DNA from: Marsupella aquatica
Taxonomy: Eukaryota > Plantae > Marchantiophyta
Assembly (NCBI GenBank): GCA_973895155.1
Contig: OZ316892.1
Coordinates: forward strand, 12,030,238 to 12,094,237
Direction of reading: 5' to 3'
Length of the DNA stretch: 64,000 nt
Shown: positions 1 through 64,000 of the stretch, piece by piece
Layout of the letters: every line of letters starts with the position of its first letter
Position numbering within the stretch: position 1 is the first letter of the stretch
Translations under genes and position numbers: made by a program
The notes under the pieces: model-generated
What the model was told of the DNA's origin: nothing
Seen by the model: the letters and a program-made list of their open reading frames with translations, nothing else
Database searches by the model: none

Positions 1-444
1 TGCCCTCTTCTTACTCGGCGCAGGCGATTCTGGTGGAGTAGTCCGCTTCCGCTTGAGCAAGCCCATTGCAGCAGGAGCAGGAGCAGCTCCTGCTGCCCCC
101 TCGCCACTCTCTCCCCCTGCGACTGCTGCTGCTTGAGCCGTCGACGATTTTCCTTGTCTCGCCGGCTTCACGTTACCACCTGCACATCACCACCATTCCG
201 CACAACACACAAGCATCAATCGCACGCTCTGCCTCAGCACTCCGCTCCTCTCGACACAATCCATCATCGAGAAACGCATCAGCCACGCCACGGAATGCCA
301 TCCCAAGCCAAGCCGACCAGTCAACAAGAACAATACCATCCATCTTTCTCATTTATGCAGCTTCCACCATCTCCTCGCCCTCCCAGCAGAGACCCACCGA
401 CCTGCGACTACTGACCTCTGCGGCGGGACCATCCGTTTATCCAT
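1..444 (-). CDS. 5' part of an unknown spliced gene running off the left edge (Ala/Gly-rich, basic NLS-like motif)
   Basis: ATG at 444; exon 444-402 ends GCAG|GTCGGT (phase 1); acceptor GTGCAG| before 179 joins in frame: MDKRMVPPQRSVVAG/GNVKPARQGK...GLLKRKRTTPPESPAPSKKRA. No domain recognised. Confidence 0.35.
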
Positions 445-550
445 AAAACTCTACTGAAATCAAAAATCATCATCAACACAACGCAACACAGGTCTGCTCC
501 GCTCTCCTCGAAGCGCGAGGAGTATCGAGTACACTCGTATAGTGGTACTG

Positions 551-1060
551 CAACATTATTACACACACTCACACACACACACGGTACTAGCTCCCACCAC
601 TCTCCTACAACAATAATATTGTCCCGTAAGCTTTCCTTACAGCATCTCGAACATTAAGCCAACATTATTAGACAGACACACGCGGTGTTAGCTCCCACCA
701 CTCTCCTACAACAATATTGTCCCGTAAGCTTTTCTTAGAGCATCTCGAAAATTAAGCCAACATTATTACACACACACACACGCGCGGTACTAGCTCCCAC
801 ACTCTCCTACAACAATATTGTCCCGTAGGCTTTCCTTAGAGCATCTCGAAAATTAAAAATTAAGCCAGGATGGACCGAGTAGTTTGTTTTGCTCATCTTG
901 TCTTGTCTTGTCTTATCTTATCTTACTAATCATCAAGCGCATCAACTCTAAAACTAAGCCACGATGGACCAAGGGATTTATGTTTTGCCCATCTTACTAA
1001 TAAAGTGCAACATCTCAAAAATTAAGCCAGGATGGACCGAGGGCTTTGTTTTGCCTTACT
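551..1060. repeat. Compound minisatellite: 3 x ~100 bp units followed by 3 shorter TAAGCCAGGATGGACC.. units
   Basis: AACATTATTA(CA)n..TAGCTCCCAC..CTCTCCTACAACAATATTGTCCCGTA..AGCATCTCGAA..TTAAGCC at ~551, 661 and 759; TAAGCCA.GATGGACC..TGTTTTGC at ~861, 956 and 1023. Confidence 0.85.
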
Positions 1061-2147
1061 AGTACAGCTTTGATGAGAAGCTAGAGTTGGGGTCTAGGCT
1101 TCTAGAGTGAAGACTCTAGACCATGACTCTAGGGCCCCACCCAAATTTATGTGGATGTAGAGGATGGGATATTAACTATGTCAAAATGATGATCTTTGTC
1201 ATAATGCCATTAACATTCAAAGAGTAGGCATTCAGGCTGGTCCTCATGACTCACACACACATTGCCTCACTTTACACCCTAAATTGAAATTCACACTAAA
1301 CTCAAATTCACGGATTGCTTTTGGAACGAAGCCTCAGTTTTGAGGACACCCCAAGTAGTTTTCCAAGGCAACCAGGCCAACTATAAAATGCTGGTTTTTG
1401 GCAGAAGTATGGATCTAGTCTTTGGCAAAGTTGTGTATTATTTGGATAACTTTGGGATCTGTATTTAAGCTCAAATATTTCCAGCATGTTGTCTGACTTT
1501 CATTCTATTACCTGACAAAGTTTGATGTTTTTCTGAGATCATTTACTCCATTGCCAATGAGTGCAAACATGGTCAAATTTTATAAACCAATTTCTGATAT
1601 AGCATGCTCATCCTGGAACATGCTTTATTTTTTTTGTCTTGTAGTGATCTGAAAGTAAATAAAATATGAGAGCATAGAAGTGCTGTTATATAAGTAAAGT
1701 GTCTGTCAAGAAAAGCACAATGACCAAGAAAAGGTACACTCAGTCAAATGATGCTACGATGTGTGCACTTAACTCAGGGTGCCTTATGAATGACACTCCT
1801 TTCAATAAAAACCATAAACCTAGGAAAGAAAAACATGAGGAGAACTTAAGAGGCTATGCATTCATGTTCTTCAACATCATTTCTCTCACTTGTGGTGGTG
1901 GAGCCTTTGGTTTCATCTCTAAGAAAACACATACTGTGAAAGGGGGCTGCCAAAATAAGTTCAAAACACTCTAGAATACCTAAAACTAAAGGGGTCTAAA
2001 AATTAATTAAAAATGTATAGAATACAAAGGCTGCCCCTTGATAAGGCAGATTGAAATGAAAATACATGACACAAAAATCTGAATAAGACAAAATCTGAAA
2101 TGTGCATTCACCATATAGCAGCTTCACAAATTTCTGACTGACATTTT

Positions 2148-2345
2148 AGACTTTTTACTTTTGTGAAGGACACCTTGAGTAGTTTGGCATGAGTAGCAAC
2201 TTACCACTTTGTGAGACTTTTTACTTTTGTGAAAAATTCCCTGAGTAGTTTGTGCATGAGCAACAACTTACCAGTTTGGGAAGGATGCTTCATTTTTTTA
2301 AATGACCCCCTGGGTAGCTTGTCATTGAGCAACAACTTACCAGGA
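2148..2345. repeat. Degenerate ~65-bp tandem repeat (about 3 copies)
   Basis: Recurring ACTTTTTACTTTTGTGAA..GAGTAGTTT..CATGAG.A.CAACTTACCA. Confidence 0.7.
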
Positions 2346-3303
2346 TGTAAATTAATGAAATCTGCTGCACCTTGTCAAGAGCCTGTTTATAGCTCATATT
2401 TCAATCAACATTGTAAAGAGTGTTATCGAAGCATTTTTGATGTTTTGTGTCAGTCTACCCTAGCTTTGGAAATCCATGAGGCCTTCATATATAGCAAACC
2501 ACTCAGTCCATTTGAGCTTCATATTTTAGGATCTCACTTGTTGGCCAATGCTCACAAACAATACGATTAATCCGTGGACCCCCATGTTCATCCAAGGAAA
2601 GTGTGTGTGATGAAATGAAATCAATTTTTCAGCAAGGCGATAACCGACGGTTTTGAGTCTCCCGATGGTCTTGGTGTGTGCTTGTACAAAAGAGAACGCT
2701 CAAAAGATAGAGGAGATTTATCAAACGGAAGGTTGAATGTGGAGGAATTGAATGGCGCCCCAAAAATTAAGTTGCTTTTGTCACAAACATGAATGTGCAC
2801 ATTTGTTATTGTTAATTGTAGGATAATTCTTGTTTGTGGCTGGTTGTGGTGATGTGGCGTAACCTCATGGCAGAGAATTTGCAAGAGACCTCTCATGGGT
2901 CCGTAAATAGAAAATCTTCCTTAGAGCATCTCATTTGGTGGCCAATGCTCCCTGAACAATATAAATTCTACAGATGTATTGCCCAAAGAGGCTTGGCTGT
3001 GTGGTAGCTTACGTGAGTGGAGATTGATAGATCTTGGGTTCAAATGTTGTAACTGAGGCTTCCCTTTATGTGGGGTTTCACAGATTTCCCATTCAAAAAA
3101 TTCAAGGTGTATTGATAAGGATTGAGATGACTCTGTTGCAATGGACACGTACCACCTCCAATCGAGCCTCCAATAGTCCTGTAAACTCCCTTAGAGCATC
3201 TCACTTGATGGCTGACGCTCCCAAAACAATATAATAGACGTGCCTTAATTGCCTGGCATTGCAATGACCATGATGTTGTGGACACCAGTCACACTCCTGC
3301 ACT

Positions 3304-4717
3304 AGTCCTGCACGTTTACCTTTAGCACAAGTGTCCTCTCGTAAAGTGCTAAGTATCAAAAGTGACTCTTCTCACCTAAAACCAGGGTTTCGATCCCTTT
3401 AAGAACAGATTTCAGAATGAATTGTATAACTTTTATCACTCCGAGTGATTTAGAGTCTTGAGCTCTATGTTGACTTCACTTCTCAATAAAAAAAATCGAA
3501 TAAACAAACAACAAAGTAACTGAACTTCTGATTTATGAATTAGAGAAGAAATGAGTAAGGATTTAGAGACTACAAGCTGCTACTGCCACTCCTTCAGAAA
3601 GGATTTGGGCTCAGTATAGACATGAAATCTATCTCATAATTCATCCATCTCACTCTTCAAAACACAAAGGTTAATGATAATGGAATTCTCAATCTGATGA
3701 AGCAGAAGCTTTCTGATTGCAAATGAATGATATGATTTAAAATGCCGTCAACATGGTTTGACATCAGCGATACACAATTCAGTCAAACTCTAAACCATAT
3801 TCCAGAATCAAAGCAACGGTACTAACTACTCTGAGAATCAGAATTTACTTCTCATTTATCATTAACTATTCTTGAATTGGCTAGCGAATCCCGACTCTGC
3901 AAGCAAGCCTAGCAGTGAATTCAATACGAGTTTCAGAAATCTGCAACTGAATTCAATCACCACAGGAATCTCTTGAATTCAATCTTAACTTCAATCAATA
4001 TAGCTTTACTTCCATACAAAACACTCACAGCATGCCTTGTTACAATGGAAGGAGGAGAAAACTATTCAGAAGACTCAATTCTGAATACAGTATTAACTCT
4101 ATTTCTCTCTACTTCAAATGAGCATTCTACTCTGTCTTATAAGTGCTGGAATCCTAAAATGGAGGAGGTAAGAACAGTCGTGCCTTTCCAAGCTTAAAAC
4201 TAAACAAGGGAGAAGCACAGCATAAGTACTTCAACAAGGGTGGTAGAATACTACTTTACTAGTAATCTACTTCAAAAACTAAGTGTTGAGCGGACGCTGC
4301 TAGAAGCGTCGGGAGAGTCTGGACGCTGCTAGAAGCGTCTTAAGTAAAACCAACGGACGCTGCTCACACTGCTCACAGCGTCAATACTAGGGTGGACGCT
4401 GCTCACAGCGTCGTGTGTTGAAGCTGACGCTTTCCACAGCGTCGGTCGAAATCCTCATAGAGTCTTGGTGGCGGTCGGGCGCTGCCAAAAGCGTCATGAG
4501 GAGGTTGGACGCTTCCGCAGCGTCTTGAGTAAAAGAAACGGGTGCTGGTCACAGCGTCGGGCAAAGTACACTAGGAATCGTCAGGAAAGCCGGAGATGTC
4601 AAATATTTCTATAAGTGTCCAGAACAAGTAAATGTTGGCCGGAAGGTGTCTAAAGTGTAAGTAAATCTTGTGATATGCTAAAAATAAACAAGTTTCCAGA
4701 AAAAATTGCAGGGACAC
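3304..4717. mobile_element. Possible LTR or LTR remnant of a retrotransposon (boundaries uncertain)
   Basis: Near-inverted ends (AGTCCTGCA / TGCAGGGACA), no real ORF, an internal palindrome array typical of LTR regulatory regions. No TSD could be confirmed. Confidence 0.3.
4293..4558. repeat. Array of 8 interspersed palindromes GACGCT-N(5-6)-AGCGTC with variable spacers
   Basis: Copies at 4293, 4322, 4356 (loop duplicated), 4395, 4426, 4478, 4508 and 4541; the copies at 4478 and 4541 have mismatched left arms. Confidence 0.85.
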
Positions 4718-6832
4718 CCATACCACATGTCCGATTGTCCTAACTTGTAAAGTGCCCGTCGTGCTGTTGATGAGAATGGAGGTCTGAATAGCAGGCTAAT
4801 TGTTTTGTGTCTGCCTAGCTTTCTTTCTTAACTGGTGGCTGACAGTTTGGATTTGGAAGCTGCCATGTAAATATTTGGGAATATGAACTACCAGGGGGCA
4901 GGCAATAGCCAATTTGTTTCTCCATCTGGTTTGTCTGGCTGTTTAGTGGGTGAAAAGGAGCACTAGTGGGGATGCTCTTATGAGTGTTCCTTTGAATGTT
5001 ATCGTGGGCCATAACCCCTTGCCATTTGGCCTCAAGATTTGTTCATTTAAATCTCCTTGTGGTTGGCACGGATTAAGGCCATGATGACTCCTAAACATAA
5101 CCTATTGAAGACTCACAAGGAGGGTTTGCACTTGGTAACCCATGGTTTACCCTTCATGTATGTATTTATGTCTTTGACACACTCAGGGGAAAAACTTTCC
5201 TCATAATCATCCCTTGCTTTGTACAAAGAAAATCACACCGTCATTGCTTGATCAAGCTATCAAACAACATCAATTTATATGGAGCTATTTATAAATGACA
5301 GGAAACAACAATTAAACAGTAACTGAAAACACTTATTGATACCTGCCAGGAAAATGGGTGGTAAAACATTTTGAGAAATTTTTTTTACTAGTCAACATCT
5401 TATTGTTAGCGTCCAGCACTAGCAAGAAGATGCAGTGTTTCTAATTATTTGGAAAATGAGATTTTAAATAATACATTTTTAGACCATCATTTTTTATGGT
5501 ACCAATCAAACTGTTTGCTGTTTGTTGCCGCAGTTGCAATACCCAGGGCTTATATGTTCATGGTCATGGCGCACCCCTTCCTGGGGACCAGGGTTGTGTG
5601 TATGTGGCTAAATCATACATACGCTCTATACCCATAAAGGGGTAGGCCGCATTTTTGGCCGCGTTGATGCAGATACATTAAAGAAGAGCCGAGCTTTTTC
5701 ATTGGCTGAATTTAGCATGTATTTGCTCTTTGAGTGAAAAACATATGATGGCTCCCATGCAATTCAGATGTGAGGAGCCTGTATTTTTTAGAAACTATAG
5801 TAGAATCATACATAATTTCTTAAAGAAATAAATTTGAGGCACATTTTGTAATTGTGGCACACCAAGATGAGAACATCTCTCCAGTACAGTTCCACCCGTC
5901 CAGTTCCTCCTCCAATGCTCCTCGAACAGGAAAGGGCGCACCATCTTTACTTTAAGTAGTTTGTTATTACGTCTTAGATACAGCTCTTGGACAAGGACAT
6001 TCTCCCCAAAAAAGGTGGATGGGTTAAGCCTAATGTGCTTTCCATTCTGGGACGTGCCTGTCTCCAAGGCATTAGATAGCTTTAAGACGGAGATATATGG
6101 TTTTTCCCCCTAAATTTCTTGTCATTTATTAAAATCAACCTAGAGGCATTTTTAGACCTAGGAGCGCTGTCAACAAACTGTCCCAGGGTGTTCACAATGG
6201 GGGTAGAGGGAGATTGTCCCAAGTAAAGCTATACAACATACAATTCACTTGCTCTCAAGGGACTCCCATGCCAGTCCTACTTTCAAGACCTCCTGCTTTA
6301 TCTCTAAAGGGACTGTTCCCCAATCCACTCCTTGAATTTTCCCTTCCGGCCTTTGCTCTGACCCCAACACACGGGTCCTGAGAAATAGTTGCCAAGTACA
6401 AACAGTATGGCTGTTTCAATTCTACTGGACTGAAGTTATTCACTTGTTGCATGGCCATATATTATGTACAGACTGAAGACCTTCAGTGTGTAACGCAGGC
6501 ATACTTGAGTATTCGAGACCACAAGCTTCGAGCAGGAGCAAAACGTGTGCAAGAGAGTGCACTTGACAGCCTTGGGAGAAGCTCTGGATGCACGTTGACA
6601 GATGTTGGTGCCAATGTAGTTAAACATTAATTTAGTGAATGTTTATGGTAAGGCATAAGACGTGGATGGTTGGTGCAAGCATAGGCATGGATGTGGTCTA
6701 GCAACACTTACAACATGAGAATGTTAACTTGGAAAAAGGGCATATATAGCAGTTGGGAAAGTTTGGGTATTGAGGCCTGCAAATACTTTTGCGATTCTGA
6801 CCATGGGTGCAAGCCCAAATTAAAGTGCTAGC

Positions 6833-7176
6833 TGTTAGATATTGCTCTAGTCTTGTGACTCATGAGCTAACTACAGTTAGGCTAACTCGGGTTAGGACTT
6901 AGCTAATGTTAGCGGTAGTGCTGTTGTGCATATAGCCAGGGCTGATGCCAGACCCTGGTGGAACTTAGGCTCATTGTTACGGAGCTAGTTGAGAGATAGG
7001 AAGAGCTTGTGCTGTGGATGCTTGGTATGGCCGGTCAGCCTAGAGTGCAGTAAAGCTCTTGTGTGTTCCCGTGGACGTAGCCTCATGTGGAGGTGAACCA
7101 CGTATCTCTCTGTGTCGACTATTGTGCATTGGATGGTTCATGGGCTTGCCGTTGCGAATGTCGTCTATGCTCAACA
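6833..7176 (+). mobile_element. Solo LTR, family A (copy 1)
   Basis: TGTTAG...CTCAACA ends; flanks CTAGC/CTAGT (4/5 TSD); its 3' ~220 bp clearly match 16242-16464 (reverse complement) and 32140-32374. Confidence 0.85.
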
Positions 7177-7469
7177 CTAGTTGGGGTAACGCTGGATACA
7201 CCAGTCCTATGCCCAACGCAGACCACTGATGCAGACTTGCAGATGGTCTAAAGTGTCAAATACTCTGCTTGGCAATAAGGGGCCATCATCACCAGCTATC
7301 TTTTGCCATTGACACAAAGTTCATGCTATTAATGCAAATATGCCTGCTGGCTGTCATATTGAAATAGAGTAGTGCTAACACAAAGCTGATGCTATTATTG
7401 CAAACATGCCTACTAGGTGTCATTTTGAACTAGAGTAGAACGCTACTTGTAGTGTTCACAATTTTCCAA

Positions 7470-7640
7470 TTTTCAGGGTTTGTTTCTAGTGCCCACATTC
7501 AGATTACAATGCCCATCCACAAAACACATTCTCAGGGATTGTCTCTAGTGCCAAATAATACAATGCCCATCCACAAAAAACATTCTGAGGGTTTGTCTCT
7601 AGTGCCCAGATAATACAATGCTCATCCACAAAACACAACC
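7470..7640. repeat. ~57-bp tandem repeat, 3 copies
   Basis: AGGG.TTGT.TCTAGTGCC..A..TACAATGC.CATCCACAAAA.ACA repeated. Confidence 0.8.
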
Positions 7641-8506
7641 CTATGACGTTTCATATGGTGTTCAATCCAAATCTGCATGGTTAAACGTCCTTTTAAAGTT
7701 TCACATATATATGAACTTTGGCTAAATGCCACGATGCTAAAGAGTCCTTAACCCCAAACCCTAAACTCTTTCACTGAACTAGAAAAATATATTACCTTTG
7801 TTTCCATGTCTGAGCTAACCTAGGGTTGGAATTGATGGCAGAATTAACCCTTATTCTCATTCCTGTCCTGTCTCCCGCCCAGTGCGCCATATGGTTAACC
7901 TCAAGCACATGGTTAAACATATGAATTAGTTTAATTCATGTCCAAAAATAGGGGCAATTTCTCACTTAGTTTGAAATGAGGGTAAACAGGTGCTTTCTCA
8001 TTTTTTCAGGGGCAGGTTCGTTAAAGCCTGATATTTTCTTTCAGTTGTTATTTTCCTGCTGTAGTTTAAATTTGTGCTTTGGTACAACTTGAGTTTGGAC
8101 GCAATATATTTGCTAGCACTCTGAACAGTTTGGGTTTGAGTTTGGCAGCAATGCCATCATCTAGTCCTGTGTTCAAGTATTTATCCTCCAAGCCTTTGGG
8201 ACATGAGCACCCTGACTAATGGAACAATCCGAATCACCATCTACTTGAATGTAACTGGCCAACAGGTTAGTTACTTCTAGGGCAAAGCACCATAACCCCG
8301 TGGACTGGAACTTGAAGTGCCAAAGGTCATGGGCTGAACTGCCAGGAGACAATATTGGAGACCCAAGGGTCAATCATGGTGACAATTTTGTGATCTGGTG
8401 GGTGTGAGTATGGCATGGTAGTGATGGGTGACACTGTGCAAGAACGCAAATCACCTCGTTAAGTATTGAGAGGAATTTGCAAGAGTTCATTAGGTTTTGG
8501 GTACAT

Positions 8507-8612
8507 TGATTTAAGGTCTATCAGGATCTATCAACAGTAAGGACCATTCAGGGGTCATGTACGCTGATTTAAGGTCTATCAGGATCTATCAATAGTCAGG
8601 ACCAGTCAGGGG
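8507..8612. repeat. ~58-bp direct duplication
   Basis: TGATTTAAGGTCTATCAGGATCTATCAA.AGT.AGGACCA.TCAGGGG occurs twice. Confidence 0.75.
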
Positions 8613-8751
8613 ACGGTCATGTATGGTCAGGATCACTCTGTCCCCACAAGTAACACTTATCATTTTGGGGGTATGCAAATTGTTTTTAGTTTTGCATAGA
8701 TACTGGCAAGCGACACATTGTGGCTAGCGCAAAAGCAGAGAGAAAAAGTTT

Positions 8752-8763
8752 TTTCTACTAGTG
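8752..8763. mobile_element. Orphan right terminus of a CACTA element
   Basis: TTTCTACTAGTG is the exact reverse complement of the CACTAGTAGAAA terminus at 37493. No matching left end was found upstream in the window. Confidence 0.45.
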
Positions 8764-10158
8764 ATATATTTCATGTAAATTCTGGATGTTCTTGTGGAAC
8801 TACCTTCCCCTACAAGGATAAAATCTATAGTTACGTGGACCCGCAGAGGAGCTCAATGCTGACTTCTAGAAAAGATAGATAGATTGAATCTATGCTCAAC
8901 GTCTAGAAATTTCCTTGCAGAGTGTCATCAAGCACTCTGTAGCCGGACCTCCACTAGGTCATGCACGTGAATTAGTTTCTCTTCATATGAAAACATTGCA
9001 AGAGTCCACACTTTTAGCTCCAAGATGCTGTCACCAACTTTCTCAGAAATCAGTCTGGTACAAAGAAATCTTACATCTTAAGGTGGTTGGTTTGCGTACT
9101 TTGCCACTTACTTGGCTGCAGCAGAGACAAAGATTGATATCATCATTCCAAAGACAATTCGAAGTTGGCAGGTCCATTATTCCATTGTAGCATGACCTGA
9201 AAATTATGATCAGATGTATTCGCATACTTAACACATAATTTTCTGCTACCATGATAGGCCTATAGAGAAAGGCCTCTGGACGAGTACCTACAGAATCAAG
9301 ATAGCTTCTACGGGACGTTCAATTTGTGTGGCAGCCTCGCCTCCAGGGCAGTGAATGTCAACATGATTGTGTCATCGACCCCTAGACATTAAAATATTCT
9401 ACCGTAAGTCTTTCTTTTTCTCTAAAGTATTGCCTGTTTCTTTCCAGTCCACAATGTTGAATTGTTGACCCATTCCTAGTGGACCGAAGGTCCTCATGGA
9501 TTCAGCAGTCAAAGAGTCGGGAAACACGGCTAGTGGACCCCACTTAAGAAACGCGTTGTCTGCCCAAAGCGACTTAGAAATGGCCCATCTTCCTCTGTGA
9601 ATTGACCGTGAGCACATATGAGCATTATCAGTAGTGCTTTGTGACGGAGGAGCCCGGGGTTGATCAGCTACAGTCCCTAGACTAAAAGCCAGATCCTGAG
9701 ACCGGCATTGCTGAAGCAGAAAGACGAGGTTGACGTGAGTGACGGATGTGTGTGGGTCAAGATTGAGAATCGCTCTCACGGTCAATTCACGGAGGAAGTC
9801 GATCAGCGAGTCGAAGAATCCATTTCAGCTCTGCATTGCATAAAAAGTTCATGATTCTGCATCCTTCCTTGAATTCAACGTGATCTAGCATCTAAAATTT
9901 TCTCATCTCGATCCATTGAAAATGATTCGTCTGATTCTAGGGTGCAATTCACCTTGTCAGCAGCTGAAAGTATCAGATGTGTTTCCATCCTCCGGCTTCT
10001 TCTCTCGAGAATCGAGTGCGTCGGCATATCTCAAGTCCTATATCTTCTGTGCTTACCAAATGTAAATGATGAGATCTCTACAACTGGACAGTACTACGGT
10101 AGCATCTTCTTCCCTTCGAATAGAGAGCCCACGTTCTACCCAGGTTTTTCCTAGCGTG

Positions 10159-13100
10159 ATGATAATAACAGAGGTGAACTCCTGCGTAGACCTGGTGCTT
10201 AAAGCTTCCAAGTTTGCTAACGAGCTCAAAGATGGTTGGTACAAAGGTTCCGCAGAGGTGGATTCGTTCAAAGCCCAAGTCTCGATACTTCGTCAGAAGC
10301 ATGATCAGTGGAGCGCTCAGCTACGAAGACATGGGATTTCGGAGGACGAACGACTTTTGCGGGCAGTGCAGGCAGCCTTTGAGATTCTGGACGAGCAAGA
10401 GCAATACGTGAGCAGACTCCAGAAAAGTCCTCTCTTGCGATTGAGGAGAAAGGCATTCCCAGGCCAGCTTACATATGTTTTGAGAAATGTTGCGGACATC
10501 GTGGACGCTGGGCCTCAGTTGCTGACCACAAGGGTTAATACGTTTGATGTATTGGAAAGAGTCGTAGCCCAGACTCCGGCACCATTGCCTTTTATTCCGG
10601 ATCCCAATTACGTCCCGATTACAAACTCTGTTTTGGAGATACGAACTGCGTTGGAGGATGAACAAGGCCCTCGTGTAGTGACGGTGTTTGGAGGGCCAGG
10701 ACTGGGAAAGAGTAGTGTGGTGAAATATTTAGCACTCCAGTACGAAGAGGAGAGAAAGCAAGGCTTAACACAACCCCAGCGCAAGGCACTCAGTTTTCCA
10801 GATGGAGTGTATTATTTGTTTTGCGGAAAGGATGCTCAAGACAGAGTGAAGCAGTTGGAGGTAGAGCTGGTCGAGTGTCTAGGCTTTGGACCCGGTTCAA
10901 GTTCAGCTCCACCGAATGACCAGACGGGTAACGGAATGCAGGAAGGCGCCTATATTCAGCTACCGTCACATCAAATGAAGCTTAGATCACGCTTAGCTGA
11001 GCAGTACTTGCTCATTGTGCTGGATGATCTATGGGAGCGGAAGGCATTGCAACACCTGTTGCAAATGGTTCCTGCGAAGGGAGTACGATATCTCGTAACA
11101 TCCCAGATGAAAGAAATTTGGGGTCCGGCAGCAAAAATCCAGATGAGATATCCGACTGTTGCAGAAGCTAGGCAAATCATGTCTAATTATACAGACGGAC
11201 TTCCGACGAAGGGAGAATTTCCTCACAACATTCAGGTACAACTTCAAGTCGTGCTACTGTCATTTTCTGTCAGAGATCAGGGAACTGCGTGTACATGTCT
11301 TTCTTTTACTTGAATTACTATTGTCATTTTCTGTCGGACTTCAGTAACTGCCTGTACATGTCTTTCTTTTACTTGAATTACTATTAGCAGCCTTTGCGTC
11401 GTTGGTTGCTGCCATCCGTTAAAATTGTACAAGCACTGTGATCTGAAACAGTATTAGAAACTGTTATCTATTAAGCCTTTACTGATTTCGAGCATTTTCC
11501 GTCCCTTGTAGACTGTGACGGATGCAATCATAGAGAACGTAGGTTACCTTCCACTATCTTTGGCTGACGTTGGCACCAGCGTCAACAGTAGCAGAGCAAC
11601 TGATGCAAGCCATTGGAAAGCGATCAATGATAATTTAAATCATGTTCTTCTTCACGAGGACGACTTTCAGCTCAGTCCGGTTATGTATGAGAAATCTTAC
11701 AATCTCACATCCGGGGCCTCGATGATGCTCATGGTGGAGTCTTTAAGTCCAGATGCAAGGCGACTCCTCTTCATGATTGCACTACTAGGGGGCGACCATT
11801 TGCCAGAAACCCTGGTGAGGTATTTTTACAAACGGATTCAACCGGCTCAATCCACAGATATGGACAGGCTGAACTACGAGAACCAGGAGAAGTACCTGGC
11901 AGATAGGTCATTGGTAGATTTGCACATGCAAGGAAATGCGTCAAGGTGGGAGAGGATGCCCTACATGCACATGCGGAGAACGGTGGCTGGCCATTGCTTG
12001 AGGATGCGCCTCATTCGGGAGAAGAATTAAAACTCTCGATGTTCGGTCTATCGCTGCTCAAATCTTAGAAAGCAGTAATCAAGGTGGAACTGAAGTTATT
12101 GAGAAATGGGATGCAGAGGCAACCCTTGTTAAGATCTTGAGTGCAGTTTACTTCCAAGAACCGTTCACGGACGTCGTAGTAAATAGTCTCGACAGGCATC
12201 TTCGAATCCTCGATGATGGCACCATCCCTCGGAACGTCAGTACGGGCATCGATCCACATGATTTTGTGAAAAGAAGTACGACAAGGTTCCAAATCGAAGG
12301 TCTAGTTTCGCTTATTGACGTCGATCGTGAAGATCCTGCTTGGAAGCAGCAAGCATATGGGTATGCCAAAAAGGTAAGAATACTAATCCTATTCTGCCAA
12401 ACTATTTGCCTGCAAATGCCGTACTACATATCTTAGCTGAAAAATCAACACTGATTAGTGATGCAACAATGTCCAGTTTCTTCGTTCTACGTTTTCAGCG
12501 TCTGCAGTAAAATTGAAATCCACACTGACTTGGTGCGCAACCGACCTGAGAACAAGATGTAAGATGGAACAGAATAGAAATTCTTAAAGCCAATGGAACT
12601 GCCAGCCTATCAAGCTTGGATAGAGCTCACAAAACCAGAATGTCAACATTAAAGCCATCATAGCATACTTAGTAAACTGTAGATACACTTCGTCTTTCAT
12701 CTGGTTTCTGCCAATCATAAATGATTTACTAATGACATTTACATTTCTTATTTGGTGATAGATAATTATCAAGCTAGCCTGTCAAGGGAAATTGGACGAC
12801 TACAGTATGGCAAGCTTGCTTCAACTCCCTCAAACAACCTCAGTTGCTTGTGAAGTACTCGAGAACTACGTTTGGGCCTTTCCTTCCTACGATGGAACTG
12901 AAACATTCTCAAGTGCACATGGCGAGACAATTAATACTCTGCTCGCTCTCTTGCATGATGATGGTGTATCAACCACAAGACGAGTTTGTGTAATCAGGGC
13001 TCTTGCGAGAGTGCTTGACTACGAGAGCAAAGACATCATCCTCAGCGTGGCCGCTAAGTATATGGAACTGCTGGCCATGGATTTCAGTAACTCTACACTC

Positions 13101-15672
13101 CAGATTGGTGTAGTGCAAAACCTTTATGTAATTGGTAACTCTCCCACAAGAGCAGCATTACTAATGGGCGAATTTACAGGAATTTTGGATCTCCTCATGG
13201 AGTTACTAGTCTCCGGGAAAGACTTCAAGGTCCGAGTTTCTGCAGCAGATACCCTCCGCTGGTTCTGTCAATGGAAGTTTACTGCCCTGAAAGTAGCAGC
13301 CATACCAGACGCTCTCGAAAAGCTGTTCAATATGTTCGTCACAACAGAGACACTCCAACAGGTTGCATCCCCTGAGCCGCAATATGCACCCAAATATGCA
13401 TTTCTCGGCAGCCCTTCATATTTGGCAGGACAGATTTTGGGTGACCTGTCGTGCGTGCAAGAGAACAGGATCAAATTTCGTGCCCTCCAGAGCAGGTTAG
13501 ATGGGTTTGGACATATCCTGGTTCGACTCAAGGGAACTTGGCAGGGCACTCTTAGCGAGAAGCGTCGGCCTGGATTGAGGGAACGAGCTTCTACAGCTGC
13601 CGGAATACTGGCTCAGCTAGCACGGGACAAAGAGCTGAGACATTCGATTTCATTGCCTGGGCTGGAGGAAGGTTTGCTATTCTTGCAACTTATCCAGACT
13701 GCTATGATCCCCCCGTATTTCCCGCGGGACCTTCGGGTCAATAATTCTACGATGGCGCTCACAAAGCTATTTTCCACTTCAACAAACCCAAGATCGAGAT
13801 GCATCCCGACTTTGAAACAGGTACAAGAAGTATTTTCTTCTGACGAACGTCCTCCAGCGATGAGAGCGGCGGCATGCTTCAGAATATATTGGAGTCGTGT
13901 TGAAATCCATTGTGAAATGGGGGCGTACGCTGAGGCTCTTGAAAACTTGGAACTCGCTCAACTGCATCTGGACCAGTGCCGGACTCCCGATCTTGACCAG
14001 GGCCGGACTTTGGGCGATTGGTACGTGACGACGGAAGGCTTGGTGGCGACGGGGTTTCTCGCAACAAAAGTGTTGAGGTATGCAACTGCTTCGCTTGTGT
14101 ATTTAATCAAATCCCATTTGGATTGGAAAAGTCTTGATTGAAACGCGGAGATAAGTTGACACTAGGAAAAAAAATATTTTAAATCATCAATTTCATCATC
14201 AATTTCATGTGTAAGTTGTGAGGGATCGGGACAACTCTCACGTTCTAATTTTGAGCTTGGCAACTACAACGCTCGAAGTGTAGCCACCTACGTGATGTCA
14301 ACAATTGTTACCAAAGATAGGATAGACAAGAAAAATCCCTCTTCTCCAGGCTGCTAGAGGCAGTACAATCCAACCGATTGGTTCATAATGCCTTTTTTTC
14401 AATTCATAAATAAGTTATTTTTAAGGTTGAAGCCATGGTCCCAGGAGAGCCCACTGCCCGCAGGATGCTGCCCAAATTGTCGCAGTGAGATTAACTTTCC
14501 AATACGTCTTTGTGCTGAGGTGGAGTCGCTGGGTTTGAAACCGGCTGCTGCCCCAGTACTTTTGACATAAACCCCACGGGTTGGGTGCAGAAGAAGCTTT
14601 TGACACTTAGAAAGAAAATGATGATTTTTGGTTTTTGCGGGCGTTCCATGCAAACAAGCAGCGGGCAGTTTAGATCACAAATGACTTTCCAGGTTCTCAT
14701 ATGGGTTGTCCGAAGATCACAAATGACTTTCCAGGTTCTCATCTAGCTGAATGCAACCCTTGCGCACCTGGTTCATCATACCTTTAGATAATTTGAAATA
14801 AATGATAAATTATGGTCATTAGATCAAGTTAGGATATATTTTTGTTTCTAATTTTGCAGTGCAATAATTATCCTGGCTGAATAATCTTCCCGGCAGATAT
14901 GGGTTCGCCCCATGCAGGTTTTAGGCTTCCAGATATTTAAAAAAATAAGAAAATTCCAAGTTGCTCCAAGCACCCTAAAGCCCTTTCTGGAGGGTAATGT
15001 CCCCAGAAAAGCGCCCCAGGGAAGCCTGCCCTATGGGCGGGCTTTCCCCACAACAATGCCCTTGAAAGAGGGCTTCACTGTGCACTAGCTTGTGTTGTGG
15101 CGTGTGAGGAATGAAGTTACTTTTGTCTCATGCTAATATTATCTTTTGCACTTTGACCATTCAACTGACTTACTAATCTGTCTCCACAGCCGTACTAGAA
15201 GACTTCTTCAAATTTTGTCAGGGCATCATGCAGGCGCCTTACTGGATGCAAATGAGGAGGTTGAGAGCGCCCAATTGCATGCAAATGAGAAGGTTGAGAT
15301 CAACAACTACAGCCATTTCTGGCTCTTGTTATCTGCTTTGAATGAAAGAGGAATCTTACGGAGGCTCTGTGGAGATTTACAAGGTGTGGAGATTTACAAG
15401 GGGCGCTTGATGACTTGGATGCGGCTTATCAGCTGGTTCAAGAACATTGGGCCTTTAAGTACTTCCTTTTTAATATCCTCAAGCATCGAGGCTACGTCAA
15501 ATATTTGATGAATGACGAAGGTGGAGCTAGGGCAGACGCGGAAGCTGCCCTACAGCAACCTCTCCAATATACCGTTCGCACTATTACAGATGAGAGGTGG
15601 TTTTGGGACATAGATATACTACCGATAAACTATCTGGGTTATTTTTCTTCCTCTAAGCCAAGTCTCTTCTAG
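10159..15672 (+). pseudogene. NB-ARC (STAND/NLR-like) gene: N-terminal helical domain - NB-ARC - ARM-like repeats - TPR; two frameshifts
   Basis: Exons 10159(or 10066)-11235, 11512-12373, 12762-14077 and 15190-15672 with phase-compatible GT..AG introns. P-loop VFGGPGLGKS, Walker B LLIVLDDLW, RNBS-B RYLVTSQ, GLPL-like YLPLSLA. Exon 3 has ARM-like helices; the C-terminus has TPR motifs (RGILRRLCGDLQGALDDLDAA, RGYVKYLMNDEGGARADAEAAL). Lesions: +1 frameshift near 12002-12027 and a 17-bp tandem duplication (15368-15401). Confidence 0.85.
11257..11386. repeat. ~64-bp tandem duplication in intron 1 of the NB-ARC gene
   Basis: TGTCATTTTCTGTC..AACTGC.TGTACATGTCTTTCTTTTACTTGAATTACTATT occurs twice. 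Confidence 0.8.
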
Positions 15673-16802
15673 ATTTGCTTCTTTCAGTAACTTTTGCATG
15701 GTTGATGCTGCTGCTGTCCTTAGTTGATAATCAAAGGGTGTCATTAATGTTGCATATTTTTTATCAAGCAGAAATCCTATGGTCAGGCCTTGAAGGCATG
15801 CTGAGAGTTCTGGCATTTTTGAACACACAAGGCAACTGGCAGGCAACCTGCCCTAGGAGATCTTGCATTTCAGAATGCCACCAGATTGGGCAGTGTTGCT
15901 GTTGGGTTGCAAACCTTGCTGTTTCTAAACCGTGTGACATGTATTTGATCAACTAAATATCTTTGGGACAAAATACAACCCAAATTAGTAATCCCTCAAA
16001 TAAGCTTATGTGTCAAAATTAATATGAGATTACGTTGTGATAATAAATGAGCACAAGCGCAGATGTGAGGGTGAATCTAGTAGATGTGTGGGGATGAATT
16101 TAATATTATTGTTCTTGTGAGGGCTCTAGCAGAAGAATATTTGGCCAAACCCTCGGTGGGATGGGAAATATGTCCGTGGTTCTCTGACCCTCTCTAAGCA
16201 CAGACCTGAAAGGATCAGTTCTTATAACATATCTCAGTTATTGTTGAGCATAGATGACAATCGTAACGGCAAGTCCATGAACCATCCAACGCACAAGAGT
16301 CGACACAGCTCAAAATACGTGGTTCACCTCCACATGAGGCTACGTCCACGGGAACACACATGAGCTTTAGTGCACTCTAGGCCGACCGGCCATACCAAAC
16401 ATCCACAGCGCAAGCTGTCTCTATCTCTCAACTAGCTCCATAACGTACAATGAGCCTAAGTTCCTGTGACGGGGTCCCGCCACGGTAAATCACCATTAGT
16501 GTCACCAGCAAGACACCTGTAAATAAATAAGCTGATAGACGCGAGTTTTTTTTAATGTTCTTTAAATCTATAAAGTTTTTTTAAAGCATCTCGGGATAGT
16601 CGGAGACCCCAACAGTTTTGTCTAGACCCGGGTTAATTATGGGGCAAAAACCTGGGGGGGTTTAAAATTGTGACTTTCCGGGAAGGTAAGGAAGTCCGGG
16701 AAATAAGCATTTTTAATTTTTTGGTAACACCCCTTCTAAAGCAACACTCAGGCAGGACTGGAGGAGTATGGGGGGTTTAATTAAACCCCCATTAAATCCT
16801 TC

Positions 16803-17220
16803 TGCGAGCTGCGAGCTGCGGGCCGCGAGCTGCAAGGGGCGAGCTGCGAGGTGCGAGCTACGGGCCGCGAGCCGCGAGCTGCGAGGGGCGAGGTGCGAGC
16901 TGCGGGCCGCGAGCCCTGCAGAGGGCAGGAGCTGCTGCGAGCTGCCGCGAGTGAGGAGTATGGGGGGGTTTTAAAATAAATCCCTCCTAAGGAGGTCCGC
17001 GAGCTGTCGTGCGAGGAAGGGGAAGCGTCCGCGAGTGAGCCGCGAGCCGCGAGCTGCGAGCTGCCGTGCGAGGAAGGGGAAGCGTCCGCGAGTGAGCCGC
17101 GAGCCGCGAGCTGCGAGCTGCGAGCCGCGAGCCACAAGCTGCGAGCTGCGAGCCGCGAGCCGCGAGCTGCGAGGGGTGAGGTGCGAGCCGCGAGCTGCGG
17201 GCCGCGAGCTGCGAGGAAGG
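16803..17220. repeat. GC-rich 7-mer array (GCGAGCT/GCGAGCC) in the upstream part of the 4.16-kb element
   Basis: Dozens of GCGAGCY units, with larger duplicated blocks (GGAGTATGGGGGGTTT; GTGCGAGGAAGGGGAAGCGTCCGCGAGTGAGCC). Confidence 0.9.
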
Positions 17221-17613
17221 GGGACTCCCGCGAGTCGGGACAAAGGAGGGCTCTGGGGCGCAAGGCGAAAAGCTGCTCCCGGGGGGTTTTCGTTGTTTTT
17301 TTCTCTCCCCTCTTTTCTCCTTTTCACACGACCCTTCTCTTGCCGAAAGCAAACTCGAGTTTCTCTCCCTTATTGCCGAAAGCTTTCTCCTTATGTTACA
17401 ATTATTTGAGCTTTCTCTCCAATTCTTCTCAAGGCTCACTCATGGGGGATTGCGGGGACTGTCAGGGCATTAACGACAGCAACATGGAGTGACGACGGAG
17501 GGGATTGAGAGAAATAAATTAATCGGGCTACGGGGGCTGTTTCGGGCCAGGGAATTGACATTGCTATGGGTGGCGGGATTTGGTGATTGAGAATTTGATT
17601 TCAGGATGCATGA

Positions 17614-19467
17614 ATGCTAGATCAACCGGAGTTTAGTGTGGCACGCATTCGGAGATACAAGGCTGCTTACCGTGACTACGTGGAGACTTTGATTGCAAGG
17701 GAGAGAGAAGAGAGAGAAGCTACGATGAGCACGGGATTGGCAGCAGGTTCCACACCGGTGGGTAGGAGGATTTTTCGTCGAATTTATCCCAAGACCTCCG
17801 CCAAAGTGATGGAGGATTGTCAGAATATTTTCCAAGCCACCGGGGTTACAGAATTCATGAAGGTGGAGATTACCATCCCTCCGGGGAAGAGCTGGGACAT
17901 TGAGGCCGGGATGGAGTTACGAACGGAGGGAATCTACTTTGAATGTCTCAAACGTGTAGTGCCCCATGTGGAGTTGGCTAGGCTACTGTTTCTGGGGAAT
18001 CAGAAATTCTCATTCACACCTCTACACATTAGGGGAGAACTCACGTTGAAGATGGTGGCCACTTGGGTGATTAATCCCACCTCCACCACTGCCATCCCTC
18101 TTTCCGTTGTCAAGGATGTTGAGTATAAGGGATTCCTGGCCAAGGTTCATCAACGGGTCCTTGGCAACGTGCAATCCGGGGTGGTGAATGAAGAGCATTT
18201 CATGGTAGCTATGGACATCAAGAACCACCCAGCCCATGTGTACGGATGGTGGTACTACGGGTTGAAGAAGCTGTTGGCCGCTGATCCCGGGAGTGTGAAA
18301 CCAGGTGGGGCTGTACATTTGATGGGGTCATTTGTATTGGCCAGGGCAGAAGGGTTGATTGGTTCCCCGGGACAGGAAGACACGGGATCATCTCTCACCA
18401 CGGAGATCCGGAGTATTGCCACTACCGTTATAGGGAAGCTCACGGAGGAATCATCGTCGGCTGGTGGGGATGAAGATAGAGGAGAAGAAAACCAGGATGA
18501 GGACTACACGTTGGAGTGGCTTGAATCACTCGTAGGAGATCCAAAAAAGCCCCTGGTCTACAACATTCCGGATGTTTACCTGGCAGAGCTACGGGATTTC
18601 AGAGAGGGAGTCCATGAGGGACTCAAGCTAATCCACGCATTGAGAGATTCTCTCAAGCATGCCTCAGCCAGAGTAGAGACGTTAGAGCAGAGTACCCTGT
18701 CTCTGAAGGAGGTGATCAAGGCCAAGGAGGGGACCATTCATGAGAAGGTTAAGCTTCTCCAAGCAGCTCACGTAGAGATCTCCAACTTGAAGGGAGCCTT
18801 GTCCACCAAGGCCAAGGAAGCAGAAGAGGTGGGAGCATTGAGACAAGCATTGGCCAAAGAGAAGCAGAATTCTGGAGAAGTGGTGGAGTGGAGAAACCAG
18901 GTGGGAGCACTACGGAGTCAGGTGGCCGCCTTTGAGACACGAGCAAAGAGGAGTGAGGCCTTGAGTCTGGGGAAACGGAAGAGCCCCGGCACACCTAGCT
19001 CCACACTTTCCCCGGATTTGATCTCCCAGGCTATTGAGATGGTGGTGAAGGAGGTTAGTGGGAAGTATGGGCCCTTGTTGGATGGAGCCAAGAAGAGTCA
19101 GGAGAAGAGCAAGGGCTTGGAGAAGAAGCTCCGGGAGGTACGGAAATTTTTACGGGAGGCTCAGGTCAATACGGGGATGCCACCCAGGTCTGTCACCCCC
19201 GGGACTCCCATGGCCACAGGGCAAGTTCTACCGTTGGAGTTGCGGTCCGGAGAAGAGGCTACCCTATGGAAGGACACCATTGGTGAGGGGTACATCAAGG
19301 CGTGGCAGGCCTTGGCCACTTTGAGGAAGCAAGGGAGCGGCAGCACGAAGAGTACCCCGATAAAGAAGAAGAAAAGTGAGGTGGCACTCACTCCCGTGAG
19401 TGATGAAGAGGAGGCCCACTCACGGGGCACAAGCCAGGGCACCGAGAGTGAAGAAGAGGAGGAGTAG
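17614..19467 (+). CDS. TE-borne 617-aa protein: globular N-terminal domain (reminiscent of plant retroelement accessory ORFs), acidic linker, long coiled coil, basic/acidic tail
   Basis: Uninterrupted 1854-nt ORF; acceptor-like TTTCAG| just upstream of the ATG; heptad-rich central region; KKKK NLS-like motif; poly-E C-terminus. Family assignment is tentative. Confidence 0.75.
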   Translation: MLDQPEFSVARIRRYKAAYRDYVETLIAREREEREATMSTGLAAGSTPVGRRIFRRIYPKTSAKVMEDCQNIFQATGVTEFMKVEITIPPGKSWDIEAGMELRTEGIYFECLKRVVPHVELARLLFLGNQKFSFTPLHIRGELTLKMVATWVINPTSTTAIPLSVVKDVEYKGFLAKVHQRVLGNVQSGVVNEEHFMVAMDIKNHPAHVYGWWYYGLKKLLAADPGSVKPGGAVHLMGSFVLARAEGLIGSPGQEDTGSSLTTEIRSIATTVIGKLTEESSSAGGDEDRGEENQDEDYTLEWLESLVGDPKKPLVYNIPDVYLAELRDFREGVHEGLKLIHALRDSLKHASARVETLEQSTLSLKEVIKAKEGTIHEKVKLLQAAHVEISNLKGALSTKAKEAEEVGALRQALAKEKQNSGEVVEWRNQVGALRSQVAAFETRAKRSEALSLGKRKSPGTPSSTLSPDLISQAIEMVVKEVSGKYGPLLDGAKKSQEKSKGLEKKLREVRKFLREAQVNTGMPPRSVTPGTPMATGQVLPLELRSGEEATLWKDTIGEGYIKAWQALATLRKQGSGSTKSTPIKKKKSEVALTPVSDEEEAHSRGTSQGTESEEEEE

Positions 19468-20899
19468 ATAGTCGTACGGATGTGGTTGTACGGCCTCTAG
19501 ATTTCCAACTTTTTTGTGAGGGGTCACTCACGGGCTTGTTGGAAAGAGCTCGCGGAGCTGATTCCAACAAGAGGCGGCGCTCCTCAAACGGAGCCAGGAT
19601 GAGCAAGTTATGGCCCGGCGAAATTATGTTTTCGCGATACGGAAACGACCATAACTCAGGCGTCCGATGTCCGTTGCGAGTGCGACTGAGTGATTCGGGA
19701 TCAGGAGGAGAAGAGCTATCCAAGGGTGAGCTCAAAAGTACAGTTGATAGGGCACCTAGTTTCAGCCATTGTGGGGTGCCTTGCAATTTCAGGGTTCACG
19801 GAGTACAGTTGGGGCGCCGTCGAAGGCACCATCGGCCCCTTGTTTAGGGTTTAGGGTTTTAGCAGCATGTGTGTGCCGCATGCCTTTTAGTTTAGGGATT
19901 TCTTAGTGCAGGGTTTTAGCGGCGCCGCTAGGGTAGCCGCCATCGTTGTGACCCCATGAGGGGTGCTTTGGTGTGGTTTTTTTTGGTATTTAGGGGGAGA
20001 GCCCCTGAGTAGTGAAGGGGGGGAACTCAGCGTAGTACTTGGATGCTTTGGAGTAGCTTTTGTGAGTAGCGCACCGATTAGGAGAAGTTCAAGCCAGAAT
20101 AGTGAGGTGGAGAACGTAGCACTTGTCCCCGGGAGGCAGGAGTTGGGCAGACGGTAGGAGGCCGGGTTGTCCTTGCATGTGTTATGGGAAACACCAAGAG
20201 ATATGGATTTGGCTTGAGGTTCCAATATTTTGTGTGTCACTTGTTGTTGCTTGTGTTGTTTGTTTTCCTCCCCTAGTGCGTGTGGTCGGTGTCGTTGTGG
20301 AAACATTTGCCCTTGTCACTAGTGTTCAAATCTTATTGTAAATGTTGGTATGCTTGCCCAAGAGAGGAGGGGGGTGGTGACAGCACTCACCCGGTGGGCA
20401 TGAGTTGTAGATGGTAGGACCAGTCCCTTGGACTTGATCAAAAACGGAGAGACCAGTCGGTAGACTTGATCAAAAAGTACACTTCCGGGAGCGGAATCAA
20501 ACATACTCATCCTTAGGTGTGGAAATCCTCCAAATAGTGTCCCTCCACGACCCCGTAATACGATACCAACGGTTTAAGCAGGGAAAAGTACGGTTTGCAC
20601 GTATTACTCATTGGATAGGCAAGTGACAGTTCCCTCTCTCCAAGCAAACACCGTTTGGTTATAGAGTGTGCACAGCATGACTAACCTAACCAAGTCTGCG
20701 ACTAAGGTTAGCCTTAACTATGGTACAGTCGCAACTCTAGACCTAAGAGTAAATCCTAACAGTTATTAGTGTAAACAATGTTATCTGAATCAAATTAAAT
20801 GTTCCGAGCAAGTCCATCCAAGCATTGCCAGTCCATCTGGGCTTTCATAGACAAAGTGGAGGTCCATCCAAGCTTTAGTTTTGCAAATGTGTGATACAT

Positions 20900-22210
20900 T
20901 TTGAGAGGTAATAAGGACAACCACTGGCAGTTTTGACTTTCACACGTGCCAAAACTCCTGCCGTACCCCATCATAGTATGCTAGTCCTGAGCTGGTTTTC
21001 AGGCACGTGCCTTTGATGCTTTTTTCACCCAGACAAACATGTGTTCACTTGGGGGAATTGGGGGATAGTTTTTTGGGGGCACAGTTTGGCGAGAATATAA
21101 TTATTGCCAAAAATCCTTATACTGCATGTATACTTATTAGACCTCTGTTTGTGAGATATGTCCACTTCTAGTTGCATTGGATGCACCTCATTTCACTTGT
21201 CAATGGAGAGAAATTCAAATTCTGGGAATGAAGTGAAGTAAGGGGTGGGATCTCCATTAAACTGACCTGACCTGACAAGGGAGTCTTCCAGGGAAATATA
21301 TCCTCTCTTTGAAGACTCTTCTGAGTTTGATTCCAGACTCAGTTGCATTCTGAGAGCCATGGTTTTTACCGAGAGATGGCCAATTAGTCTGATCTAGCTG
21401 CCTCAAATCCTGTGGATCTTTGGATGAACTCGCTCCATTGTCCCTATCAGACTCACCAACCTACCAGCAGGAGGCGAGAGGTAATCACCACTGTTCTTTG
21501 GAACAGACAAAGCCCCCGTCTTAAGAGCCTCTCCTTGTGAACACCCCGCCTGATTGTCCCACACAGTCGCCACTATTTCAGGTGAGATTGACAAAAGATG
21601 AGAGGGAATGTTGCGTTGTTTATTATTGAATGGTCTCTCGTCTACCCGCTCGTCTAACATTCTGAAGTCATTGTTAGCCCTGGAAGGAACCTCTCTCATA
21701 GAATGCTCAGGGGCTGGCAGATAGGAATGGGCACACCCCTTTTGCAAGAGAAAAGGTCCAAGTGGCACTAGGAGAATATGAAGCATCCATGGGGGGCAGC
21801 GGAGAAGAACAAGTGCAATCGCACCAAGATGGCTCTGATATTGAAATGTTAGAATATGAATCTTGTATCGCGAAGAGTCAAATTAATCAAGAAGGAACGT
21901 GCACAGAAACTAGAGTTGAGAGCTTCCCCATTTGATCACAAGAAAAAGGACAAAAAGTTTGAGGATAGAAGATCAAAACCGTTTCAATCAACTAGGGAAG
22001 AGAACATGGATATAGACTCCCCTCACAAGTCAAATAGCAAGAAACGTAATTATCAACTAGCGGTTGCAACATTGCTTGAGAAAAGTGAAGGTCACTTGGA
22101 ATGCCTAATTAGCAATCAGGACAAGAGCTGCATATGGGTTCTCTATCTAAATCTTTCTGATCAATCCTGAATGTTTTGGTCCATTCAAGAATTTTGGGCA
22201 AGGGGAGTAG
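20900..22210 (-). mobile_element. Degraded 5' end of an LTR retrotransposon (LTR, tRNA-Met PBS, decayed gag-like region)
   Basis: GCTCTGATA (21832-21840; reverse of the TATCAGAGC PBS core) lies next to a TGTTAG LTR end at 21847. The adjacent coding region is degenerate and boundaries are approximate. Confidence 0.4.
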
Positions 22211-22897
22211 AGTACACTACAACACTACCTACACCTTTTGCGAACTTGAAAGCATCGCAAACAACAAAGGAAATCAAAAAACAAAACTCGCCTTTGCAAA
22301 GTATCGCGCATCGCAATAGAATCGCAAACTGCGAAGCCCAAAGGTTCGCATCCGGTCTTTCGCAAGACCTTCGCAACGCCTTCGCAACTTGCGACACTAA
22401 TAGAATCGCAAAGGACTCACATTTAAGCGACTCGGTGGGCGTCGCGAGAGGCTTGCGATAATAATCAAGTAGTTAAATATTTGCAATCCCAGAAGTTTGG
22501 TAATTGGTTTGCGATATTAAGTTAATGGTAGTTATGCCATGAACATGGCTTCGCATTTTTGTGAACGTATGTGGTTTGCATAATGTTTGCGATACCTTCA
22601 ATATGGTAAATATGCGAATTGGGTTGTTCGCATAGGTTTCGCAAGATGTCTTGAGGCTAGGGTTTAGATTTAGAGTTTTGAATTATGGTTGGGGTCTTGT
22701 TGTCCAACACGGAGAATGAGGTCTGAATCAAAATTGCTTTATAGAAAATTGATAGGTACACAAAAATTAGGGTTTCCTAAACCCTAAACCCTAGATGGGT
22801 GTCATATGACAAGCTAGGTCCCTATAAGACTACCCATATCAAAACTATATACTACACTAAGTAAATGGGCATCCCATAGGCACTACACCACCAAGCT

Positions 22898-24873
22898 CTA
22901 GAATGGGGTCCTCCTACTCCTTGTTGCCGGCCTCTTCCCCTTGTCCCTCTTGCGATGATCCGGACGTGGCACAGGAGGTGGTGCTGGCTGCTCCTCCACA
23001 TCTGGTTCCTCCTCGTCCTCGTCCTCATCCTCTTCCTCCCCCTCCTGCTGGGAAACTCCTCCTATTGGTCCAGATCCACTACTCCCTCCTACCTTGGGCC
23101 CCTTTGTTGTGGTCCCCTCATTGTTCTCATCGGTGCTGCTGGTATCACTGGCATCCTCATCATCCTGTTTGCACAGCACAACGCCAAATTGGTTTAGGTT
23201 TACGGAATGAAAAGATAAGTGGATTGGGTGGGAAAAACTGAAGGGGATACATGCACTTACAGTCGCCAACTCTACGTCAACCAAGTCAAAGAGATGTTTG
23301 GCTCCATGCGCAGCTCCTATCTCCATCTCTTTTGCTGTTATCTTCCTGCGGTACCTCTTATACTACCACAACCAAACATTCCAAAACCAAAATCGATCGA
23401 GGTTAATATGCTATAAACCCAAGAAAAATGCATGGAGGTGCTAATAGGGTGCCCCCTAACACAAAACTGGGCTCAATAACCCTTAGCGGTTTTTTTTAAA
23501 CATAATACACACTTGCAAAACTCCCCACTTCGCAAATTCAAATAAATTGGCTGTTTGCGAAGTAGTTTGCGAAGCGAGTTATTTCGCAATAGCTTCGCAT
23601 TTACAACTTTAAAAAATGCCATGATAGACTTTGCGAAACATTTGTGAAGCAACCCGCATCGCAAAAGCTTCGCAAACTCTGTTTTTAAAAAATTCCGAGA
23701 AATCTCTAAGGCACGCAATGTGTCAGGGTGACCTAAAGTACAAGGCAGGCCGTAAGAAAGAAACAAGAGGTATGCAGGGGGGCATTGCAGGTTTGGATAG
23801 CAATTGAAAGCAAGGAAATAGAAGCAGGGGAGGAGAGGAGAGGGCCCACTCACAAAGTGTGCTTTGAGGCCGGGAAGTCCACCTTGGCCCATCTTGTGCG
23901 TGGTCTTGGGCCGTTTGCTGACTCGCTCAGCTGCAAGGATGAATTTTTGGGGTGGTGCACCCACTTCATCCACAATGTGTTGCATGTGAGACACTTTCTC
24001 AGCCATTGCCTTGAGCTCTCGGTCGGACTTCCCGGCCTTCTGTGCCTTGGCTTCCATCTCCTTCCAGAAGAGAAGGTTCCTGGCAGCTCTCATCTACACC
24101 TCCACTTTGTAAAAGACATTCCACACGTCCTCAGTGAATTGCAGTGGCCTCCTCACGTTTCTGTACTCCTCCAAGTTTGCCAGGTAGGCCCTTACCTTCT
24201 TCCTATCATGGTACCGTGCTTGAGACATTGAATTGGAAATTCTATCTGCAAGCCACTGTTCATCAATCTCTGCTCCATTTCGAAATGAATCTTTGATTTG
24301 ACTCATTACTTTCTTCTGGTCTGCCTTGCTGAGTTTCCCCCACTCAACTCCTCGTGCAAAATTGGAGCGCACCATAAGCCTGATAGTGCTCTTTGCCCCG
24401 GTGTAGGCCAGTTCAGTAGGAATGCCTTCGATCAAGGCAATCATAGGCAGCTTCTTCCTCTCTTCCTCCTTCTTTCGCTGCTCCTCCCGCTGTGCTCTTA
24501 TCTCATCTCGTTCCTCTCTCCTCCTCTTCTTTTCTAGGGTAGCAGGTGAGACTACTCCTGCCTTGGCCCTCTCCTCCTTCTTACGCTTCTTCTCTCTTGC
24601 CTTCTGTTGAGCTGCACTCCTTTGCTCCTCCTCCCTTGCAATGTTCCCTGCATCTACTCCCGTTTGCAAGGCTTGCCCAAGGATTGCACTCAAAGAAGCA
24701 ATCCCTGCTGGTGTAGTCAAATCTAAGTGGCTCAACTGTGCTGCATTGAGGTGCTCAACCATCAAATCGGTCCATTGATTCCTCTCCTGCTCCCCATTGC
24801 CTTCATTCCCATTGCCACTGTCACTCACCCCTGCCCCATCACCTCCATTTGCTCCATTGGAATCCATAGCCAA
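22898..24873 (-). pseudogene. TnpA/Ptta-like (Transposase_24-type) gene of CACTA 1, spliced, with an in-frame stop
   Basis: RPLQFTEDVW..F and ..HKMGQGG motifs resemble the En/Spm Ptta family; TAG at 24094-24096 splits two same-frame ORFs; donor GTGAGT near 23853; acidic C-terminal exon. Confidence 0.6.
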
Positions 24874-26149
24874 GCCACCCCTCGAGCGCGCGCGAGCTCC
24901 CTTCTCCCTCCCTACGCTTGAAATTTGTCAAATGCCGCTGAGTACGCCGCGGCCGAGTGCAAAAGTACAAGCGGGAAAGACTTGCGAAGCAACCCGTTTC
25001 ACAAGTTGCGATTCTTCTTGTTTCGCATATAGTTTCTCAATTTTGCGAAACCATTGCGACGTGAAAGGCTTCACAACACCTTCGCTCTCTCACAGAAATG
25101 CTCTCGGGCTCTGTTTTTCTGAAGGTCGTGCGAAAGCAGCAGCTTCGCAAACCTCAATTCTAATTTGTGATGGTATTTGCGAAGGAAGCGGCTTCGCAAG
25201 ACATTGGCAACTCGTCCTGGGGGAATGTTGGTTTCATTTGAAAGGGTTTTTTCAAAGGTGAAGTGGACCCCTCTATACTCATATTTGGAATGCTTTTTGG
25301 CCATGTTTTGGGTGTTAGATAATAGTTGAAGGCGGGTTTGAAGGGTTAGGCAGATTTCAGGTTAATGGGTTATGTATGGTGTTGGTTTAGGCTAAGGTTT
25401 GGGTTTATATTAGTTTAGAAGAAATAATAAAGGTGTGGGATTTGGTTTACAAGAAATAAGTAAGGTTTGGGTTTAGGGTTTTAGGGTTTGGGGTTTTTAA
25501 ATAGAAAGGTCTCTAGGGTTGAAGAAAGGTTTGGGTTTGTGTGTAAGTCAGATTTAGGTTTAATAGGAAGGAAGGTTTGGATAAGACAAAGCAAGGTTTC
25601 ATGAGATTTATATTGCAGCCTTTTGGGTTTAAGAGAGGTTCATTGGGTTTATGAATCAAAAGGGGATTGGCATGGGTTTTGCTAACAAAGGAGGGGAATA
25701 TATGATAGCTTGCAGGGGGCGGCACTTTTTGATGATTTGATACTAATGCATATGCATTGTGAGAGCCCGGGCATCTGAAAGGTAAACATTGCATGATCGG
25801 CTAAAGTGTTCCTTTCATGTACTTAACACTTTTGGTTGCCACTATGTATAAAGGGGACATGTGTATAGGGTTTTTTGTTCTTGTCTGGTCCAGATTATTG
25901 TGCTTACATATACATGGAATGGTTGCAGCTTTTCCCTCATACTTTCAGATTGGGTTCATTAATTATCTTACAGCCACAAGACCTATTGGCACTGCTGAGC
26001 CCGGGTCTCATAAAGGTACCTTTTTTATTGCTATGGTCATTTTGGTTTGGGTTTCTTGTCATCATTATTTGGGAACTTTGATTTATATCATTTTGTGGTA
26101 TGTTTTGGTCATAACATGCCCATTTTAATTATATCTTGTTACAGGGGAT

Positions 26150-27299
26150 ATGTCTTCATCTTCTGAAATCTCCACCACAGACTCGTCCTCCTCTGATGAA
26201 GATACACCACCTCCACCTCAACATCACACGACCGCACCTCCTCCTCGCGGTCCACCCCGTCAACTTTGTGAATGTTCCAGATGTGTGGGTCAGGTTTCCC
26301 AAAAATCTTACATATGTGCCCAACATATTGAGAGATATGGGCGTTGTGGACGTCATACGGCAGGGGCTTCTTCATCTCATATGGTAAGTGTTATGCCTTA
26401 GTTTTCCTACCCTATTCCCATTACTCAATGGTTGAAGGTTTGCAATTTCACACCTACTTTTGTTTGTTTTGGTTTCGGTGGAATAGGTATCCAATAGGCC
26501 TAGACCTGCGGCACAAGCACCCTATGTCCCATCACAAGGTGTTCTAGATGCTATAGGCAATGCATTCTCAAAAGCCTTGGGTCTAGCAAGGCCCACCAGT
26601 CCTAGGGAAGTTGGGGTTGAGGCTATTGTCCCAAGAGGGAGAAAGCGTTCCAAGAGGCGGGCCCGAGGGGATACTGATTTGTACAAGGCAGTGGTTACGG
26701 GTCGGTGGGGTGATTGTGAGTTCACTGGCAGATGTGTCCCTATCATCAAGGACTGGGATCCTGAGACTCTTGGTTTGCCACAACAGCTTTCCTACGGTGC
26801 GGAGGTAGAGGTTTGGGGTAGACGTTGGGTTATCAAACCTTCCACAGTTGGGGATAAACATGGCTATGGATTTTTTGCCTGTGAGGACATCATTGTGGAC
26901 GCCGAGAGTGGTAGAGGTGGACGCGGCCGAGAGGGGCCTACTTTGTTTCCTTATGGTGGACCCATCTACAAGAGAAGACATTGGAACATGATCCTTGCAC
27001 AACACCCTGAGTGGAAGACTTATGCATTGGACATGGATACTTTTGATGGAAACACTAGAAGGTATAGTGAGCAGCGTGTCATAGATGGGGACCCCATACG
27101 GACTGGGAATATTGCTGGTTTCATAAACAGTACCGTGGGGACTCGCCCTAAGCGTAGGCAAAATTGTGAGTGGGTTTTCATTGAGGGTCCTCCGCCAGCA
27201 CCTTATGGCCAGACATATCATCATGACCATTGCCTAGTTGTAGCAACAAGGACCATTAACTCAGGGGATGAGTTATTTACTCAATATGAGTGGGATTAG
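26150..27299 (+). CDS. Two-exon SET-domain protein (348 aa) with an N-terminal transposase-associated Zn motif, inside CACTA 1
   Basis: Exon 1 26150-26383 (CECSRC..HIERYG; donor GTAAGT, phase 0); acceptor AATAG| before 26487, in frame. SET motifs: IKPSTVGDKHGYGFFACEDI, PYGG, IDGDPIRTGNIAGFINS, NCEW, ATRTINSGDELFTQY. Confidence 0.85.
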
Positions 27300-27475
27300 G
27301 GTTAAGTTAAGGGTCATAGGTGGTATGTTGCATATCAAAGGACACTACATATGGCCTTTGGCCACATTTTGTATTTGCACCACAACCAATATTATTTCAT
27401 TTTTGCACACCCCTAGCCCATTTTTGTGTGTGTTCTCTTTGCAATATAACTTTCAATTGTTTGCTTTGTTTTTAG

Positions 27476-30400
27476 AATGTGCGACCCTCTCCAAATATGT
27501 TACCACGGAGATTGAGAGCAACATATCGAGAAATGGGTATGCCAGAAGAAGGACATGGATCAGAGTCACACTCCTCATCAAGTGCTAGTGGAAGCAGTAA
27601 CCCTGATGAAGAGGTACCTCAGACGGATGAACAAGTAACTGATGACCAGGATAGAGCCATGGATGACTTTATGGTTGATTGGTTTGGTGCCGAAAACCTT
27701 GGTGATGACCTTCCCAATGAAGGGCAGGTGCCCCCCAATGATCCATGCCCAAGACATACCCCTGAGGGACAACGCCAATGGGAAGAAGCAGAGGAACATG
27801 CCCGAACACCTATCTATGAGGGTGCTCGTTTGAGTCGTCTTTCAGCCATCTTGGGGTTGATGAACCTATAGGCCAAACACAAGGCAAGCAATGCCTTGTT
27901 ATCTGATATGTTTGCACTTTGCCATGACCTTATGTTGCCCACTGAGAATGTGTTGCCAGCAACTTGGAAGGAGGCAAAGAGTGTTCTCTCATCTATTGGC
28001 ATGGAATATCATATTGTTCATGCATGTGTGAATGATTGCATGTTATTTCATGGGGCCAATGCAAACATGACACAATGTACAACATGTGATGAGCCTCGCT
28101 ATGACCCCAACATGCTAACAAAGAAGGTGCCAAGGAAGGCTGTTCGTTGGTTTCCCATCATTCCTCGGTTGTTGCACATGTATCGGTAATCTGACTTGGC
28201 AGAGTTGATGGTATGGCATAAGACTCATCGATCAGAGTCTGGTGTCATGCGGTTGCCAGTTGACTCCCCTGCTCACAAACATATTGAGGCAACATGGCCA
28301 GACTTTGCACATGATCCTTGCCATGTGAGGCTGGGATTGGCATCTGATGGAGTTAGCCCTCATTCACTTGGAGGAAAGGGGCAACCTACATCAGTTTGGC
28401 CTGTGGTTGTCATGAATTATAACTCCCACCATGGCTATCCATGAAGAAGGGGTTCCTTTTATTGTCTTTGATTATCCCAGGTCCAAAAAAGGTGAAGAAC
28501 TTTGACACTTACTTGGCACTATTGGTTGGAGAACTTCAAAAATTATGGAATGGAGTGTGGGCATATGATGGCAGGAAAATTACAGGAGGTTTTCCACGTG
28601 TCTTTCAATTGAGAGGGATCATTTGTTGGACAATGCATGACTATCCTGGTAAGATGACTTCCATGCCATTTGCAACCCTTCAATAATGTGTAGTTCCTAG
28701 TGATGTTTCTCATGTGACAACTCTAACATAAAATTTGCATGGTTTGATTTCTTCTATGTAAGCAGGGTTTGGTTTTGTCTCTGGATTGCAAACTCAGGGG
28801 TACAAAGCTTGCTCTACTTGTGGCCCAAGCTTAGAGGACATGGCCACATATTGTTCATGGATTAGAAAGATTGTTTATAATGGGCATACAAAGTTTCTTC
28901 CCATGGGGCATGAGATGAGGTTTGACCTACTTCTATTCTCCTCCTTTGACATGCCATTTGGTGATGAGCGTGAAATTCCTGATGTAACAAGTTTTGCACA
29001 TTGGAAGTCACTAGCTGATAGGGTGGCAGACCCAAATGATTCCTTCACCTTTGATAGGACAGGTTTGACCAGGTGGAGTATACTAGCCACTTTGCCCTAT
29101 TGGTCTGAGTTGAAGATCCGTCATCTTTTAGACCCCATGCACATAGAGGGAAATGTGGGGAAGGCTTTGATAAAGCATTTTTATGGGGAGAAGGACACTA
29201 ATTTTAGGGAGGCATGCAAGGAGATGGAAATGCATCCAGATGTTTGGGTGACAATTGATCCTATCACAGGTGTGAAGAATCGTCCTTCTGCTCCTTGGGT
29301 GTTGAGTGTTGGCCAAAGACGTGAATTTCGGAACCGTATAGGAGAGATGCGGTTTCCTACAGGCTATGGTGCTAACCTTCGAAAAGCTTTTGGGATGGAG
29401 GACAATCACAAGTGGCCACGATATCTAAAGACACATGACTATCATCGCCTATTGCAACATATATTGCCAGTGGCAATTATAGGTATAGGGAGTGAAGAAG
29501 TGCAAGATGTCATCTGGTCATTGGGTCGTTTGTTGAGATGGATATGCTCAAAGGAGATATATGTAGAAGAGATCCCTGGGATGGAGGTATTGGCAGCTGA
29601 GGTGGTATGCAAGTTGGAGAAAGCCCTTCCTCCTTCCTTCTTTGATTGTCAGGTTCATTTACTTGTGCATCTTGTGCGGGAGGTTGCCATTGCAGGTCCA
29701 ATGTATTGTAGATGGATGTATTGGCTTGAGCGTTACATGGCGGTGTTGAAGGCTTATGTACGTAACCGTGCACGGGTGGAGGGAAGCATAGCTACAGGAT
29801 ACTTGGCAGCAGAGAGTATGTTTTATTGTAGTAACATCTTGGCCACCATTGATCCTACTTGTCCACGTACTTGGATGGAGGAAAGAGAAGAGGAGGAGGA
29901 CCGTTTAACAGGTGCCACAAAAACACGCATGTTGATATCAACACTCCACAGTTGACAACATTTATGTTGAGTAATAGTAATATCATGGAGAAATGGAGAG
30001 AGTTTTATGAGAATGCCAAGAGAACAAGTCAAAGAGCAAGAATTTTTCCTAAGATGCATGAGTATATGAAGCAAAAGTTGCTTGAGTTGGATGACATGGT
30101 GACACAAGGAGGAGATGTGTCCCACTTTCCTACCATCACAGATGACGTTCGGACCATTGTTCATGGCCCTTTGAGAGTGGTGACATCCAAGACGGCTATG
30201 TGGACACAAGGGAGACACTTCAGGTCCACTAGTACCTAACCTTTCTTCCTCTATTAATTCATGTAGACCTTATTTTGATTAGTTATTTCTATTGTTTAAA
30301 AACTTTCTATTATCATTAATGACATCCATGACTGTAATGTTGGCTTCTATATTTATGCCATAGGCCATGTGGGTTTTGGCTATTTAGGGATGGGTGTCAT

Positions 30401-30961
30401 ATTTTGATGATTATTACATTAATGGTATCTTTTACAGTGTAATAAAAATTTGTGGGTTTTGTTAATTTCAGGGTTTCTTCCCTTGATGAGAAGAGGGGTC
30501 GTACTTTTGATTGTGGAGTTCAAGGGGAATTTTCTCAAGACTCCAGAAGCAGCCGCCATGACAGGAACATTGTTAGAGATGTTGTGCCACACTATGGGAA
30601 GATAGAGGAGATCTTGGTGGTATCATATGACAACCATTCAAAGTTTGAGGAATATGTCTTCAAGTGCAAGTGGTTCAAAGTGAACCTTGTTGGTCAAAAT
30701 TGCACTGTACTTCAAGATGAGAGTGGGTTTACACGGTTGAAGACAAGTGCCACTAGTGTTCAAGCATCTCATTGGCAAACGTCAGAACCATTTGCTTTCC
30801 CATCACACTTGGAGCAATGTTTCTACATTCCATACCCCTTAGACACCGAGTGGTCAATTGTCATCACCTATGTGCCACGTTCTCGTTCCATTGTTTCTGA
30901 GAAGCCAGATGTTATTGTATCAGACCTAGATGACCTTGAGGCCGATGAGGACCAAGTGTGA
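27476..30961 (+). pseudogene. TnpD/Tnp2 transposase of CACTA 1 (Transposase_21, DUF4218, DUF4216 regions), disrupted
   Basis: HACVNDC..C..C, GLASDGVSP, MHDYPG, LDPMHIEGN, LKTHDYH, PPSFFDCQVHLLVH, WMYWLERYM, FKCKWF, EPFAFPS. Introns 28649-28765 and 30224-30471. Stops at 27869 and 28187; frameshifts near 28425 and 29935. Probable exon 1 is 26150-26383. Confidence 0.92.
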
Positions 30962-31959
30962 GGGACATATTTATATGCACTTGGGTCCAGCCTAGACATT
31001 TGTTCATGTTATATTTGATTTGTTCATGTTTGGTGATATAAAAAAAAGGATTGTCTATATTTATATTTGCCATTCACTTTGGAATGAGTCATACTCATGA
31101 CATATGTATTGTATTGTTTTATTGTGATCACTTGTGAATTTTACATGCAACTTTCTATCTAACCTTTGTTGCTCAATATAACTTTATTTCCTACTTATTC
31201 CATAATTTTCATTCTCACTCTCGTGTTTCCCTCCTCCGTGGTACGTTTGTCCCTCCTCCTCCCTTCCTCTTTCTCCTCCCTCCTTCCTCTTCCATTGTAC
31301 TCCCTCCCTTTTCCATCCTTCATTGTACCTCCCTCCATCCTCCCTTCCTCTTCCCTCCTGCCCCATCCATATATTGGACCATCCACCCTCTTCATTGTCT
31401 CACCTCACAATAATCTTAATTTTTAGTTTGCAAACAATTTGCGAAGCTCACAAACTCTCACCGGACTCGCAATTTCTATGAATCTTCTTGTTTCTCAATA
31501 TTTCCATACTACACTCTTTGCACACTTGTGATGCAAAATCAATCACAAATTTCATATTTTCACCGTTTCGCAAATCTTTCATCCTCCGACATTCTTAAAC
31601 TTGTCAAACAACTACTATCGCAAAACATTTTCAATCCAATCTTCTTCGCAAATATTTACATGAGTTAGTTTCAGAGTCGGCGAGCGATTTTTCCATCTTC
31701 GGAAGGCGCCTTTCTATTCGACGCGTTTCGGTAAAATTTGCAAAACCACGTACTTCGCAATTTATTAGCGATATAATGTACTTCAGCTATTATATTTGCG
31801 ATAGGGATAGAATCGCAAATTGTGATGCGGGTTGATTCGCAAAATATGCAAAGCGCCGCCCATCGGAAATACAAGAGCGTCGACAAACATACCTTCGCAA
31901 AAGTGTCAAATATGTTGTAGTGAGTAGAAGTAGGATGGGTTTGTTATTATCAATTGCGT

Positions 31960-34900
31960 GCCTCATGGAATGTTTGTGGCTTGTGCAAGCCAAATAGAAA
32001 ACATGTAGCGAAAAACTGGGTTTAGACTTCCTTGAAAATACCTATGATGGCTCTTTGTTAGAATTAACTCTTAGGTCTAGAGTCACAACTATATTGCTGC
32101 ACACACACTATCCCCAAATGGTGTTTGCTTGGATAGTGGGAACTCAGGCTCATTGTTACGGAGCCAGTTGAGAGATAGGGAGAGCTTGTGCTATGGATGT
32201 TTGGTATGGCTAGTCAGCCTAGATCGAGTGTAGTATAGCCAGAGTATAGCTCTTGTGTGTTCCCGTGGATGGAGCCTCATGTGGAGGTGAACCACATATC
32301 TCTCTCTGTCGACTACATGATTGTTGGATGGTTATGGGCATGTCGTTGTGAATGTTGTCTATGCTCGATCAACACTCTTGCCTTACAAGAAGTGAAGGCG
32401 AACGTTTTTAGATTAGTCAATGCAATGAGACTTCTTCTTCCTAGATATGAGGCAGTCTCTTCTTTTCCAGATGAGGGGAGAGGAGGGACATCATTACTTC
32501 TACATCTATTGCTGAGGATTCTTGAATCAAGATTAATTGATAAAGGGCGAGCAGTATGGGTAAGAGTGGAACACACGAAAGGAAATTTTGGGCTCATTAG
32601 CATTTATGCTCCAAACTCCCCACAGGAACACCCTTTACTTTGGCACAAACTTAAAAATGTTTTGCCTCAAGAAAAGTGGATATTTGCGGAGACTTTAACA
32701 TGACAAAAAGCATAGACGACTCATCTGGACCTTCACCACTTATTAAGGGAAGAGAGGAGGAGTTCTGGAGGTTTCTAAAAATGAGACTCAACCTAGAAGA
32801 TGCAATCATCATTGTTGAACAAGAGTATGAAGGCTCCAAATTCACTTGGAGAAGAACGATCAATGGAAGGCTTGTACAGTCTCGACTTGATAGATTTTAC
32901 CTGAGTGAAAGAGGATGGTGGACAGGTGAGACTGTGAAATTAAAACATGATAGAGGATCTGCATGCTCTAACCATGACCCGATTCTTCTCAGGTTCAGAC
33001 TCATCGGGAGACTCATGGTAGTGGAAGTGGAAGAGGAGGGAATGTAGTATCACACTAGGAGCATAAATCAGTTTTTAAGGTCCAAAACGTTACTGGTATT
33101 TGTTCCCATGGAAAAACAAGTAAGGAATGATTTTCTATCATTTAACACTTATGAATGACTAAGGTAACAAAAACCCAGGTTTGAGCCTTTTACTATGGTT
33201 GTTCATCAAGGCATAGATTTGAATGTTTGCTTAACATTGTAAATAAAAATAACAAAATGGAAAAAATTAACAAAATACAAGGAAATCTTGAGGTATAATG
33301 ATGGAGTCTGAAAAACACCCAGGTAACTTCTCCTCAATATTTCATTTGATGTGATTTAGGTGGTATATCCATAAGAACATTTTTGGCAAGGATTTTTATT
33401 TTATTTTATTTTATTTTAATTTTATTCCGCGTGAACCCCACGGATGGGGAAAACAAGCAGGCCAAAAGGTTTTGGCAAGGATTATTGTACTAGGATGATC
33501 ACTAAAATGCCGTCAACACGTCTCAAGTTTTTCTTCCAAAGGTACTCAGAAGAAACTAGTCACCAATCACTTTGATATCCAATCGGTACTCCGAGTCACG
33601 AATAATAAACACCATCATGATCAAATTGAAGTCATAAATCATTGATTGTAAGTAATTATTCTTAGCATCCCATGCTCAAGCAAGGTAACGCCAACAATTA
33701 TGCATCAAGAACTCAAGAAGATGGGTTGTCACCACTTAAAGAACCTATTCCCTCATACTTCTGAAATTCACCCTCATACTCTTTTTGCCTGAACAAAATG
33801 AGCTTGTGTCTCTCTATTTGGGCTACTAAATTCCTCTCCTTAATTTACTGGAAGAACCATTCTTGTGAAACATGTATTGCAAGCAATCCCGATTTACCAC
33901 ATGATGTTTTTACACTCATCAGAAGCATCGGTCAAAACTATGATAACTTTATGCCTAGATTTTCTTTGGGGATAGAAAGTGATGGGAGGGAAGAAAATTC
34001 CCCTCGTGGTGTGGGGACAATTACCCGACCCAGAGTTGATGGAGGTCTGGGCCTCAAGAATTTTAGAAGCCACTCAGATGCTCTTCTTAGTCAATGGTTT
34101 AACAAGACTCTAGATTCACCTGCATCGGAATGGGCTCAGTTACTTTATGCCAATCTCAAACTTGCAAAATGGAGAAATAGGAAGGGCATTAGAAGGAATG
34201 GCTACTCTTTAGTGGATTGTCTCTTGCTCTGCTACCCCAGATCATTCAGTGGACTCATGTACACGGGTCATCTATGGAAGGCGTGGACAACATTACGTAA
34301 GCATCTTATTTTCTCCCTAGGTGAGTCAACGGTGGAGGATGTACCTTGGGCCCTTTTCCTGATTACCCCTTGTTATTTCCATTTTAGTATTAAAAGTTCC
34401 CTTATTACCGGTAATAATTATAATTATTAGTTCACGTCCTCCATGTATTAGTTAAGACTGAGGGCTCAGGGAGGATGTACTTAGATGTATCGAGGGTTTT
34501 CAGGTCCTGGATGATGGTTCTATATGTGCCATAGTTAAAGGATGTGGACGAATTGGCCTGAGTGAAGAAAATATCAGACTTTGGCAAGGATGGAGTGACT
34601 CCTGACAATTTAGGAGACAGGCTTGACACGATCAGAGGGATGGAAGTGGATATAAAGGAGTTATGCCTTTGGTTCATTTCCTCCATTAGATGCACAATAG
34701 ATAGGGCTATGACAGGTGGTTGGGCCTTCCAGTGGAATGGTCAGATAAGGATGTGAGACTTTGCAAGTTCACTATTCCTAATGCAAGAATGTATGATTTG
34801 CTGAGGCCTAGAGGTTTGGATTACATTAGACTTAATCGGATCTGGGAGGCGACAGTTGCAGAACCAGAATGGAAAATTATTTGGCTTTCAGTATGGCAGT

Positions 34901-35380
34901 CTGCACTTTCTCTGAAATCTCACACATTTATATGGAGAATATTGGCGCAAGGACTTTTCATCGGAGACAAGGCTCTCAAGATTGGGAAAGGTAATGGCAA
35001 TTGTGGATTGTGCTCTATTGAATGGAAAACTATCCCACACATTTCTTCAAGTGCCAATTCGCTATTAGAGCTTGGAATTTAGTCTACAAAACTGTTTCCA
35101 AAGATAATTACATGGCCTGACCTCGACCCTCTCTCGCTGATAAAAGCATTTAAAGGTTCCAATTTCCAGTCAATAGTACTCTCTTTCATAGTTTTTCAGG
35201 TCTTTTGGGCTCTTTGGCTGGCAAGGAACAACAAGTTATTCAACAATGGCAGAAACAGGTCTTTCAATCTAAATAATATTCTCTCTAAAATGCTAGCTAG
35301 ATCATTTACATGGTCTTTGTGAGTATTCAGGGCCAAGTAGGAGACACACTCGGCTATTAAGGAGTTAGGACTGAAAGGCT
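31960..35380 (+). mobile_element. Fragmented L1-type LINE ORF2 (endonuclease, RT C-terminal part, zf-RVT)
   Basis: ASWNVCGL..ALQEVK, SIYAPN, GDFN, FTW..SRLDRFY, NHDPI; later TITRPRVDGGLGLKNF and FIWRILAQGL..CGLC. The RT core is missing (unrelated sequence ~33050-33880). Confidence 0.85.
32056..32374 (+). mobile_element. Solo LTR, family A (copy 3), inserted in the LINE endonuclease
   Basis: TGTTAG...TCAACA ends; perfect TSD CTCTT (32051-32055 / 32375-32379); removing it rejoins ..PMMAL/ALQEVK. Confidence 0.9.
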
Positions 35381-35384
35381 GAAG

Positions 35385-36960
35385 AACAAGGAGGCTCGAT
35401 TCCATATTTGTCATAGTTGAGCTTGGATATTCCTTACGACCTTTGATCCACCTCCCGTAGCTTGATCTTGTATATCCACTTGCTGTCCACCACTTGCTGA
35501 CCCTTAGGCAGCTTAACAAGCTCCCAAGTTTTGTTGTCCTTCAGTGACTGCATCTCTGTTTGCATTGCTGCAGTCCACTTCTACTTCTCCTTTGAAGCAC
35601 TTGCCTCATCAAATGAAGAAGGTTCCCCTTCTTCCAAAATTAACGCATCACCCTCATCATCAGCTGCAAAATCGTCCTCTTGCAGTTGAGATGAATCAAC
35701 CCACTGTCCATACCTAAGAGGAGCGCATACAGTGCGACCAGATGTTCTTCTAGCCGATGACTTCGGTTGAATTACGTCTACTGGTACAATTTGAAGCTCA
35801 GCAGCATCTATTTGCTGCTCAGCAGCATCAACAAACTCCTCTTGTTCCTCTGACACAGGAACCAGCTCCATACTTGGAGCACCTCCTTCTCTCCAATCAT
35901 GCACTTCATGATCAATCTCCCCCTCAACAAGATCCGAGATATGAGATTTTCCTTTGTCAATACGGGAGACCTGAGTATTCTCCCCCTCCTTCAATAATCT
36001 AGATTCATTGAAGGAAACATCCCTACGGACAAAGAGCTTACAGGCAATAGGATCCCATAGCCTGTAGGCCTTCACACCACTCTGATACCCAAGAAAAATA
36101 CATTTCTTGGATGTAGGATCCAACTTGGTCTTATTTTGCTTTGGTGTGAGAGCATATGCATCACTTCCGAAAACTACCAAGCCATGATAGTCTGCTTGCC
36201 ACTTATAACGCATTTCAAACGTCGTTTTGAAATTGATTGCACTAGAAGGAGAAAGATTTACCAAATAAGCTGCAGTATTGACAGCTTTTGCCCAAAATTC
36301 TTGTGGTAAACCTGATTGGCTTAGCATACTCCGTGACCGCTCTAATAGTGTTCGATTGAGCCTCTCAGCGACACCATTCTGCTGTGGAGTATAAACTATG
36401 GTGAGATGACGAGTTATCCCCTGTTCTGCACAGTACTCTTCAAATTCTATTGAAGTGTACTCCTCACCGTTGTCTAACCTCAGACCCTTCACCCTGGTAT
36501 CCAAACACTTAACCGTGTTTCTCGTTTGATTCTCCACTTGGGCCTTTCGTTTTGTAAAAATGGACAAGACATCAAACTTATGCGTCATGAAATAAATTCA
36601 TACAAATCTCAAGTAATTGTCAATAAAAGATACATAGTACAATTTTCTAGAATGTGAAGGAGTCGGGGATGGTCTCCACACGTCACTATGTATGTACTCA
36701 AGAATCGCTTTGGAACAATGAGTTTCAACACCAAAAGCACGATGATGTTGCTTTTCAAAAATGCAATGCTCACATAAATCCAATTTACAAGATTGCAAAT
36801 CAGAAATGAGCCCATTCTTTCGCAAGATAGTCGTGAATGCCATAGTTGAGTCATTTTCTCGTGAGACTTGGTTACATTGGCCTCTCCATATACTATATTG
36901 CCCTGTAGCACATACAAATTATTCTATCTGCTCCCCTTCAAAATCATTGTCTCTCCCAAC
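35385..36960 (-). mobile_element. Ty1/copia pol fragment (GAG-pre-integrase, integrase, start of RT)
   Basis: LWHSRL, CEHC, IHSDVW, LRLDNGEEY, YTPQQNGVAERLNRTL, KLDPTSKKCIFLGY, EPSSFDEA, then W..AMQTEMQSLKDNKTWELV. Integrase precedes RT; stops and frameshifts present. Confidence 0.9.
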
Positions 36961-37150
36961 ATGACTTGAAGTTCTCCATCAATTACTCGCCATTGATGAC
37001 CATTCACTAGTACATTTTATCTCCTTTTTCCGATTCTCTCCACATCGGATGCCTTTGTAAAATAAATTTTGAAAAACCATACATCCGATACTACTAGCAT
37101 CGCAACATGCCATTTTAATAGTATCGGATATCGACAATCGGACTTCTATC

Positions 37151-37303
37151 GGAAAGTCCGATGGTGGGAGAATGGGAAAGTCCGATGCTAGGAGAATGGG
37201 AAAGTCCGATGGTGAGAGAATGGGAAAGTCCGATGCTAGGAGAATGGGAAAGTCCGATGGTGAGAGAATGGGAAAGTCCGATGCTAGGAGAATGGGAAAG
37301 TCC
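37151..37303. repeat. 24-bp minisatellite with two strictly alternating variants (48-bp higher-order unit)
   Basis: GGAAAGTCCGATGGTG(G/A)GAGAATG alternates with GGAAAGTCCGATGCTAGGAGAATG; 6 full units plus a partial one. Confidence 0.9.
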
Positions 37304-38320
37304 AAAGCAATCAAAATGGGATATGCATTTCAGCGGACGCGACATGCTCAGGTCACCCATCTCTTCCGATCCTTTAATTGGGTTCTACTTTCATTTGGAA
37401 CTATGAGCTAGGTGCCCATTTCCCTTGACATGTGAACTCTTCAAATTTTCTCAACTAATTGGTCACCCATCCCAATTGCTATTCCTCCAACACACTAGTA
37501 GAAACCGGGGGGTATTTAGACCCCATTAAACGACTATTCAGTACCGTATAGGACTTGGAAACGACTGGGAAGGACTCCAGTCCTTTATAGGACTGCGAGT
37601 CGTATGTTTTGTTACTATAATCAACTGAGTCCTTTATAGAACTGGTTTATAAGTCGTTTAATAGATTGGATTTTCAGTCTATTTTAGTCTTTGTGTGGGT
37701 AGCTTTGGTGAGTCGTTTTCAATCTTTTATGGGCTGCGATGGTGAGTCGTTGGGAACGACTAAAAAGGTTATGGAGGGTAGTCTTTAAATATACTTTGTG
37801 GGGTATGTATAAGTCTTTCATGTCAACTGGATATGAGTGATGAAGACCCCACTATACTACTTGGAATGAACCCACTCTTGTGCACAAATAACATATTGCA
37901 TTCATGTTTTATTGTGTACTTGGAATGAACTCACTCTATAAGTTCACCATTCATTATGTTAACATTAGAATACATAGTTTCATAAAGCCATCTTCTATAC
38001 CATGTACACTAATATGAATTCACAGATTCAAACTTCATAGACTACAAAGAAGGTCACAAAGTATTCCTCTATACCATACACACTAATACTGAAATGATAC
38101 AAAACAGATTCAAGTATCATAGACAATCACCATAGAGCCATAGTTTGACATCAATCACTTGTTTCATACATACAGAATTCAGAAATATCAATGTCACACA
38201 CAACGGCTCCTTCATCCTCTTTACCAAATGGAAAAATTGGTACAGATATGTCTTGGATCTTTCCAAGGCAATGTCAAAATGTGACACAATTCACATGATT
38301 CTATCTACACTTGCATTCAG

Positions 38321-41300
38321 TCACTGCAGACTAACACACTCTGATGGCCAAAGCACAAGAGATCCTACTGCATCTGCAATTATTTCCTGAGGTGGATCAT
38401 CGTCTCTATTCGGAAATGGCAAATTACAATCAGATACAATCACTGTAGTCAACAACACTACTACATGGTCATCCGGGACCACTTTGCCATGGAATTTTGC
38501 ATGGTCCGGTCGCAAAATGCCTGTACCCACACATACCTGCGAGTCATCCTCCCATGATAGAAGATTATGGACTGGCTCTGCTGTGGCTATCACCTCCACC
38601 TTACCCTGGTTGTTTTTCTTGGCTTTCCTGGGTGGCTTATACATGACATTATTCATACCTTGGTTGCGAGTCATGACTTTGGCACGAGTGTTTTGTGCTG
38701 GTGATCGAGAATTGGCTACACTCTTCTTCAAAGAATCTGCATCCATATTTGACACTTCTGATTGTGTAGCAGGATTTCCCTGCGACATCATCTCAGTATC
38801 TGCCAACATTGTACTTGCTTCAATTGAAGCATCTACAATCTTACTTGCATCCAATGTTGCTCCCAAGTTTCGACGTCGCTTCACCCTGCTCCCACTTGGT
38901 TGAGAGTCTGTCAACTCTGCATCAACTACAATTCAGTGTCATGTCCAACATAAGTCAATCACTCATCACATGTGCTAAATGTACATGTCACCAACCACAA
39001 AGTTGTCACTATCTCCTTACCATTATGAACAGCCTTCTTCCCCTTCTTTGCCATTGCCATATGCTCCATGTCTGCTTCTGTTGATCAATAAACACACCAC
39101 AATATTCAAGTTGAATCTATTAACCACTGAATTGTTTCTCAACATTCATATAGAGGAATTTAAAGCATCAGCTTACCTGATACCTCCTTGGCTATGGTCA
39201 CTGAGGCACTGGGCACATCTTCTTCATTATTGCTCTTTGAATCACCTGATACATCAATCATGATGTCACTTCAGATCCCAGTTCATCCAACCAGTTCTTA
39301 CAGAAAAGATTACCTCCAACCGGCTTAAGCTTCACAAAACTCCATGCACTTTTCAAATGTAATGTACTGGATCATAGCAGGTTACCTGTCTCAGCAACCT
39401 TCTTGCCCTTCTGCTTACTGATTACAGGGTCCTTCTCTGCCTCCACTCTTCTTGCATTCAAACCATTCACTCAATTCATGAAAACTTACTTCTAACATTT
39501 GAACATAGGACACAATGAACAATGGGCCGGTGTCATTTCCATACCTGTGTCAGATTTGCCAATTCCCTTTTTTGTTAACAAGGGCACACTTTGTACAATG
39601 TTGCCCTCATTGTTTGGTTGGGAACCACCCAATTTTTCAATCACAAGCTTGAAATTAGATTCCACTGATGCAAGAAGGTTCGCTACAGATGCCTCCACAA
39701 TATCCAAACGATCAGCCAATTTACTTTCCACTCGAGGGAGTCCACACTCTAATGACTTCAACCGTTCACACATCTCTGTGAGAGTTGTAACAGTTCCCTG
39801 TCATAACACAACTTACATATCTCAGATAACTGTCCCCAAGAACTGGTTGCTTACTTCCTACTACATTTCTTTCTGATGCTCAAGGCCAAATAGTCACAGA
39901 ACATACAGAATTACAACATAATCACCTGTTTGGAAGTTACACTTGTCACCTCACTCCTTTGTTTCATGAACTCCTCTCTCACTTCTTGTGCTGATGGTTC
40001 TTCACCTGTCAATTTCTTCTGCAGTCCACATCAACATACATATGAATGAAACCAAGTGTTGATTGTCAATGAAAATGTAATAATGGTAGCAAGATGATAA
40101 GTTTGAGGCTTACTATCAGGCATGTCACTGCCTTACTAATTGTTCTTTCACTGGAGCATAACTTCCTCTCCCAGCCTGTGAAAGGTGTTTCACTTTGCCT
40201 CGAGCATTTGACATCAGTTCACTCTTGCTCTGTCCAGCCTCCGACATGAACCCTTTGATTAACCATGTCCATTGATCCAGTTCCAATGATGGGGGTGGTG
40301 GCATTCTCCTGTTAGAACCATTGTCTATCCACATCCTTTTCAACCTATGCCTCTCTTGTTTCAAAATCCTCATTGCATAATCTGATATGCAATCTTCAAC
40401 TGGGCCCTTACCATCATTACCAACATACTCCCACCGTTCAAGAATGTCCTTGCAGATAGCAGCCCAATCAGCTTTGTTCTGACTCCTAAACTCTGTAATG
40501 CTCAAATCTAACCAACGCAATACTTCTCCTCTTAGGTCAGAATGCCAACGGTTCTTACCATCACATGTGGGAGTTATCCAACCTTCGGAATTCACTTCTA
40601 CTTTACCAAATTTGTTATTGTCTCCTGCCTTGGTACTCCCTGAAGCGCTACTAGGTGTCCCTCCACGGCCTGGTGTCCCCCCACGGCCTGGGGTCCCTCC
40701 ACGGCCTGATCTCCCCCCACGGCCTAGATTGCATTGTCCAAACCTCCCTGGAGTCCCTGCACATTTACAGGATCCATTTACAGTCACTTACATTAGGTAA
40801 GTATGAATCATAAATCCCGCTGCCAAATATACAGTGGACTTCAGAGCAATTCTGCAATGACCAAGTTACCTCTCCCTTGGCGCATAGATGGTTCTGGACC
40901 ACCTGTCCTATTGCTTTGTCTTGATGAATTAGGGGCATTTCTCCCGCCTGTGAATGATTGCCTCCTATCTGAACGTGGATGGCCTTTGTTGTTTTCGTGA
41001 TTGTCCCAATCAGAGTCTGCATACCAACAGGTACATGCCACACTCATGGACCTGTAAGATAAACTCTTTGCCCTAGCTACACATCAGATAAGTGCATATT
41101 GAGCTAAATCTCTACTACCATCACAAAATCACTAGCACAAGGCACTTACTTGTCCAATCATCCTCCTCACCTTTCCATTGCCCTCTGTACCCGTCTCTAC
41201 CACGCTCTGGGTGTTCATATTCATCCCATCCATCTTCTGCTCCATCATAGTCATCATCATAATTATCAGGCGTCCCTTGCCAATAACTCTGGCTCCTTCT

Positions 41301-41492
41301 AGGGTATGGATTATGTGATTTCTCTCTAGCTGCCCACCTACCTGGGACTTGATGAGGGCCCTGTGCATCCTGCACAGGTGCATTTTTCTGTGAGCCCCCT
41401 GCATCTGGGTCTCCATCCATATCCAATCTTTCCTCTTCACCCCACTCTCCAAGCCCCATGTCTGTCTCCATGTCATCACCCTCTTCCCCCAT
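38321..41492 (-). CDS. Multi-exon TnpA-like protein of CACTA 2 (Ptta/Transposase_24-like plus C-terminal TNP1/EN/SPM-like domain)
   Basis: PPPSLELDQW..SEAGQSKSELMSNAR..SQAGRGSY (40125-40787); VGTG..FHGK..VVV..LPFP..DAVGSLVLWP (38321-38914); acidic and RGG-rich N-terminal exons. The exact exon chain is not fully resolved. Confidence 0.7.
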
Positions 41493-41669
41493 AGCTTCTG
41501 CACAACACCCACAACCAAACAGGGAGAATCAGCACACTAAATTCAAAGTATCAATCAATTTCATGCATATCCAACTATCCTAAACATCATTCCAGGCAGC
41601 AATTCCCGTTCTGTGACTCTGTGCAGGTAGTCATCCTCAACCTCATACTTGCCAATCGCCAGCTGTTGC

Positions 41670-44600
41670 CTATTGCAAATCATCAACCTCATCATATTCC
41701 ATTTGCCCAGGTTCATCATATGTCTCTCTCAATGTTAAGGGGATGTAGTCAGTCCCTGCCCGAGTTGGAAGTACAGTCTCATGACTAGGATGCTCGAATG
41801 CAGCATGGTCATCCAAACTGAACTCTACTTTACTTCCATCCATCCGCCTGTTCCGTGCTTGGCTATGGCATACCACCCTCCAACCATGTGACTCCTCCAC
41901 ATCTGCAAAGAAAGCCTGTTCAACTTGGCTAGGGAAAACAAAAGGCTCAGACCATTCTGGTACTCTGGACCTAAAATTGGCCAACAAGAACCCATCATGA
42001 TCACGCTTCATGGTGGCCCTTGGTCTCTGCCACTCTGATTTCACCCATGATCCCTTCATCAATATCACTGGGACACTTGTGTTACCATAATTCAACACCC
42101 AAATGTCGGTCAACTCCCACACGTAACCCATCTTCATCCACCCCCTCTGTTCTTCAGAGGTTCTCTGCTCAAACACAGAAATCAAACCACAATCATATGA
42201 TACACAATGGTCACCCTGCTCATCCCTCACTCGATAATGATTTCCATAAGCTCTCATCCGTTTGTAGGTCAGAATAGACAATCGTGGTGGCACAGATAGA
42301 AGATACAAATCCTTCTCCATATCTAGGTGATGTCTACTATGCTCTCGAATTGTCACCCGAATCCACTGCTCGAACTGTGGGAAGGGATCCTGCTGCCCAG
42401 AGTGTGCAGCTTTTTGCATATCATATTCCCTACAATATGAGGTACAGGCATAGTTAGGTCTAAACAACACATGACAACCTAAGATCACCCTTGGAACAGA
42501 CAAGAAGCATCACAACAAAGGCAAGTCAATTCAATCACTCACCTCCACCATGGTTGCATAGGCTCTGTGTTTGCCAGCACATATGAATGAGCCTTGTCTT
42601 GAATCGCAACAGGCAGCTGAACAGCACGTCCCACACCTTCAACAACCTCGCCACTCACTCCATCATCTTCACCAGATTTCCAAACTCTTGTCATAGCTTC
42701 ACCAGACCCAGCCATGTACTCTGTTAGGAATCCCAACGTCTCATCCTTAATGTACCCCAATGCCATGGAAGCCTCTGGCCTGTAGTATGTTCTCACATGA
42801 CCTTTCAACAACTTCATGTATCGCTCCATAGGGTACATCCATCTGGTACTGACTGGCCCATACTGCCCTAGCTCTTCTACCACATGGATTAGGAGATGAG
42901 TCATAACATCAAAGAAAGCAGGGGGGAAGTATATCTCCAAGTCACAGAGGACATAAGCAGCATCCTGCTTCAACTGCTCCAATCCTTGGGGATCCCACAC
43001 TTTCACACATATATGGCGAAATACATTGCACAGTCGAAGAATGACATTACGGACTGGTTTCTGCATGAGACCTCTGAGGCATAGGGGCAGAATGTGCTGC
43101 ATCAACACATGGTAGTCATGTGTTTTCATACTGCCAAGTTTATTCTTTGTAATATGCTTCTTGAAGGCACCAGCATAGCCAGAGGGCACTTTCAGACAGC
43201 TCAATCTATACAAGAATGTCTTCCATTCATCCTGTGTGCACACATAGGGAGCTTGGAACTTGAGAAGTACATTGGGATTGCTTGCATGGGGCTTCAACCA
43301 AAGGTGAGGGCGAATCCCCTTCTGTTGCATATCAGCTCGAACTGCTCCTGTATCTTTCTCACCCGACAAGAACTTCAGCAAGCTCTCACAAATATTTTTC
43401 TCAATGTGCATGACGTCCACATTGTGTTTGCTGGGCTCGAATTCCTGCACTCCACAAAGCAAAGAATTCAACAACAGAAACACTAATTAACCACATAGGA
43501 GGATTGTAACCAACATCAATCCACCATTGCTCCAATCTAAAATTGCAATCATACAAGGGCTGGAGGCTAAGTACATTACCCTCCAGTACTCCAACTCCAA
43601 GTCCATCAAGGTCTGTCTTTTCACACCGTGTTTCACCACTGGATCCTCAGGTTCTCGATCAGTGGCACTTCTCTTGTCCCAATCAGCCTTCCTGGCTGCC
43701 CACCTCAGGACTTGCTCTCTGGTGACCCTCTGTGGTGGGCCACGAAGCTCTGTTTTGTTGTTGAAGTGTGCAATTTGAGACCGTGTGTGCCTGTAAGGAT
43801 GATCAACAGGCAGATACCTTCTATGCCCCTGAAATTTCATACTGTGCAGGGCATGCGACCACTCACTTGTCACATTTTTCCCACATGGTGTGCACCCCAC
43901 ATAGCCCTTTGTCACTCGTCCAGATATGATGCCATGGCCTGGGTAATCTGCTATATCCAGCAAACAAATTGCATGCAATCTAAAGGGGCTGGGTCGAAGA
44001 AGCCCCTTCAGAACATCATGGGTTAACACCCCTTCTATCCACAAAGTCTTCCACTCTTCCACTGCTGGAGCCAACATGATATCTATGAATTGCTCGGTCA
44101 CAGAAGCTGGTCCAGGGATTAACAGCACCATCATGACAAAAAACCTCTTTGTAGTCATCCATGGGGGAAGGTTGTAATTTAGCAGCGTAACCGGCCAACA
44201 TGAATAACGGTTGTTTTTGTCTCCAAATGGGTTTACTCCATCCAGTGATAGACCAAATCGAAAGTTCCGCTTCTCTGCAGCAAACTGTGGCCACCTCTCA
44301 TCAACAAATTTCCAATGGTTGGAATCTCCAATGTGACGCTGCAGGCCATCACTGCTCTTGTTATCAGGAGTCCATGTCATCAGCTTGGAAATGGCAGGGC
44401 ATCTAAACAGACGTTGTAGTCTAGGAATGAGAGGAAAATGACGAAGAACCTTGGCAGGGTGTGTACATTTCCCTACATTCTTGTACCTGTGCTTACCACA
44501 ATGAGGGCATGTCAATTTATCTGCATGCTCTTTGCGAAAGAGAACACACCCATCAGGGCATGCGTCAATAGACACATAGTTCAGCCCAAGGTTAGACATC

Positions 44601-45370
44601 AATTTCCTAGCCTCGTACATATTTTTTGGAATTGAATTACCATCTGGTAACATATTTCGGCGCAGGAAGGTCAACAACTCTGTCACAAATATATTGGGAA
44701 CATTGTGATTGCCACAGATGTTCAACAACAACACGACAAAACCCAGCTTGGAGCAGTTCGACCCCTCGTAGATAGGAATGCAAGCTTCTTTGATGTGTTT
44801 TGGGCCCCCAAACACCCACTCCCTCTCTGCTGCACCTTCCCCAATGTCAAAGTCAGGTTCAGCTTGGCCGTCGCCAATGTGTGGCTGCGGTTCATTGTCC
44901 TCTTCTGATTCCACTATGTCGTAAAAAGCATCAAGGTCTTCAAAAATCTCTTGAACCATTCTTGGGACATCCATCCCACCGTCCTCAGTGACTGCCTCTA
45001 CATCTCCATCTTGGTCATCCACGTTCTCATGTTGGACCCCAGGACCATCCTCTGCACAGTCTATGTCCTGCTCTACGTAGTCTCTACGCCTAGCTGTATT
45101 AGAATCCACAAAGTCAGCTCTCCACTCTTCATCAGAGGAGTCTTCTTCTGCTGGTACATTCCAAACCCTCCACCGAGGGTGCCTTTCATGCCGCAGCAGG
45201 TGAAGGTGCACAGTGTTCAAACTCAACGACTTGAATCCTTGGCACTGTGTGCATGGGCATCTCATCCTCCTACTCCTACCTTGGGCGGCCCGGGCTTGTT
45301 CACGCATCCACAATTTAGAATCATGATGCCTAATCCTAAATGGGTTGTGAAGAGGCAACCTTGGAGCCAT
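41670..45370 (-). CDS. Apparently intact TnpD/Tnp2 transposase (~1150 aa, 3 exons)
   Basis: Exons 45370-43580, 43444-42543 and 42429-41670 join in frame. CPCTQC..HLHLLRH, DACPDGC, GLSLDGVNPF, IADYPG, DVMHIEKN, MKTHDYH, PPAFFDVMTHLLIH, WMYPMERYM, EPFVFPSQVEQAF. Confidence 0.93.
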
Positions 45371-45696
45371 CACTATACACACGCACTCAGCACCCTGTCA
45401 TTTTATTATGCAAGTGAAAAATACACTTCCTGTTAAGGATTTCACCCCCGACTGTACTTGCCAAAATACGTAACGTTCCAAAAAAACAAAAAAACAAAAA
45501 ATATAGGTGCCTGAGTCATGTACCTATTCTCAAGTGAATGAGACAAAATTCCTAAATGTTTGAGGGTGTCAACTCCTCCGCTGTCCTCACATGTACTGCC
45601 TCTGCACGTACATCCATGACCATATCAGAGTCCAATCATGTATAGTCATAGACACAAGTGCCAGGTGCGAGACCGGTGTGAGATGTCCTCATCTTA

Positions 45697-46170
45697 CTAC
45701 CACATCAAATACGGATACCAATCCTGTTGTCGATGCCACTCAGCCCTGAGGTACTCAGGCATGTACATTAAGTCATCAAGGTCTAAACCCTGCTCATGCC
45801 ATGGTGGTCTTCGATCCGTGCCTACAAGCAGTGGCAGCAGTGCCCTCCATGGTGCACATGTTGCTACCAAGTCCCTCCACTGGGTACTAATTAGTCTATA
45901 TTTGCAGATATCTTGTGCGCCAGACACCACAAGAACCCTCGGCCAGACATGTGTAAGAACTATATCATCTGCCAAATCAGGCAACAAGGAACCACCTACA
46001 GCATCGTGCTTGTCTAACTCATCTGCTGAAAAGTAAATGTCCTCTTCCGACTGTGCATCCTCATTCACCACAGCATTCACAACACATCCAAGGTCTACAG
46101 GCATTATCTCGGATGGAGCTACACTCTGTCTGGTTACCAATCCACACAAGTAAGCCCAAGCAGTAGCCAT
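45697..46170 (-). CDS. Small F-box-like protein (CACTA 2 cargo)
   Basis: SLLPDLADDIVLTHVWPRV..DICKYRLISTQWRDLV fits the F-box consensus; no C-terminal substrate-binding domain recognised. Confidence 0.65.
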   Translation of the reverse strand: MATAWAYLCGLVTRQSVAPSEIMPVDLGCVVNAVVNEDAQSEEDIYFSADELDKHDAVGGSLLPDLADDIVLTHVWPRVLVVSGAQDICKYRLISTQWRDLVATCAPWRALLPLLVGTDRRPPWHEQGLDLDDLMYMPEYLRAEWHRQQDWYPYLMW

Positions 46171-46406
46171 GCACGATGCAACCCGTAGGAGGACCCTACA
46201 TAGGGCCTGACGGTCTGGAAGAGGCAGCATACCCACCAAAGTCTTCAGCCAAACAGAGCCCAGCAAGTAGATTCACAGTCACACCCCACGCAGCAGGAAA
46301 CAACAATCACTTCAACTGCGACCAACCATGACAAGATGAGTTAGTTCAAGGATCACATTTATTACAAAATTGTGATTTATACAAAAATATGAGGGACTCC
46401 TACTCC

Positions 46407-47255
46407 TCACTCTCTCCCACCTTTGCTAAGCATACATCTCCGCTGAATCTTGGAGGGCCAGGCCTCAAAAATATCAAAGTCCCAAGCATTCTGTCGCTTC
46501 CCTCTAGCTGCTGATTCCAGAAGCCAATCAGGGGAAAGCACCCAAAGATTGTTGTTCATGACAAAATCACGCACTGTTGTCTTAAAGAATTTTCTGCATA
46601 TTTTCATGTATGACAGACCTACAACATGAGTGGAGGTTTCTGTTAGACTCTCCTCCACTGTCCCACCTAGCTCAACAACTATAGACTTGTACAATCTGCA
46701 CTTAGTCTCCCCAATTCCTTCTTCTGCAAATACCACACTGAACCCCTTCATAATGGTATTTCTCTCCTTGCCATGCTCATTCAATATAGCATCTGCACGC
46801 ATAGGATGGTGTCCTATGTTGACAACAGGTCCATATTGGACAGAAGCAAAGTTGGGTTTCTCTGCCACTGCTTCATAGGCTTCCTTTTCAGCCAAAGCCT
46901 CTGCAGTGGCCTCCTCACTCTCCCACAACTCATATTGCTCAGTACTCTGTACACACCTATGTTTAACAGAATCGGTCAGCCAAGAGACTTCAACTACTTT
47001 TAGACCTTGGTTGGTAATGGCAGAATCAATGAAGGACCATGACCACTTGTTCATCACATCCAGCCATGTCCCCGCAACAACATGTGTAGTCTGTGGAGTG
47101 ATGTCCTTGACTTCAGTCCCATGGAACTCTGAGAATCGTTTTTGTACGATTGGCCAACTCACTTGGGTGAACCCATAGTGGCCAGGAATCAAAATGGCTT
47201 TGATTCCAGCCAACAGAGGCGGGTGGTCAACCTTTGTACGTTTCCTAGAGGCCAT
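46407..47255 (-). CDS. Tandem BRCT-domain protein (CACTA 2 cargo)
   Basis: Two repeats: LAGIKAIL..HG..ITPQTTHVV..VVEVSWLTDS and MKGFSVVF..LGG..LTETSTHVV..VLSPDWLLES; N-terminal RKRTK NLS-like motif. Confidence 0.85.
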   Translation of the reverse strand: MASRKRTKVDHPPLLAGIKAILIPGHYGFTQVSWPIVQKRFSEFHGTEVKDITPQTTHVVAGTWLDVMNKWSWSFIDSAITNQGLKVVEVSWLTDSVKHRCVQSTEQYELWESEEATAEALAEKEAYEAVAEKPNFASVQYGPVVNIGHHPMRADAILNEHGKERNTIMKGFSVVFAEEGIGETKCRLYKSIVVELGGTVEESLTETSTHVVGLSYMKICRKFFKTTVRDFVMNNNLWVLSPDWLLESAARGKRQNAWDFDIFEAWPSKIQRRCMLSKGGRE

Positions 47256-47853
47256 GTACACACGGGCCACCTAATCACTGCAGACCGGAAGATAATGCGT
47301 TCACCTGATAATCGGAGGGCCCTTAAAATGCTGCGTTTATAACTTGGTCCAGTCCAGTCGTCTGGTGAGTCTCTGCTCCGATTCCAAATGGGAGAAATAT
47401 TGGGACAAACGTACTAGACACCTGCAAGCATGCACCTCATAGTTTGAATATGTGCCTTCACAATATTGAAGGTGACAAGTGCAATTGTTTTGTGATGCCA
47501 CATACAGATGTTGTAAATGGGCAGACATTCAATGACAATACAAAATGTTGGTACACTTTAAGGGAATTCTCGCAAATTACATAGCCTTGTAACTTATATG
47601 CTCATAATGAGAAGTCCTGATTTAATTTAAGCAGTGTCATGTAAGTCGTGATCAAAATGATTGCAGAGTAAAAAAGGTTCCTAGAAGGCTTAAGGGGAGT
47701 TTTTGAAGGCATGTACCCAGGAACAAGTAATGAACTTAGGGTACTTGTTGCCTAAGCATCCTCTCCTACAGAGGTCCTTCTTCTCAAAATTGGAATGTCT
47801 GCAATCTCCAAGGTATCCACAACAGGTGCACTATGCATGTACATTATTCAGGT

Positions 47854-48534
47854 TCAAAGCCAAGAAATGTGATCTCTCATGGGAGTGTGCAAAGTAGGAT
47901 CTATGGCATGGCGATGACAATAGAAGATCCATCGATCAACACCATGTGCAGAGTGATCATAGATGTGTCTGTCACAAGCATAGCCTTCTGCTTGACGCTC
48001 CTTCAAACAATGAAAGTGCCACATGGTGGGACACCTAACACAGTGGACTATGTCCACCCAGAAATCTTCATCGTGCTGACCACATGCCTTGCACTTATGA
48101 AGTGGGCAAGCTGTGGCAAGATCGGGCAAACATGAAAAACAAAAGAACCTCACACAATATCTGTCAGGGCATTTCCTAACAAGTGGTGGAGCATCAACAG
48201 AGCCCTCATAAGACCCCAACTTCCCACACTGTGCACACTTAGCCTGCTTCTCCAAACAATCAGTGCACATCCAGCCTCCCTGGTGTGCTGACGGGAGGCC
48301 CACCCCTGGACAGTTGTTTTCTGCAGCAAGGTCAGACTCTGGGTTGAGGTGGAAATGCCTCATGCAAGGGCCCTCACATATGGCTAAGCCACCACCATCG
48401 TCACAAATGGCACAACAATGAGCTGCCTTCTGGAAAATCTGACTTGCGGAGAAGTTACTACCATCTGGCCCAACTACACCTGTGTTGCTCACCTCTATCC
48501 CCCGCTTCTTGGCTCGGATTTTAGGGCGTGCCAT
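47854..48534 (-). CDS. Stand-alone EDM2-type atypical PHD-finger cassette (CACTA 2 cargo)
   Basis: CAICDDGG.L..CEGPCMRHFH, CAQCGKLGS, CPLHKC..C, CVRCP..WH..CL and YCHRHAIDPTLHTPMRDHI closely follow the PHD region of plant ENHANCED DOWNY MILDEW 2 proteins as recalled; basic N-terminus. Confidence 0.8.
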   Translation of the reverse strand: MARPKIRAKKRGIEVSNTGVVGPDGSNFSASQIFQKAAHCCAICDDGGGLAICEGPCMRHFHLNPESDLAAENNCPGVGLPSAHQGGWMCTDCLEKQAKCAQCGKLGSYEGSVDAPPLVRKCPDRYCVRFFCFSCLPDLATACPLHKCKACGQHDEDFWVDIVHCVRCPTMWHFHCLKERQAEGYACDRHIYDHSAHGVDRWIFYCHRHAIDPTLHTPMRDHISWL

Positions 48535-49203
48535 GCCTACGCATGAGACAGATAGTACAATTTAGCAGAGTGCACAGACAATACAATTTAGTGTAGTGTA
48601 CAAAAAGTACAGTGTAGCATATAGACTAGAGTGGCAATTGCTACTGCAATGAAATGTTCACACACATGTGCAGAGTAGACATACTTTTTGGTTTGTTGAG
48701 CCCACACTAAAAACTGATCCCCTCGTACAATAGCTCCACCTACACCTCAATTTTGTGGCTATGATTCACCAAAGGAGATCTGCAACAAGATTTAATGCAT
48801 TTGAATCACATATAACAGTCGTGACATGTAAAACAGGCATTTTTTGAACAGGATTGGTATCAAGCAGTGTGATCAGGGTTGTAATTTATACATCCTAAAT
48901 AGGCTATGATAGTGAATGAGACAAATAAGTTAGGCATAAATCACTTTTTCCAGGTTATCACATGGCCCATTAATTCCAGTCTTTGAAAGGAGACTTTTAA
49001 GTGAGCTTGCTAGCCTCTTAAATTAGGATATTGTACTTAGTGCAGCCATAATAGGATAAGTTATGTACTGTTGACCGTAAACCCTGGACCCAAAATTGCT
49101 CATAATTCAAAATCTTAAGTAAATATCCTCTCTGTTCAAGTCAAAGTGTTAAGTTATAGGTCAATGGTCTCTGGTCTGTGCATGCGGTGTGACAAGTGGT
49201 CTT

Positions 49204-49776
49204 CTACAGCGTGTGATCCAAACATGTGTAGACACCAAAGTGACCGGTGGTGGGGTCTGGGAGGGCAAGACAAGTGACATTGCCAGGCACACTGCAGGAT
49301 GGCGAGTGGTTCCAGATGATACATTGTGCTCTGTGAAAAAACCGACATCCAAGAGAACGGTCATCCAACTCTAGGCCAGAAGCCCTACAGGCAGGACAGT
49401 CATACTGGCAACTGTGCACACACCCTTGGGCCCTAATTTGTGGCGGGTCATGTACGAGAGACAAAAATACCAAGGATGTTGGGAAGGGTGGAGAAGCAGG
49501 TACAGGGCGGCTGTAGTTATTCCTGGCAACAATTGGGTACTCAAAGTACCATGCAGACTGGGCTGGAAGGATCCCAAGTCTGACATACTCAAGGCGCAAC
49601 ATCTCTGCCTTGCGTGCAAGCCGCACATGTTCAGCATTGCGGGTCCTCACCATAAGTGTTGCTTTTGTGGAGTGTCGTGTGTTCACGTCCTCTGATAAGC
49701 ACCTTCGATCAGCAAGGTGAGCAGGAGCTGTACTTGCCTCACCAACAGCAACCAACCTTAAATTATCAGTTCCCAC
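49204..49776 (-). CDS. Possible further cargo ORF, Cys/His-rich C-terminus, unknown function
   Basis: 190-codon ORF co-oriented with the cargo row; non-ATG start in the track, so it would need an upstream exon; no recognised domain. Confidence 0.25.
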   Translation of the reverse strand: MGTDNLRLVAVGEASTAPAHLADRRCLSEDVNTRHSTKATLMVRTRNAEHVRLARKAEMLRLEYVRLGILPAQSAWYFEYPIVARNNYSRPVPASPPFPTSLVFLSLVHDPPQIRAQGCVHSCQYDCPACRASGLELDDRSLGCRFFHRAQCIIWNHSPSCSVPGNVTCLALPDPTTGHFGVYTCLDHTL

Positions 49777-52700
49777 TCACTGTGTCATTCCATTGGTTCC
49801 AGCTAGGGGTCACAATGTAAACATAGCATGAAACACTCTTAATCAACTTGCTTACAAACTACAATATCCAGAAAGAGTGAAAGTCTCACCCTCCAGTGAG
49901 CAGTAGAGAGGTAGTTCACTGGATGTGTTGATGTGCAGTTAAACCTCCACTATTGCTTACTTCTGGTGTATGCTGCTCAGTCGGAGACATATTAGTAGCA
50001 GCAAATTGCAAATAATGGCCATAAGCAAACCGTGAGAGTTTGCAGAATGCTACGACAACTATTCATCCATCACAACAGTGCTCCACAGGAATGAAACCAA
50101 GCAAAATTTGGTGACCTCGGCCAATGACAAGGCCAATGTAGTTCACAATCCTTGACCGATCAGGATATGGATTGGAATTACAATTAGTCAGCTCTTCTTC
50201 TTTGTTTCCTAACTCTGGGGGAAATGAGCATGACAAGGGAATTCTCTGAGAAATAGAAGTGCACAGGGAAAATGAAATTGACTCATTGAGCTGCGCAAGA
50301 TGACCACTACAGCATACTTGGACAGTAGGTTCCGCAATCCATAAAATCCCCGTCTGACGTATTTAAGCAGTGCAATTTAAGCAGTCAGATGCTACATAGC
50401 AATTAAGCACAAAGGCTACTTCATGTCTGTTTACATAGAATTTTGGATTGAAGTAATGAGAGCTATACATTTAAACTTACGGTGCCAACTCCGTCAGTAG
50501 TTGCTGAAAATGGCATGGGAAACACTGGTATGACAGGAACTCAAGGAAACATTTGCGGCAATGTCTTCACAGGAAAAGAAGAATTGCTAAGTACAGTATT
50601 CTTAATAGTAGTTTCGTTCTAATTCTGAAATCTACACATAGGACGGAAACCCAGGACATTTCTCATGAAAATTGAAGATCCATTCGACAACTCCATGACA
50701 GCCTATTCCGCATTGTGTCCGTCCCATGCAAGCAAGGGGTGTTCAGCCGAGCTTAGTCTAACCACGAATGATTGTTCTGGAAGCAGTTGCGATAATGTTT
50801 TGGTAATTTTCTCCTATATCCAACTCAGTAGCTCACAAACATGGCATTGGACCCATTAAAAAATTATACTTGCCATCATTCTCAACTGTATTACATGGCC
50901 CACACTGCTGATGTCCCTGACTCTTAAGGGAAACTCATCTCCTGGGCCAGCAACATCTCAGATTCTACAAAAATGAGAAACTGTGAAGACTTATTGAAGT
51001 CATATCCTGTGATTGTAGCATGTATGATTTGCTGGGACTACAAGCAGTTCTAGATCCTGCTGCACTTTATATACAACAGCAACCTGAGCTACATGAACTT
51101 GTTTTTAATAGACGTGCGTTTGACCACGGCTACAACTCCAAAACAATCAGTCACCCAATCAAATCATAACAAACCCACCCGCAAGCTGAATGTAGAGGAT
51201 AGAGATAGAGAAAATCACCGGGGCAATGAAGTTGGATCACAGGGTGCAAAACTAGTACTCAACAGGGTAAGACCGATCACAGCAAACAAAGCACAGAGCT
51301 AGACCAACAAAACTCCAGCAAAGATAGTGTCATGTCCATTTATTTGTAGGGAATGAAGTCGGATCGCAGAGTGTAAAACCAGTAGGGTAAGACAGATCAC
51401 AACAAACAAAGCTAACACAACAAAGCACATAGAGGAACAAAACTCCAGCAAGACATAAATTAGACCTCGCAGCTTTTTGACTAGCAAAGGGAGATAGTCT
51501 ACGCTTTCCATTGCTGGTCACAGCGCGACGGGCAATCAGGATGATGCCATGCCGAGTAGAAGAACAACAAAGCATTCTATAAAAAGCATTGAGGTTGGCG
51601 TTATAGTAAAAGTGGTAGTACTTCCAGTAGCGCGACCAACTCGCTAAGTGACAGTCCGAAGTAGCTTACCTCCGAGAAGAAAGCCAGAGCAGTTTAGCAG
51701 AAATCCCCAAGAAAATCCCCACTCTGAAGATGGTAAGCTTGCAGTTGCTCCCCCGGGTGCTCCCCTCAACCTCGCCACTTCTATTCTGAGCAGCGCAGGT
51801 CTTCTCCACCCTCTCACCTTGCACCTACTGAACAAGTGACCAGCACTATCCACTCCCACCGCAACTGTGGACGGTCCCTAAAAAAATGTAGATGATAGCG
51901 ACCAATAGACAAAGGATTACAGGCGTAGACCTGGCAAAAATCTTCTTCCGAAAAGCTTTCCTCAGCCCGATTCTTGTGCACATCAGAAAAAACTCAAACC
52001 ATTTAGAAATGAGATCACAGATTACTCTTGACAATCTAAAAAATGCCACAACCTAAGCACTCATAGCTCCGTCCCCCCATTCTAATTTCTCTGACGAGTT
52101 TGCCTTAAAGCACATCCACTCGCGGTTCAAGCAGATTCAGAATCATCATAGACAATAGAGTGTTCCACCATAGCCCACGGTAGGTCCACGACCATCATAA
52201 CCAACCCTCACACCCAGCTCCCTCAATACCCACAGCTCCGCCCAGCTCCGCGCCTACCGGGGTTTATTAGTATTGCTCACTTTTAAGAAAGGCAGTTTTC
52301 TCAAAAGCAGTCTAATTGCCTAGACGGCACTAGAAAAGTTGGAGGCAATATCACAGCGGAGCATTCTGCGTCTAAGGGCCAGCGACGAGTTGCAAAGGTG
52401 GTTTAACCTCGTTCTGAGTCAAGACTAAAAGCTTTAGATCCAGCCATTCCGCGATTCCTTAAAGAAAACCCGTGATGGACATGCAATGTTGTGCTACTGC
52501 AATGAACAGAGTAAGGCAATGCAGTGGTCATCGTAGCTATGAAGAAGAAATGGTAGTGGAAAGTCTAGCTCAAACAATGGAGTGTATGAATCAGCGCTCA
52601 AGAAGGTCACCTGAAAGTTGCGCGTACAGCTTGAAGATGGAGCAGCCCAATCGGCTTCCAATCGATGAGCAACGAGCACAACTCCACTGTGAGTAGACTG

Positions 52701-55099
52701 TCTTTGCAATGCCTCCGCGAGCTTAAGGAGCCACTACAGTCCACCTTCCGCAACAATCGCCTTCCGCATGGATCGCCTTCCTCAGCGATTTCCTTCCGTA
52801 GTCCACCTTCTGCAGGAGCATGCAAGTCCACCTTCCGCAGCAGCAGGTTGGTCACTTGTGGATTAGTCAAACTTGGAACCTTAGCTCTCCTCCCACCAAA
52901 CTCCCACCACTGTCCGACCACACAAGCTTTGGTCCGCAACCGCAATGGCGCACAACTCCTCCCCTCAGCTAAACCCTCAGCGCCTCAGTCCCCAGATCAC
53001 AGCTCCTCCCGGACTGCAACTCACTGAAAACGTAAGCACTCAGGATTGCCCTTGACAATGTTGCCGTTGCGCTACACATTGCCCTTTCGCAGCCACAACC
53101 TTCTTCGCCCTACCAGCACAACCCTCTTCGCCCTACCATCACATTACGCGCGGGAAGGGAAGTCTGCAATCATCGCAAAAGTGGGCAACATGAAAAAGGA
53201 AAACCCTACGTAAAACCCCGAACCTTGGACCCCTCACGTTCTAAGTCCAATGACGATGGCCCGAACACTCCAAAGTCACTCCCAAAGTGAAGTTTAGTGC
53301 CTCTTTACCAAATTAGGGGACTTAAGTCATTAAGGGGAGCCTTACCGTTTGAGTGAGCCGTTGAGTGTCACCCAAAGTGAGAGTTGAGTGTCACCCAAAG
53401 TGAGACACCACTACAAAGTGTTACTGCATGGCCATCTTGGATATGTTACTGATTTTTCTTGGCTTGGAAAACTTCAATAAAGCGGGATCATGCTAGCCCA
53501 AAAATCTTGGGTATGCGTGCACACCGGTTCTTGGCTTGGCAAACTTGAATAGAATGGGATGTTGGTGAAGCCCAGCACCCTTTGGAAAACCCCAAACGCC
53601 CAACCCAGGACCCCACCCCCTTGCTTAGGCCACCAAGTAATCAATGAGATTCTCCCGTGCCCACAAGTTAAGCGTTAACCCACACCCTTAAACTTGATTA
53701 GGGTAAGAAGGCCCTTACCGTTGGGGTGTGAAGTTGACCACAACGACTCTAAATGTGAAGCATAAGCCCCTCACCCCGTGAAGATGTAACCCCCCCCCCC
53801 CACGCTTGACATATAAACCCCCCTAAACCCCATTTAGTGACCCCCCACACCCTTGACATATAACCGGCACACCCTTGAGATATCACTAGTACAAAACAAG
53901 GTTCTTTATGACCGCAATAATGACTATTTATATGGTCTTTTCAACAAAACAATGACGCAGTCATTCTCGTCTTTCCAGACGCGTCACAACGGACATTTTG
54001 GTCACGGTCGTTTCGGACAAATGACGCAAAAAACATGTGGTCATTTTACACCGTCTGAAATGACTTAATTTATGATTTGGTCATAAATGGTGAACGGTCT
54101 GAAATGACCAAAAAACCACCGTCAACGGTCAATCACCGTTCACCGTCGATTGTATCCGTACCCAATTATATAATGCCACGTGGCAATTAAAAAACAAAGA
54201 TCATTTGTCATTTTGGACTTGTCCAAAATGACGCACAATATGTAACAAATCAAGGAGTGACATGTGGCTCAAAGGATTTTAACCATGTGGCAATAAATTT
54301 GGGTCATTTTGGACGTGTCCAAAATGACTACATTATAGACAAGTCATATATAGACACATGGTTAAATTGGGAAGAAACGCGTAGAGATACACACTGGTCA
54401 TTAATGACATGTCTGGAATGACTTGAAAAGAGTCATATTGGACACATTTATATATGTCTATAATGACCATAAGATCAATCATTTTATATGTCAGTAAGGC
54501 TATGTCTTTAATGACTTGAGGTGGGTCATATATTGGATGCAATTACAGAAGTTCATGATGACCATTAGATCAATCATTTTATATGTCATTCAAGTCATGT
54601 ATTCAATGACTTGGAGTTATACAAATTTAAATGGTCATATTGGACAAAAATTCATGTCCCATACACTACAAAGTCATTCAATAGATTTGCTGAATGAAAC
54701 ACTAAAGAGACATTCTATACCTAATGAATCCAATTGATATTCATACAAGATACATTCTTAAGTCCCACAATAGTTATTGAACACAATAGTTATTCAACTC
54801 AATGCAAATTTATGAAGAAAACAGACATTGAGAAAAAGCATACACAATATTATTAGATGTATATCAAGTGCTGCAATCTGAAATACCTAACAACTCTGAA
54901 TGTGTGTAGAAAAACAAAGTTGTCATTCTCATTCTACAAAACCTACTTCTATCATGTCTAGTGTTTCTTGGCCCATGGCTGCTTCTACTGCTTCTTGAGC
55001 AATCTAGAGTTCCACAGGGCATTCATCCCCTTCACATGAGATAACTTAGACTGGTTCTCCCCAGCATTAGCAAATGACAATGCCACATCTACAAACACT

Positions 55100-55900
55100 T
55101 CAATCACACGCACTCAGAAGAAAGGACCATCCATGTAGTCATCATGCTTGCCAACTCCTTCATAGTGCCTTTCAACTCATCAACATCCAATTTCACAACC
55201 CCAATGGCACTGATCTCTTCTTTTGAATGTGGGGTCTGTAAATGACTCACAAGCCAACACAACATTCTCACTGTCAAACTAACAAGAATTTGATCACAGC
55301 AAGATGTGTATTGAAGCAAAGGCAATCCTATATGTCACACACAGAACTTGTAAGTTCGTAGCTGATCATGAATTTTTCTTTGCAGTCACCATAAACCATA
55401 AAAACCAGGTGCCACAAAATATACCACATGAGGAAGCGGGATCAGAGACTTACAGAGGGGTCAGACACTTCATGCTGGTGGATGTAGCTACGATGTGATT
55501 CAAAAACCCAGTTACATCTTGAATTGAAGTAGTGACAGCCACCTCCAAGGACAACAACCAAATAAGAAAGCATGATATTAGATAACTGTAGAACTATTGA
55601 TTTTGTGATAACCATTTACTGCTAAGATTAAAACATACCAACTTACAACATAGTTGGGCAGAGCCTTGGGTGGTAGAGCTCTTACAACTTGCTTGTTCAG
55701 TCGAGTCCCCTTCCTTAGCAACTGTGAAAAATGGAAGCTCGCCAAGTGATTGTTAATGGTCAAAATTCCACCCTCCACTTCAGACAAAGATAGGTAGTAC
55801 CCCCAATGATCCATAGAGCACAAGTGCATACCTTAGAAGACCAATCTGTCAAGTCCAGCTAAGAGAAAATTAAGTAGTAACTCTCTGACTTTAGCTGGAA
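55100..55900 (-). pseudogene. Degraded Ulp1/C48-like peptidase fragment in CACTA 3
   Basis: Minus strand reads ..HLCSMDHWGYYL (His motif) and downstream DPASSCGIFCGTW (Cys motif); frames are broken. Ulp1-like genes are known passengers of plant DNA transposons. Confidence 0.35.
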
Positions 55901-58900
55901 TAAATTTGAATATTTTGCACATCTCATTGCTGGCTTAGTTTGAATGACGTATCTTCTATGACATAATTACAAAATATGATACAGGCCCAAGTTTTGCATG
56001 GGATTGTGCACACAAAACTATTCAGAGATGATCATCACCATGTGCATGCCAAACAAGATAGGAGATTCCTAGCATAAAGTAATACACACAGCTGCTGCAG
56101 ACCGTTCTCAACACTTCTTCAAAATACAAGATTCTTGATGATAACCAAAAGTGGCCCAGTTTCTTTGAAAATGACCTATGCTCGTGATGTATTGGTCGCC
56201 TTTGAAAATAGTGAGAATAACAAAATAGAATTTAAGAAATGAGGAAAGCCAAACCAAACAATTCAAGATGAGATATGCGGGCGCTACATCACTATGTGGC
56301 CTACCTGTTATGGATTTCTGGCCACTCGTGTTGGGACAGGGTGTCAATTTTTTCTACAGGGCCTCCACCTTTGTTTAAAGCTCCACAGCCTGAAATAACC
56401 ACTTCCAAACATTACCAAGAAAAACAATTATTCTTCACGCACAACGGTCTCCACCATAAAACCAAAATAAGATTACTACAATTATTCTCCAGGCACAACC
56501 GCTTGCACCAATAGGGCACTGCTTCAATCATTACCACACATATTGTTATTGAAGAAGTCACCACACAAATTTACGTAGGCTGCAAGTCCTGGGTGAGAGC
56601 TGCAAAACATATAATAAAACTTCTGAGATTGAAAACTGTTCAAGATTTATTCTTCGCAGGACTTTTCCAAAAAGTGTGAGCGGAGCTGCAACGATGTAAG
56701 CTTTTCAGATTAAAAAATGTTTGCATCATCAAAAAGTGCTTTTCTAAAAGATGGGAGTATTGTATAGTTCTATAATCAAACGTAGAGCTACAGTGATGTA
56801 AGCTTTTGAGATTGAATAACTATTTGAGATTACAAAAATGTTCCCATCCCGAAGAAGGGCGTTTCTAAAAGATGTGAGTAGTACTGTACATTCCTGTAAT
56901 CAAAAGTCAAAAACATCCACTATATTGGAACCAAAATTATCACAGGATTCTTGTCACATAGCTATCATATCACATAGCTTGAATGATTCCTCTAGCACTT
57001 AGGTAGAAGTCCACGACACAATCCATGCCAGACCAAGTGGGTCCGCTAGTACCTACTATGTCATGCAGGAGGAATGAAATGCTAGACCAAGTGGGTCCGC
57101 TAATACTTACTATGTCATGCAGGCACAACAGCAGCAGCAGGCCAAGAGCTTCCAAGTTCCAATGCTGAAAGGTTTCTATTAAAAGGTCATATATTGCAAT
57201 CTGTGGGACCGAACTCTGACATTTGTAAAGAACAATTTTTAAGTCAGGTAAACTTAATTATTCCCAAGTATAGGGCGGTGACAATTGCATTTTCCATGCT
57301 TAACCTGGCTAGTCTACATGTAGAATCATTATTCCCAAAACATTCCACGGCAGTAGTAGTACGAAGCCAAAAAGGTTTCAAAGATCTTGAGGGGAAAATA
57401 ATCCAGATTGAGAATACAACGCGGAGCTTTGATCCTTCTCGGTTTTGTAATATCATAAAACACTGACTAAACTAATCTGCTCACATAGAAATATGATCCG
57501 TTTCTACCAACACTGACCCCGAAAAGAGTATAAAGCCAGATTTCTTGCCTTCAAATTCTCAGACATTAAAATCAATCATATCTCTCATAATTGGAACTTA
57601 TAGTAGTTTCCAATGTGTTTTCGTAGCCATCTGTCGGAACCGTTTTTGGCTTGTTGGCTGAATTGAGTGAGGCGCCGAACAATAGACCAATAGTACGTAA
57701 TTACTTGACTAGATGGGATTTAGTGAGGAATAGCTCCAGATACCATAGAATTGATCTGTACAATCTCACGCTAAATGCTGACGTTCAGATATATGACTGG
57801 CCAACTAGCAAATTAAGCAATAAACAATCAAAATCCAAGAGGCACTATAAGTTCTTGAATAGCCTTGGAATCAATACACGGTTAGAAACGTTGCTCCATA
57901 AATGCGGCTACCTCTGAAATGCAACAAAATCTATTCAATTGGGCTATTGGATTTTAGTTAGTGATGGACGTGTATGGCACTGCTTCTTGTGAAGACATAC
58001 AAAATGACGGATTGCTTTTCAATATATGATTCATGTGCCAATTCTTCTTTCCTAAAATTCTTTTAATTAGCGAAAAAAGCTAACATACCGTCTACAAAAG
58101 GGCTGGAAGTGCCGCTGCAAGCTGTGTCCTAGCTTGATCTGTTGCCAAAAAGTAGACCCGGAAGGCCTGCAATAATTGCAAGTGCTACGTCCTTTGCAGC
58201 CAAAGTGAGCCTGGAAGGCTTGCGATTGGAAGTGCTGCATCCTCGGCTGCTAAAATGAAACCAAAAGGCCTGTGACTAAAATTGTTGCATCCGTCCTTTG
58301 TCTCTACAATTGCAAATCTTGCTCTTGCCCAAAATTGTATATGCCTTGTCGACCTTGTAGCCCCTTCCTCCCCACTCAAAGGCTCTCAATCACAACTACC
58401 ATCGAAAGCAAAGCAATCACAAAGGCATTCTTGTGATTTTAGCTCCGACCGTTTGTGCCAATCAGGTTGTCAGCAATGCCACAGTATTGAAGTTGAGTGC
58501 GCCACTCTTCTTGGAGCCATCGTTTGTCTTGGCCAGACATTCTCCAGTCCAATAGTAGTCCTTGAGTGGGTCCTCCAATCGATTACCACCCTCGTTCATA
58601 ATCCTACTGATCAATTAGAAAATTTCAATCAGCAAGGTTTGAATCAAACCGTGAACTCAACAACACTAACACAGTGTATTGCCCTGCGCCCTACCCCCAG
58701 GGCCCTACCATTCCATCAATTTGTCCAAAACAAGAATGATGTGTTAAAACGCTACAACACAATCAGTGACGAAGGCATTCAAGCCTGAACTTTCTGAACT
58801 GTCCGATCCATCCACTCAGCACCAACAATAGGATTATACAAAGACTAGTCACACTGAAGCAATACTCCCAATCCACTGTGCGCAATGTTCACGTACAGCT

Positions 58901-59999
58901 ACATCTGCTTGTTCTTTTCAGACCTTCCACAAATCTAGATCGAGAGCATCGCAAACCACCATCAATCCCTCCCCACGCTCTCACAACTCTCCAACGGAAA
59001 GCTATGGCGGTCAGCGGCTGCTAAAGATGGGCATGAGGGACAATGTGCAGGAGGGAAGCGAGGTCACGTGGGAGGATTCAAATCCCTCTCACCAAGAACG
59101 TGCCCACGCCCCACCCCACCCGTGAAACCTACCCCAGACGGCCCGTGAACCTCCACTATGCCCAGAGTGCAGATTCAATAGCTTACAAAAATATTTAATT
59201 TTATATTTTGAGTTACATAACCCCTACTTTTATGCAATGACATGTGGACCAATATAAAAATGACACATGTTTTTGTTGACTATGTCACACCTTTCCTTAG
59301 AAATAAAAATAAAATTTTGAATGGATATAATAAGGCTTTTGTATTGTAATATACTAATCCAAGGTTAATATAATCCCTTCATTCAAAAAAAATGCATTAT
59401 GATTATTACAGGCCAATAAAATATAAATTACCTTCATGCGTGTAGGGGGGCTTCAGTATCTTTGTTGGGGCCCAGGGAATGGGTTCTCTACATAAGTGCA
59501 AGCATTTCAGATAGTAGAGATGTTGTGTAAAGTGGAATATCTCCAAACAAAGCTTTATTTGTAGAGAAACATTTTGTCCATCTACCAACTGAGTCACAAA
59601 CAATTAAATTTCCCTCTTGTTCCTCATTATTATTGAAACTTTGTGGCAAAGGTTAGCAAAGGAGACACTAAAGTTTAACACTCGCAAATTTAGTATTAAG
59701 CTTGCCTTAACAAGTTAATGATGTTTTTGCTTTGTTTTTGCTTATTTATTAGTACGTCCTGGTACGTTAAGAACTTGATAAAAACTCCCTACACTATGTT
59801 CATTTTGCAATAACCCAGGTGTAAGGCAGTTGATTTGTGGCCTTTGCTTTGTTTGTTTGGAGTATTAATATTGCTGACTATTGTCCTCATTCACCGCCCT
59901 AGTTAATCCATATTTCACCCATATTGTGGTGAATGGGACCATGGAGAAGAGGGGGCCAAAGGAAGACTAAAATTGGGACCAAAATAGCCATTAGGTATT

Positions 60000-62900
60000 G
60001 TTAATGCATGAAATAGTTGGGTATTCAGCATCAATGACCCCATTTTCTGTCATTGTATGGAATTTATGACACAACACACAAATGAGCCAATGAGGAACTG
60101 CATCCCTCCAAACAGAGCCTTTCCATTGTTTAGGGTTTAGGTTTACACTCTAAACTCTAAACACCTCTACCCCTAGCCCTGGCCAGTTGGGTCATTTTAA
60201 CCTATTTCCTCAATGACAGCATGAGGGACTCCTCTAATGACCCCATTTTGCGTGATTTGGTACTCCCATATCATAATCACAATGACATTATAGGAGGTCA
60301 TTATTTGACATTTCTGACGTAGAATTGTTCACAAATGGCCCAATGAAGCACAAGTACCTCCAAAAAGAGAACCCCCATATCCCAAAGTGCAGGTTTATGC
60401 CACAACTAATGGATGGAGAATAGTATACAGTAGAGTGTACTGCACCCGGAGGCAGGTTCCCAGCTCTATGTAGTACCACATTTATGACTCCACAAGGGAC
60501 CAATGTAATGACCACAAGTCTGGTCATTTGACCTATATGACATCCTATATGACCGTTTCAATGACCCTATTTGTAGTCATTGGCATTTATGACACAACTT
60601 TGTTCCAAAATGACCTAATAAAGATTACACTACCTCCCAGAGTGCCCCGTCACAATTTATTTGCAAAATATCCCCAAAATATCATATCCCCCATCCAAAC
60701 ACCATCACAAACATGACATAGTTAAATAGAAGGACCACAACCTTCCATTGGTGTTGCGCTACCTCTTGGAGAGAGAAAACAAATGGCTCGATTTGCCTTT
60801 GCAAATGATGGTATTAATCCTTGGTGACACTTTTGGCAAATCACCTCAAAGTTGTACGACTTGGGAATGATTTCCCCAAGGTTGCATCATGCCTTAAGTA
60901 AACATGAAAACATGTGTCCAAAATGTTCATGTAACTAACAACTAGTGGTTGGACAATGATGAGTATAGTGTCCCGCACCTAGTGGAGGGGTTACCACCTT
61001 CATGTAGGGCCCCATGGCGGGCCTCATGGCACATTGGGGCCCACCCAAAGTTCCTAGACCTAAAAGGGTCATTTCTACTGGTACATAATGACATCATGAG
61101 GGACCTGTCTAATGACCTCATATGCAGTCATTTTGTACAAATGACATCCAAAATGACTCCCAAAATGACCCTTAGTGTAGTCATTGGCACTAATGACACA
61201 ACATTACTCCAAAATAACCCAATGAAGATTACAACACCTACTCACAATGCCCCGACACTATTCATATGCAAAATGGAGTATCCCCATCAAAACATCAACA
61301 CAAAAATCACACACTTACATAGAAGGACAACAACCTTCCATTGATTGGTGACATTGCTTTACTTCTTGGAGAGACAAAACAAAAGGCTCAATTTGCCATT
61401 GATAATGATGGTATTCAACCACGGTGACACTTTTGGCAAATCACTCCAAATCTGTATGACTTGGGAGTGATTTCCCCAAGGTTCTATCATGCTTTAAGTA
61501 AACGCAAAAAGACGGCTCCAAAGTGTTCATGGCACAACTAGTGGTTGGACAATGATGATTATAGTGTCCCGCACCTAGTGGAGAGGTTGCCACCTTCATG
61601 CAAGGCCCCATGGCAGTCTAGGGCCCACTTCCAATCCTTAGCACCAAACTGGTCATTTATGTTGGTCCATAATGACACTATGAGGGACCTCTATAATGAC
61701 CACATATGCAGTCATTTGGTCCAAATGACCTGCAATATGACTGCCAAAATGACCCTTACTATTGTCATTGGCTTTAATGAACACCATTACTCGAATATGA
61801 CCTAGTGAAGATTACACTACCTGTTGGAGTGCCCCCTCGCATTTCCTTTGCAATGGAATAGAATATTCCCCACCCAAACACTGGCATAGATATGACACAG
61901 TTAAATAGAAGGACAACAACCTTCCCCTAGTTTTGCCCTACCTCTTGGAGAACAAGAAAACAACTATTATTTCACATGGTGAGACTTTTGGCAAATCACT
62001 CCAAAGCCGTATGACTTGGGAGTGATTTCCCCAAAGTTTCATCATGCCTTAGGTAAATGCAAAAATATGATTCAACATTAATTATGGTGCAACTAATGGT
62101 TGAAGAATAGTAAATATAATATCCCGCACCTAGTAGAGGGGTTTCCAGCCCCATGTGGGGCCACATGGCACTCTAGGGCCCACCTCCAGCACCTAGCCTC
62201 AAACTGGTCATTTATGTTTGTCTTCAATGACTCCACGAAGGACCCCCTCAAATAACAACAAATCCCGTCATTTGACTTATATGACATTCCATATGACGGT
62301 TTCAATGGTCAACCCTATTTGTAATCATTGGTATTTATGACATCATGTCATTGTTCACAAATGACCCAATGAAGGCCCTAGTACCGGGCCTAGTACCTCC
62401 AAAGAGAGCCCCCAATAGATTCCTTGCAAGGTTGGAATATTCCTCTTTCCTAAACCCGCACCCACACGATACAGGGAAGCACGACTCCCCTGCCCATTCC
62501 ATTGGTGCAGCACCACCTCTTGGAGAACCACAAAACAACCCTAAACCCCAAAGGTGCATCATGCCTTAAGTAAACACAAAAACATGTGTCCAAAGTGTTT
62601 ATGTCGCAACTAGTGGTTGGACAATGATGAGTATAGTGTCCCGCACCTAGTGGAGGGGTTCTCACCTCTATGTGGGGCCCCATGGCACTCTAGGGCCCAC
62701 CTCCAACCCCTAGCCCCAAAATGGTCATTTGTGCTTTTCCTTAATGACTGCATGAGGGACCCCTCAAATGACAATAATTCAGGTCATTCCGCTTATATGA
62801 CATGCAATGTGACCATTTTAATGACCTTTGTTGTAGTAATTGGCATTTATGACGGGCAATTGCTCACATATGACCCAATAAAGGCCCTAGTACCTCCAAA

Positions 62901-64000
62901 GAGAGCCAACTTTAGATTCCTTGCAAGGTTGGAATATTCCTATACCCTAATCCCGCACCCACATCATGCGGAGAAGCACCACTCCCCTGCCCATTCCATT
63001 GGTGCAACACTACCTCTTGGAGAACCAAAAAATAGGTTTTATTTGCCTTTGGATGTGATGGTATACATCCATGGTTGCACTTTTGGCAAATCACTCCAAA
63101 GTCGTACGACTTGGGAGTGATTTCCCCAAAGGTGCATCATGCCTCAAGTAAACGCAAAAACATGTGTCCAAAGTGTTTATGTCGCAACTAGTGGTTGGAC
63201 AATGATGAATATAGTGTCCCGCACCCAGTGGAGGGGTTCTCACCTCTATGTGGGGCCCCATGGCACTCTAGGGCCCACCTCAAGCCCCTAGCCCCAAACT
63301 GGTCATTTGTGCTTTTCCTTAATGACTGCATGAGGGACCCCTAAAATGACCACATATCCAGTCATTTGACTGATATGACTCTCCATATGACATTTTTAAT
63401 GACCCTAATTTTAGTCATTGGCATTTATGACGGGCCATTGCTCACATATGACCCAATAAAGGCCCTAGTACCTCCAAAGAGAGCCAGCTTTAGATTCCTT
63501 GCAAGGTTGGAATATTCCTATACCCTAATCCCACACCCACACCATGCAGAGAAGCAGGACTCCCCTGCCCATTCCATTGGTGCAGCACTACCTCTTGGAG
63601 AACCAAAAATATGTTTTATTTGCCTTTGGATGTGATGGTATACATCCATGGTTGAACTTTTGGCACGACTTGGGAGTGATTTCCCCAAAGTGCATCATGC
63701 CTCAAGTAAACGCAAAAACACGTGTCCAAAGTGTTTATGTCACAACTAGTGGTTGGACAATGATGAGTATAGTGTCCCGCACCTAGTGGAGGGGTTCACC
63801 TCTATGTGGGGCCCCATGGCACTCTAGGGCCCACCTCAAGCCCCTAGCCCCAAACTGGTCATTTGTGCTTTTCCTTTTAATGACTGCATAAGGGACCCCT
63901 CAAATGACCACAAATCCAATCATTAGACTGATATGACTCTCCATATGACAGTTTTAATGACCCTACTTTTAGTCATTGGCATTTATGACGGGCCATTGCT
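60000..64000. repeat. Tandem satellite, unit ~520-600 bp, about 7 copies
   Basis: Anchor ACTAGTGGTTGGACAATGATGA.TATAGTGTCCCGCACC at 60941, 61537, 62092 (diverged), 62609, 63187 and 63745; a further degenerate copy near 60405. Confidence 0.92.

Follow-up and report, generated by a model that had tools for sequence, protein, structure and literature searches.

The window (the whole 64,000 nt stretch of contig OZ316892.1 from the liverwort Marsupella aquatica that was analysed) harbors a 4164 bp element (nt 16465–20628; TGTGAC...GTGACA; no strand assigned) that is probably a solo LTR with a gene inside it. The account that best explains the data as a whole, and to which we give somewhat more than an even chance, is a solo LTR of a retrotransposon carrying a conserved gene with a predicted PMD/VANC fold. 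The retrotransposon is likely a liverwort Ty3/gypsy element of the Ogre/Tat/Athila type. Since a full-length element, PBS, PPT and second LTR copy were not seen, LTR status rests on the ends, the target-site duplication (TSD) and the size. A first-pass annotation had proposed an LTR with its own gene; the LTR-type ends and the inclusion of the ORF and its flanks in one high-copy unit have been confirmed, and the LTR identity itself is probable.

Insertion site and termini

The junctions of the element are exact at nt 16465 and 20628 (GTTCC/TGTGAC...GTGACA/GTTCC), with the two unstranded copies of the TSD at nt 16460–16464 and 20629–20633. The element splits a host repeat (nt 16242–20761, minus strand), a 351 bp solo-LTR-like unit with TG..CA ends and a perfect TSD of its own, GTTAT. 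Empty paralogues of this host repeat occur within the window at nt 6833–7176 and 32056–32374, the latter uninterrupted and with a single GTTCC at the insertion spot, and many public contigs contain insert-free joins across the insertion site. The interrupted host repeat, the empty paralogue and the insert-free joins thus fix the element boundary independently; with the boundary so fixed, the chance of a 5 bp duplication is about 0.001 and that of TG..CA ends about 0.004. The repeat it entered is small, solo-LTR-like and older, and the insertion is of integrase type (TG..CA, 5 bp TSD); the ends and perfect TSD reported in the first-pass annotation hold at both junctions and against the paralogue with its single GTTCC.

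The inverted termini are short and imperfect (5 of the first 6 bases match in register), and longer terminal inverted repeats (TIRs) are absent from the ends, where inverted matches amount to 12 in the outermost 30 bases and 35 in the outermost 150. Two further absences noted earlier from the sequence also stand: blastn at word size 7 found no match between the left and right ends of the element, so that there is no internal LTR pair, and no gag or pol was found within it, Pfam returning only coiled-coil noise.

It is rather improbable that the 4.16 kb unit is a whole non-autonomous element, with the gene as cargo, which depends for its movement on a DDE enzyme supplied in trans, integrase-like and producing TG..CA ends with a 5 bp duplication. 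Mutator-type carriers of VANC or PMD genes have longer TSDs, which counts against it. The lack of any PBS, PPT or paired copy seen for the unit speaks for this alternative, the even depth along the unit (see below) fits it equally well, and integrase-related DNA transposons (GingerRoot) are described from bryophytes and lycophytes (PMC6839031); these, however, have 6 bp TSDs and TIRs of 100–150 bp according to the same source, against a 5 bp TSD and no TIR beyond 6 bp here. GingerRoot itself was rejected as a candidate on the 5 bp rather than 6 bp TSD and the 35/150 terminal matches, and a VANDAL/Mutator-like carrier on the 5 bp TSD, the TG..CA ends and the lack of a transposase.

Copy structure of the family

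Depth was taken from public contigs of four runs (X1–X4) of two studies and is a rough measure, not a copy number; relative to the single-copy flank it suggests, roughly, 10–40 near-identical and 50–360 sister copies. Sister-subfamily depth in X4 was 6189, 6330 and 6328 in the ORF and 6048 (nt 19587–19836), 5908 (near nt 19900) and 6067 (nt 20443) in the trailer, against 23.9 for the single-copy flank; in X3 it was 1583–1664 over ORF and trailer. Near-identical contigs had depths at the left end within about two-fold of those in the leader (505 vs 455–699 in X4, 1360 vs 1108 in X1, 264 vs 180 in X3). Starting at the ORF, depth is even up to the last 185 bp before the right end, which are not separable by subfamily. 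Two local departures were observed: a two-fold step in X2, from 11087 (nt 19288–19530) to 5561–6143 further right, and a near-identical X3 contig at 757 near nt 20188–20455 vs 180–264 on the left. A clear doubling near either end, as expected of short LTRs around an internal ORF, was not found in the public contigs. The ORF and trailer form one multicopy unit in which the frame is kept, and since this family is multicopy with even depth from ORF to right end, the element represents the unit of the family rather than a single deletion event. No related locus was found in metagenome or viral contigs.

These data bear on whether the element is a deletion or recombination derivative, in which the outer parts of two LTRs became joined around an internal extra-ORF region. 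Such an origin, in which short remnants of two LTRs would persist, is quite unlikely. The plant extra ORFs described in PMC7264820, PMC3485330 and PMC4408406 do lie between the LTRs, a PPT-like run of 15 purines followed by TG occurs at nt 20360–20376, and the subfamilies diverge strongly in the left 1 kb, all of which would suit a derivative. The two ends, however, have no sequence in common; the X4 sister subfamily is present in single dose at nt 20443, which lies downstream of the purine run and where at least twice that dose would be expected of a short 3' LTR; and near-identical contigs reach about 10–40 times single-copy depth along the stretch that begins close to the left end and takes in the leader, as well as in ORF and trailer pieces. 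In the nt 16465–20628 copy the ORF was not found to lie in an internal region: the unit lacks an internal LTR pair, and its depth is even.

The ORF and trailer

The 617-aa ORF (nt 17614–19467, plus strand) is intact, and the other reading frames across it contain 18–32 stops each. The protein consists of an N-terminal helix, then a globular domain (aa ~57–241), an acidic linker (aa ~280–300), coiled coils (aa ~320–451 and ~467–520), a conserved block (aa ~533–578), a basic KKKK at 584 and an acidic tail. In the sister subfamily, 1765 of the 1854 bases are matched over the six pieces listed (93% identity), with one in-frame gap of 3 nt. Of the ten indel entries listed within the element, the nine that break the frame (about six distinct events) all lie outside the ORF (p ~0.005 if indels were uniform). 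Synonymous changes account for 3 of 13 ORF codons with listed substitutions (40 of 450 entries, a non-random set), so that purifying selection on amino acids is not shown by codon substitutions alone. A phmmer search of 1.84 billion proteins returned 14 homologues at E<=0.001, 26–61% identical and collinear along the protein, and 4 of the 10 homologues looked up are from the liverwort Calypogeia fissa. The comparisons support an ORF that is under selection and conserved in liverworts; the coiled-coil ORF described initially is a genuine one, since it keeps its frame in the sister subfamily and has 14 homologues.

The long trailer of the first description is likewise confirmed (1161 bp; nt 19468–20628, plus strand). 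It is conserved along with the ORF across subfamilies, yet carries indels of 1–2 nt. Four TTTAGGG words (nt 19843, 19850, 19891, 19989), a G/T-rich patch (near nt 20165–20290) and the 15-nt purine run at nt 20360 are found in it.

Predicted fold of the N-terminal domain

No Pfam family was found for aa 50–263 even at E<=10, nor among the 15 alignment members, and the Pfam HMMs for PMD, ATHILA, Transposase_32 and DUF1985 gave no match at the curated cut-off. By Atlas features (aa 40–270), the top three clusters, at 0.85 and so under the Atlas bar of 0.9, include PF03078 ATHILA (17% of members) and PF20167 Transposase_32 (56%). Homologue P0010 is tied to the query by sequence (27% identity to aa 57–241, pairwise E 5e-19), and its aa 12–205 gave TM scores of 0.59–0.70 over 171–186 residues in 8 of 10 structure comparisons, hence above 0.5 over the domain, and 0.31–0.33 in the other two. 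Its fold neighbours include Transposase_32, ATHILA (73%), PMD (14%) and DUF1985 (75%; TM 0.59) clusters; these comparisons are between predicted models on both sides, all under the bar for naming a family, and model confidence is low (pLDDT 51.5 for the query; 0.51 for P0010 in the Atlas).

From these models, the N-terminal domain very probably belongs to the PMD/ATHILA-ORF/Transposase_32/DUF1985 (VANC) fold group. With a coiled coil following the part that matches these clusters by prediction, the protein probably represents a retrotransposon extra ORF of known type found in an unusual location. Rather than a new type, it is likely to be a remote relative within the established extra-ORF domain group.

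The GCGAGCY array and leader

Upstream of the ORF is an array of 7 bp units (nt 16804–17236, plus strand) with 26 GCGAGCY and 37 GCGAG in a single orientation, higher-order periods of 14, 42 and 57 bp, 72% GC and a CpG o/e of 1.2. Two spacer units seen as blastn self-hits (nt 16761–16800, plus strand, and near nt 16953–16990) each head an array block, and the first includes a 20 bp palindrome (nt 16771–16790). The array reported in the first-pass annotation is well beyond chance: 26 forward and no reverse GCGAGCY lie within 476 bp, compared with a mean of 0.18 and a maximum of 3 in 2000 shuffles, and only 3 occur elsewhere in the window (~59.8 kb). Judged by the drop in public-contig depth, it is the most subfamily-variable part of the element; the sister subfamily falls below 85% identity left of nt 17504, a limit that leaves the array outside the stretch shown for it.

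The pyrimidine-rich leader was also confirmed, as a T/C-rich stretch (nt 17265–17464, plus strand; T 36–37%) with a 30 nt pyrimidine run at nt 17296, which may be either 5' leader or part of an intron. A consensus scan gave a candidate donor, AAG/GTAAGG, at nt 16683–16692 (plus strand) and none in the leader, the nearest being at nt 16685 and 17175. The putative acceptor TTTCAG/G (nt 17599–17605, plus strand) has a weak tract, with only 9 pyrimidines among the 20 bases upstream of 17604/5, and six upstream ATGs lie between nt 17393 and 17610. A complete transcription unit had been proposed; as the acceptor is weak and the leader has no consensus donor, we can only infer such a unit.

The array gains weight as a putative binding site of the encoded protein from the predicted PMD/DUF1985 (VANC) fold, together with the binding by VANC of dense, same-orientation arrays; VANC targets are described as high-density motifs of one orientation in fast-changing tandem repeats (PMC5735166), and DUF1985 resembles the PMD of MAIL1 (10.1101/2024.04.02.587720, 10.1101/2024.09.27.615353). 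By analogy, an array-binding, anti-silencing role for the protein is possible though doubtful.

A substantial possibility, a little short of an even chance, is that the unit is a solo LTR with a gene whose product does not read the array, the latter being an ordinary U3 enhancer for host factors. The protein might then serve in some other accessory way, be it nuclear import, particle assembly or target choice, or its action might be confined to the full-length element, one example being a transcript spliced between the 5' LTR and the 17604 acceptor; or the LTR could run on the minus strand with the gene antisense, as in Retand. This would agree with the lack of a consensus donor between nt 17176 and the acceptor, with ATHILA-ORF, Transposase_28 and retrotransposon PMD proteins having no assigned function in the accounts of PMC7264820 and 10.64898/2026.03.20.713144, and with tandem arrays being common in such elements, in about half of the Retand clusters, as described in PMC11963269 with no cognate protein named. 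Against it, the array is one-stranded, dense and subfamily-variable, like VANC targets, and both experimentally studied branches of the fold group (VANC and MAIN/MAIL) act at short DNA motifs against silencing.

For the solo LTR with a conserved PMD/VANC-fold gene, the following history may be envisaged. An LTR would have grown by taking up an extra ORF whose place in related lineages is between the LTRs; a full element would have integrated at this site, and recombination between its two 4.2 kb LTRs would have left one. The protein, with a predicted N-terminal fold common to Athila/Ogre extra ORFs, MAIN/MAIL1 and VANC, could dimerise through its coiled coil and be recruited to the GCGAGCY array, keeping the LTR promoter unsilenced as VANC does for VANDAL transposons, and the array would change in step with the protein from one subfamily to another. 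Going by the predicted fold, action on the element's own chromatin is the most likely role, and VANC-like self-protection is plausible by analogy.

Comparison with known systems

Ogre/Tat/Athila elements of Ty3/gypsy carry extra ORFs for PMD (PF10536) with a coiled coil, Athila ORF-1 (PF03078) or Transposase_28/32 (PMC6317226, PMC4408406, PMC7264820, PMC11963269), and the Tat layout is described as PMD plus coiled coil (PMC4408406). The element in M. aquatica resembles them in having a coiled coil behind a globular domain predicted to fall in their fold group, its nearby tandem array, its size within the range of very long LTRs and its 5 bp TSD; LTRs of non-chromoviruses are given as up to about 5 kb and TSDs as 4–5 bp (PMC6317226). 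Unlike the ORFs described from them, which either precede gag or follow pol ahead of the 3' LTR, this one lies inside the TG..CA unit, has no Pfam match and has a liverwort host. Moss Tat-like elements are reported in PMC4408406 without extra ORFs.

The protein resembles VANC of VANDAL (Mutator-like) elements in having DUF1985 clusters among its predicted fold neighbours, in the non-coding motif array adjoining the gene, which is dense, of one orientation and fast-evolving (PMC5735166, 10.1101/2024.04.02.587720), and in its coiled coil, predicted for dimerisation in VANC21. It differs in its LTR-type ends, 5 bp TSD and lack of a transposase, and in having no DUF1985 or DUF287 Pfam match. The PMD-C proteins MAIN, MAIL1 and MAIL2 share the predicted fold group and are described as counteracting Polycomb silencing at short motifs that often lie close to teloboxes (10.1101/2024.09.27.615353), and the trailer has its four TTTAGGG; those are host genes, whereas this gene lies in a multicopy mobile unit.

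A coding ORF inside an LTR is also known from sag/naf in U3 of mouse mammary tumour virus, with its own upstream promoter (PMC9412291), but that is an animal retrovirus with an unrelated protein, compared with a 617-aa ORF in a 4.2 kb plant unit. Rice elements of the Retrosat2/RIRE8 type similarly have LTRs over 3 kb, many solo LTRs and an extra ORF of unassigned function, but their ORF0 lies upstream of gag-pol (PMC3485330). That account states that replication enzymes are not encoded by LTRs, in which it describes no ORF.

Significance

Whether or not the gene is expressed, the predicted fold would connect the PMD/VANC fold group with a repeat family of a liverwort. Plant LTRs are regarded as non-coding, and a gene of this group inside one, beside an array of a single word, is unusual; the question of what the extra ORFs of Athila/Ogre/Tat do could now be tested on a single small protein and a single motif. 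If solo copies are expressed, LTR recombination would remove the element but not the regulator, and hundreds of copies could supply the protein. That the LTR is a self-contained anti-silencing module, a VANC/PMD-fold protein together with its own target array, is an unlikely but consequential reading by analogy: each LTR, even a solo one, could act in trans to protect the entire family from silencing, the extra ORFs of Athila/Ogre/Tat would gain a function, and VANC-type systems would extend to retrotransposons and to liverworts.

Element boundaries and insertion site

The 4164-bp element (nt 16465–20628) begins with TGTGAC, ends with GTGACA, and has GTTCC on either side. It interrupts a host repeat, a 351-bp TG..CA unit on the minus strand (nt 16242–20761) with its own perfect GTTAT duplication. 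Two paralogues of this repeat occur in the window, one of which (nt 32056–32374) crosses the insertion site with a single GTTCC, and insert-free joints across the site are also present in contigs of four public sequencing runs. Since paralogue and contigs fix the boundary independently, the ends of the element are not due to chance, and the TG..CA termini and perfect 5-bp target site duplication (TSD) proposed in the first-pass annotation are confirmed. The absence of an internal LTR pair, also claimed there, agrees with an end-versus-end comparison, which found no direct similarity between the two ends. No long inverted repeat was found at the termini when these were compared. An inner 8-bp inverted pair is present (TGTCACCA at nt 16499–16506, TGGTGACA at nt 20375–20382), for which no flanking duplication was found; the right copy lies immediately 3' of a 15-nt purine run. 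Identity with GingerRoot, as defined in PMC6839031, is ruled out by TSD and TIR. The solo-LTR-like host repeat has three copies of 320–350 bp within 26 kb (nt 6833–7176, 16242–20761 and 32056–32374), and is far commoner than the element in public runs.

Repeat family and contig depth

The family was surveyed over nt 15900–21200 in contigs of the best four (X1–X4) of seven public runs, none of the seven being recorded as RNA. Single-copy flank depths in X1–X4 were 87.5, 109, 4.4 (12–17 by other single joints) and 23.9; contig depth is not copy number, and serves here solely for orders of magnitude and within-run ratios. By this rough measure, near-identical contigs reach ~10–40 times single copy, and a sister subfamily of ~93% identity, with long unbranched contigs at depths of ~6000 in X4, 1600 in X3 and 5500–11000 in X2, roughly 50–360 times.

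In X4, the depth of the sister subfamily is equal in the ORF (nt 17614–19467, plus strand) and the trailer 3' of it (nt 19468–20628), out to nt 20443, and X3 agrees out to nt 19836. The picture is marred by one two-fold depth step along the element in X2, and by one near-identical contig near nt 20300 in X3, whose depth is three- to four-fold that of the left end. That the element is a deletion derivative of a full-length element is disfavoured by its dissimilar ends and by the even depth along the unit: with a short 3' LTR, trailer depth should rise at least two-fold, whereas the sister subfamily in X4 is even. Left of nt 17504 this subfamily falls below 85% identity, so that the array region (nt 16804–17236, plus strand) is the fast-changing part of the element. 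U3 regions tend to change fast.

Open reading frame

The ORF was described as intact, and it does comprise 617 codons, with the frame kept in sister-subfamily pieces, six of which cover 1765 of its 1854 bases with a single gap (3 nt, in frame). Among 12 of 53 rows, nine rows with frame-breaking indels (about six events) were listed within the element, all nine outside the ORF. Counting against a gene, of the 13 ORF codons in which substitutions were listed only 3 show synonymous ones (from 40 of 450 rows, not a random sample). On sequence evidence, we regard the ORF as a real gene. A phmmer search of 1.84 billion proteins returned 14 homologues; the 10 looked up comprise five from Logan, one from ENA and four Calypogeia records, and those that are named all come from the leafy liverwort Calypogeia fissa, which suggests a liverwort-like host.

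Most copies in the contigs of the four runs lack the in-frame stop just 5' of the ATG at nt 17614, so in the family the reading frame could begin 5' of this ATG or be assembled by splicing; despite this, a homologue at 45% identity begins at the same Met. The splice acceptor suggested upstream of the ORF exists as a candidate site, but pyrimidines occupy only 9 of the 20 preceding bases, and consensus donors are no nearer than nt 16685 and 17175. Six upstream ATGs lie between nt 17393 and 17610. The trailer contains four TTTAGGG telomere-type words (nt 19843–19995), on one strand only; the rest of the window (~59.8 kb) has 15, counting both strands. In Arabidopsis, teloboxes recruit Polycomb (10.1101/2024.09.27.615353).

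Predicted protein fold

No Pfam match was found for the N-terminal domain, and the weak predicted models of the protein gave no structural match in PDB or BFVD. An Atlas feature search with aa 40–270 ranked ATHILA and Transposase_32 clusters highest (0.85, a lead only). The Calypogeia homologue P0010 is 27% identical along aa 57–241. Its domain gave PMD and DUF1985 clusters at 0.89–0.90 in the feature search, and its predicted structure matched Transposase_32, ATHILA, PMD and DUF1985 clusters at TM 0.59–0.70 over 171–186 residues in 8 of 10 rows, the remaining two scoring 0.31–0.33. As all of these rows fall under the search tool's bar for family naming, the domain is predicted to belong to the PMD/ATHILA/Transposase_32/DUF1985 fold group, with no family assigned. 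Folding prediction places a long coiled coil C-terminal to it, the same order as the PMD plus coiled coil described for Tat extra ORFs (PMC4408406). Among the domains of extra ORFs in Ogre, Retand and Athila, those met most often are PMD, Transposase_28 and Athila ORF-1 (PMC6317226); no function is assigned to the ATHILA ORF (10.64898/2026.03.20.713144).

Surrounding genes and repeats

The window is eukaryotic in content: it includes an NB-ARC gene, pieces of CACTA-type transposase and a copia-like integrase. The NB-ARC gene (PF00931, E 1.7e-07) and a following ARM/HEAT-like ORF (nt 10066–14141, plus strand) look like an unusual NLR-type gene, ending ~2.3 kb left of the element. A SET-domain ORF (nt 26487–27299, plus strand; PF00856, E 2.1e-05, above cut-off) just 5' of CACTA-type pieces at ~27.5–30 kb is possibly chromatin-modifier cargo of a CACTA-type transposon. 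A CACTA-type element at nt 41670–48534 (minus strand) carries Transposase_21, DUF4218 and DUF4216; immediately 5' of it, also on the minus strand, lie BRCT and NSD-like PHD ORFs. The copia-like integrase fragment adjoins a seven-copy 24-bp tandem array (nt 35581–37345), and about six 520–600-bp units of 60–95% identity form another array at nt 60323–63981.

Proposed origin and function

The first-pass annotation interpreted the unit as a solo LTR carrying its own gene. The ends, the TSD and the gene inside the unit stand, and the unit is probably an LTR. The Ogre/Tat/Athila (OTA) group of Ty3/gypsy has LTRs of up to about 5 kb and TSDs of 4–5 bp (PMC6317226), and a liverwort genome is reported to contain Tat, Athila and Phygy lineages (PMC12885004). 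The 4.16-kb unit may instead be a whole non-autonomous element. We consider it rather probable that the small host repeat was the integration target of a full-length OTA-type element, whose long LTRs then recombined to leave one LTR. In the literature covered, plant extra ORFs, including those of OTA elements, are sited between the LTRs (PMC7264820; PMC6317226; PMC3485330), whereas this one lies inside the TG..CA unit; the LTR would have acquired its ORF through, for example, a shifted plus-strand priming site. A known case of an ORF within an LTR is MMTV (PMC9412291), and no plant LTR with an ORF inside was found within the limited literature covered by the search.

The reported GCGAGCY array is real, with 26 words in 476 bp and none on the opposite strand, against 0.18 expected. 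VANC, the anti-silencing protein of VANDAL transposons, binds short motifs that are dense and in one orientation within fast-changing tandem repeats, some intronic (PMC5735166). Its DUF1985 domain resembles the PMD of the plant PMD-C protein MAIL1, and PMD-C proteins counter Polycomb silencing at short motifs (10.1101/2024.04.02.587720; 10.1101/2024.09.27.615353). In a rival reading, the protein would serve some other accessory function and the array would be a plain enhancer; Retand elements often carry arrays (PMC11963269). As the GCGAGCY array shares density, single orientation and fast change with VANC targets, our best guess for function, a tentative one drawn by analogy, is that the encoded protein would act in a VANC-like manner, reading the array carried by its own element.

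What the first reader, a model, noticed from the sequence alone, without database searches (positions are those of the whole stretch)
26150..27480. SET-domain exon nested in intron 1 of the transposase gene, sharing exon 1
Seen: exon 1 (26150-26383, transposase-associated CxCxxC..H Zn motif) ends in phase 0. It can splice in frame either to 26487 (SET exon, stop at 27299) or to TTTTTAG|27476 (TnpD body). All of this lies within matched TIRs. Inference: the element produces a TnpD isoform and a Zn-finger-SET isoform from one locus, i.e. a transposon-encoded candidate lysine methyltransferase that could mark its own chromatin. The SET frame is intact, whereas TnpD has at least four lesions and TnpA one. 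The domain has no pre-/post-SET Cys clusters, and the canonical RFINH reads GFINS, so activity and substrate are open questions.
Basis: partly seen in the sequence, partly recalled or inferred. Interest (0 to 1): 0.9.

Follow-up and report, generated by a model that had tools for sequence, protein, structure and literature searches.

The report
Bryophyte transposon with intron-nested SET enzyme
A jumping gene of mosses and liverworts carries, between the first coding exon and the body of its own transposase gene, a conserved exon for a predicted histone-marking-type enzyme, and it likely makes either this enzyme or the transposase from the same first exon.

Summary
Observation confirmed. A 9.7 kb CACTA-type element (22215-31922) holds a zinc-motif exon (26150-26383, phase 0), an intact SET exon (26487-27299) and a broken TnpD body from 27476. 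Both joins are in frame. It is no one-off: 35 of 42 related loci carry exon 1 upstream or TnpD downstream, the three splice sites keep place and phase, and the SET core evolves under purifying selection (dN/dS 0.22-0.27). The domain folds as SET (pLDDT 92; Z 12.2, rmsd 2.6, 124 aligned). GFINS is no decay: G..NS is the family norm over 116 distant clusters. The Asn and the active-site tyrosines are kept; the C-terminal cofactor lid is missing, so activity stays open. No RNA run was available: neither junction is shown here. The intact SET frame in this dead copy is expected by chance (P 0.36). Transposon-borne SET genes are published (HarbingerS, MuDR, Helitron, red-algal Plavaka); this exon-sharing layout was not found in ten literature searches. 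This scan noted the same family before in peat-moss DNA (three notes, one claiming RNA support, untested here). New variant of a known kind.

The parts
22211..22214 (.). AGTA left of the element, repeated right of it (possible 4-bp target duplication)
22215..22224 (+). left terminal inverted repeat CACTACAACA
   Evidence: the same terminus lies 3.5-3.8 kb upstream of SET in L005, L008, L040, L041 with three different flanks
22238..22644 (.). left subterminal TTCGCAA cluster
   Evidence: 22 of the window's 25 copies lie in the element; 5.6 expected in the whole window
22898..24867 (-). TnpA-like second gene, divergent; exon 24867-23854, next exon from 23362; stop at 24094-24096
   Evidence: found upstream on the opposite strand in 11 of 42 loci; no Pfam hit, so the name is inferred
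23529..23675 (.). internal TTCGCAA cluster in the TnpA-like intron
   Evidence: matching cluster in L008 and L040
24982..25199 (.). internal TTCGCAA cluster in the gap between the two divergent genes
   Evidence: matching cluster in L008 and L040
26150..26383 (+). shared first coding exon, CxCxxC-x13-H motif, phase-0 donor
   Evidence: dN/dS about 0.2 for codons 32-78
26384..26486 (+). short intron GT..AG, 103 nt, T-rich
26487..27299 (+). SET exon, 270 codons and stop; basic cluster PRGRKRSKRRAR at 26631-26666; folded domain from about 26670; G126/G128 at 26862/26868, Y156 26952, Y179 27021, N214 27126, Y267 27285
27300..27475 (+). non-coding spacer: likely 3' end of the SET transcript and the distal acceptor of the long intron
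   Evidence: role inferred
27476..28648 (+). TnpD exon 2 (Tnp2 domain); stops at 27869 and 28187, frameshift near 28422
28766..30223 (+). TnpD exon 3 (DUF4218); frameshift near 29945
30472..30961 (+). TnpD exon 4 (DUF4216)
31439..31900 (.). right subterminal TTCGCAA cluster
31913..31922 (-). right terminal inverted repeat (TGTTGTAGTG)
31923..31926 (.). AGTA right of the element

Best explanation
A CACTA-type transposon family of bryophytes carries a conserved SET-fold exon between the zinc-motif first coding exon and the body of its TnpD transposase gene, and likely splices that exon to either partner, giving a transposase or a zinc-motif-SET protein that is predicted to be a minimal lysine methyltransferase and would act on the element's own chromatin. 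Shown: order, phase, conserved splice sites, purifying selection, SET fold, kept Asn and tyrosines. Inferred: use of the near acceptor with 3' end formation before 27476 gives the SET protein; skipping to 27476 gives TnpD, so the two products compete for one transcript. Inferred more weakly: the shared zinc motif and the basic cluster bring the enzyme to the nucleus and to the element (its internal TTCGCAA clusters, or TnpA bound there), where methylation helps the element stay expressed. This copy is dead. Odds by step: two isoforms 0.85; active enzyme 0.55; own chromatin as target about 0.35 overall.
For: In-frame joins. 35 of 42 loci have exon 1 upstream (19) or TnpD downstream (24); the other 7 are a short contig and six truncated SET pieces. 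Where my patterns found the site: donor GT 21 of 21, near acceptor AG 26 of 28, far acceptor AG 19 of 21, same phase as in the window although the spacer does not align above shuffles (36 of 200 reach it). SET core dN/dS 0.22-0.27 in 7 of 7 comparisons. Gene models from Calypogeia and five Sphagnum species join exon 1 to SET at the same point; P0052, a Logan record, has motif and SET in one 423-aa protein. SET and TnpD identities fall together from 70/80% to 32/42%. Model pLDDT 92.3, pTM 0.88; all listed Foldseek PDB rows are SET proteins. In alignment A2: N214 78 of 88, Y267 67 of 72, Y179 81 of 87, GxG 72 of 77 and 75 of 78. The best PDB sequence match, LegAS4 (E 4.7e-7), has Phe for the His and methylates H3K14 (10.64898/2026.05.29.728679, passages); five of the six residues mutated in its dead allele have counterparts here by my count on the alignment. 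No phase-0 donor inside the SET exon at my threshold, so no SET-TnpD fusion.
Against: No junction observed. No exon 1-TnpD model among 318 proteins held. TnpD has a conserved Met eight codons into its exon. The protein ends 3 residues after the last Tyr; LegAS4 Tyr231 and any post-SET lid have no counterpart, and the motif Arg is Gly (78 of 88). Y156 is Phe in 23 of 82 relatives. No SET class stands out: top Z values 12.2 to 11.1 span Set1, EZH2, SET8, SET7/9 and LegAS4, so no substrate can be named. The loci are nearly all copies of one family, so the site counts are not independent, and among those copies SET decays near neutrally (pN 0.053, pS 0.063; stops in 6 of 10). The zinc motif's function is unknown.
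Confidence: 0.4

Rival explanations
1. Same two isoforms and an active enzyme, but the substrate is not the element's chromatin: it methylates TnpA, TnpD or a host silencing protein, or histones genome-wide.
For: No reader domain or pre-SET region; fold as close to SET7/9 and SET8 as to Set1; TnpA has a long lysine-rich tract. From established knowledge, SET7/9 has many non-histone targets (recalled).
Against: Basic NLS-like cluster and internal motif clusters resembling the VANC21 target layout suit local action, but only by analogy.
Confidence: 0.22
2. The SET domain is a conserved pseudo-enzyme: it binds a histone tail or competes with TnpD through the shared zinc motif, and the splice choice mainly limits transposase output.
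For: No C-terminal lid, Arg and His of the cofactor motif replaced family-wide, Y156 often Phe.
Against: Cofactor-side GxG and Asn and the last Tyr are kept down to 26% identity, which a binder would not need; an active enzyme also lacks the His.
Confidence: 0.2
3. Exon 1 belongs to the SET gene only; TnpD starts at its own Met (27497) from a separate or read-through transcript.
For: MLPRRL is conserved in 4 of 4 aligned; no exon 1-TnpD model found.
Against: AG and N[IV]RPS upstream of the Met are conserved in place; P0104 has Val there; the neighbouring CACTA has its Cys/His domain fused to Tnp2; only 176 nt lie between the SET stop and the exon.
Confidence: 0.13
4. A passively captured host-gene fragment or one-off insertion.
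For: CACTA elements often capture fragments (recalled); copies decay neutrally.
Against: dN/dS about 0.23 between families, fixed position, co-divergence with TnpD, 116 clusters and no canonical host SET among the sequences I read.
Confidence: 0.03

Closest known systems
Maize En/Spm and Arabidopsis EN/SPM3, 7 (TnpA and TnpD by alternative splicing)
   Same: CACTA termini, Tnp2-type transposase, two products from one gene (PMC13547354 and 10.64898/2026.08.24.746577, passages).
   Different: Here the TnpA-like gene is separate and divergent, and the alternative product is a SET protein; 'SET domain' occurs 0 times in either paper.
Red-algal Plavaka (EnSpm lineage) PAG2
   Same: EnSpm-related transposon carrying a SET domain (10.1101/2025.02.11.637652, passages).
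   Different: PAG2 is described as a separate accessory gene with an adenine-methylase domain; no exon shared with the transposase in the passages seen. Sequence kinship was not tested.
HarbingerS and MuDR of Phytophthora; SET-carrying Helitrons
   Same: DNA transposons carrying SET genes (PMC12730594).
   Different: Other superfamilies and hosts; the Repbase Reports were seen only as citations.
VANDAL21 VANC21 anti-silencing
   Same: Element-encoded factor; short motifs clustered in introns, intergenic and terminal non-coding regions (PMC5735166, passages), as for TTCGCAA here.
   Different: Mutator superfamily; VANC is a separate DNA-binding protein causing DNA hypomethylation; which protein binds TTCGCAA is unknown.
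Legionella LegAS4/RomA SET domain
   Same: Best PDB sequence match (E 4.7e-7; Z 11.1, rmsd 2.6, 130 aligned); lacks the motif His.
   Different: 23-26% identity; has a cSET helix and ankyrin reader that are absent here; keeps the Arg. No common origin shown; no relative found in prokaryote or viral contigs.

Membership tests
CACTA/EnSpm (strict) | TIRs starting CACTA and ending TAGTG | tested here: met
   22215 and 31922, 10 bp
CACTA/EnSpm (strict) | 3-bp target site duplication (PMC4158355) | tested here: not met
   GTA left, AGT right; a 4-bp AGTA match instead, one insertion only. Filed as CACTA-type within CMCT, not as strict CACTA.
CMCT clade | CA..TG termini, 2-5 bp duplication (PMC12730594) | tested here: met
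   a 4-bp match in purine-rich flanks could be chance
CMCT clade | TnpD-type DDE transposase with C(2)C and H(3-4)H | tested here: met
   PF02992, PF13960, PF13952 above cut-off; LASDG, CSTC, LDPMH, HDYH(RLLQH), WLERY present; catalytic assignment recalled
CACTA/EnSpm (strict) | second ORF of TnpA type | tested here: inconclusive
   conserved divergent gene in 11 of 42 loci, no PF03004 hit
CACTA/EnSpm (strict) | subterminal short repeats (recalled) | tested here: met
Transposase-associated domain PF13963 | profile match of exon 1 | tested here: inconclusive
   no hit for the window exon; 1 of 11 family sequences (P0074) E 0.031, below cut-off; an exon-1 profile ranks the neighbouring element's PF13963-bearing ORF second of 995 at E 0.14
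SET domain (fold) | PF00856 match and SET fold | tested here: met
   (61 of 91 members)
Active SET lysine methyltransferases | GxG motif, cofactor Asn, catalytic tyrosines | tested here: met
   mapping to LegAS4
Active SET lysine methyltransferases | canonical RFxNH motif (recalled) | tested here: not met
   G 78 of 88 and S 82 of 87; His also absent in active LegAS4
Active SET lysine methyltransferases | post-SET or cSET segment closing the cofactor site | tested here: not met
   3 residues follow the last Tyr; tails of 67 relatives run 2-48 residues without a shared motif
Active SET lysine methyltransferases | methyl transfer from SAM to lysine | not testable with these tools
   needs an assay
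Host plant SET classes (SUVH, ASHH, ATX, E(z), ATXR5/6) | pre-SET, AWS, CXC, PHD, SRA or post-SET Cys regions (recalled) | tested here: not met
   SET is the only Pfam family in 91 members at E 0.01
Alternatively spliced transposase genes (En/Spm type) | both junctions seen in RNA | not testable with these tools
   no RNA holder listed; laid runs showed no such joint

The most novel reading that the evidence does not exclude
An old bryophyte transposon lineage writes its own histone mark with a lid-less SET enzyme of a new subfamily, delivered by the transposase's own N-terminal zinc motif, and a single splice choice trades enzyme against transposase: a self-made chromatin anti-silencing switch present in many copies per genome.
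Probability: 0.3. Interest if true: 0.88.

Novelty: new variant of a known kind. Interest (0 to 1): 0.62.

Why it matters
Transposon-borne SET genes are catalogued, but the passages I read report no function for them. This family is compact, high in copy and sits in transformable plant groups, so the question whether a transposon can write its own histone mark becomes directly testable. The shared exon would couple enzyme and transposase output. The domain defines a minimal SET subfamily without the usual lid. Practically, many 'SET domain-containing' gene models in Sphagnum, Calypogeia and Riccia annotations are these transposon copies and would inflate counts of host methyltransferases.

Tried and rejected
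No whole genome held, so no survey of copies in this host. No RNA holder listed; eight runs laid gave no 26383>26487 or 26383>27476 joint; their kind is not on record and X1 and X4 contigs run into the intron, so this says nothing on splicing. A 26389>26518 skip in X1 has unknown letters between and looks like a diverged subfamily. First fold from 34 close sequences failed (pLDDT 37.9) and its profile found no PDB match. Search for longer fused forms: none among 1773 candidates, weak evidence. Gene models that run from inside SET into TnpD (P0028, P0070, P0078, P0089, P0100, P0101, P0121, P0126) break at different points; I treat them as prediction artefacts that show gene order only. No relative in prokaryote or viral contigs with the close alignment; the broad alignment could not be used there. 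No locus held both ends, so the duplication length was not checked elsewhere. Tree (67 of 91 rows kept, midpoint root, no outgroup) places the window beside P0007, P0002 and the Calypogeia protein; it cannot show origin or transfer. Rows L031 and L005 were dropped from alignment A3 for internal stops. PMC11982613 passages held nothing relevant.

Full report
Observation. The sequence shows what was described. Exon 26150-26383 ends in phase 0 at ATG|GTAAGT, and both 26487 and 27476 follow an AG and continue in frame. The two non-coding stretches are 36-38% GC and T-rich against 46-50% GC in the exons. The SET exon passes Pfam's cut-off. The element runs from CACTACAACA at 22215 to its complement at 31922; the flanks share AGTA, 4 bp, and no 3-bp duplication. 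Of 25 TTCGCAA in the window 22 fall in the element, in four clusters. TnpD has two stops and two frameshifts, the TnpA-like gene one stop. Placing five lesions at random leaves exon 1 and SET clean with P 0.36, so the intact frame says nothing special about this copy.

Family. A protein search gave 39 relatives, named ones from Calypogeia, Sphagnum and Riccia. A metagenome scan gave 42 loci. Exon 1 lies upstream in 19, TnpD downstream in 24, either in 35, the divergent TnpA-like gene in 11; the remaining 7 are one short contig and six truncated SET pieces. Four loci reach the same left terminus with three different flanks. Eight public runs hold the element or relatives at many depths, and other copies lack the 28187 stop and the 28422 frameshift. 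A profile search found 116 clusters at 50% identity; 6 of these carry the Cys/His motif and 6 carry TnpD sequence; context is unknown for most.

Splicing. Where my patterns located the sites, the donor is GT in 21 of 21 loci, the near acceptor AG in 26 of 28, the far acceptor AG in 19 of 21, and the joins read in frame. Nearly all loci are one family, so the real comparison is three lineages: window, that family and L002. The short intron still aligns above shuffles (0 of 200), the spacer does not (36 of 200), yet the far AG and N[IV]RPS stay in place. Annotations of Calypogeia and five Sphagnum species join exon 1 to SET at the same point; whether RNA backs them I could not see. No held protein joins exon 1 to TnpD (0 of 318). 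No phase-0 donor lies inside the SET exon at my threshold in the window, L003 or L008, which argues for an alternative last exon over a SET-TnpD fusion. No RNA run was listed, so neither junction is shown.

The domain. Between the window and related loci the SET core has dN/dS 0.22-0.27 (7 of 7), exon 1 about 0.2, TnpD core 0.08-0.12; among sister copies it drifts near neutrally, as dead insertions do. With 91 diverse sequences the model reached pLDDT 92.3. Foldseek and VIA-align list SET proteins: SET8 E 2.1e-7, Set1 Z 12.2 (rmsd 2.6, 124 aligned), with EZH2, SET8, SET7/9 and LegAS4 within about one Z unit. GFINS is the family norm. LegAS4, the best sequence match, reads RYINF there and methylates H3K14; its dead allele changes Tyr135, Ser158, Tyr159, Asn181, Tyr220 and Tyr231 (10.64898/2026.05.29.728679, passages). 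By my count on the printed alignment these match Y156, T178, Y179, N214 and Y267; Tyr231 has no counterpart because the protein ends three residues after Y267. So the catalytic core is kept and the lid is not. The zinc motif's link to PF13963 is only hinted.

Mechanism. Most likely one promoter region drives the TnpA-like gene leftward and a transcript rightward that yields either zinc motif-SET or zinc motif-TnpD (inferred, 0.85). The SET product is probably a methyltransferase (0.55). Its target is a guess by analogy: motif clusters in an intron, the intergenic gap and the ends recur in L008 and L040 and resemble the VANC21 layout (PMC5735166, passages); TnpA of Arabidopsis Spm3 hypomethylates its own family, so TnpA may equally be the binder. 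Rivals are a non-chromatin substrate, a pseudo-enzyme, and a separate TnpD start.

Prior art. SET genes in HarbingerS and MuDR (PMC12730594, passages) and in Helitrons and EnSpm-lineage Plavaka (10.1101/2025.02.11.637652, passages) are published; alternative splicing in En/Spm too. Ten searches (listings read, passages of eight papers) showed no report of a SET exon sharing the transposase's first exon or of this bryophyte family. Repbase, subscription journals and supplements were not seen and may hold it. Earlier notes of this scan describe the same layout in peat moss; I had my reading before them, and the RNA claim in e1-7304180 is unchecked here.

Verdict. Real, conserved and selected; a new arrangement of a known kind; enzyme activity and target unproven. 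Interest 0.62.

Noticed in passing
window 38300-49800, - strand: A second, unrelated CACTA-type unit (TnpD 45397-41670, 34% to the first; weak Transposase_24 at 40787-40125) with upstream ORFs: tandem BRCT 47270-46407 (E 6.5e-14), three NSD-type PHD matches 48561-47854 (below cut-off), F-box-like 46272-45697, Cys/His ORF 49776-49204. No SET in it; ends not found. Possibly a second chromatin-cargo transposon.
   Followed up: partly
window 22211-22214 and 31923-31926: 4-bp flank match instead of the usual 3 bp.
   Followed up: partly
window about 29362; L013 2627-2774: A TnpD intron of about 150 nt in related loci is absent from the window copy.
   Followed up: no
window 26143-26149: AG five bases before the ATG, also in 9 of 16 loci, suggesting an untranslated upstream exon.
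   Followed up: partly
window 26487-27296 against L001-L015: SET dS about 0.7, lower than TnpD dS 0.9-1.8 in the same comparisons; extra constraint or module exchange, unexplained.
   Followed up: no
window 10066-15700: Multi-exon NB-ARC gene with HEAT-like repeats.
   Followed up: no
window 60200-64000: Array of about 560-600 bp units, six or more copies.
   Followed up: no
window 32200-37400: Decayed LINE pieces (endonuclease, zf-RVT) and a Copia-type integrase region with a 24-bp tandem repeat at 37124-37345.
   Followed up: no

Follow-up and report, generated by a model that had tools for sequence, protein, structure and literature searches.

Why does a CACTA transposon carry genes resembling host chromatin and regulatory factors ahead of its own transposase? 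The locus lies in a window of 64 kb (the whole stretch of DNA analysed, to which all positions refer) and belongs to a CACTA/EnSpm element with its genes on the minus strand, where TnpD and then a TnpA-like gene lie downstream of the three cargo ORFs, all intronless, and of a further, sixth ORF (Table 1). The original prediction had placed five co-oriented genes here, and ORF and profile analysis bore out both their arrangement and their positions. We conclude that the genes are real and part of the transposon and that, judging from sequence, the cargo likely helps the transposon cope with host silencing. The reading that we prefer, with a probability of about 0.55, is a fixed cassette of compact, intronless, host-like genes, the products of which are likely retained as accessory proteins to weaken host silencing or divert it.

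Table 1. Features of the cargo-bearing CACTA element and its surroundings in the window
Feature	Positions	Strand	Details
3' terminal inverted repeat (TIR) and subterminal ACGACT-type repeats	37493..37800	-	CACTAGTAG on + strand
TnpA-like accessory gene	38321..41492	-	9 inferred exons, 737-745 aa, stop-free
Very strong 3' splice site	41498..41530	-	5 nt upstream of TnpA ATG
TnpD transposase, intact	41670..45370	-	exons 45370-43580, 43444-42543, 42429-41670; 1150 aa
F-box-like ORF	45697..46230	-	177 aa, intronless, motif near C-terminus
Two-BRCT ORF	46407..47255	-	282 aa, intronless; Pfam BRCT E 6e-14, 2 stretches
Standalone EDM2-type composite PHD module, basic N-terminus	47854..48534	-	226 aa, intronless
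Sixth ORF	49204..49653	-	149 aa, Cys/His-rich; absent from the original prediction
5' non-coding region	49654..53883	-	candidate leader exons, promoter-like stretch
Nested second CACTA, interrupts 5' end of element	53884..64000	-	TIR CACTAGTAC on + strand, ATGAC subterminal repeats

The TnpD transposase splices in frame across its three exons without internal stops. Its Pfam domains include Transposase_21 (E 1e-59), DUF4218, DUF4216 and Transpos_assoc, and it carries the C(2)C and H(3-4)H motifs expected of a CACTA/EnSpm transposase. The TnpA-like gene occupies the position usual for TnpA, with a Pfam match to Transposase_24 under the cut-off (E 0.0055). A CACTA terminus was found at one end, 37493, where the 308-nt subterminal part contains seven copies of the ACGACT hexamer; contigs depart from the window at 37492, which is consistent with an empty site. 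Copia-like sequence, a retroelement neighbour, adjoins the element at this 3' TIR. No matching end was detected between 48.5 and 53.9 kb, and the 5' end has probably been displaced beyond the window by the nested CACTA at 53884; one contig of run X2 passes 53883 into element-type subrepeats instead of the nested CACTA (joint 53883-53842). A single TIR of the element was found in the window. The second CACTA encodes a SET domain (Pfam, E 2e-5), with no sequence match for its ORF in PDB, and is unrelated to the cargo-bearing element, the two having ~31% identity over a stretch of TnpD.

Evidence on copies came from contigs of five runs (X1-X5), with X4 analysed apart from the other four. None of the inferred introns occurs among the contig joints listed (15 of 99 in the four runs and two in X4), and the runs therefore behave as DNA. 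In the four runs as in X4, coverage is no less continuous over the cargo than over the transposase. The ratio of cargo to TnpA/TnpD depth is 0.68-1.62 in the four runs, where 0-3% of the placed contig sequence passes into unlike sequence. X4 comprises two subfamilies, one near-identical (depth ~2700-2950) and one diverged (~4000-4300), both covering the cargo. No contig joins a cargo ORF to TnpD among the ~30 of ~20,800 pieces listed. Contigs of this multi-copy CACTA cover cargo and transposase alike, and the cargo is present in the family.

Altogether four ORFs of at least 149 aa were observed in 45380-50300, compared with none in 436, one in 62 and two in 2 of 500 Markov simulations. The sixth ORF may be coding: it forms the highest bin of contig depth in X1-X3, with no Pfam match under 0.29 and no Atlas match. 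Exact look-up of five ORF forms of the window found no match, that of the homologues returned no informative names, and viral and prokaryote scans were without a match. Each of the three cargo ORFs has standalone homologues of similar length (28-82% identity overall), known as sequences alone.

The PHD ORF aligns with residues 242-446 of a record (L002) combining a DNMT1-RFD with NSD-type PHDs, at 30% identity over 210 columns (E 5e-23); this record we take to be EDM2 from its domain layout rather than from a named entry. The match extends through the C-terminal TP.RDHI motif, and the ORF contains the composite NSD-type PHD module with its C-terminal extension and stops directly after it. The NSD2 match in a library search is much weaker (E 0.027). 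Five standalone homologues of 217-245 aa (38-82% identity) keep the length and both ends, and Cys/His are invariant at 24 of 38 positions across the six sequences. A search for longer relatives gave two matches, neither of them EDM2, and the PHD tree has long branches and poor resolution, with the cargo not placed inside an EDM2 clade. The structure model is poor (pLDDT 56.7), and Foldseek matched it to generic PZP/PHD folds only. A metagenome scan returned nine loci, comprising one full-length EDM2-like record, PHD-only relatives (among L001 and L003-L007) and one unrelated PHD protein, with no ORF of transposase length at any of the loci; since PHD-only relatives occur there, the truncation is not peculiar to the transposon. 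The predicted histone reader is thus a plausible one and, more exactly, an EDM2-type reader module for which H3-tail binding is predicted. Arabidopsis EDM2, as described in the available text of PMC7472560, PMC7529245 and PMC3632883, shares with the cargo the composite PHD module through its C-terminal motif, whereas the N-terminal RFD, the C-terminal methyltransferase-like region and ~18 residues of the second finger are missing from the cargo.

The model of the two-BRCT protein is better (pLDDT 80.6, with a low-confidence linker at 135-163). It superposes on the PARP4 BRCT domain with Z 14.7 and rmsd 2.1 over 96 residues, and on tandem BRCT pairs with rmsd 11-21. Among 17 homologues, the four full-length ones (28-62% identity) keep length and ends. 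Tandem BRCTs of the BRCA1/MDC1 type are packed tightly head to tail and bind phosphopeptides through a pocket of Ser/Thr-Gly and Thr-x-Lys. In a weak alignment to BRCA1 (E 0.13) the pocket Lys aligns with Ser, and the pocket Ser would correspond to Tyr27, just beyond the aligned stretch; the pocket appears to be missing from both BRCT folds, which leans against the proposed phosphopeptide reader.

The third cargo ORF has a weak F-box-like motif (Pfam E 0.1, 13 bits against a cut-off of 20.5), which in homologues reaches E 0.0011 at best and is found, under the cut-off, in three of four aligned members; FBXW11 matches at E 0.64. About 48 residues follow the motif, with no family match to a substrate-binding domain, so that of the suggested SCF adaptor a decoy-like form remains at best. 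The standalone homologues have 52-56% identity and agree with it in length and in both ends. Its start had been put at 46170; homologue N-termini (residues 1-20 are conserved in two of three) and an ATG retained in the sister subfamily place it at 46230.

How these genes are expressed is a separate question. They had been proposed to form a strict operon, in which five or six cistrons each receive one and the same leader exon, located at 52-53.3 kb, by splicing combined with alternative polyadenylation, a scheme compatible with any function of the cargo. The quoted AG strings are all present, and the stop-to-AG gaps measure 576/583, 192, 324 and 172 nt, against ~575, 190, 320 and 170; the spacers between ORFs are short (176-669 nt). 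Splice sites were scored with a small matrix trained on introns of the window itself. By this measure the TnpA acceptor, at 13-14 bits, is matched by none of 442 other ATGs. For the PHD, BRCT, F-box and TnpD starts, the highest-scoring acceptor no more than 30 nt away has 2-5.5 bits, which is also attained at 9-22% of other ATGs. The combined p is 0.002-0.004 with TnpA and, depending on settings, 0.035-0.09 without it. An acceptor before each start is therefore beyond chance for TnpA and individually within chance for the other four, and that of the F-box ORF, CTCTTCCAG, overlaps codons 4-5 and hence conserved coding sequence, because the ORF begins at the conserved ATG.

Upstream of the cassette, the donors that score highest (52610, 51669 and 49960, with 9.1, 10.4 and 8.5 bits) lie in the putative leader region, the promoter-like stretch of which is CpG-rich (29-40 per kb at 51-54 kb), while donors at a distance of 70-200 nt before each acceptor have unremarkable scores (1.0-6.6 bits, null median 4.2). 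This would suit the operon, as would the TnpA acceptor, the short spacers and the alternative splicing of maize Spm and Arabidopsis SPM3/7 (available text of PMC13547354). Against it, besides the four weak acceptors and the location of the F-box one, the 5' region is little shared between copies: at 88% identity, contig depth over 50341-53742 reaches 2-18% of the TnpA/TnpD value. Also, at least four Arabidopsis Spm families have separate head-to-tail TnpD and TnpA, and separately encoded TnpA-like genes have independent CAGE starts (portions of PMC13547354 and bioRxiv 10.64898/2026.08.24.746577). We consider the strict operon rather unlikely. Partly shared expression is the most likely reading, though a tentative one: TnpA, at least, and some of the cistrons would have a spliced 5' leader in common. 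Separate promoters are nearly as likely.

Two other accounts of the cargo compete with an accessory role in silencing, both with a low probability. According to the first, the cargo is a passenger or camouflage: host fragments were captured once and amplified along with a successful family, and they either have no role as proteins or are retained because they make siRNA silencing costly to the host. The fates usually described are camouflage and pseudogenisation (available text of PMC13317346). The dN/dS check proposed for the cargo speaks for this account: of 166 variant places between near relatives 40 are listed, and the 24 coding ones of these comprise seven silent and 17 replacing changes (omega ~0.8-1.0, p 0.35-0.6), which is near neutral. 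In X5, moreover, a 43-nt deletion puts the F-box frame out upstream of the motif. However, even at 38% identity the frames stay open and the Cys/His residues and the two termini are retained, and indels steer clear of the ORFs: in X4, ten of 12 rows fall outside ORFs or at a stop codon, and the remaining two, inside BRCT, total +3. Within the cargo, eight contig ends of diverged copies are in frame and stop-free, with 13 silent and 16 replacing codons. Common siRNAs with the EDM2-like gene compared also seem improbable, since ~30% protein identity to this one gene, which is not the host's own, suggests that the DNA is too diverged.

The second account, of similarly low standing, accepts a functional cargo and assigns it to target-site choice or repair in the transpososome instead of anti-silencing or RNA processing. 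Here the PHD protein would guide insertions towards a chromatin mark or make them avoid it, and the BRCT protein would recruit end-joining factors. The closest BRCT folds, which include domains of XRCC1, ligase IV, TopBP1 and REV1, fit this account, as do the reading of H3 tails by PHD fingers (PMC3632883, in part) and the position of the element, which adjoins a retroelement and hosts another CACTA in the window. However, the interaction is a predicted one, and the fold ranks are near-tied and do not indicate a function.

For the preferred reading, a more specific mechanism can be outlined. EDM2 PHD fingers bind H3K9me2, and the ASI1-AIPP1-EDM2 (AAE) complex favours distal poly(A) use (available text of PMC7472560 and PMC7529245). 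The PHD-only protein would likewise recognise H3 tails that carry methylation where the element is silenced and, because it has no other EDM2 domains, would compete with or substitute for EDM2 in this complex. Since the complex determines which poly(A) sites are used in heterochromatin, the protein would thereby decide the reach of transcripts towards TnpD and TnpA. The BRCT pair would dock repair factors independently of phosphorylation, and the F-box protein would be a SKP1 decoy. The complete scheme, a one-leader multi-cistron CACTA with a PHD-only EDM2 mimic switching between cargo and transposase mRNAs via poly(A) choice, BRCT and F-box decoys and SET-carrying sisters, is the least probable proposal considered here. 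If true, it would mean that anti-silencing acts on RNA 3' processing.

Of the systems described so far, the En/Spm element of maize and the EN/SPM families of Arabidopsis share with this one a CACTA terminus and a TnpA-like gene that comes after TnpD, head-to-tail, and their TnpA has anti-silencing activity (PMC13547354; bioRxiv 10.64898/2026.08.24.746577). Unlike in the element described here, upstream PHD, BRCT and F-box genes are not mentioned for them in the available text: PMC13547354 contains none of these terms and the preprint does not contain PHD. Pack-CACTA elements likewise enclose host-derived sequence within CACTA ends, yet they are non-autonomous with recent gene fragments (PMC13317346, in part), and the intact TnpD and long-conserved whole ORFs rule out membership. 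In the literature available to us we found no report of a CACTA with PHD, BRCT or F-box genes as cargo; such families may be held in Repbase, subscription journals and supplements, for instance among the 962 structures of Spm proteins that accompany the 2026 preprint.

Parallels also exist elsewhere. The giant Plavaka elements of red algae (EnSpm superfamily; PAG1-3), of 17-19 kb and high copy number, have a conserved three-gene accessory cassette including a chromatin protein (SET and adenine methylase), although the transposase lineage and cargo differ, with enzymes in place of the putative reader, scaffold and decoy modules found here (bioRxiv 10.1101/2025.02.11.637652, available portions). 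Fungal EnSpm, Plavaka and ESTA elements carrying TET/JBP and HarbingerS with SET also bear epigenetic accessory genes with a proposed role in silencing escape, but these are single enzymes without a reader of a host poly(A)-control pathway (PMC12730594, in part). VANDAL elements with VANC and KAONASHI-Ulp1 are plant DNA transposons with a conserved, repurposed host chromatin or protease module; compared by description, they differ in belonging to the Mutator superfamily and in that VANC works via short DNA motifs (available text of PMC13317346 and PMC13547354). The element is thus of the accessory-gene EnSpm type with a new cargo. Chromatin modules occur in two unrelated CACTAs of this 64-kb window, PHD in one and SET in the other, which suggests that accessory chromatin genes in plant CACTAs are commoner than the searched papers record. 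Whereas the anti-silencing factors of plant transposons known so far, VANC and TnpA, act via DNA motifs, a transposon-borne EDM2-type reader module would point to the H3K9me2-coupled poly(A) pathway.

The minus-strand CACTA element looks autonomous from its coding sequence. Three TnpD exons join into a stop-free frame of 1150 aa that bears CACTA-family Pfam domains and motifs, and a TnpA-like ORF of nine exons (737-745 aa, open; weak Pfam match, E 0.0055) lies head-to-tail 177 nt downstream of TnpD. Four single-exon cargo ORFs are located upstream of TnpD; the 4.9 kb cargo stretch holds four ORFs of at least 149 aa, compared with a maximum of two in 500 simulations. That the cargo represents retained accessory proteins acting against silencing is the reading we favor, with a probability of about 0.55.

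At the 3' end, contigs of sequencing run X1 diverge from the window at 37492, which would fit an empty site within the copia-like repeat on this flank. A search of the interval from 48.5 to 53.9 kb gave no matching 5' end. A second terminus in the same orientation, with its own ATGAC subterminal repeats, starts at 53884, and a contig of run X2 continues past 53883 into more element-type subrepeats rather than nested-CACTA sequence. We infer that a nested CACTA insertion at 53884 displaces the true 5' end outside the window, so the main element would span at least 16.4 kb. Domain search of the window yielded transposase domains of plant type together with an NB-ARC gene and a copia integrase, pointing to a plant host.

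Elements and genes located in the window
Feature	Position	Strand	Observation
Main CACTA, 3' end	37493	-	terminus CACTAGTAG on + strand
Complete, degenerate CACTA	22215-31922		paired TIRs CACTACAACA
Two ORFs in degenerate CACTA	23476-24927	-	277 + 206 aa measured between stops, separated by a single stop codon; oriented divergently to TnpD; no match in Pfam search
Putative nested CACTA	53884-64000		apparent TnpA-like 3' end near 54.9-55.6 kb (by eye); at least 6 diverged tandem units, ~520-600 bp each, from 60 kb onward
NB-ARC gene pieces	10066-14138	+	weak HEAT-repeat match downstream; atypical NLR-like architecture
Broken copia-like integrase region	35584-37400	-	adjoins 3' end of main element
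24-nt tandem repeat	37124-37345		within broken copia-like region

The degenerate CACTA is ~31% identical to the main element in one TnpD stretch. A SET-domain ORF (26487-27296; Pfam E 2e-5) forms an exon between its TnpD exons 1 and 2 and has its own acceptor (TnpD exon 1 from 26150, next TnpD acceptor 27476), a layout that suggests one first exon alternatively spliced to SET or transposase. Another acceptor lies 5 nt upstream of the TnpD ATG of this degenerate element. The usual CACTA target-site duplication is 3 bp; the flanks (22211-22214 and 31923-31926) match over 4 nt (AGTA) and not over 3, possibly by chance since the flank is of low complexity.

The PHD ORF (226 aa) aligns with residues 242-446 of the metagenome-collection protein L002 (30% over 210 columns, E 5e-23) as far as the C-terminal TP.RDHI motif. 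L002 has 1305 aa with DNMT1-RFD and NSD-type PHD domains, and we take it to be EDM2 from this domain layout, no record giving that name. The related records L001 and L003-L007 are PHD-only EDM2-like ORFs, L001 and L005 being ~48% identical to the L002 module; the PHD tree does not resolve the descent of the cargo PHD. Both termini and 24 of 38 Cys/His are retained in five standalone homologues (217-245 aa, 38-82%). The 282-aa ORF contains two BRCT folds according to domain search and structure model, with a low-confidence linker between them, and four of its 17 homologues are full-length (28-62%). It had been described as a phosphopeptide reader, but in a weak alignment the phosphate-pocket residues appear to be missing, which leans against this role. 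As a rival to the anti-silencing reading, target-site or repair roles for the cargo seem unlikely. The F-box ORF (start 46230) has an F-box-like motif, the basis of its proposed role as SCF adaptor, that scores under the Pfam cut-off and has just ~48 residues after it. For the 149-aa ORF, Pfam and Atlas searches found no recognised family.

The window stretch was covered by five runs from three studies, one run possibly being the window's own source. In four runs, the median contig depth of the cargo was 0.68-1.62 times that of TnpA/TnpD, where depth, not being copy number, serves only as a sign of continuous, comparable cover; 0-3% of aligned contig sequence passes into unlike sequence. Run X4 has two subfamilies over the cargo. 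Beyond 50.3 kb, depth drops to 2-18% of the TnpA/TnpD level (88% identity), and thus few copies seem to share the proposed promoter region at this identity. Sharp depth peaks in run X5 at 42403-43536, 47000-47107 and 48296-48403 correspond to conserved TnpD, BRCT and PHD patches and hint that organism C may have a distant family of higher abundance in which all three patches would be represented.

Evidence for selection on the cargo ORFs is mixed. In its favor count long-range conservation, indels (10 of 12 rows outside the cargo ORFs, the remaining two summing to +3) and eight diverged contig ends, all in frame with 13 silent and 16 replacing codons, drawn from the 12 of 88 loose ends listed (two overlap). 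Against it, 24 coding close variants among 40 listed of 166 places comprise seven silent and 17 replacing, a ratio that cannot be told from neutral. In the BRCT ORF, six of 11 replacing changes are located at residues 251-278, close to or beyond the fold end. Also against selection counts run X5, in which 43 nt are deleted ahead of the F-box motif, although two other ATGs are thereby brought into frame. The cargo as passenger or camouflage is improbable in our estimate.

The original prediction had one leader exon spliced to every cistron, each behind its own acceptor. All the quoted acceptors exist, but that of the F-box ORF lies inside conserved codons. With a splice matrix trained on 6-9 introns fixed by reading frame, the TnpA acceptor is strong, ranking best among 442 ATGs, whereas 9-22% of ATGs have a site scoring at least as high as the remaining acceptors (combined p 0.035-0.09). 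Strong donors at 52610, 51669 and 49960, together with ordinary local donors, mildly favor a distant leader. Against a shared one count Arabidopsis SPM2/5/6/9, whose TnpD and TnpA are described as two distinct genes arranged head-to-tail (PMC13547354), and CAGE data in which separately encoded TnpA-like genes start independently (bioRxiv 10.64898/2026.08.24.746577). If a leader were shared, six cistrons in a row with the transposase genes last would rely on poly(A) choice. EDM2 PHD fingers are reported to bind H3K9me2, and within heterochromatin the EDM2 complex is reported to favor the use of distal poly(A) sites (PMC7472560, PMC7529245); by extension, a reader-only EDM2 module acting against silencing could bias heterochromatic poly(A) choice.

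A literature search, with Repbase, subscription journals and supplements beyond its reach, found no CACTA with PHD/BRCT/F-box cargo. Chromatin accessory genes have precedents among EnSpm-group elements: a red algal Plavaka is described as carrying a SET/methylase gene (bioRxiv 10.1101/2025.02.11.637652). Fungal TET/JBP carriers and HarbingerS are further elements of this kind (PMC12730594). The plant elements described with VANC and Ulp1 accessory genes (PMC13317346) are Mutator-type, whereas the main element is a CACTA.

Follow-up and report, generated by a model that had tools for sequence, protein, structure and literature searches.

A twin-BRCT gene carried by a CACTA transposon in a liverwort, likely of DNA polymerase lambda type

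Results

The locus and its CACTA element

The window analysed here is a stretch of 64,000 nucleotides from the liverwort Marsupella aquatica (contig OZ316892.1, positions 12,030,238 to 12,094,237). On its minus strand an open reading frame (ORF) runs from an ATG at 47255 to a stop at 46407, as one uninterrupted and intronless frame of 282 amino acids with two BRCT repeats (Table 1). Pfam gives the following order on this strand: a PHD-finger ORF, the twin-BRCT ORF, an F-box-like ORF, Tnp2, DUF4218, DUF4216 and a Transposase_24 fragment. The combination of Tnp2, DUF4218 and DUF4216 identifies the element around the twin-BRCT ORF as CACTA/EnSpm. A preliminary description of the locus had regarded the twin BRCT as transposon cargo, and at this locus the adjoining CACTA transposase ORFs and the contig depth given below agree with it.

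Table 1. Features of the twin-BRCT ORF and of the CACTA element around it (positions in the window).
Feature	Position	Strand	Remarks
Candidate 3' end of element	37493..38000	.	CACTA-type terminus at 37493, then short subterminal repeats
Second CACTA gene fragment (Transposase_24)	40125..40787	-	PF03004 E 0.0055, under cut-off
CACTA transposase, DUF4216 part	41670..42509	-	PF13952 E 1.8e-5
CACTA transposase, DUF4218 part	42539..43486	-	PF13960 E 2e-27
CACTA transposase, Tnp2 part	43487..45397	-	PF02992 E 1.4e-59, PF13963 E 1.7e-4
ORF with weak F-box-like stretch	45697..46272	-	PF00646 E 0.082, under cut-off; downstream of twin BRCT
Twin-BRCT ORF, single exon	46407..47255	-	282 aa, Pfam BRCT, AlphaFold2 model
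BRCT repeat 2, residues 167-264	46464..46757	-	More Pol lambda-like of the two repeats
K185, L188, Y189	46689..46703	-	Positions of human Pol lambda R57, L60, F61 by alignment
Linker, residues 133-163	46767..46859	-	pLDDT <50; length varies (gaps in alignment)
Acidic helix after repeat 1, residues 114-132	46860..46916	-	From the model; T117, E123, K124 family-conserved
BRCT repeat 1, about residues 15-111	46923..47213	-	W64, W71-S72-W73 and I76 on helix 2, family-specific
Basic, NLS-like start, residues 1-8	47232..47255	-	K/R-rich; judged by eye from sequence
Cargo ORF with NSD-type PHD fingers	47854..48534	-	Own ATG, basic start, intact 226 aa; upstream of twin BRCT

Terminal-repeat searches found no partner terminus with a matching 3-bp target duplication for the end at 37493 within the 64-kb window. 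The 5' end of the element is placed somewhere from 50.1 kb onward, with a step in contig depth at 50.1-50.7 kb.

The PHD-finger ORF matches PF23004, PF23011 and PF22908 in three stretches (E 1e-5 to 5e-3, all under the cut-off) and gives weak PDB matches to AIRE and NSD2. This ORF may resemble the composite PHD fingers of plant EDM2, and a likeness of that kind would make it a candidate heterochromatin reader borne by the element.

Further along the element, a Cys/His-rich frame at 49204-49776 (minus strand) is without a Pfam match and lies where coverage of the element is deepest. A 1-base insertion at 49672 is seen in other copies, and the frame is possibly a fourth cargo gene that is broken in the window copy.

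Elsewhere in the window a SET-domain ORF (26487-27299, plus strand; PF00856 E 2e-5, above the cut-off) is directly followed on the same strand by the frameshifted transposase of a second CACTA, at about 27.5-31 kb. With the PHD-finger ORF in the first element, two CACTA families in the window thus adjoin chromatin-type ORFs. Another CACTA-type terminus is found from 53884 onward (plus strand), with dense short subterminal repeats at 54.0-54.7 kb; since contigs of sequencing run X2 continue differently at 53883, this terminus probably marks an insertion of its own within a small tandem array. An NB-ARC gene at 10066-14141 (plus strand) has an N-terminal helical region and HEAT/ARM-like repeats replacing the LRRs. 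The window also contains a copia-type fragment and, at 60200-64000, a tandem array with units of about 560-600 bases and 60-94% identity.

Structure of the twin-BRCT protein

The 282-amino-acid ORF is a confirmed member of the BRCT domain superfamily, with PF00533 matching in two stretches (E 6e-14, 52.5 bits against a cut-off of 21.3) and PF16589 reaching 37.4 bits (cut-off 27.3). The AlphaFold2 model, which was built on a 23-row alignment (a 2-sequence model gave pLDDT 31.9), has two confident domains with block pLDDT mostly 80-95 and an overall pTM of 0.45. The four-strand sheet and three helices of the BRCT fold are present in the model, and the tryptophan of helix 3 is W92 and W244, kept respectively in 9 and 10 of the 10 full-length relatives described below. 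Repeat 2 of the model superposes on a solved BRCT with Z 16.0 and rmsd 1.4 A over 93 residues. The two repeats claimed from the sequence alone are therefore borne out by both Pfam and the model; the translation contains the quoted start of repeat 2 exactly as given, and the first eight residues are K/R-rich and look NLS-like by eye, as had been described. Basic starts are common to the window protein, its relatives P0002 and P0003, and the Pol lambda N-termini P0019, P0021 and P0025.

The acidic helix said to join the repeats is found in the model at residues 114-132, but it makes up only part of the join, as about 30 low-confidence residues (133-163) follow it. Fixed packing of the two repeats is absent from the model (pTM 0.45, 23-row alignment). 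As modelled, the repeats do not form a packed BRCA1-type tandem and would be connected by the helix and the low-confidence residues.

Repeat 1 and repeat 2 of the window protein match over 71 amino acids without gaps and with 24% identity (pairwise E 2e-8). An ungapped match of this length between the halves is expected from internal duplication, which appears to be the origin of the twin BRCT. Pfam found no Pol X catalytic domain in the 282-amino-acid ORF or in the scanned neighbouring ORFs. A search for longer relatives of alignment A1 gave none, which is weak evidence in the same direction.

A stand-alone twin-BRCT family

A word-index search gave P0002 as the sole relative, about 61-62% identical to the window protein. 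A profile search of 1.84 billion proteins rendered 24 matches at E <=1e-3, of which 17 were judged by us to form one stand-alone family on the basis of common motifs and architecture, with the other seven outside it. Only BRCT-type families were found in a Pfam scan of 23 of the matches, one of which was without any. The family includes ten distinct full-length twins of 264-321 amino acids with 15-61% identity (three cluster mates are counted and the near-duplicates P0026 and P0027 are excluded), and both domains are kept in these.

The helix-2 patch of repeat 1 is conserved to a high degree, with W64 in all ten twins, W73 in nine, S72 in eight and W71 in seven, and T117, E123 and K124 are conserved in the trailing helix. 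Conservation of the patch and of both domains at 15-61% identity argues for long-term selection. The twins are an old, unnamed and deeply diverged family of stand-alone proteins with a conserved surface of its own. One liverwort and one streptophyte alga are the only relatives named among the close matches. In P0011, P0034 and P0035 both repeats have the tryptophan patch that elsewhere marks repeat 1, which suggests a second, separate duplication.

Transposon context is seen for one family member only, at the window locus. Metagenome loci were scanned with two alignments, A1 giving none and A4 giving one contig of 1.4 kb (L001); a scan of viral contigs with A1 also gave none. The contig carries an intronless twin with an in-frame stop that is 98% identical to the intact P0028, and it looks like a decaying mobile copy. 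No clear transposase was found within its 1.4 kb, the best Tnp2-like stretch having a tblastn E of 0.15, and the PHD and F-box ORFs are unmatched in this contig, which extends only about 460 bases beyond the end of the gene. A candidate F-box likeness in that downstream part was dropped, as it had no support by tblastn.

Copies of the element

Contigs of four public runs (X1, X2, X3 and X5) were matched to the window, where summed contig depth is not equivalent to copy number. Depth is high over 37.4-50.1 kb and drops past 50.7 kb. The bin with the twin BRCT has a depth of 2734 in X1, 97138 in X2, 31755 in X3 and 91 in X5, compared with 271-595, 2838-6975, 1898-3596 and 1.3-9.2, respectively, in the four bins at 50.7-53.3 kb. 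This corresponds to a ratio of 6-68 or more in most pairings, and the depth is of the same order as that of the transposase bins. A 921-base stretch over the ORF is found in 579 X2 contigs in four identity classes; in two further runs, X8 and X9, the ORF is covered in part only. Depth and contig diversity hint that the twin-BRCT ORF has multiplied with a many-copy element family. Among the contigs listed, none spans from the BRCT ORF to the transposase in any other copy. One joint in X1 lies inside the ORF, at 46718-46810, at main-subfamily depth and without explanation.

Close copies were compared through 40 of 94 rows of substitutions, three of these outside the ORF. Among the 37 in-ORF substitutions listed, 26 are nonsynonymous and 11 are silent, with no stops, giving a pN/pS of 0.66 (p 0.17 against neutrality). 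Each indel among the listed close copies adds 3 bases.

Similarity to DNA polymerase lambda

The seven matches outside the family include three verified Pol lambda N-termini, P0019, P0021 and P0025, whose best PDB match is human Pol lambda (E 2e-8, 2.5e-12 and 2e-17). A fourth, P0023 from the alga Mesotaenium, has human Pol lambda as its only PDB match (E 0.2) and a Ser/Pro-rich stretch after the BRCT. Arabidopsis Pol lambda is described in PMC4444747 as an N-terminal NLS followed by a BRCT and a Ser/Pro-rich stretch, and P0023 is probably of Pol lambda type because of the same layout and the single match. Both halves of the window protein match P0023. The remaining three are P0020, which is TopBP1-like and has a score summed over four stretches, and P0018 and P0024 (a hypothetical protein), which are assigned to no BRCT type.

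The query itself had been used to retrieve the Pol lambda references, which inflates how they score against the window protein; a profile was therefore made from eight twins absent from the original query. This held-out profile gives P0019 36.3, P0021 33.1, P0025 46.7 and P0023 50.6 bits, compared with 26.5 for the best domain of P0020. In the reverse direction, a profile of three animal Pol lambda heads gives 38 bits for repeat 2 of the window protein and 9 for repeat 1, and repeat 2 reaches 34 bits in P0006 and 30 in P0007, with the P0020 domains at 7-10. The control in both scorings is one other BRCT protein, the TopBP1-like P0020.

Positions that contact Ku in human Pol lambda

The BRCT of human Pol lambda is described in PMC12056208 as docking on the bridge of Ku70/80, and the isolated BRCT as being recruited to breaks through Ku. 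According to the same source R57 and L60 matter most for the docking, and catalytically dead Pol lambda stops gap filling only while it is bound to Ku. Binding of Ku by this BRCT is also reported in PMC10657183. For plants, PMC4444747 cites earlier work, and so at second hand, in which Pol lambda binds LIG4/XRCC4 through its BRCT and acts at transposon excision sites.

These positions were mapped onto the twins through the alignment of P0025 to human Pol lambda. In the window protein, repeat 2 has K185, L188 and Y189 at R57, L60 and F61, a conservative match, and repeat 1 has S33 at R57 and I36 at L60. An R or K is found at the R57 position in repeat 2 of four of the eight alignable twins, and in two of the eight it is combined with a hydrophobic residue at L60. 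Both positions are kept in all four Pol lambda-type references. One TopBP1-like domain also has R and L there, so that the motif is not specific. A G-I-G loop together with the K/L/Y residues is kept in repeat 2 of the window protein and of P0002, which are 61% identical. The Ku-contact positions are thus conservatively kept in repeat 2 of the window subfamily, neither throughout the family nor in repeat 1.

Discussion

The twin BRCT is an accessory gene of a CACTA element and comes from an old, unnamed protein family. It is of a repair-domain type that was not found described: the term BRCT is unmentioned in the main texts of PMC12730594 and 10.1101/2025.02.11.637652, and no BRCT gene of CACTA/EnSpm or another DNA transposon appeared among the papers listed in a literature search outside Repbase, subscription journals and supplementary files. 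The text of 10.1101/2025.02.11.637652 names, among the accessory genes of such transposons, SET, TET/JBP, adenine methylase and the VANDAL anti-silencing protein. Like Plavaka PAG1-3, the SET of HarbingerS, TET/JBP and the anti-silencing protein of VANDAL, the twin BRCT is an extra gene beside a DDE transposase. Those genes are thought, in the texts consulted, to target host chromatin or silencing and are of chromatin- or DNA-modifying kinds, whereas the twin BRCT is made from an interaction domain of DNA repair.

Pol lambda provides the closest outside relatives by sequence. Its N-terminus (human 2JW5 and 9G9L; Arabidopsis as described in PMC4444747) has the same arrangement of a basic start followed by a BRCT, and its BRCT resembles repeat 2 with the G-I-G loop and K/L/Y at R57/L60/F61. 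The window protein differs in that it has a second BRCT, lacks both an intron and the Pol X catalytic domain and lies inside a transposon, and its repeat 1 has a tryptophan patch and is without the Ku-contact arginine. The phosphopeptide readers BRCA1, MDC1 and TopBP1 also have two BRCT folds per chain. Unlike these, the window protein has a long low-confidence linker and is unpacked in the model, with rmsd 11-24 A to all pairs. The BRCA1-type pocket is given in PMC10386641 as S/T-G in the loop between strand 1 and helix 1 and T/S-x-K at helix 2. In a weak alignment (E 0.13) these pocket positions, S1655 and K1702 in BRCA1, fall on Y27 and S74 of repeat 1, which by this alignment appears to lack the motif.

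The explanation that fits best, and that we adopt tentatively, is an intact twin-BRCT gene in a CACTA element, probably long kept as an accessory gene, that would derive from a duplicated Pol lambda head and act as a two-headed adaptor at breaks. A CACTA lineage would have captured and duplicated the front end of a host Pol lambda, with its basic signal and BRCT, and the product would be a nuclear adaptor at the breaks made by the transposase. Repeat 2 could then serve as a polymerase-free head on the Ku70/80 bridge, and repeat 1, with the tryptophan patch and the trailing helix, could bind a second partner, for example the transposase or a co-carried protein. Host Pol X polymerases might in this way be kept off the ends, or end-joining factors tethered there, and the adaptor would thereby skew repair at the donor site as well as at the target site. 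A role in end joining with repeat 2 placed on Ku70/80 is conceivable, and we hold it with some doubt. The fullest version, in which an old plant CACTA lineage captured and doubled the Ku-binding head of Pol lambda as a modulator of non-homologous end joining, encoded together with a histone reader and an F-box-like protein in one cassette, is unlikely.

The main rival to the end-joining adaptor keeps the Pol lambda origin and assigns the protein a new task, as a scaffold in a chromatin or anti-silencing module of the element together with the PHD-finger and F-box-like products and with no contact to end joining. It accounts for the fact that the family conserves the tryptophan patch of repeat 1 and the trailing helix and not the Ku-contact residues. 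The adjacent cargo is of chromatin type, the second CACTA in the window adjoins a SET ORF, and most of the accessory genes known from DNA transposons are epigenetic (10.1101/2025.02.11.637652). However, the window protein and P0002 both retain the G-I-G loop and the K/L/Y residues at the Ku-contact positions in repeat 2, and the presumed partners, the PHD and F-box ORFs, have no match in the short metagenome contig with its 460 or so bases downstream. Such a scaffold is somewhat unlikely in our view.

The donor itself can be questioned. REV1, XRCC1, PARP or LIG4 might have provided the BRCT, the likeness to Pol lambda being general BRCT similarity. With the family profile the human REV1 BRCT is level with that of Pol lambda in PDB (34.6 and 34.3 bits), and proteins with many BRCTs score higher. 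A two-sequence profile has LIG4 as its top PDB match (E 0.006), with TdT at E 0.29 and Pol lambda absent among its 26 matches. PARP4 and XRCC1 head the fold matches, with Pol lambda missing from the best 50 entries listed; Atlas gives generic BRCT clusters only, all under 0.9. LIG4, whose tandem BRCT binds XRCC4, ranks first in Foldseek and resembles the window protein in having two BRCTs with a long spacer, but it is this layout that gives the rank, with identity of about 15% and rmsd >20 A, and no LIG4 protein was identified among the library-wide matches. None of the seven outside matches at E <=1e-3 was identified as REV1, XRCC1, LIG4 or PARP, whereas three or four are of Pol lambda type and two are unassigned. 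Searches for longer relatives of alignment A1 and of the P0023 BRCT found none, so that no full-length plant Pol lambda is among the references. A donor other than Pol lambda is quite improbable. The likeness of repeat 2 to Pol lambda, proposed in the preliminary description, holds for the outside matches and the held-out profile; it does not extend to the tie with REV1 or to the folds, which do not single out Pol lambda. By sequence a Pol lambda-type BRCT is favoured, as likely rather than settled, and the donor was probably the Pol lambda of the host.

It is very improbable that the ORF is a passive passenger, a host gene or fragment recently caught by one element in the style of Pack-CACTA with the other twins as ordinary host genes: purifying selection among close copies is not significant in the substitutions listed, transposon context is known for one member and L001 is without a clear transposase, but none of the ten twins is annotated by name as a host gene and each is predicted as one ORF. 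Near-identical mates that are truncated or interrupted by a stop occur in several clusters (P0015/P0028, P0008/P0033), and contig depth and X2 contig diversity suggest many copies of the ORF along with the element.

Cut-and-paste transposons rely on the host to repair the breaks they leave behind. If the adaptor at breaks is correct, an accessory gene made from the docking domain of a repair polymerase would be a second front, on which the element acts on break repair itself. If the repair role fails, there is still an unnamed, deeply diverged group of twin-BRCT proteins with its own conserved surface.

The unassigned P0024 (KAL2607684.1 from Riccia fluitans) is a protein of 143 amino acids with a single BRCT and an acidic tail, similar to the algal Pol lambda-like P0023 and to the family members P0009 and P0012. 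From its genomic context one might recognise either a split Pol lambda gene or a stage at which the family had a single domain.

Follow-up and report, generated by a model that had tools for sequence, protein, structure and literature searches.

This locus raises the question of why a DNA transposon should carry an intact gene that codes for little more than a histone-reader cassette, and what such a protein might do for the element. The gene lies in a 64-kb stretch of Marsupella aquatica DNA that was analysed as a whole (the window, to which all positions refer). By analogy with the accessory genes of other transposons, we see about an even chance that it is an old accessory gene acting at the chromatin level, likely protecting a repeated CACTA/EnSpm element from silencing.

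The open reading frame in question (PHD ORF) occupies positions 47854–48534 on the minus strand and is described here as a PHD-only, EDM2-derived ORF from its translation, Pfam matches, profile score, tree position and an AlphaFold2 model. The initial annotation had reported an intact, intronless ORF of 226 aa made almost entirely of a Cys/His cassette, and this is what we found. The frame reads free of stops through the C-terminus quoted there, followed by SWL and the stop codon, and the three zinc-finger units with their EDM2-type C-terminal tail (47860–48414, minus strand, approximately residues 41–225) make up 82% of a protein with 22 Cys and 16 His. As the ORF is colinear with the EDM2 cassette in the alignment, no intron is needed. 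Pfam recognises PHD-1st_NSD (residues 39–93), PHD_NSD (96–140) and PHDvar_NSD (148–180) in the correct order, with E values of 1e-5 to 6e-3 that are each below the curated cut-off, and a profile of 158 cassettes, mostly EDM2-type and including the ORF's own clade, gives it an E value of 1.5e-52 and leaves every other frame of the window unscored. A chance-ORF origin is ruled out by this Pfam order and profile score. The AlphaFold2 model from an 80-sequence alignment (mean pLDDT 87.8, pTM 0.82) supersedes an earlier one built from 6 sequences (pLDDT 56.7) and has pLDDT values <50 only in residues 1–22. Top fold-search matches of the model are PHD modules only, the best VIA-align match being the PHD-C5HCH of NSD2 (Z 5.4, rmsd 2.6 Å over 75 residues, a middling score); no solved close relative of the EDM2-type cassette was found in the structure and fold searches.

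That the ORF is borne by a transposon is upheld by its surroundings, as it lies on the same strand as, and upstream of, the Tnp2, DUF4218 and DUF4216 ORFs of a CACTA transposase, in a deep repeat with a CACTA end. Reading along the minus strand, on which all of these genes lie, the PHD ORF is preceded by a Cys/His-containing ORF of 149 aa from no known family (49204–49653), which falls in the deepest repeat bin in three of four public runs. It is followed by a 282-aa tandem-BRCT ORF (46407–47255, BRCT E 6e-14), for which there is one stand-alone homologue of 294 aa (P0190, 62% identity), and by an ORF of 177 aa that weakly matches the F-box (45697–46230, E 0.08). Then come the CACTA/EnSpm transposase (Transposase_21/Tnp2, 43487–45370, E 1e-59, also with Transpos_assoc), its continuation with DUF4218 (42539–43486), probably joined by splicing, and a further continuation with a Pfam match to DUF4216 (41670–42419). 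A predicted multi-exon TnpA-like gene (38321–41492) has many GTAAG donors and a weak Transposase_24 match in 40128–40787 (E 0.0055, below cut-off). The CACTA terminus at 37493–37800 on the plus strand, the 3' end relative to the element's genes, starts with CACTAGTAG at 37493 and carries short subterminal repeats; on the opposite side, contig depth falls about 5- to 6-fold at approximately 50200–50250. A fragment of Copia-type integrase (35581–36588, minus strand) and a 24-bp tandem repeat (37124–37345) lie just outside the terminus. The 149-aa ORF starts with a basic M-V-R-T-R, near the H3-mimic motif treated below without matching it; it was considered as a second, degenerate PHD and rejected, since neither profile scores it and it has no match in Pfam or the Atlas. 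In-frame joining of the F-box-like ORF to the transposase via the donor at 45697 was ruled out at the three nearest acceptors, read by eye.

Contigs from the public runs (four runs, three coded organisms) cover 30 of the 30 bins between 37 and 55 kb, and their depth is high and unbroken over 37.0–50.2 kb in three of the four runs, X5 being lower and uneven. In X1, window-like contigs reach depths of 1,817–2,073 across 39.4–45.6 kb (1,817–1,949 in the transposase), and a window-like contig inside the PHD ORF has a depth of 1,978 and 0 differences, next to rare variant contigs at 13–34. The stretch 47.8–49.6 kb is deeper than the transposase, and the PHD ORF region in X1 has 2–2.5 times the transposase depth when a second subfamily, approximately 87% identical, is included. 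We infer that the element is repeated in the genome, contig depth not being copy number. No intron-like joints occur among the listed run contigs, which has no bearing on expression. The linkage to a CACTA transposase is established for the window family alone, since the distant relatives lie on contigs of mostly 1–2 kb; L001, a relative described below, has no transposase beside it in its 1.9-kb contig.

The origin of the cassette was approached by sequence searches and phylogeny. Among 118 word-search candidates, five stand-alone relatives of the same size were found (36–82% identity), which share 52 invariant columns with the PHD ORF, the zinc ligands among them. A full HMMER scan with a profile of these stand-alone relatives gave 554 matches, of which the best 150 are listed. 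In this list the best-ranked matches are further short proteins, and below them come long proteins that are named EDM2 or are PHD proteins of liverworts, mosses and lycophytes, most of them about 1,200–1,400 aa long with the cassette near residues 220–430, and many with an RFD. A tail derived from the cassette alignment, YC..H.I..TP.RDHI, is common to the PHD ORF (P0001) and most of the long listed matches and is absent from four NSD-like rows. A word-index search at a longer setting confirmed two distant NSD-like proteins among 3,459 candidates, and EDM2 itself surfaced only in the full HMMER scan. None of 51 pattern matches in viral contigs was confirmed as a relative, and of 58 in metagenome contigs two were confirmed, a distant PHD (L002) and a true relative (L001, positions 529–1200) that is intronless, 41% identical to the PHD ORF and interrupted by a single premature stop near the N-terminus.

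The two trees were built on selections of 31 and 25 rows from the 158 cassettes. In the 31-row tree, eight short proteins form one clade (the TE clade) with support 100/100 and a stem length of 1.17, and this clade falls inside the streptophyte EDM2-like group (89/96, not starred), outside which remain a chlorophyte row and the NSD-like rows. The shared tail and this nesting identify the cassette as EDM2-type rather than an unrelated PHD, in agreement with the initial annotation, and the phylogeny against EDM2 and NSD-family PHDs which it had proposed as a check places the ORF with the EDM2-like proteins. The best sister of the TE clade in the 25-row tree is a group of liverwort EDM2-like paralogues (78/83, not starred), and AU tests of the donor do not reject a moss origin (p-AU 0.30), leave a Marchantia-type EDM2 borderline (0.056) and reject a vascular-plant EDM2 (0.005), all placements being trusted only as far as the long stem branch of the clade allows. 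Capture as such stands, and the recency that the word might imply does not: the event is ancient, with one long-branched stand-alone clade of 36–82% identity. The liverwort paralogues (P0015, P0018, P0020, P0028, P0032 and P0059) would be a candidate sister of the TE clade, in the best tree only; they share with the PHD ORF the lack of a methyltransferase-like motif, but unlike it they are annotated host genes of 280–770 aa with a long PHD2 spacer. The Marchantia EDM2-like protein MPTK1_2g00350 (P0017) is 35% identical to the PHD ORF over 217 columns. Taken by themselves, the relatives and the trees would point to a non-seed land plant as the host. Short, mostly-cassette EDM2-like proteins also occur outside the TE clade, in grasses and Marchantia (P0033, P0041, P0060, the P0045 cluster and P0059).

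Within this common descent, the PHD ORF departs from EDM2 in several respects. EDM2 and EDM2-like proteins have about 1,200–1,600 aa against its 226 aa, the N-terminal RFD is absent by Pfam, with only 40 residues preceding PHD1, and the C-terminal methyltransferase-like (ELP) domain described for EDM2 (PMC7529245) is likewise missing, as the ORF stops directly after the cassette. It also differs from EDM2 in being intronless and repeated and in having an H3-like N-terminus. The 12 residues before PHD1 contain a mean of 1.1 D/E in the TE rows (15 of 18 scored) versus 5.6 in the host rows (60 of 61 scored) and none in the PHD ORF protein (P0001), and the host Asp at −3 from the first PHD1 Cys has become Ala or Pro in the TE clade. 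Readers of unmodified H3 such as AIRE PHD1 contact H3K4 through acidic residues immediately ahead of the first Cys. Every one of the 11 matched TE rows has a PHD2 spacer of 7 aa, versus 14–37 aa (mostly 27) in 38 host rows, and PHD2 of the PHD ORF differs from that of EDM2 by a His-to-Cys ligand swap and a spacer shorter by about 20 aa. Because three defining features fail (the RFD, the methyltransferase-like domain and the acidic stretch), the PHD ORF is, on the features compared, a derivative of the EDM2 family and not a member of it. For EDM2, binding of H3K9me2 is described (PMC7472560, PMC7529245); with its other domains and the acidic patch gone, neither H3K9me reading nor a role in polyadenylation is to be assumed for the PHD ORF. 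The cassettes of NSD1-3 have Pfam PHD_NSD-family matches in common with it, although the NSD-like rows have no EDM2 tail and are placed outside the clade, and the PHD ORF has no SET or PWWP domain.

Decay of the ORF in most copies, which would have told against a functional gene, was not seen in the main copies: indels of at least 10% share are absent from the PHD ORF in the four runs, and the 40 best-supported of 92 substitutions, some of which share a codon, include no stop and no Cys change. Eighteen of these 40 are synonymous versus 21% expected (p 5e-4). Truncated or frameshifted members of the clade do exist (P0012, P0014, P0016 and P0048), as would be expected of transposon copies. The CpG o/e is 0.26 in the PHD ORF, 0.23–0.39 in the other ORFs of the element and 0.73–0.76 in the neighbouring host gene, a loss indicative of a long stay in methylated DNA. 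On these comparisons, the PHD ORF is neither a recent nor a decayed capture.

Codons 1–10 (48505–48534, minus strand) encode a basic, predicted-disordered N-terminus that begins M-A-R-P-K and fits the H3-mimic motif iM-Z-R-x-K, the start codon being assumed from the first ATG and the homologue alignment. It further has Ala and Lys at the positions equivalent to H3 A7 and K9 (H3 numbering). Among listed variants of the PHD ORF, codons 1–11 show three synonymous changes of three and codons 12–26 five nonsynonymous changes of five. A strict M-Z-R-x-K start is found in 9 of the 19 TE clade members with an intact N-terminal region and not in the other 10, after exclusion of three short rows that are truncated at the N-terminus and a fourth whose placement is uncertain, and in 3 of the 135 other proteins among the matches listed, with 0 of 116 among those longer than 450 aa; the rows are related, and p values overstate their independence. 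The nine motif-bearing clade members are mostly 34–61% identical to one another. The three outside the clade are short EDM2-like proteins, one named from a grass, that start M-A-R-x-K, and M-A-R starts are also present in several EDM2 proteins of non-seed plants. In humans, the motif is reported for 48 of about 21,000 proteins (PMC8166343), and the H3TMs described there (VRK1, PCLAF, BCL11B and others) combine it with disorder, as the PHD ORF N-terminus does, with the disorder predicted in the latter; they are human host proteins, whereas the PHD ORF product would be a candidate mimic borne by a transposon and with PHD fingers of its own. The enrichment of M-Z-R-x-K in the TE clade relative to its long relatives appears to be new here. 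The basic tail of the PHD ORF could instead be a plain nuclear localisation signal.

Three possible functions had been put forward in the initial annotation: read-through into the transposase cistrons, a decoy for the host complex and guidance of insertion. Under the first, the protein would act as EDM2 does, reading H3K9me2 and recruiting ASI1/AIPP1 to suppress proximal polyadenylation. The cassette is indeed of the EDM2 type, the AAE complex is described as suppressing proximal polyadenylation at RPP7 and IBM1 (PMC7529245, PMC7472560), and AATAAA hexamers are present at 46363, after the BRCT ORF, and at 45407, before the transposase. However, no AATAAA occurs between the PHD ORF and the BRCT ORF, and the RFD, the methyltransferase-like domain, the acidic patch before PHD1 and the long PHD2 spacer have all been lost. 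The splice-acceptor architecture into which this function was said to fit is present only as a possible, unproven acceptor TAG (48537–48539, minus strand) two nucleotides before the ATG, with three 26-nt repeats ahead of it (48546–48625); its spacing is near chance, as 18% of arbitrary positions in this DNA have a YAG no more than 8 nt away and 55% have one no more than 25 nt away. We consider a read-through role quite improbable. Still less can be said for a neutral Pack-CACTA passenger, an amplified EDM2 fragment with no protein function. Pack-CACTA capture is reported to be common (PMC13317346) and broken relatives do exist, but the zinc ligands are invariant across 36–82% identity, synonymous changes are in excess with neither stops nor frequent indels, and a long stem branch and shared derived features set the clade apart; such an origin is very improbable and largely refuted.

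Guidance of insertion would make the PHD ORF a targeting or transpososome accessory, its PHD fingers and the tandem-BRCT protein tethering the transposase to chromatin or repair sites for insertion or excision repair. The conserved tandem-BRCT ORF, co-located and directly upstream of the transposase, speaks in its favour, as does the predicted well-formed multi-PHD fold, and tethering by chromatin readers is known from other elements, such as the chromodomains of chromoviruses. The H3-like tail is left unexplained by it, though, and the depth of the PHD ORF in X1, 2–2.5 times that of the transposase, suggests no one-to-one tie, so that we regard targeting as conceivable but doubtful. The same excess over 47.8–49.6 kb could mean that the PHD ORF belongs to a separate repeat unit or a non-autonomous derivative, adjoining or fused with the CACTA element. 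No second terminal repeat or 3-bp target-site duplication was found within the 64-kb window, and none of the listed contigs bridges the PHD ORF and the transposase. On the other hand, window-like contigs have similar depths in both, strand and CpG loss are common to all the ORFs of the element, and a single X2 contig places 42994 next to 49215, as an internal deletion derivative would, though weakly, its shorter arm having just 22 bases; a separate unit seems unlikely. Among the options of the initial annotation the decoy would fit best, by way of an H3-like N-terminus that was not noted there.

The preferred reading, an old accessory gene acting against silencing, can be put as a possible mechanism. 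The PHD ORF product would be a small nuclear protein whose zinc-finger body docks either on chromatin itself or on one of the host's chromatin proteins, its specificity no longer being that of EDM2. Removal of the initiator Met would leave a free Ala-Arg-x-Lys tail, which could serve as bait for host writers or readers of the H3 tail or, as a switch, occupy the PHD of the same protein. Along with the BRCT and F-box-like ORFs, the PHD ORF might constitute the element's own chromatin kit, working like VANC and Kaonashi of Vandal elements but unrelated to them. A bolder version, which we put forward tentatively and would not expect to hold in full, is that the CACTA elements of non-seed plants carry the gene for a histone decoy, a re-specified PHD with an H3-like tail that soaks up or redirects H3K4 and H3K9 writers and readers, as part of a kit of chromatin genes upstream of the transposase (PHD, tandem BRCT and F-box-like, with SET in a sister family).

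Like VANC and the ULP1-carrying Kaonashi (KIU) of Vandal/MULE elements, the PHD ORF would be an accessory gene of a DNA transposon, these genes being partly of captured host origin; VANC is described as counteracting silencing, and ULP1 capture in grapevine CACTA families offers a parallel (PMC13317346, PMC2528002). The likeness is one of analogy and not of homology, as the PHD ORF has no Pfam match to VANC or ULP1 domains but only to PHD families, and unlike the Vandal/MULE accessory genes, it resides in a CACTA element and derives from a captured histone-reader cassette. According to PMC13317346, it is mainly Vandal elements from which anti-silencing proteins of plant transposons are known. 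We found no description of a CACTA element with a PHD gene of the EDM2 type, most subscription literature and repeat-database annotations lying outside the reach of our search. In the host, EDM2 deals with the heterochromatin of transposon origin that lies within genes; that a transposon has retained the reader module of this protein under selection suggests that a part of the host surveillance has been turned to the element's use. The PHD ORF would also be a naturally occurring, minimal EDM2 cassette, and since its protein is small, predicted to be well-folded, encoded by a single exon and easily expressed, it becomes directly testable whether CACTA elements counter silencing and whether a transposon mimics histones.

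A second, decayed CACTA element (about 26100–31000) has, immediately upstream of its broken transposase, a SET-domain ORF (26487–27299, plus strand; PF00856, E 2e-5, above cut-off). This is the position that the accessory ORFs hold in the first element, which suggests that chromatin-related cargo in that place may be a pattern in this genome. A further CACTA terminus begins at 53884 with different subterminal repeats and probably represents an inserted third family. The transposon cluster is adjoined by a host gene on the plus strand (10066–14141) with NB-ARC and ARM/HEAT-like parts in an NLR-like architecture, and the last part of the window (60000–64000) is occupied by a tandem array with units of approximately 520–600 bp and internal inverted repeats.
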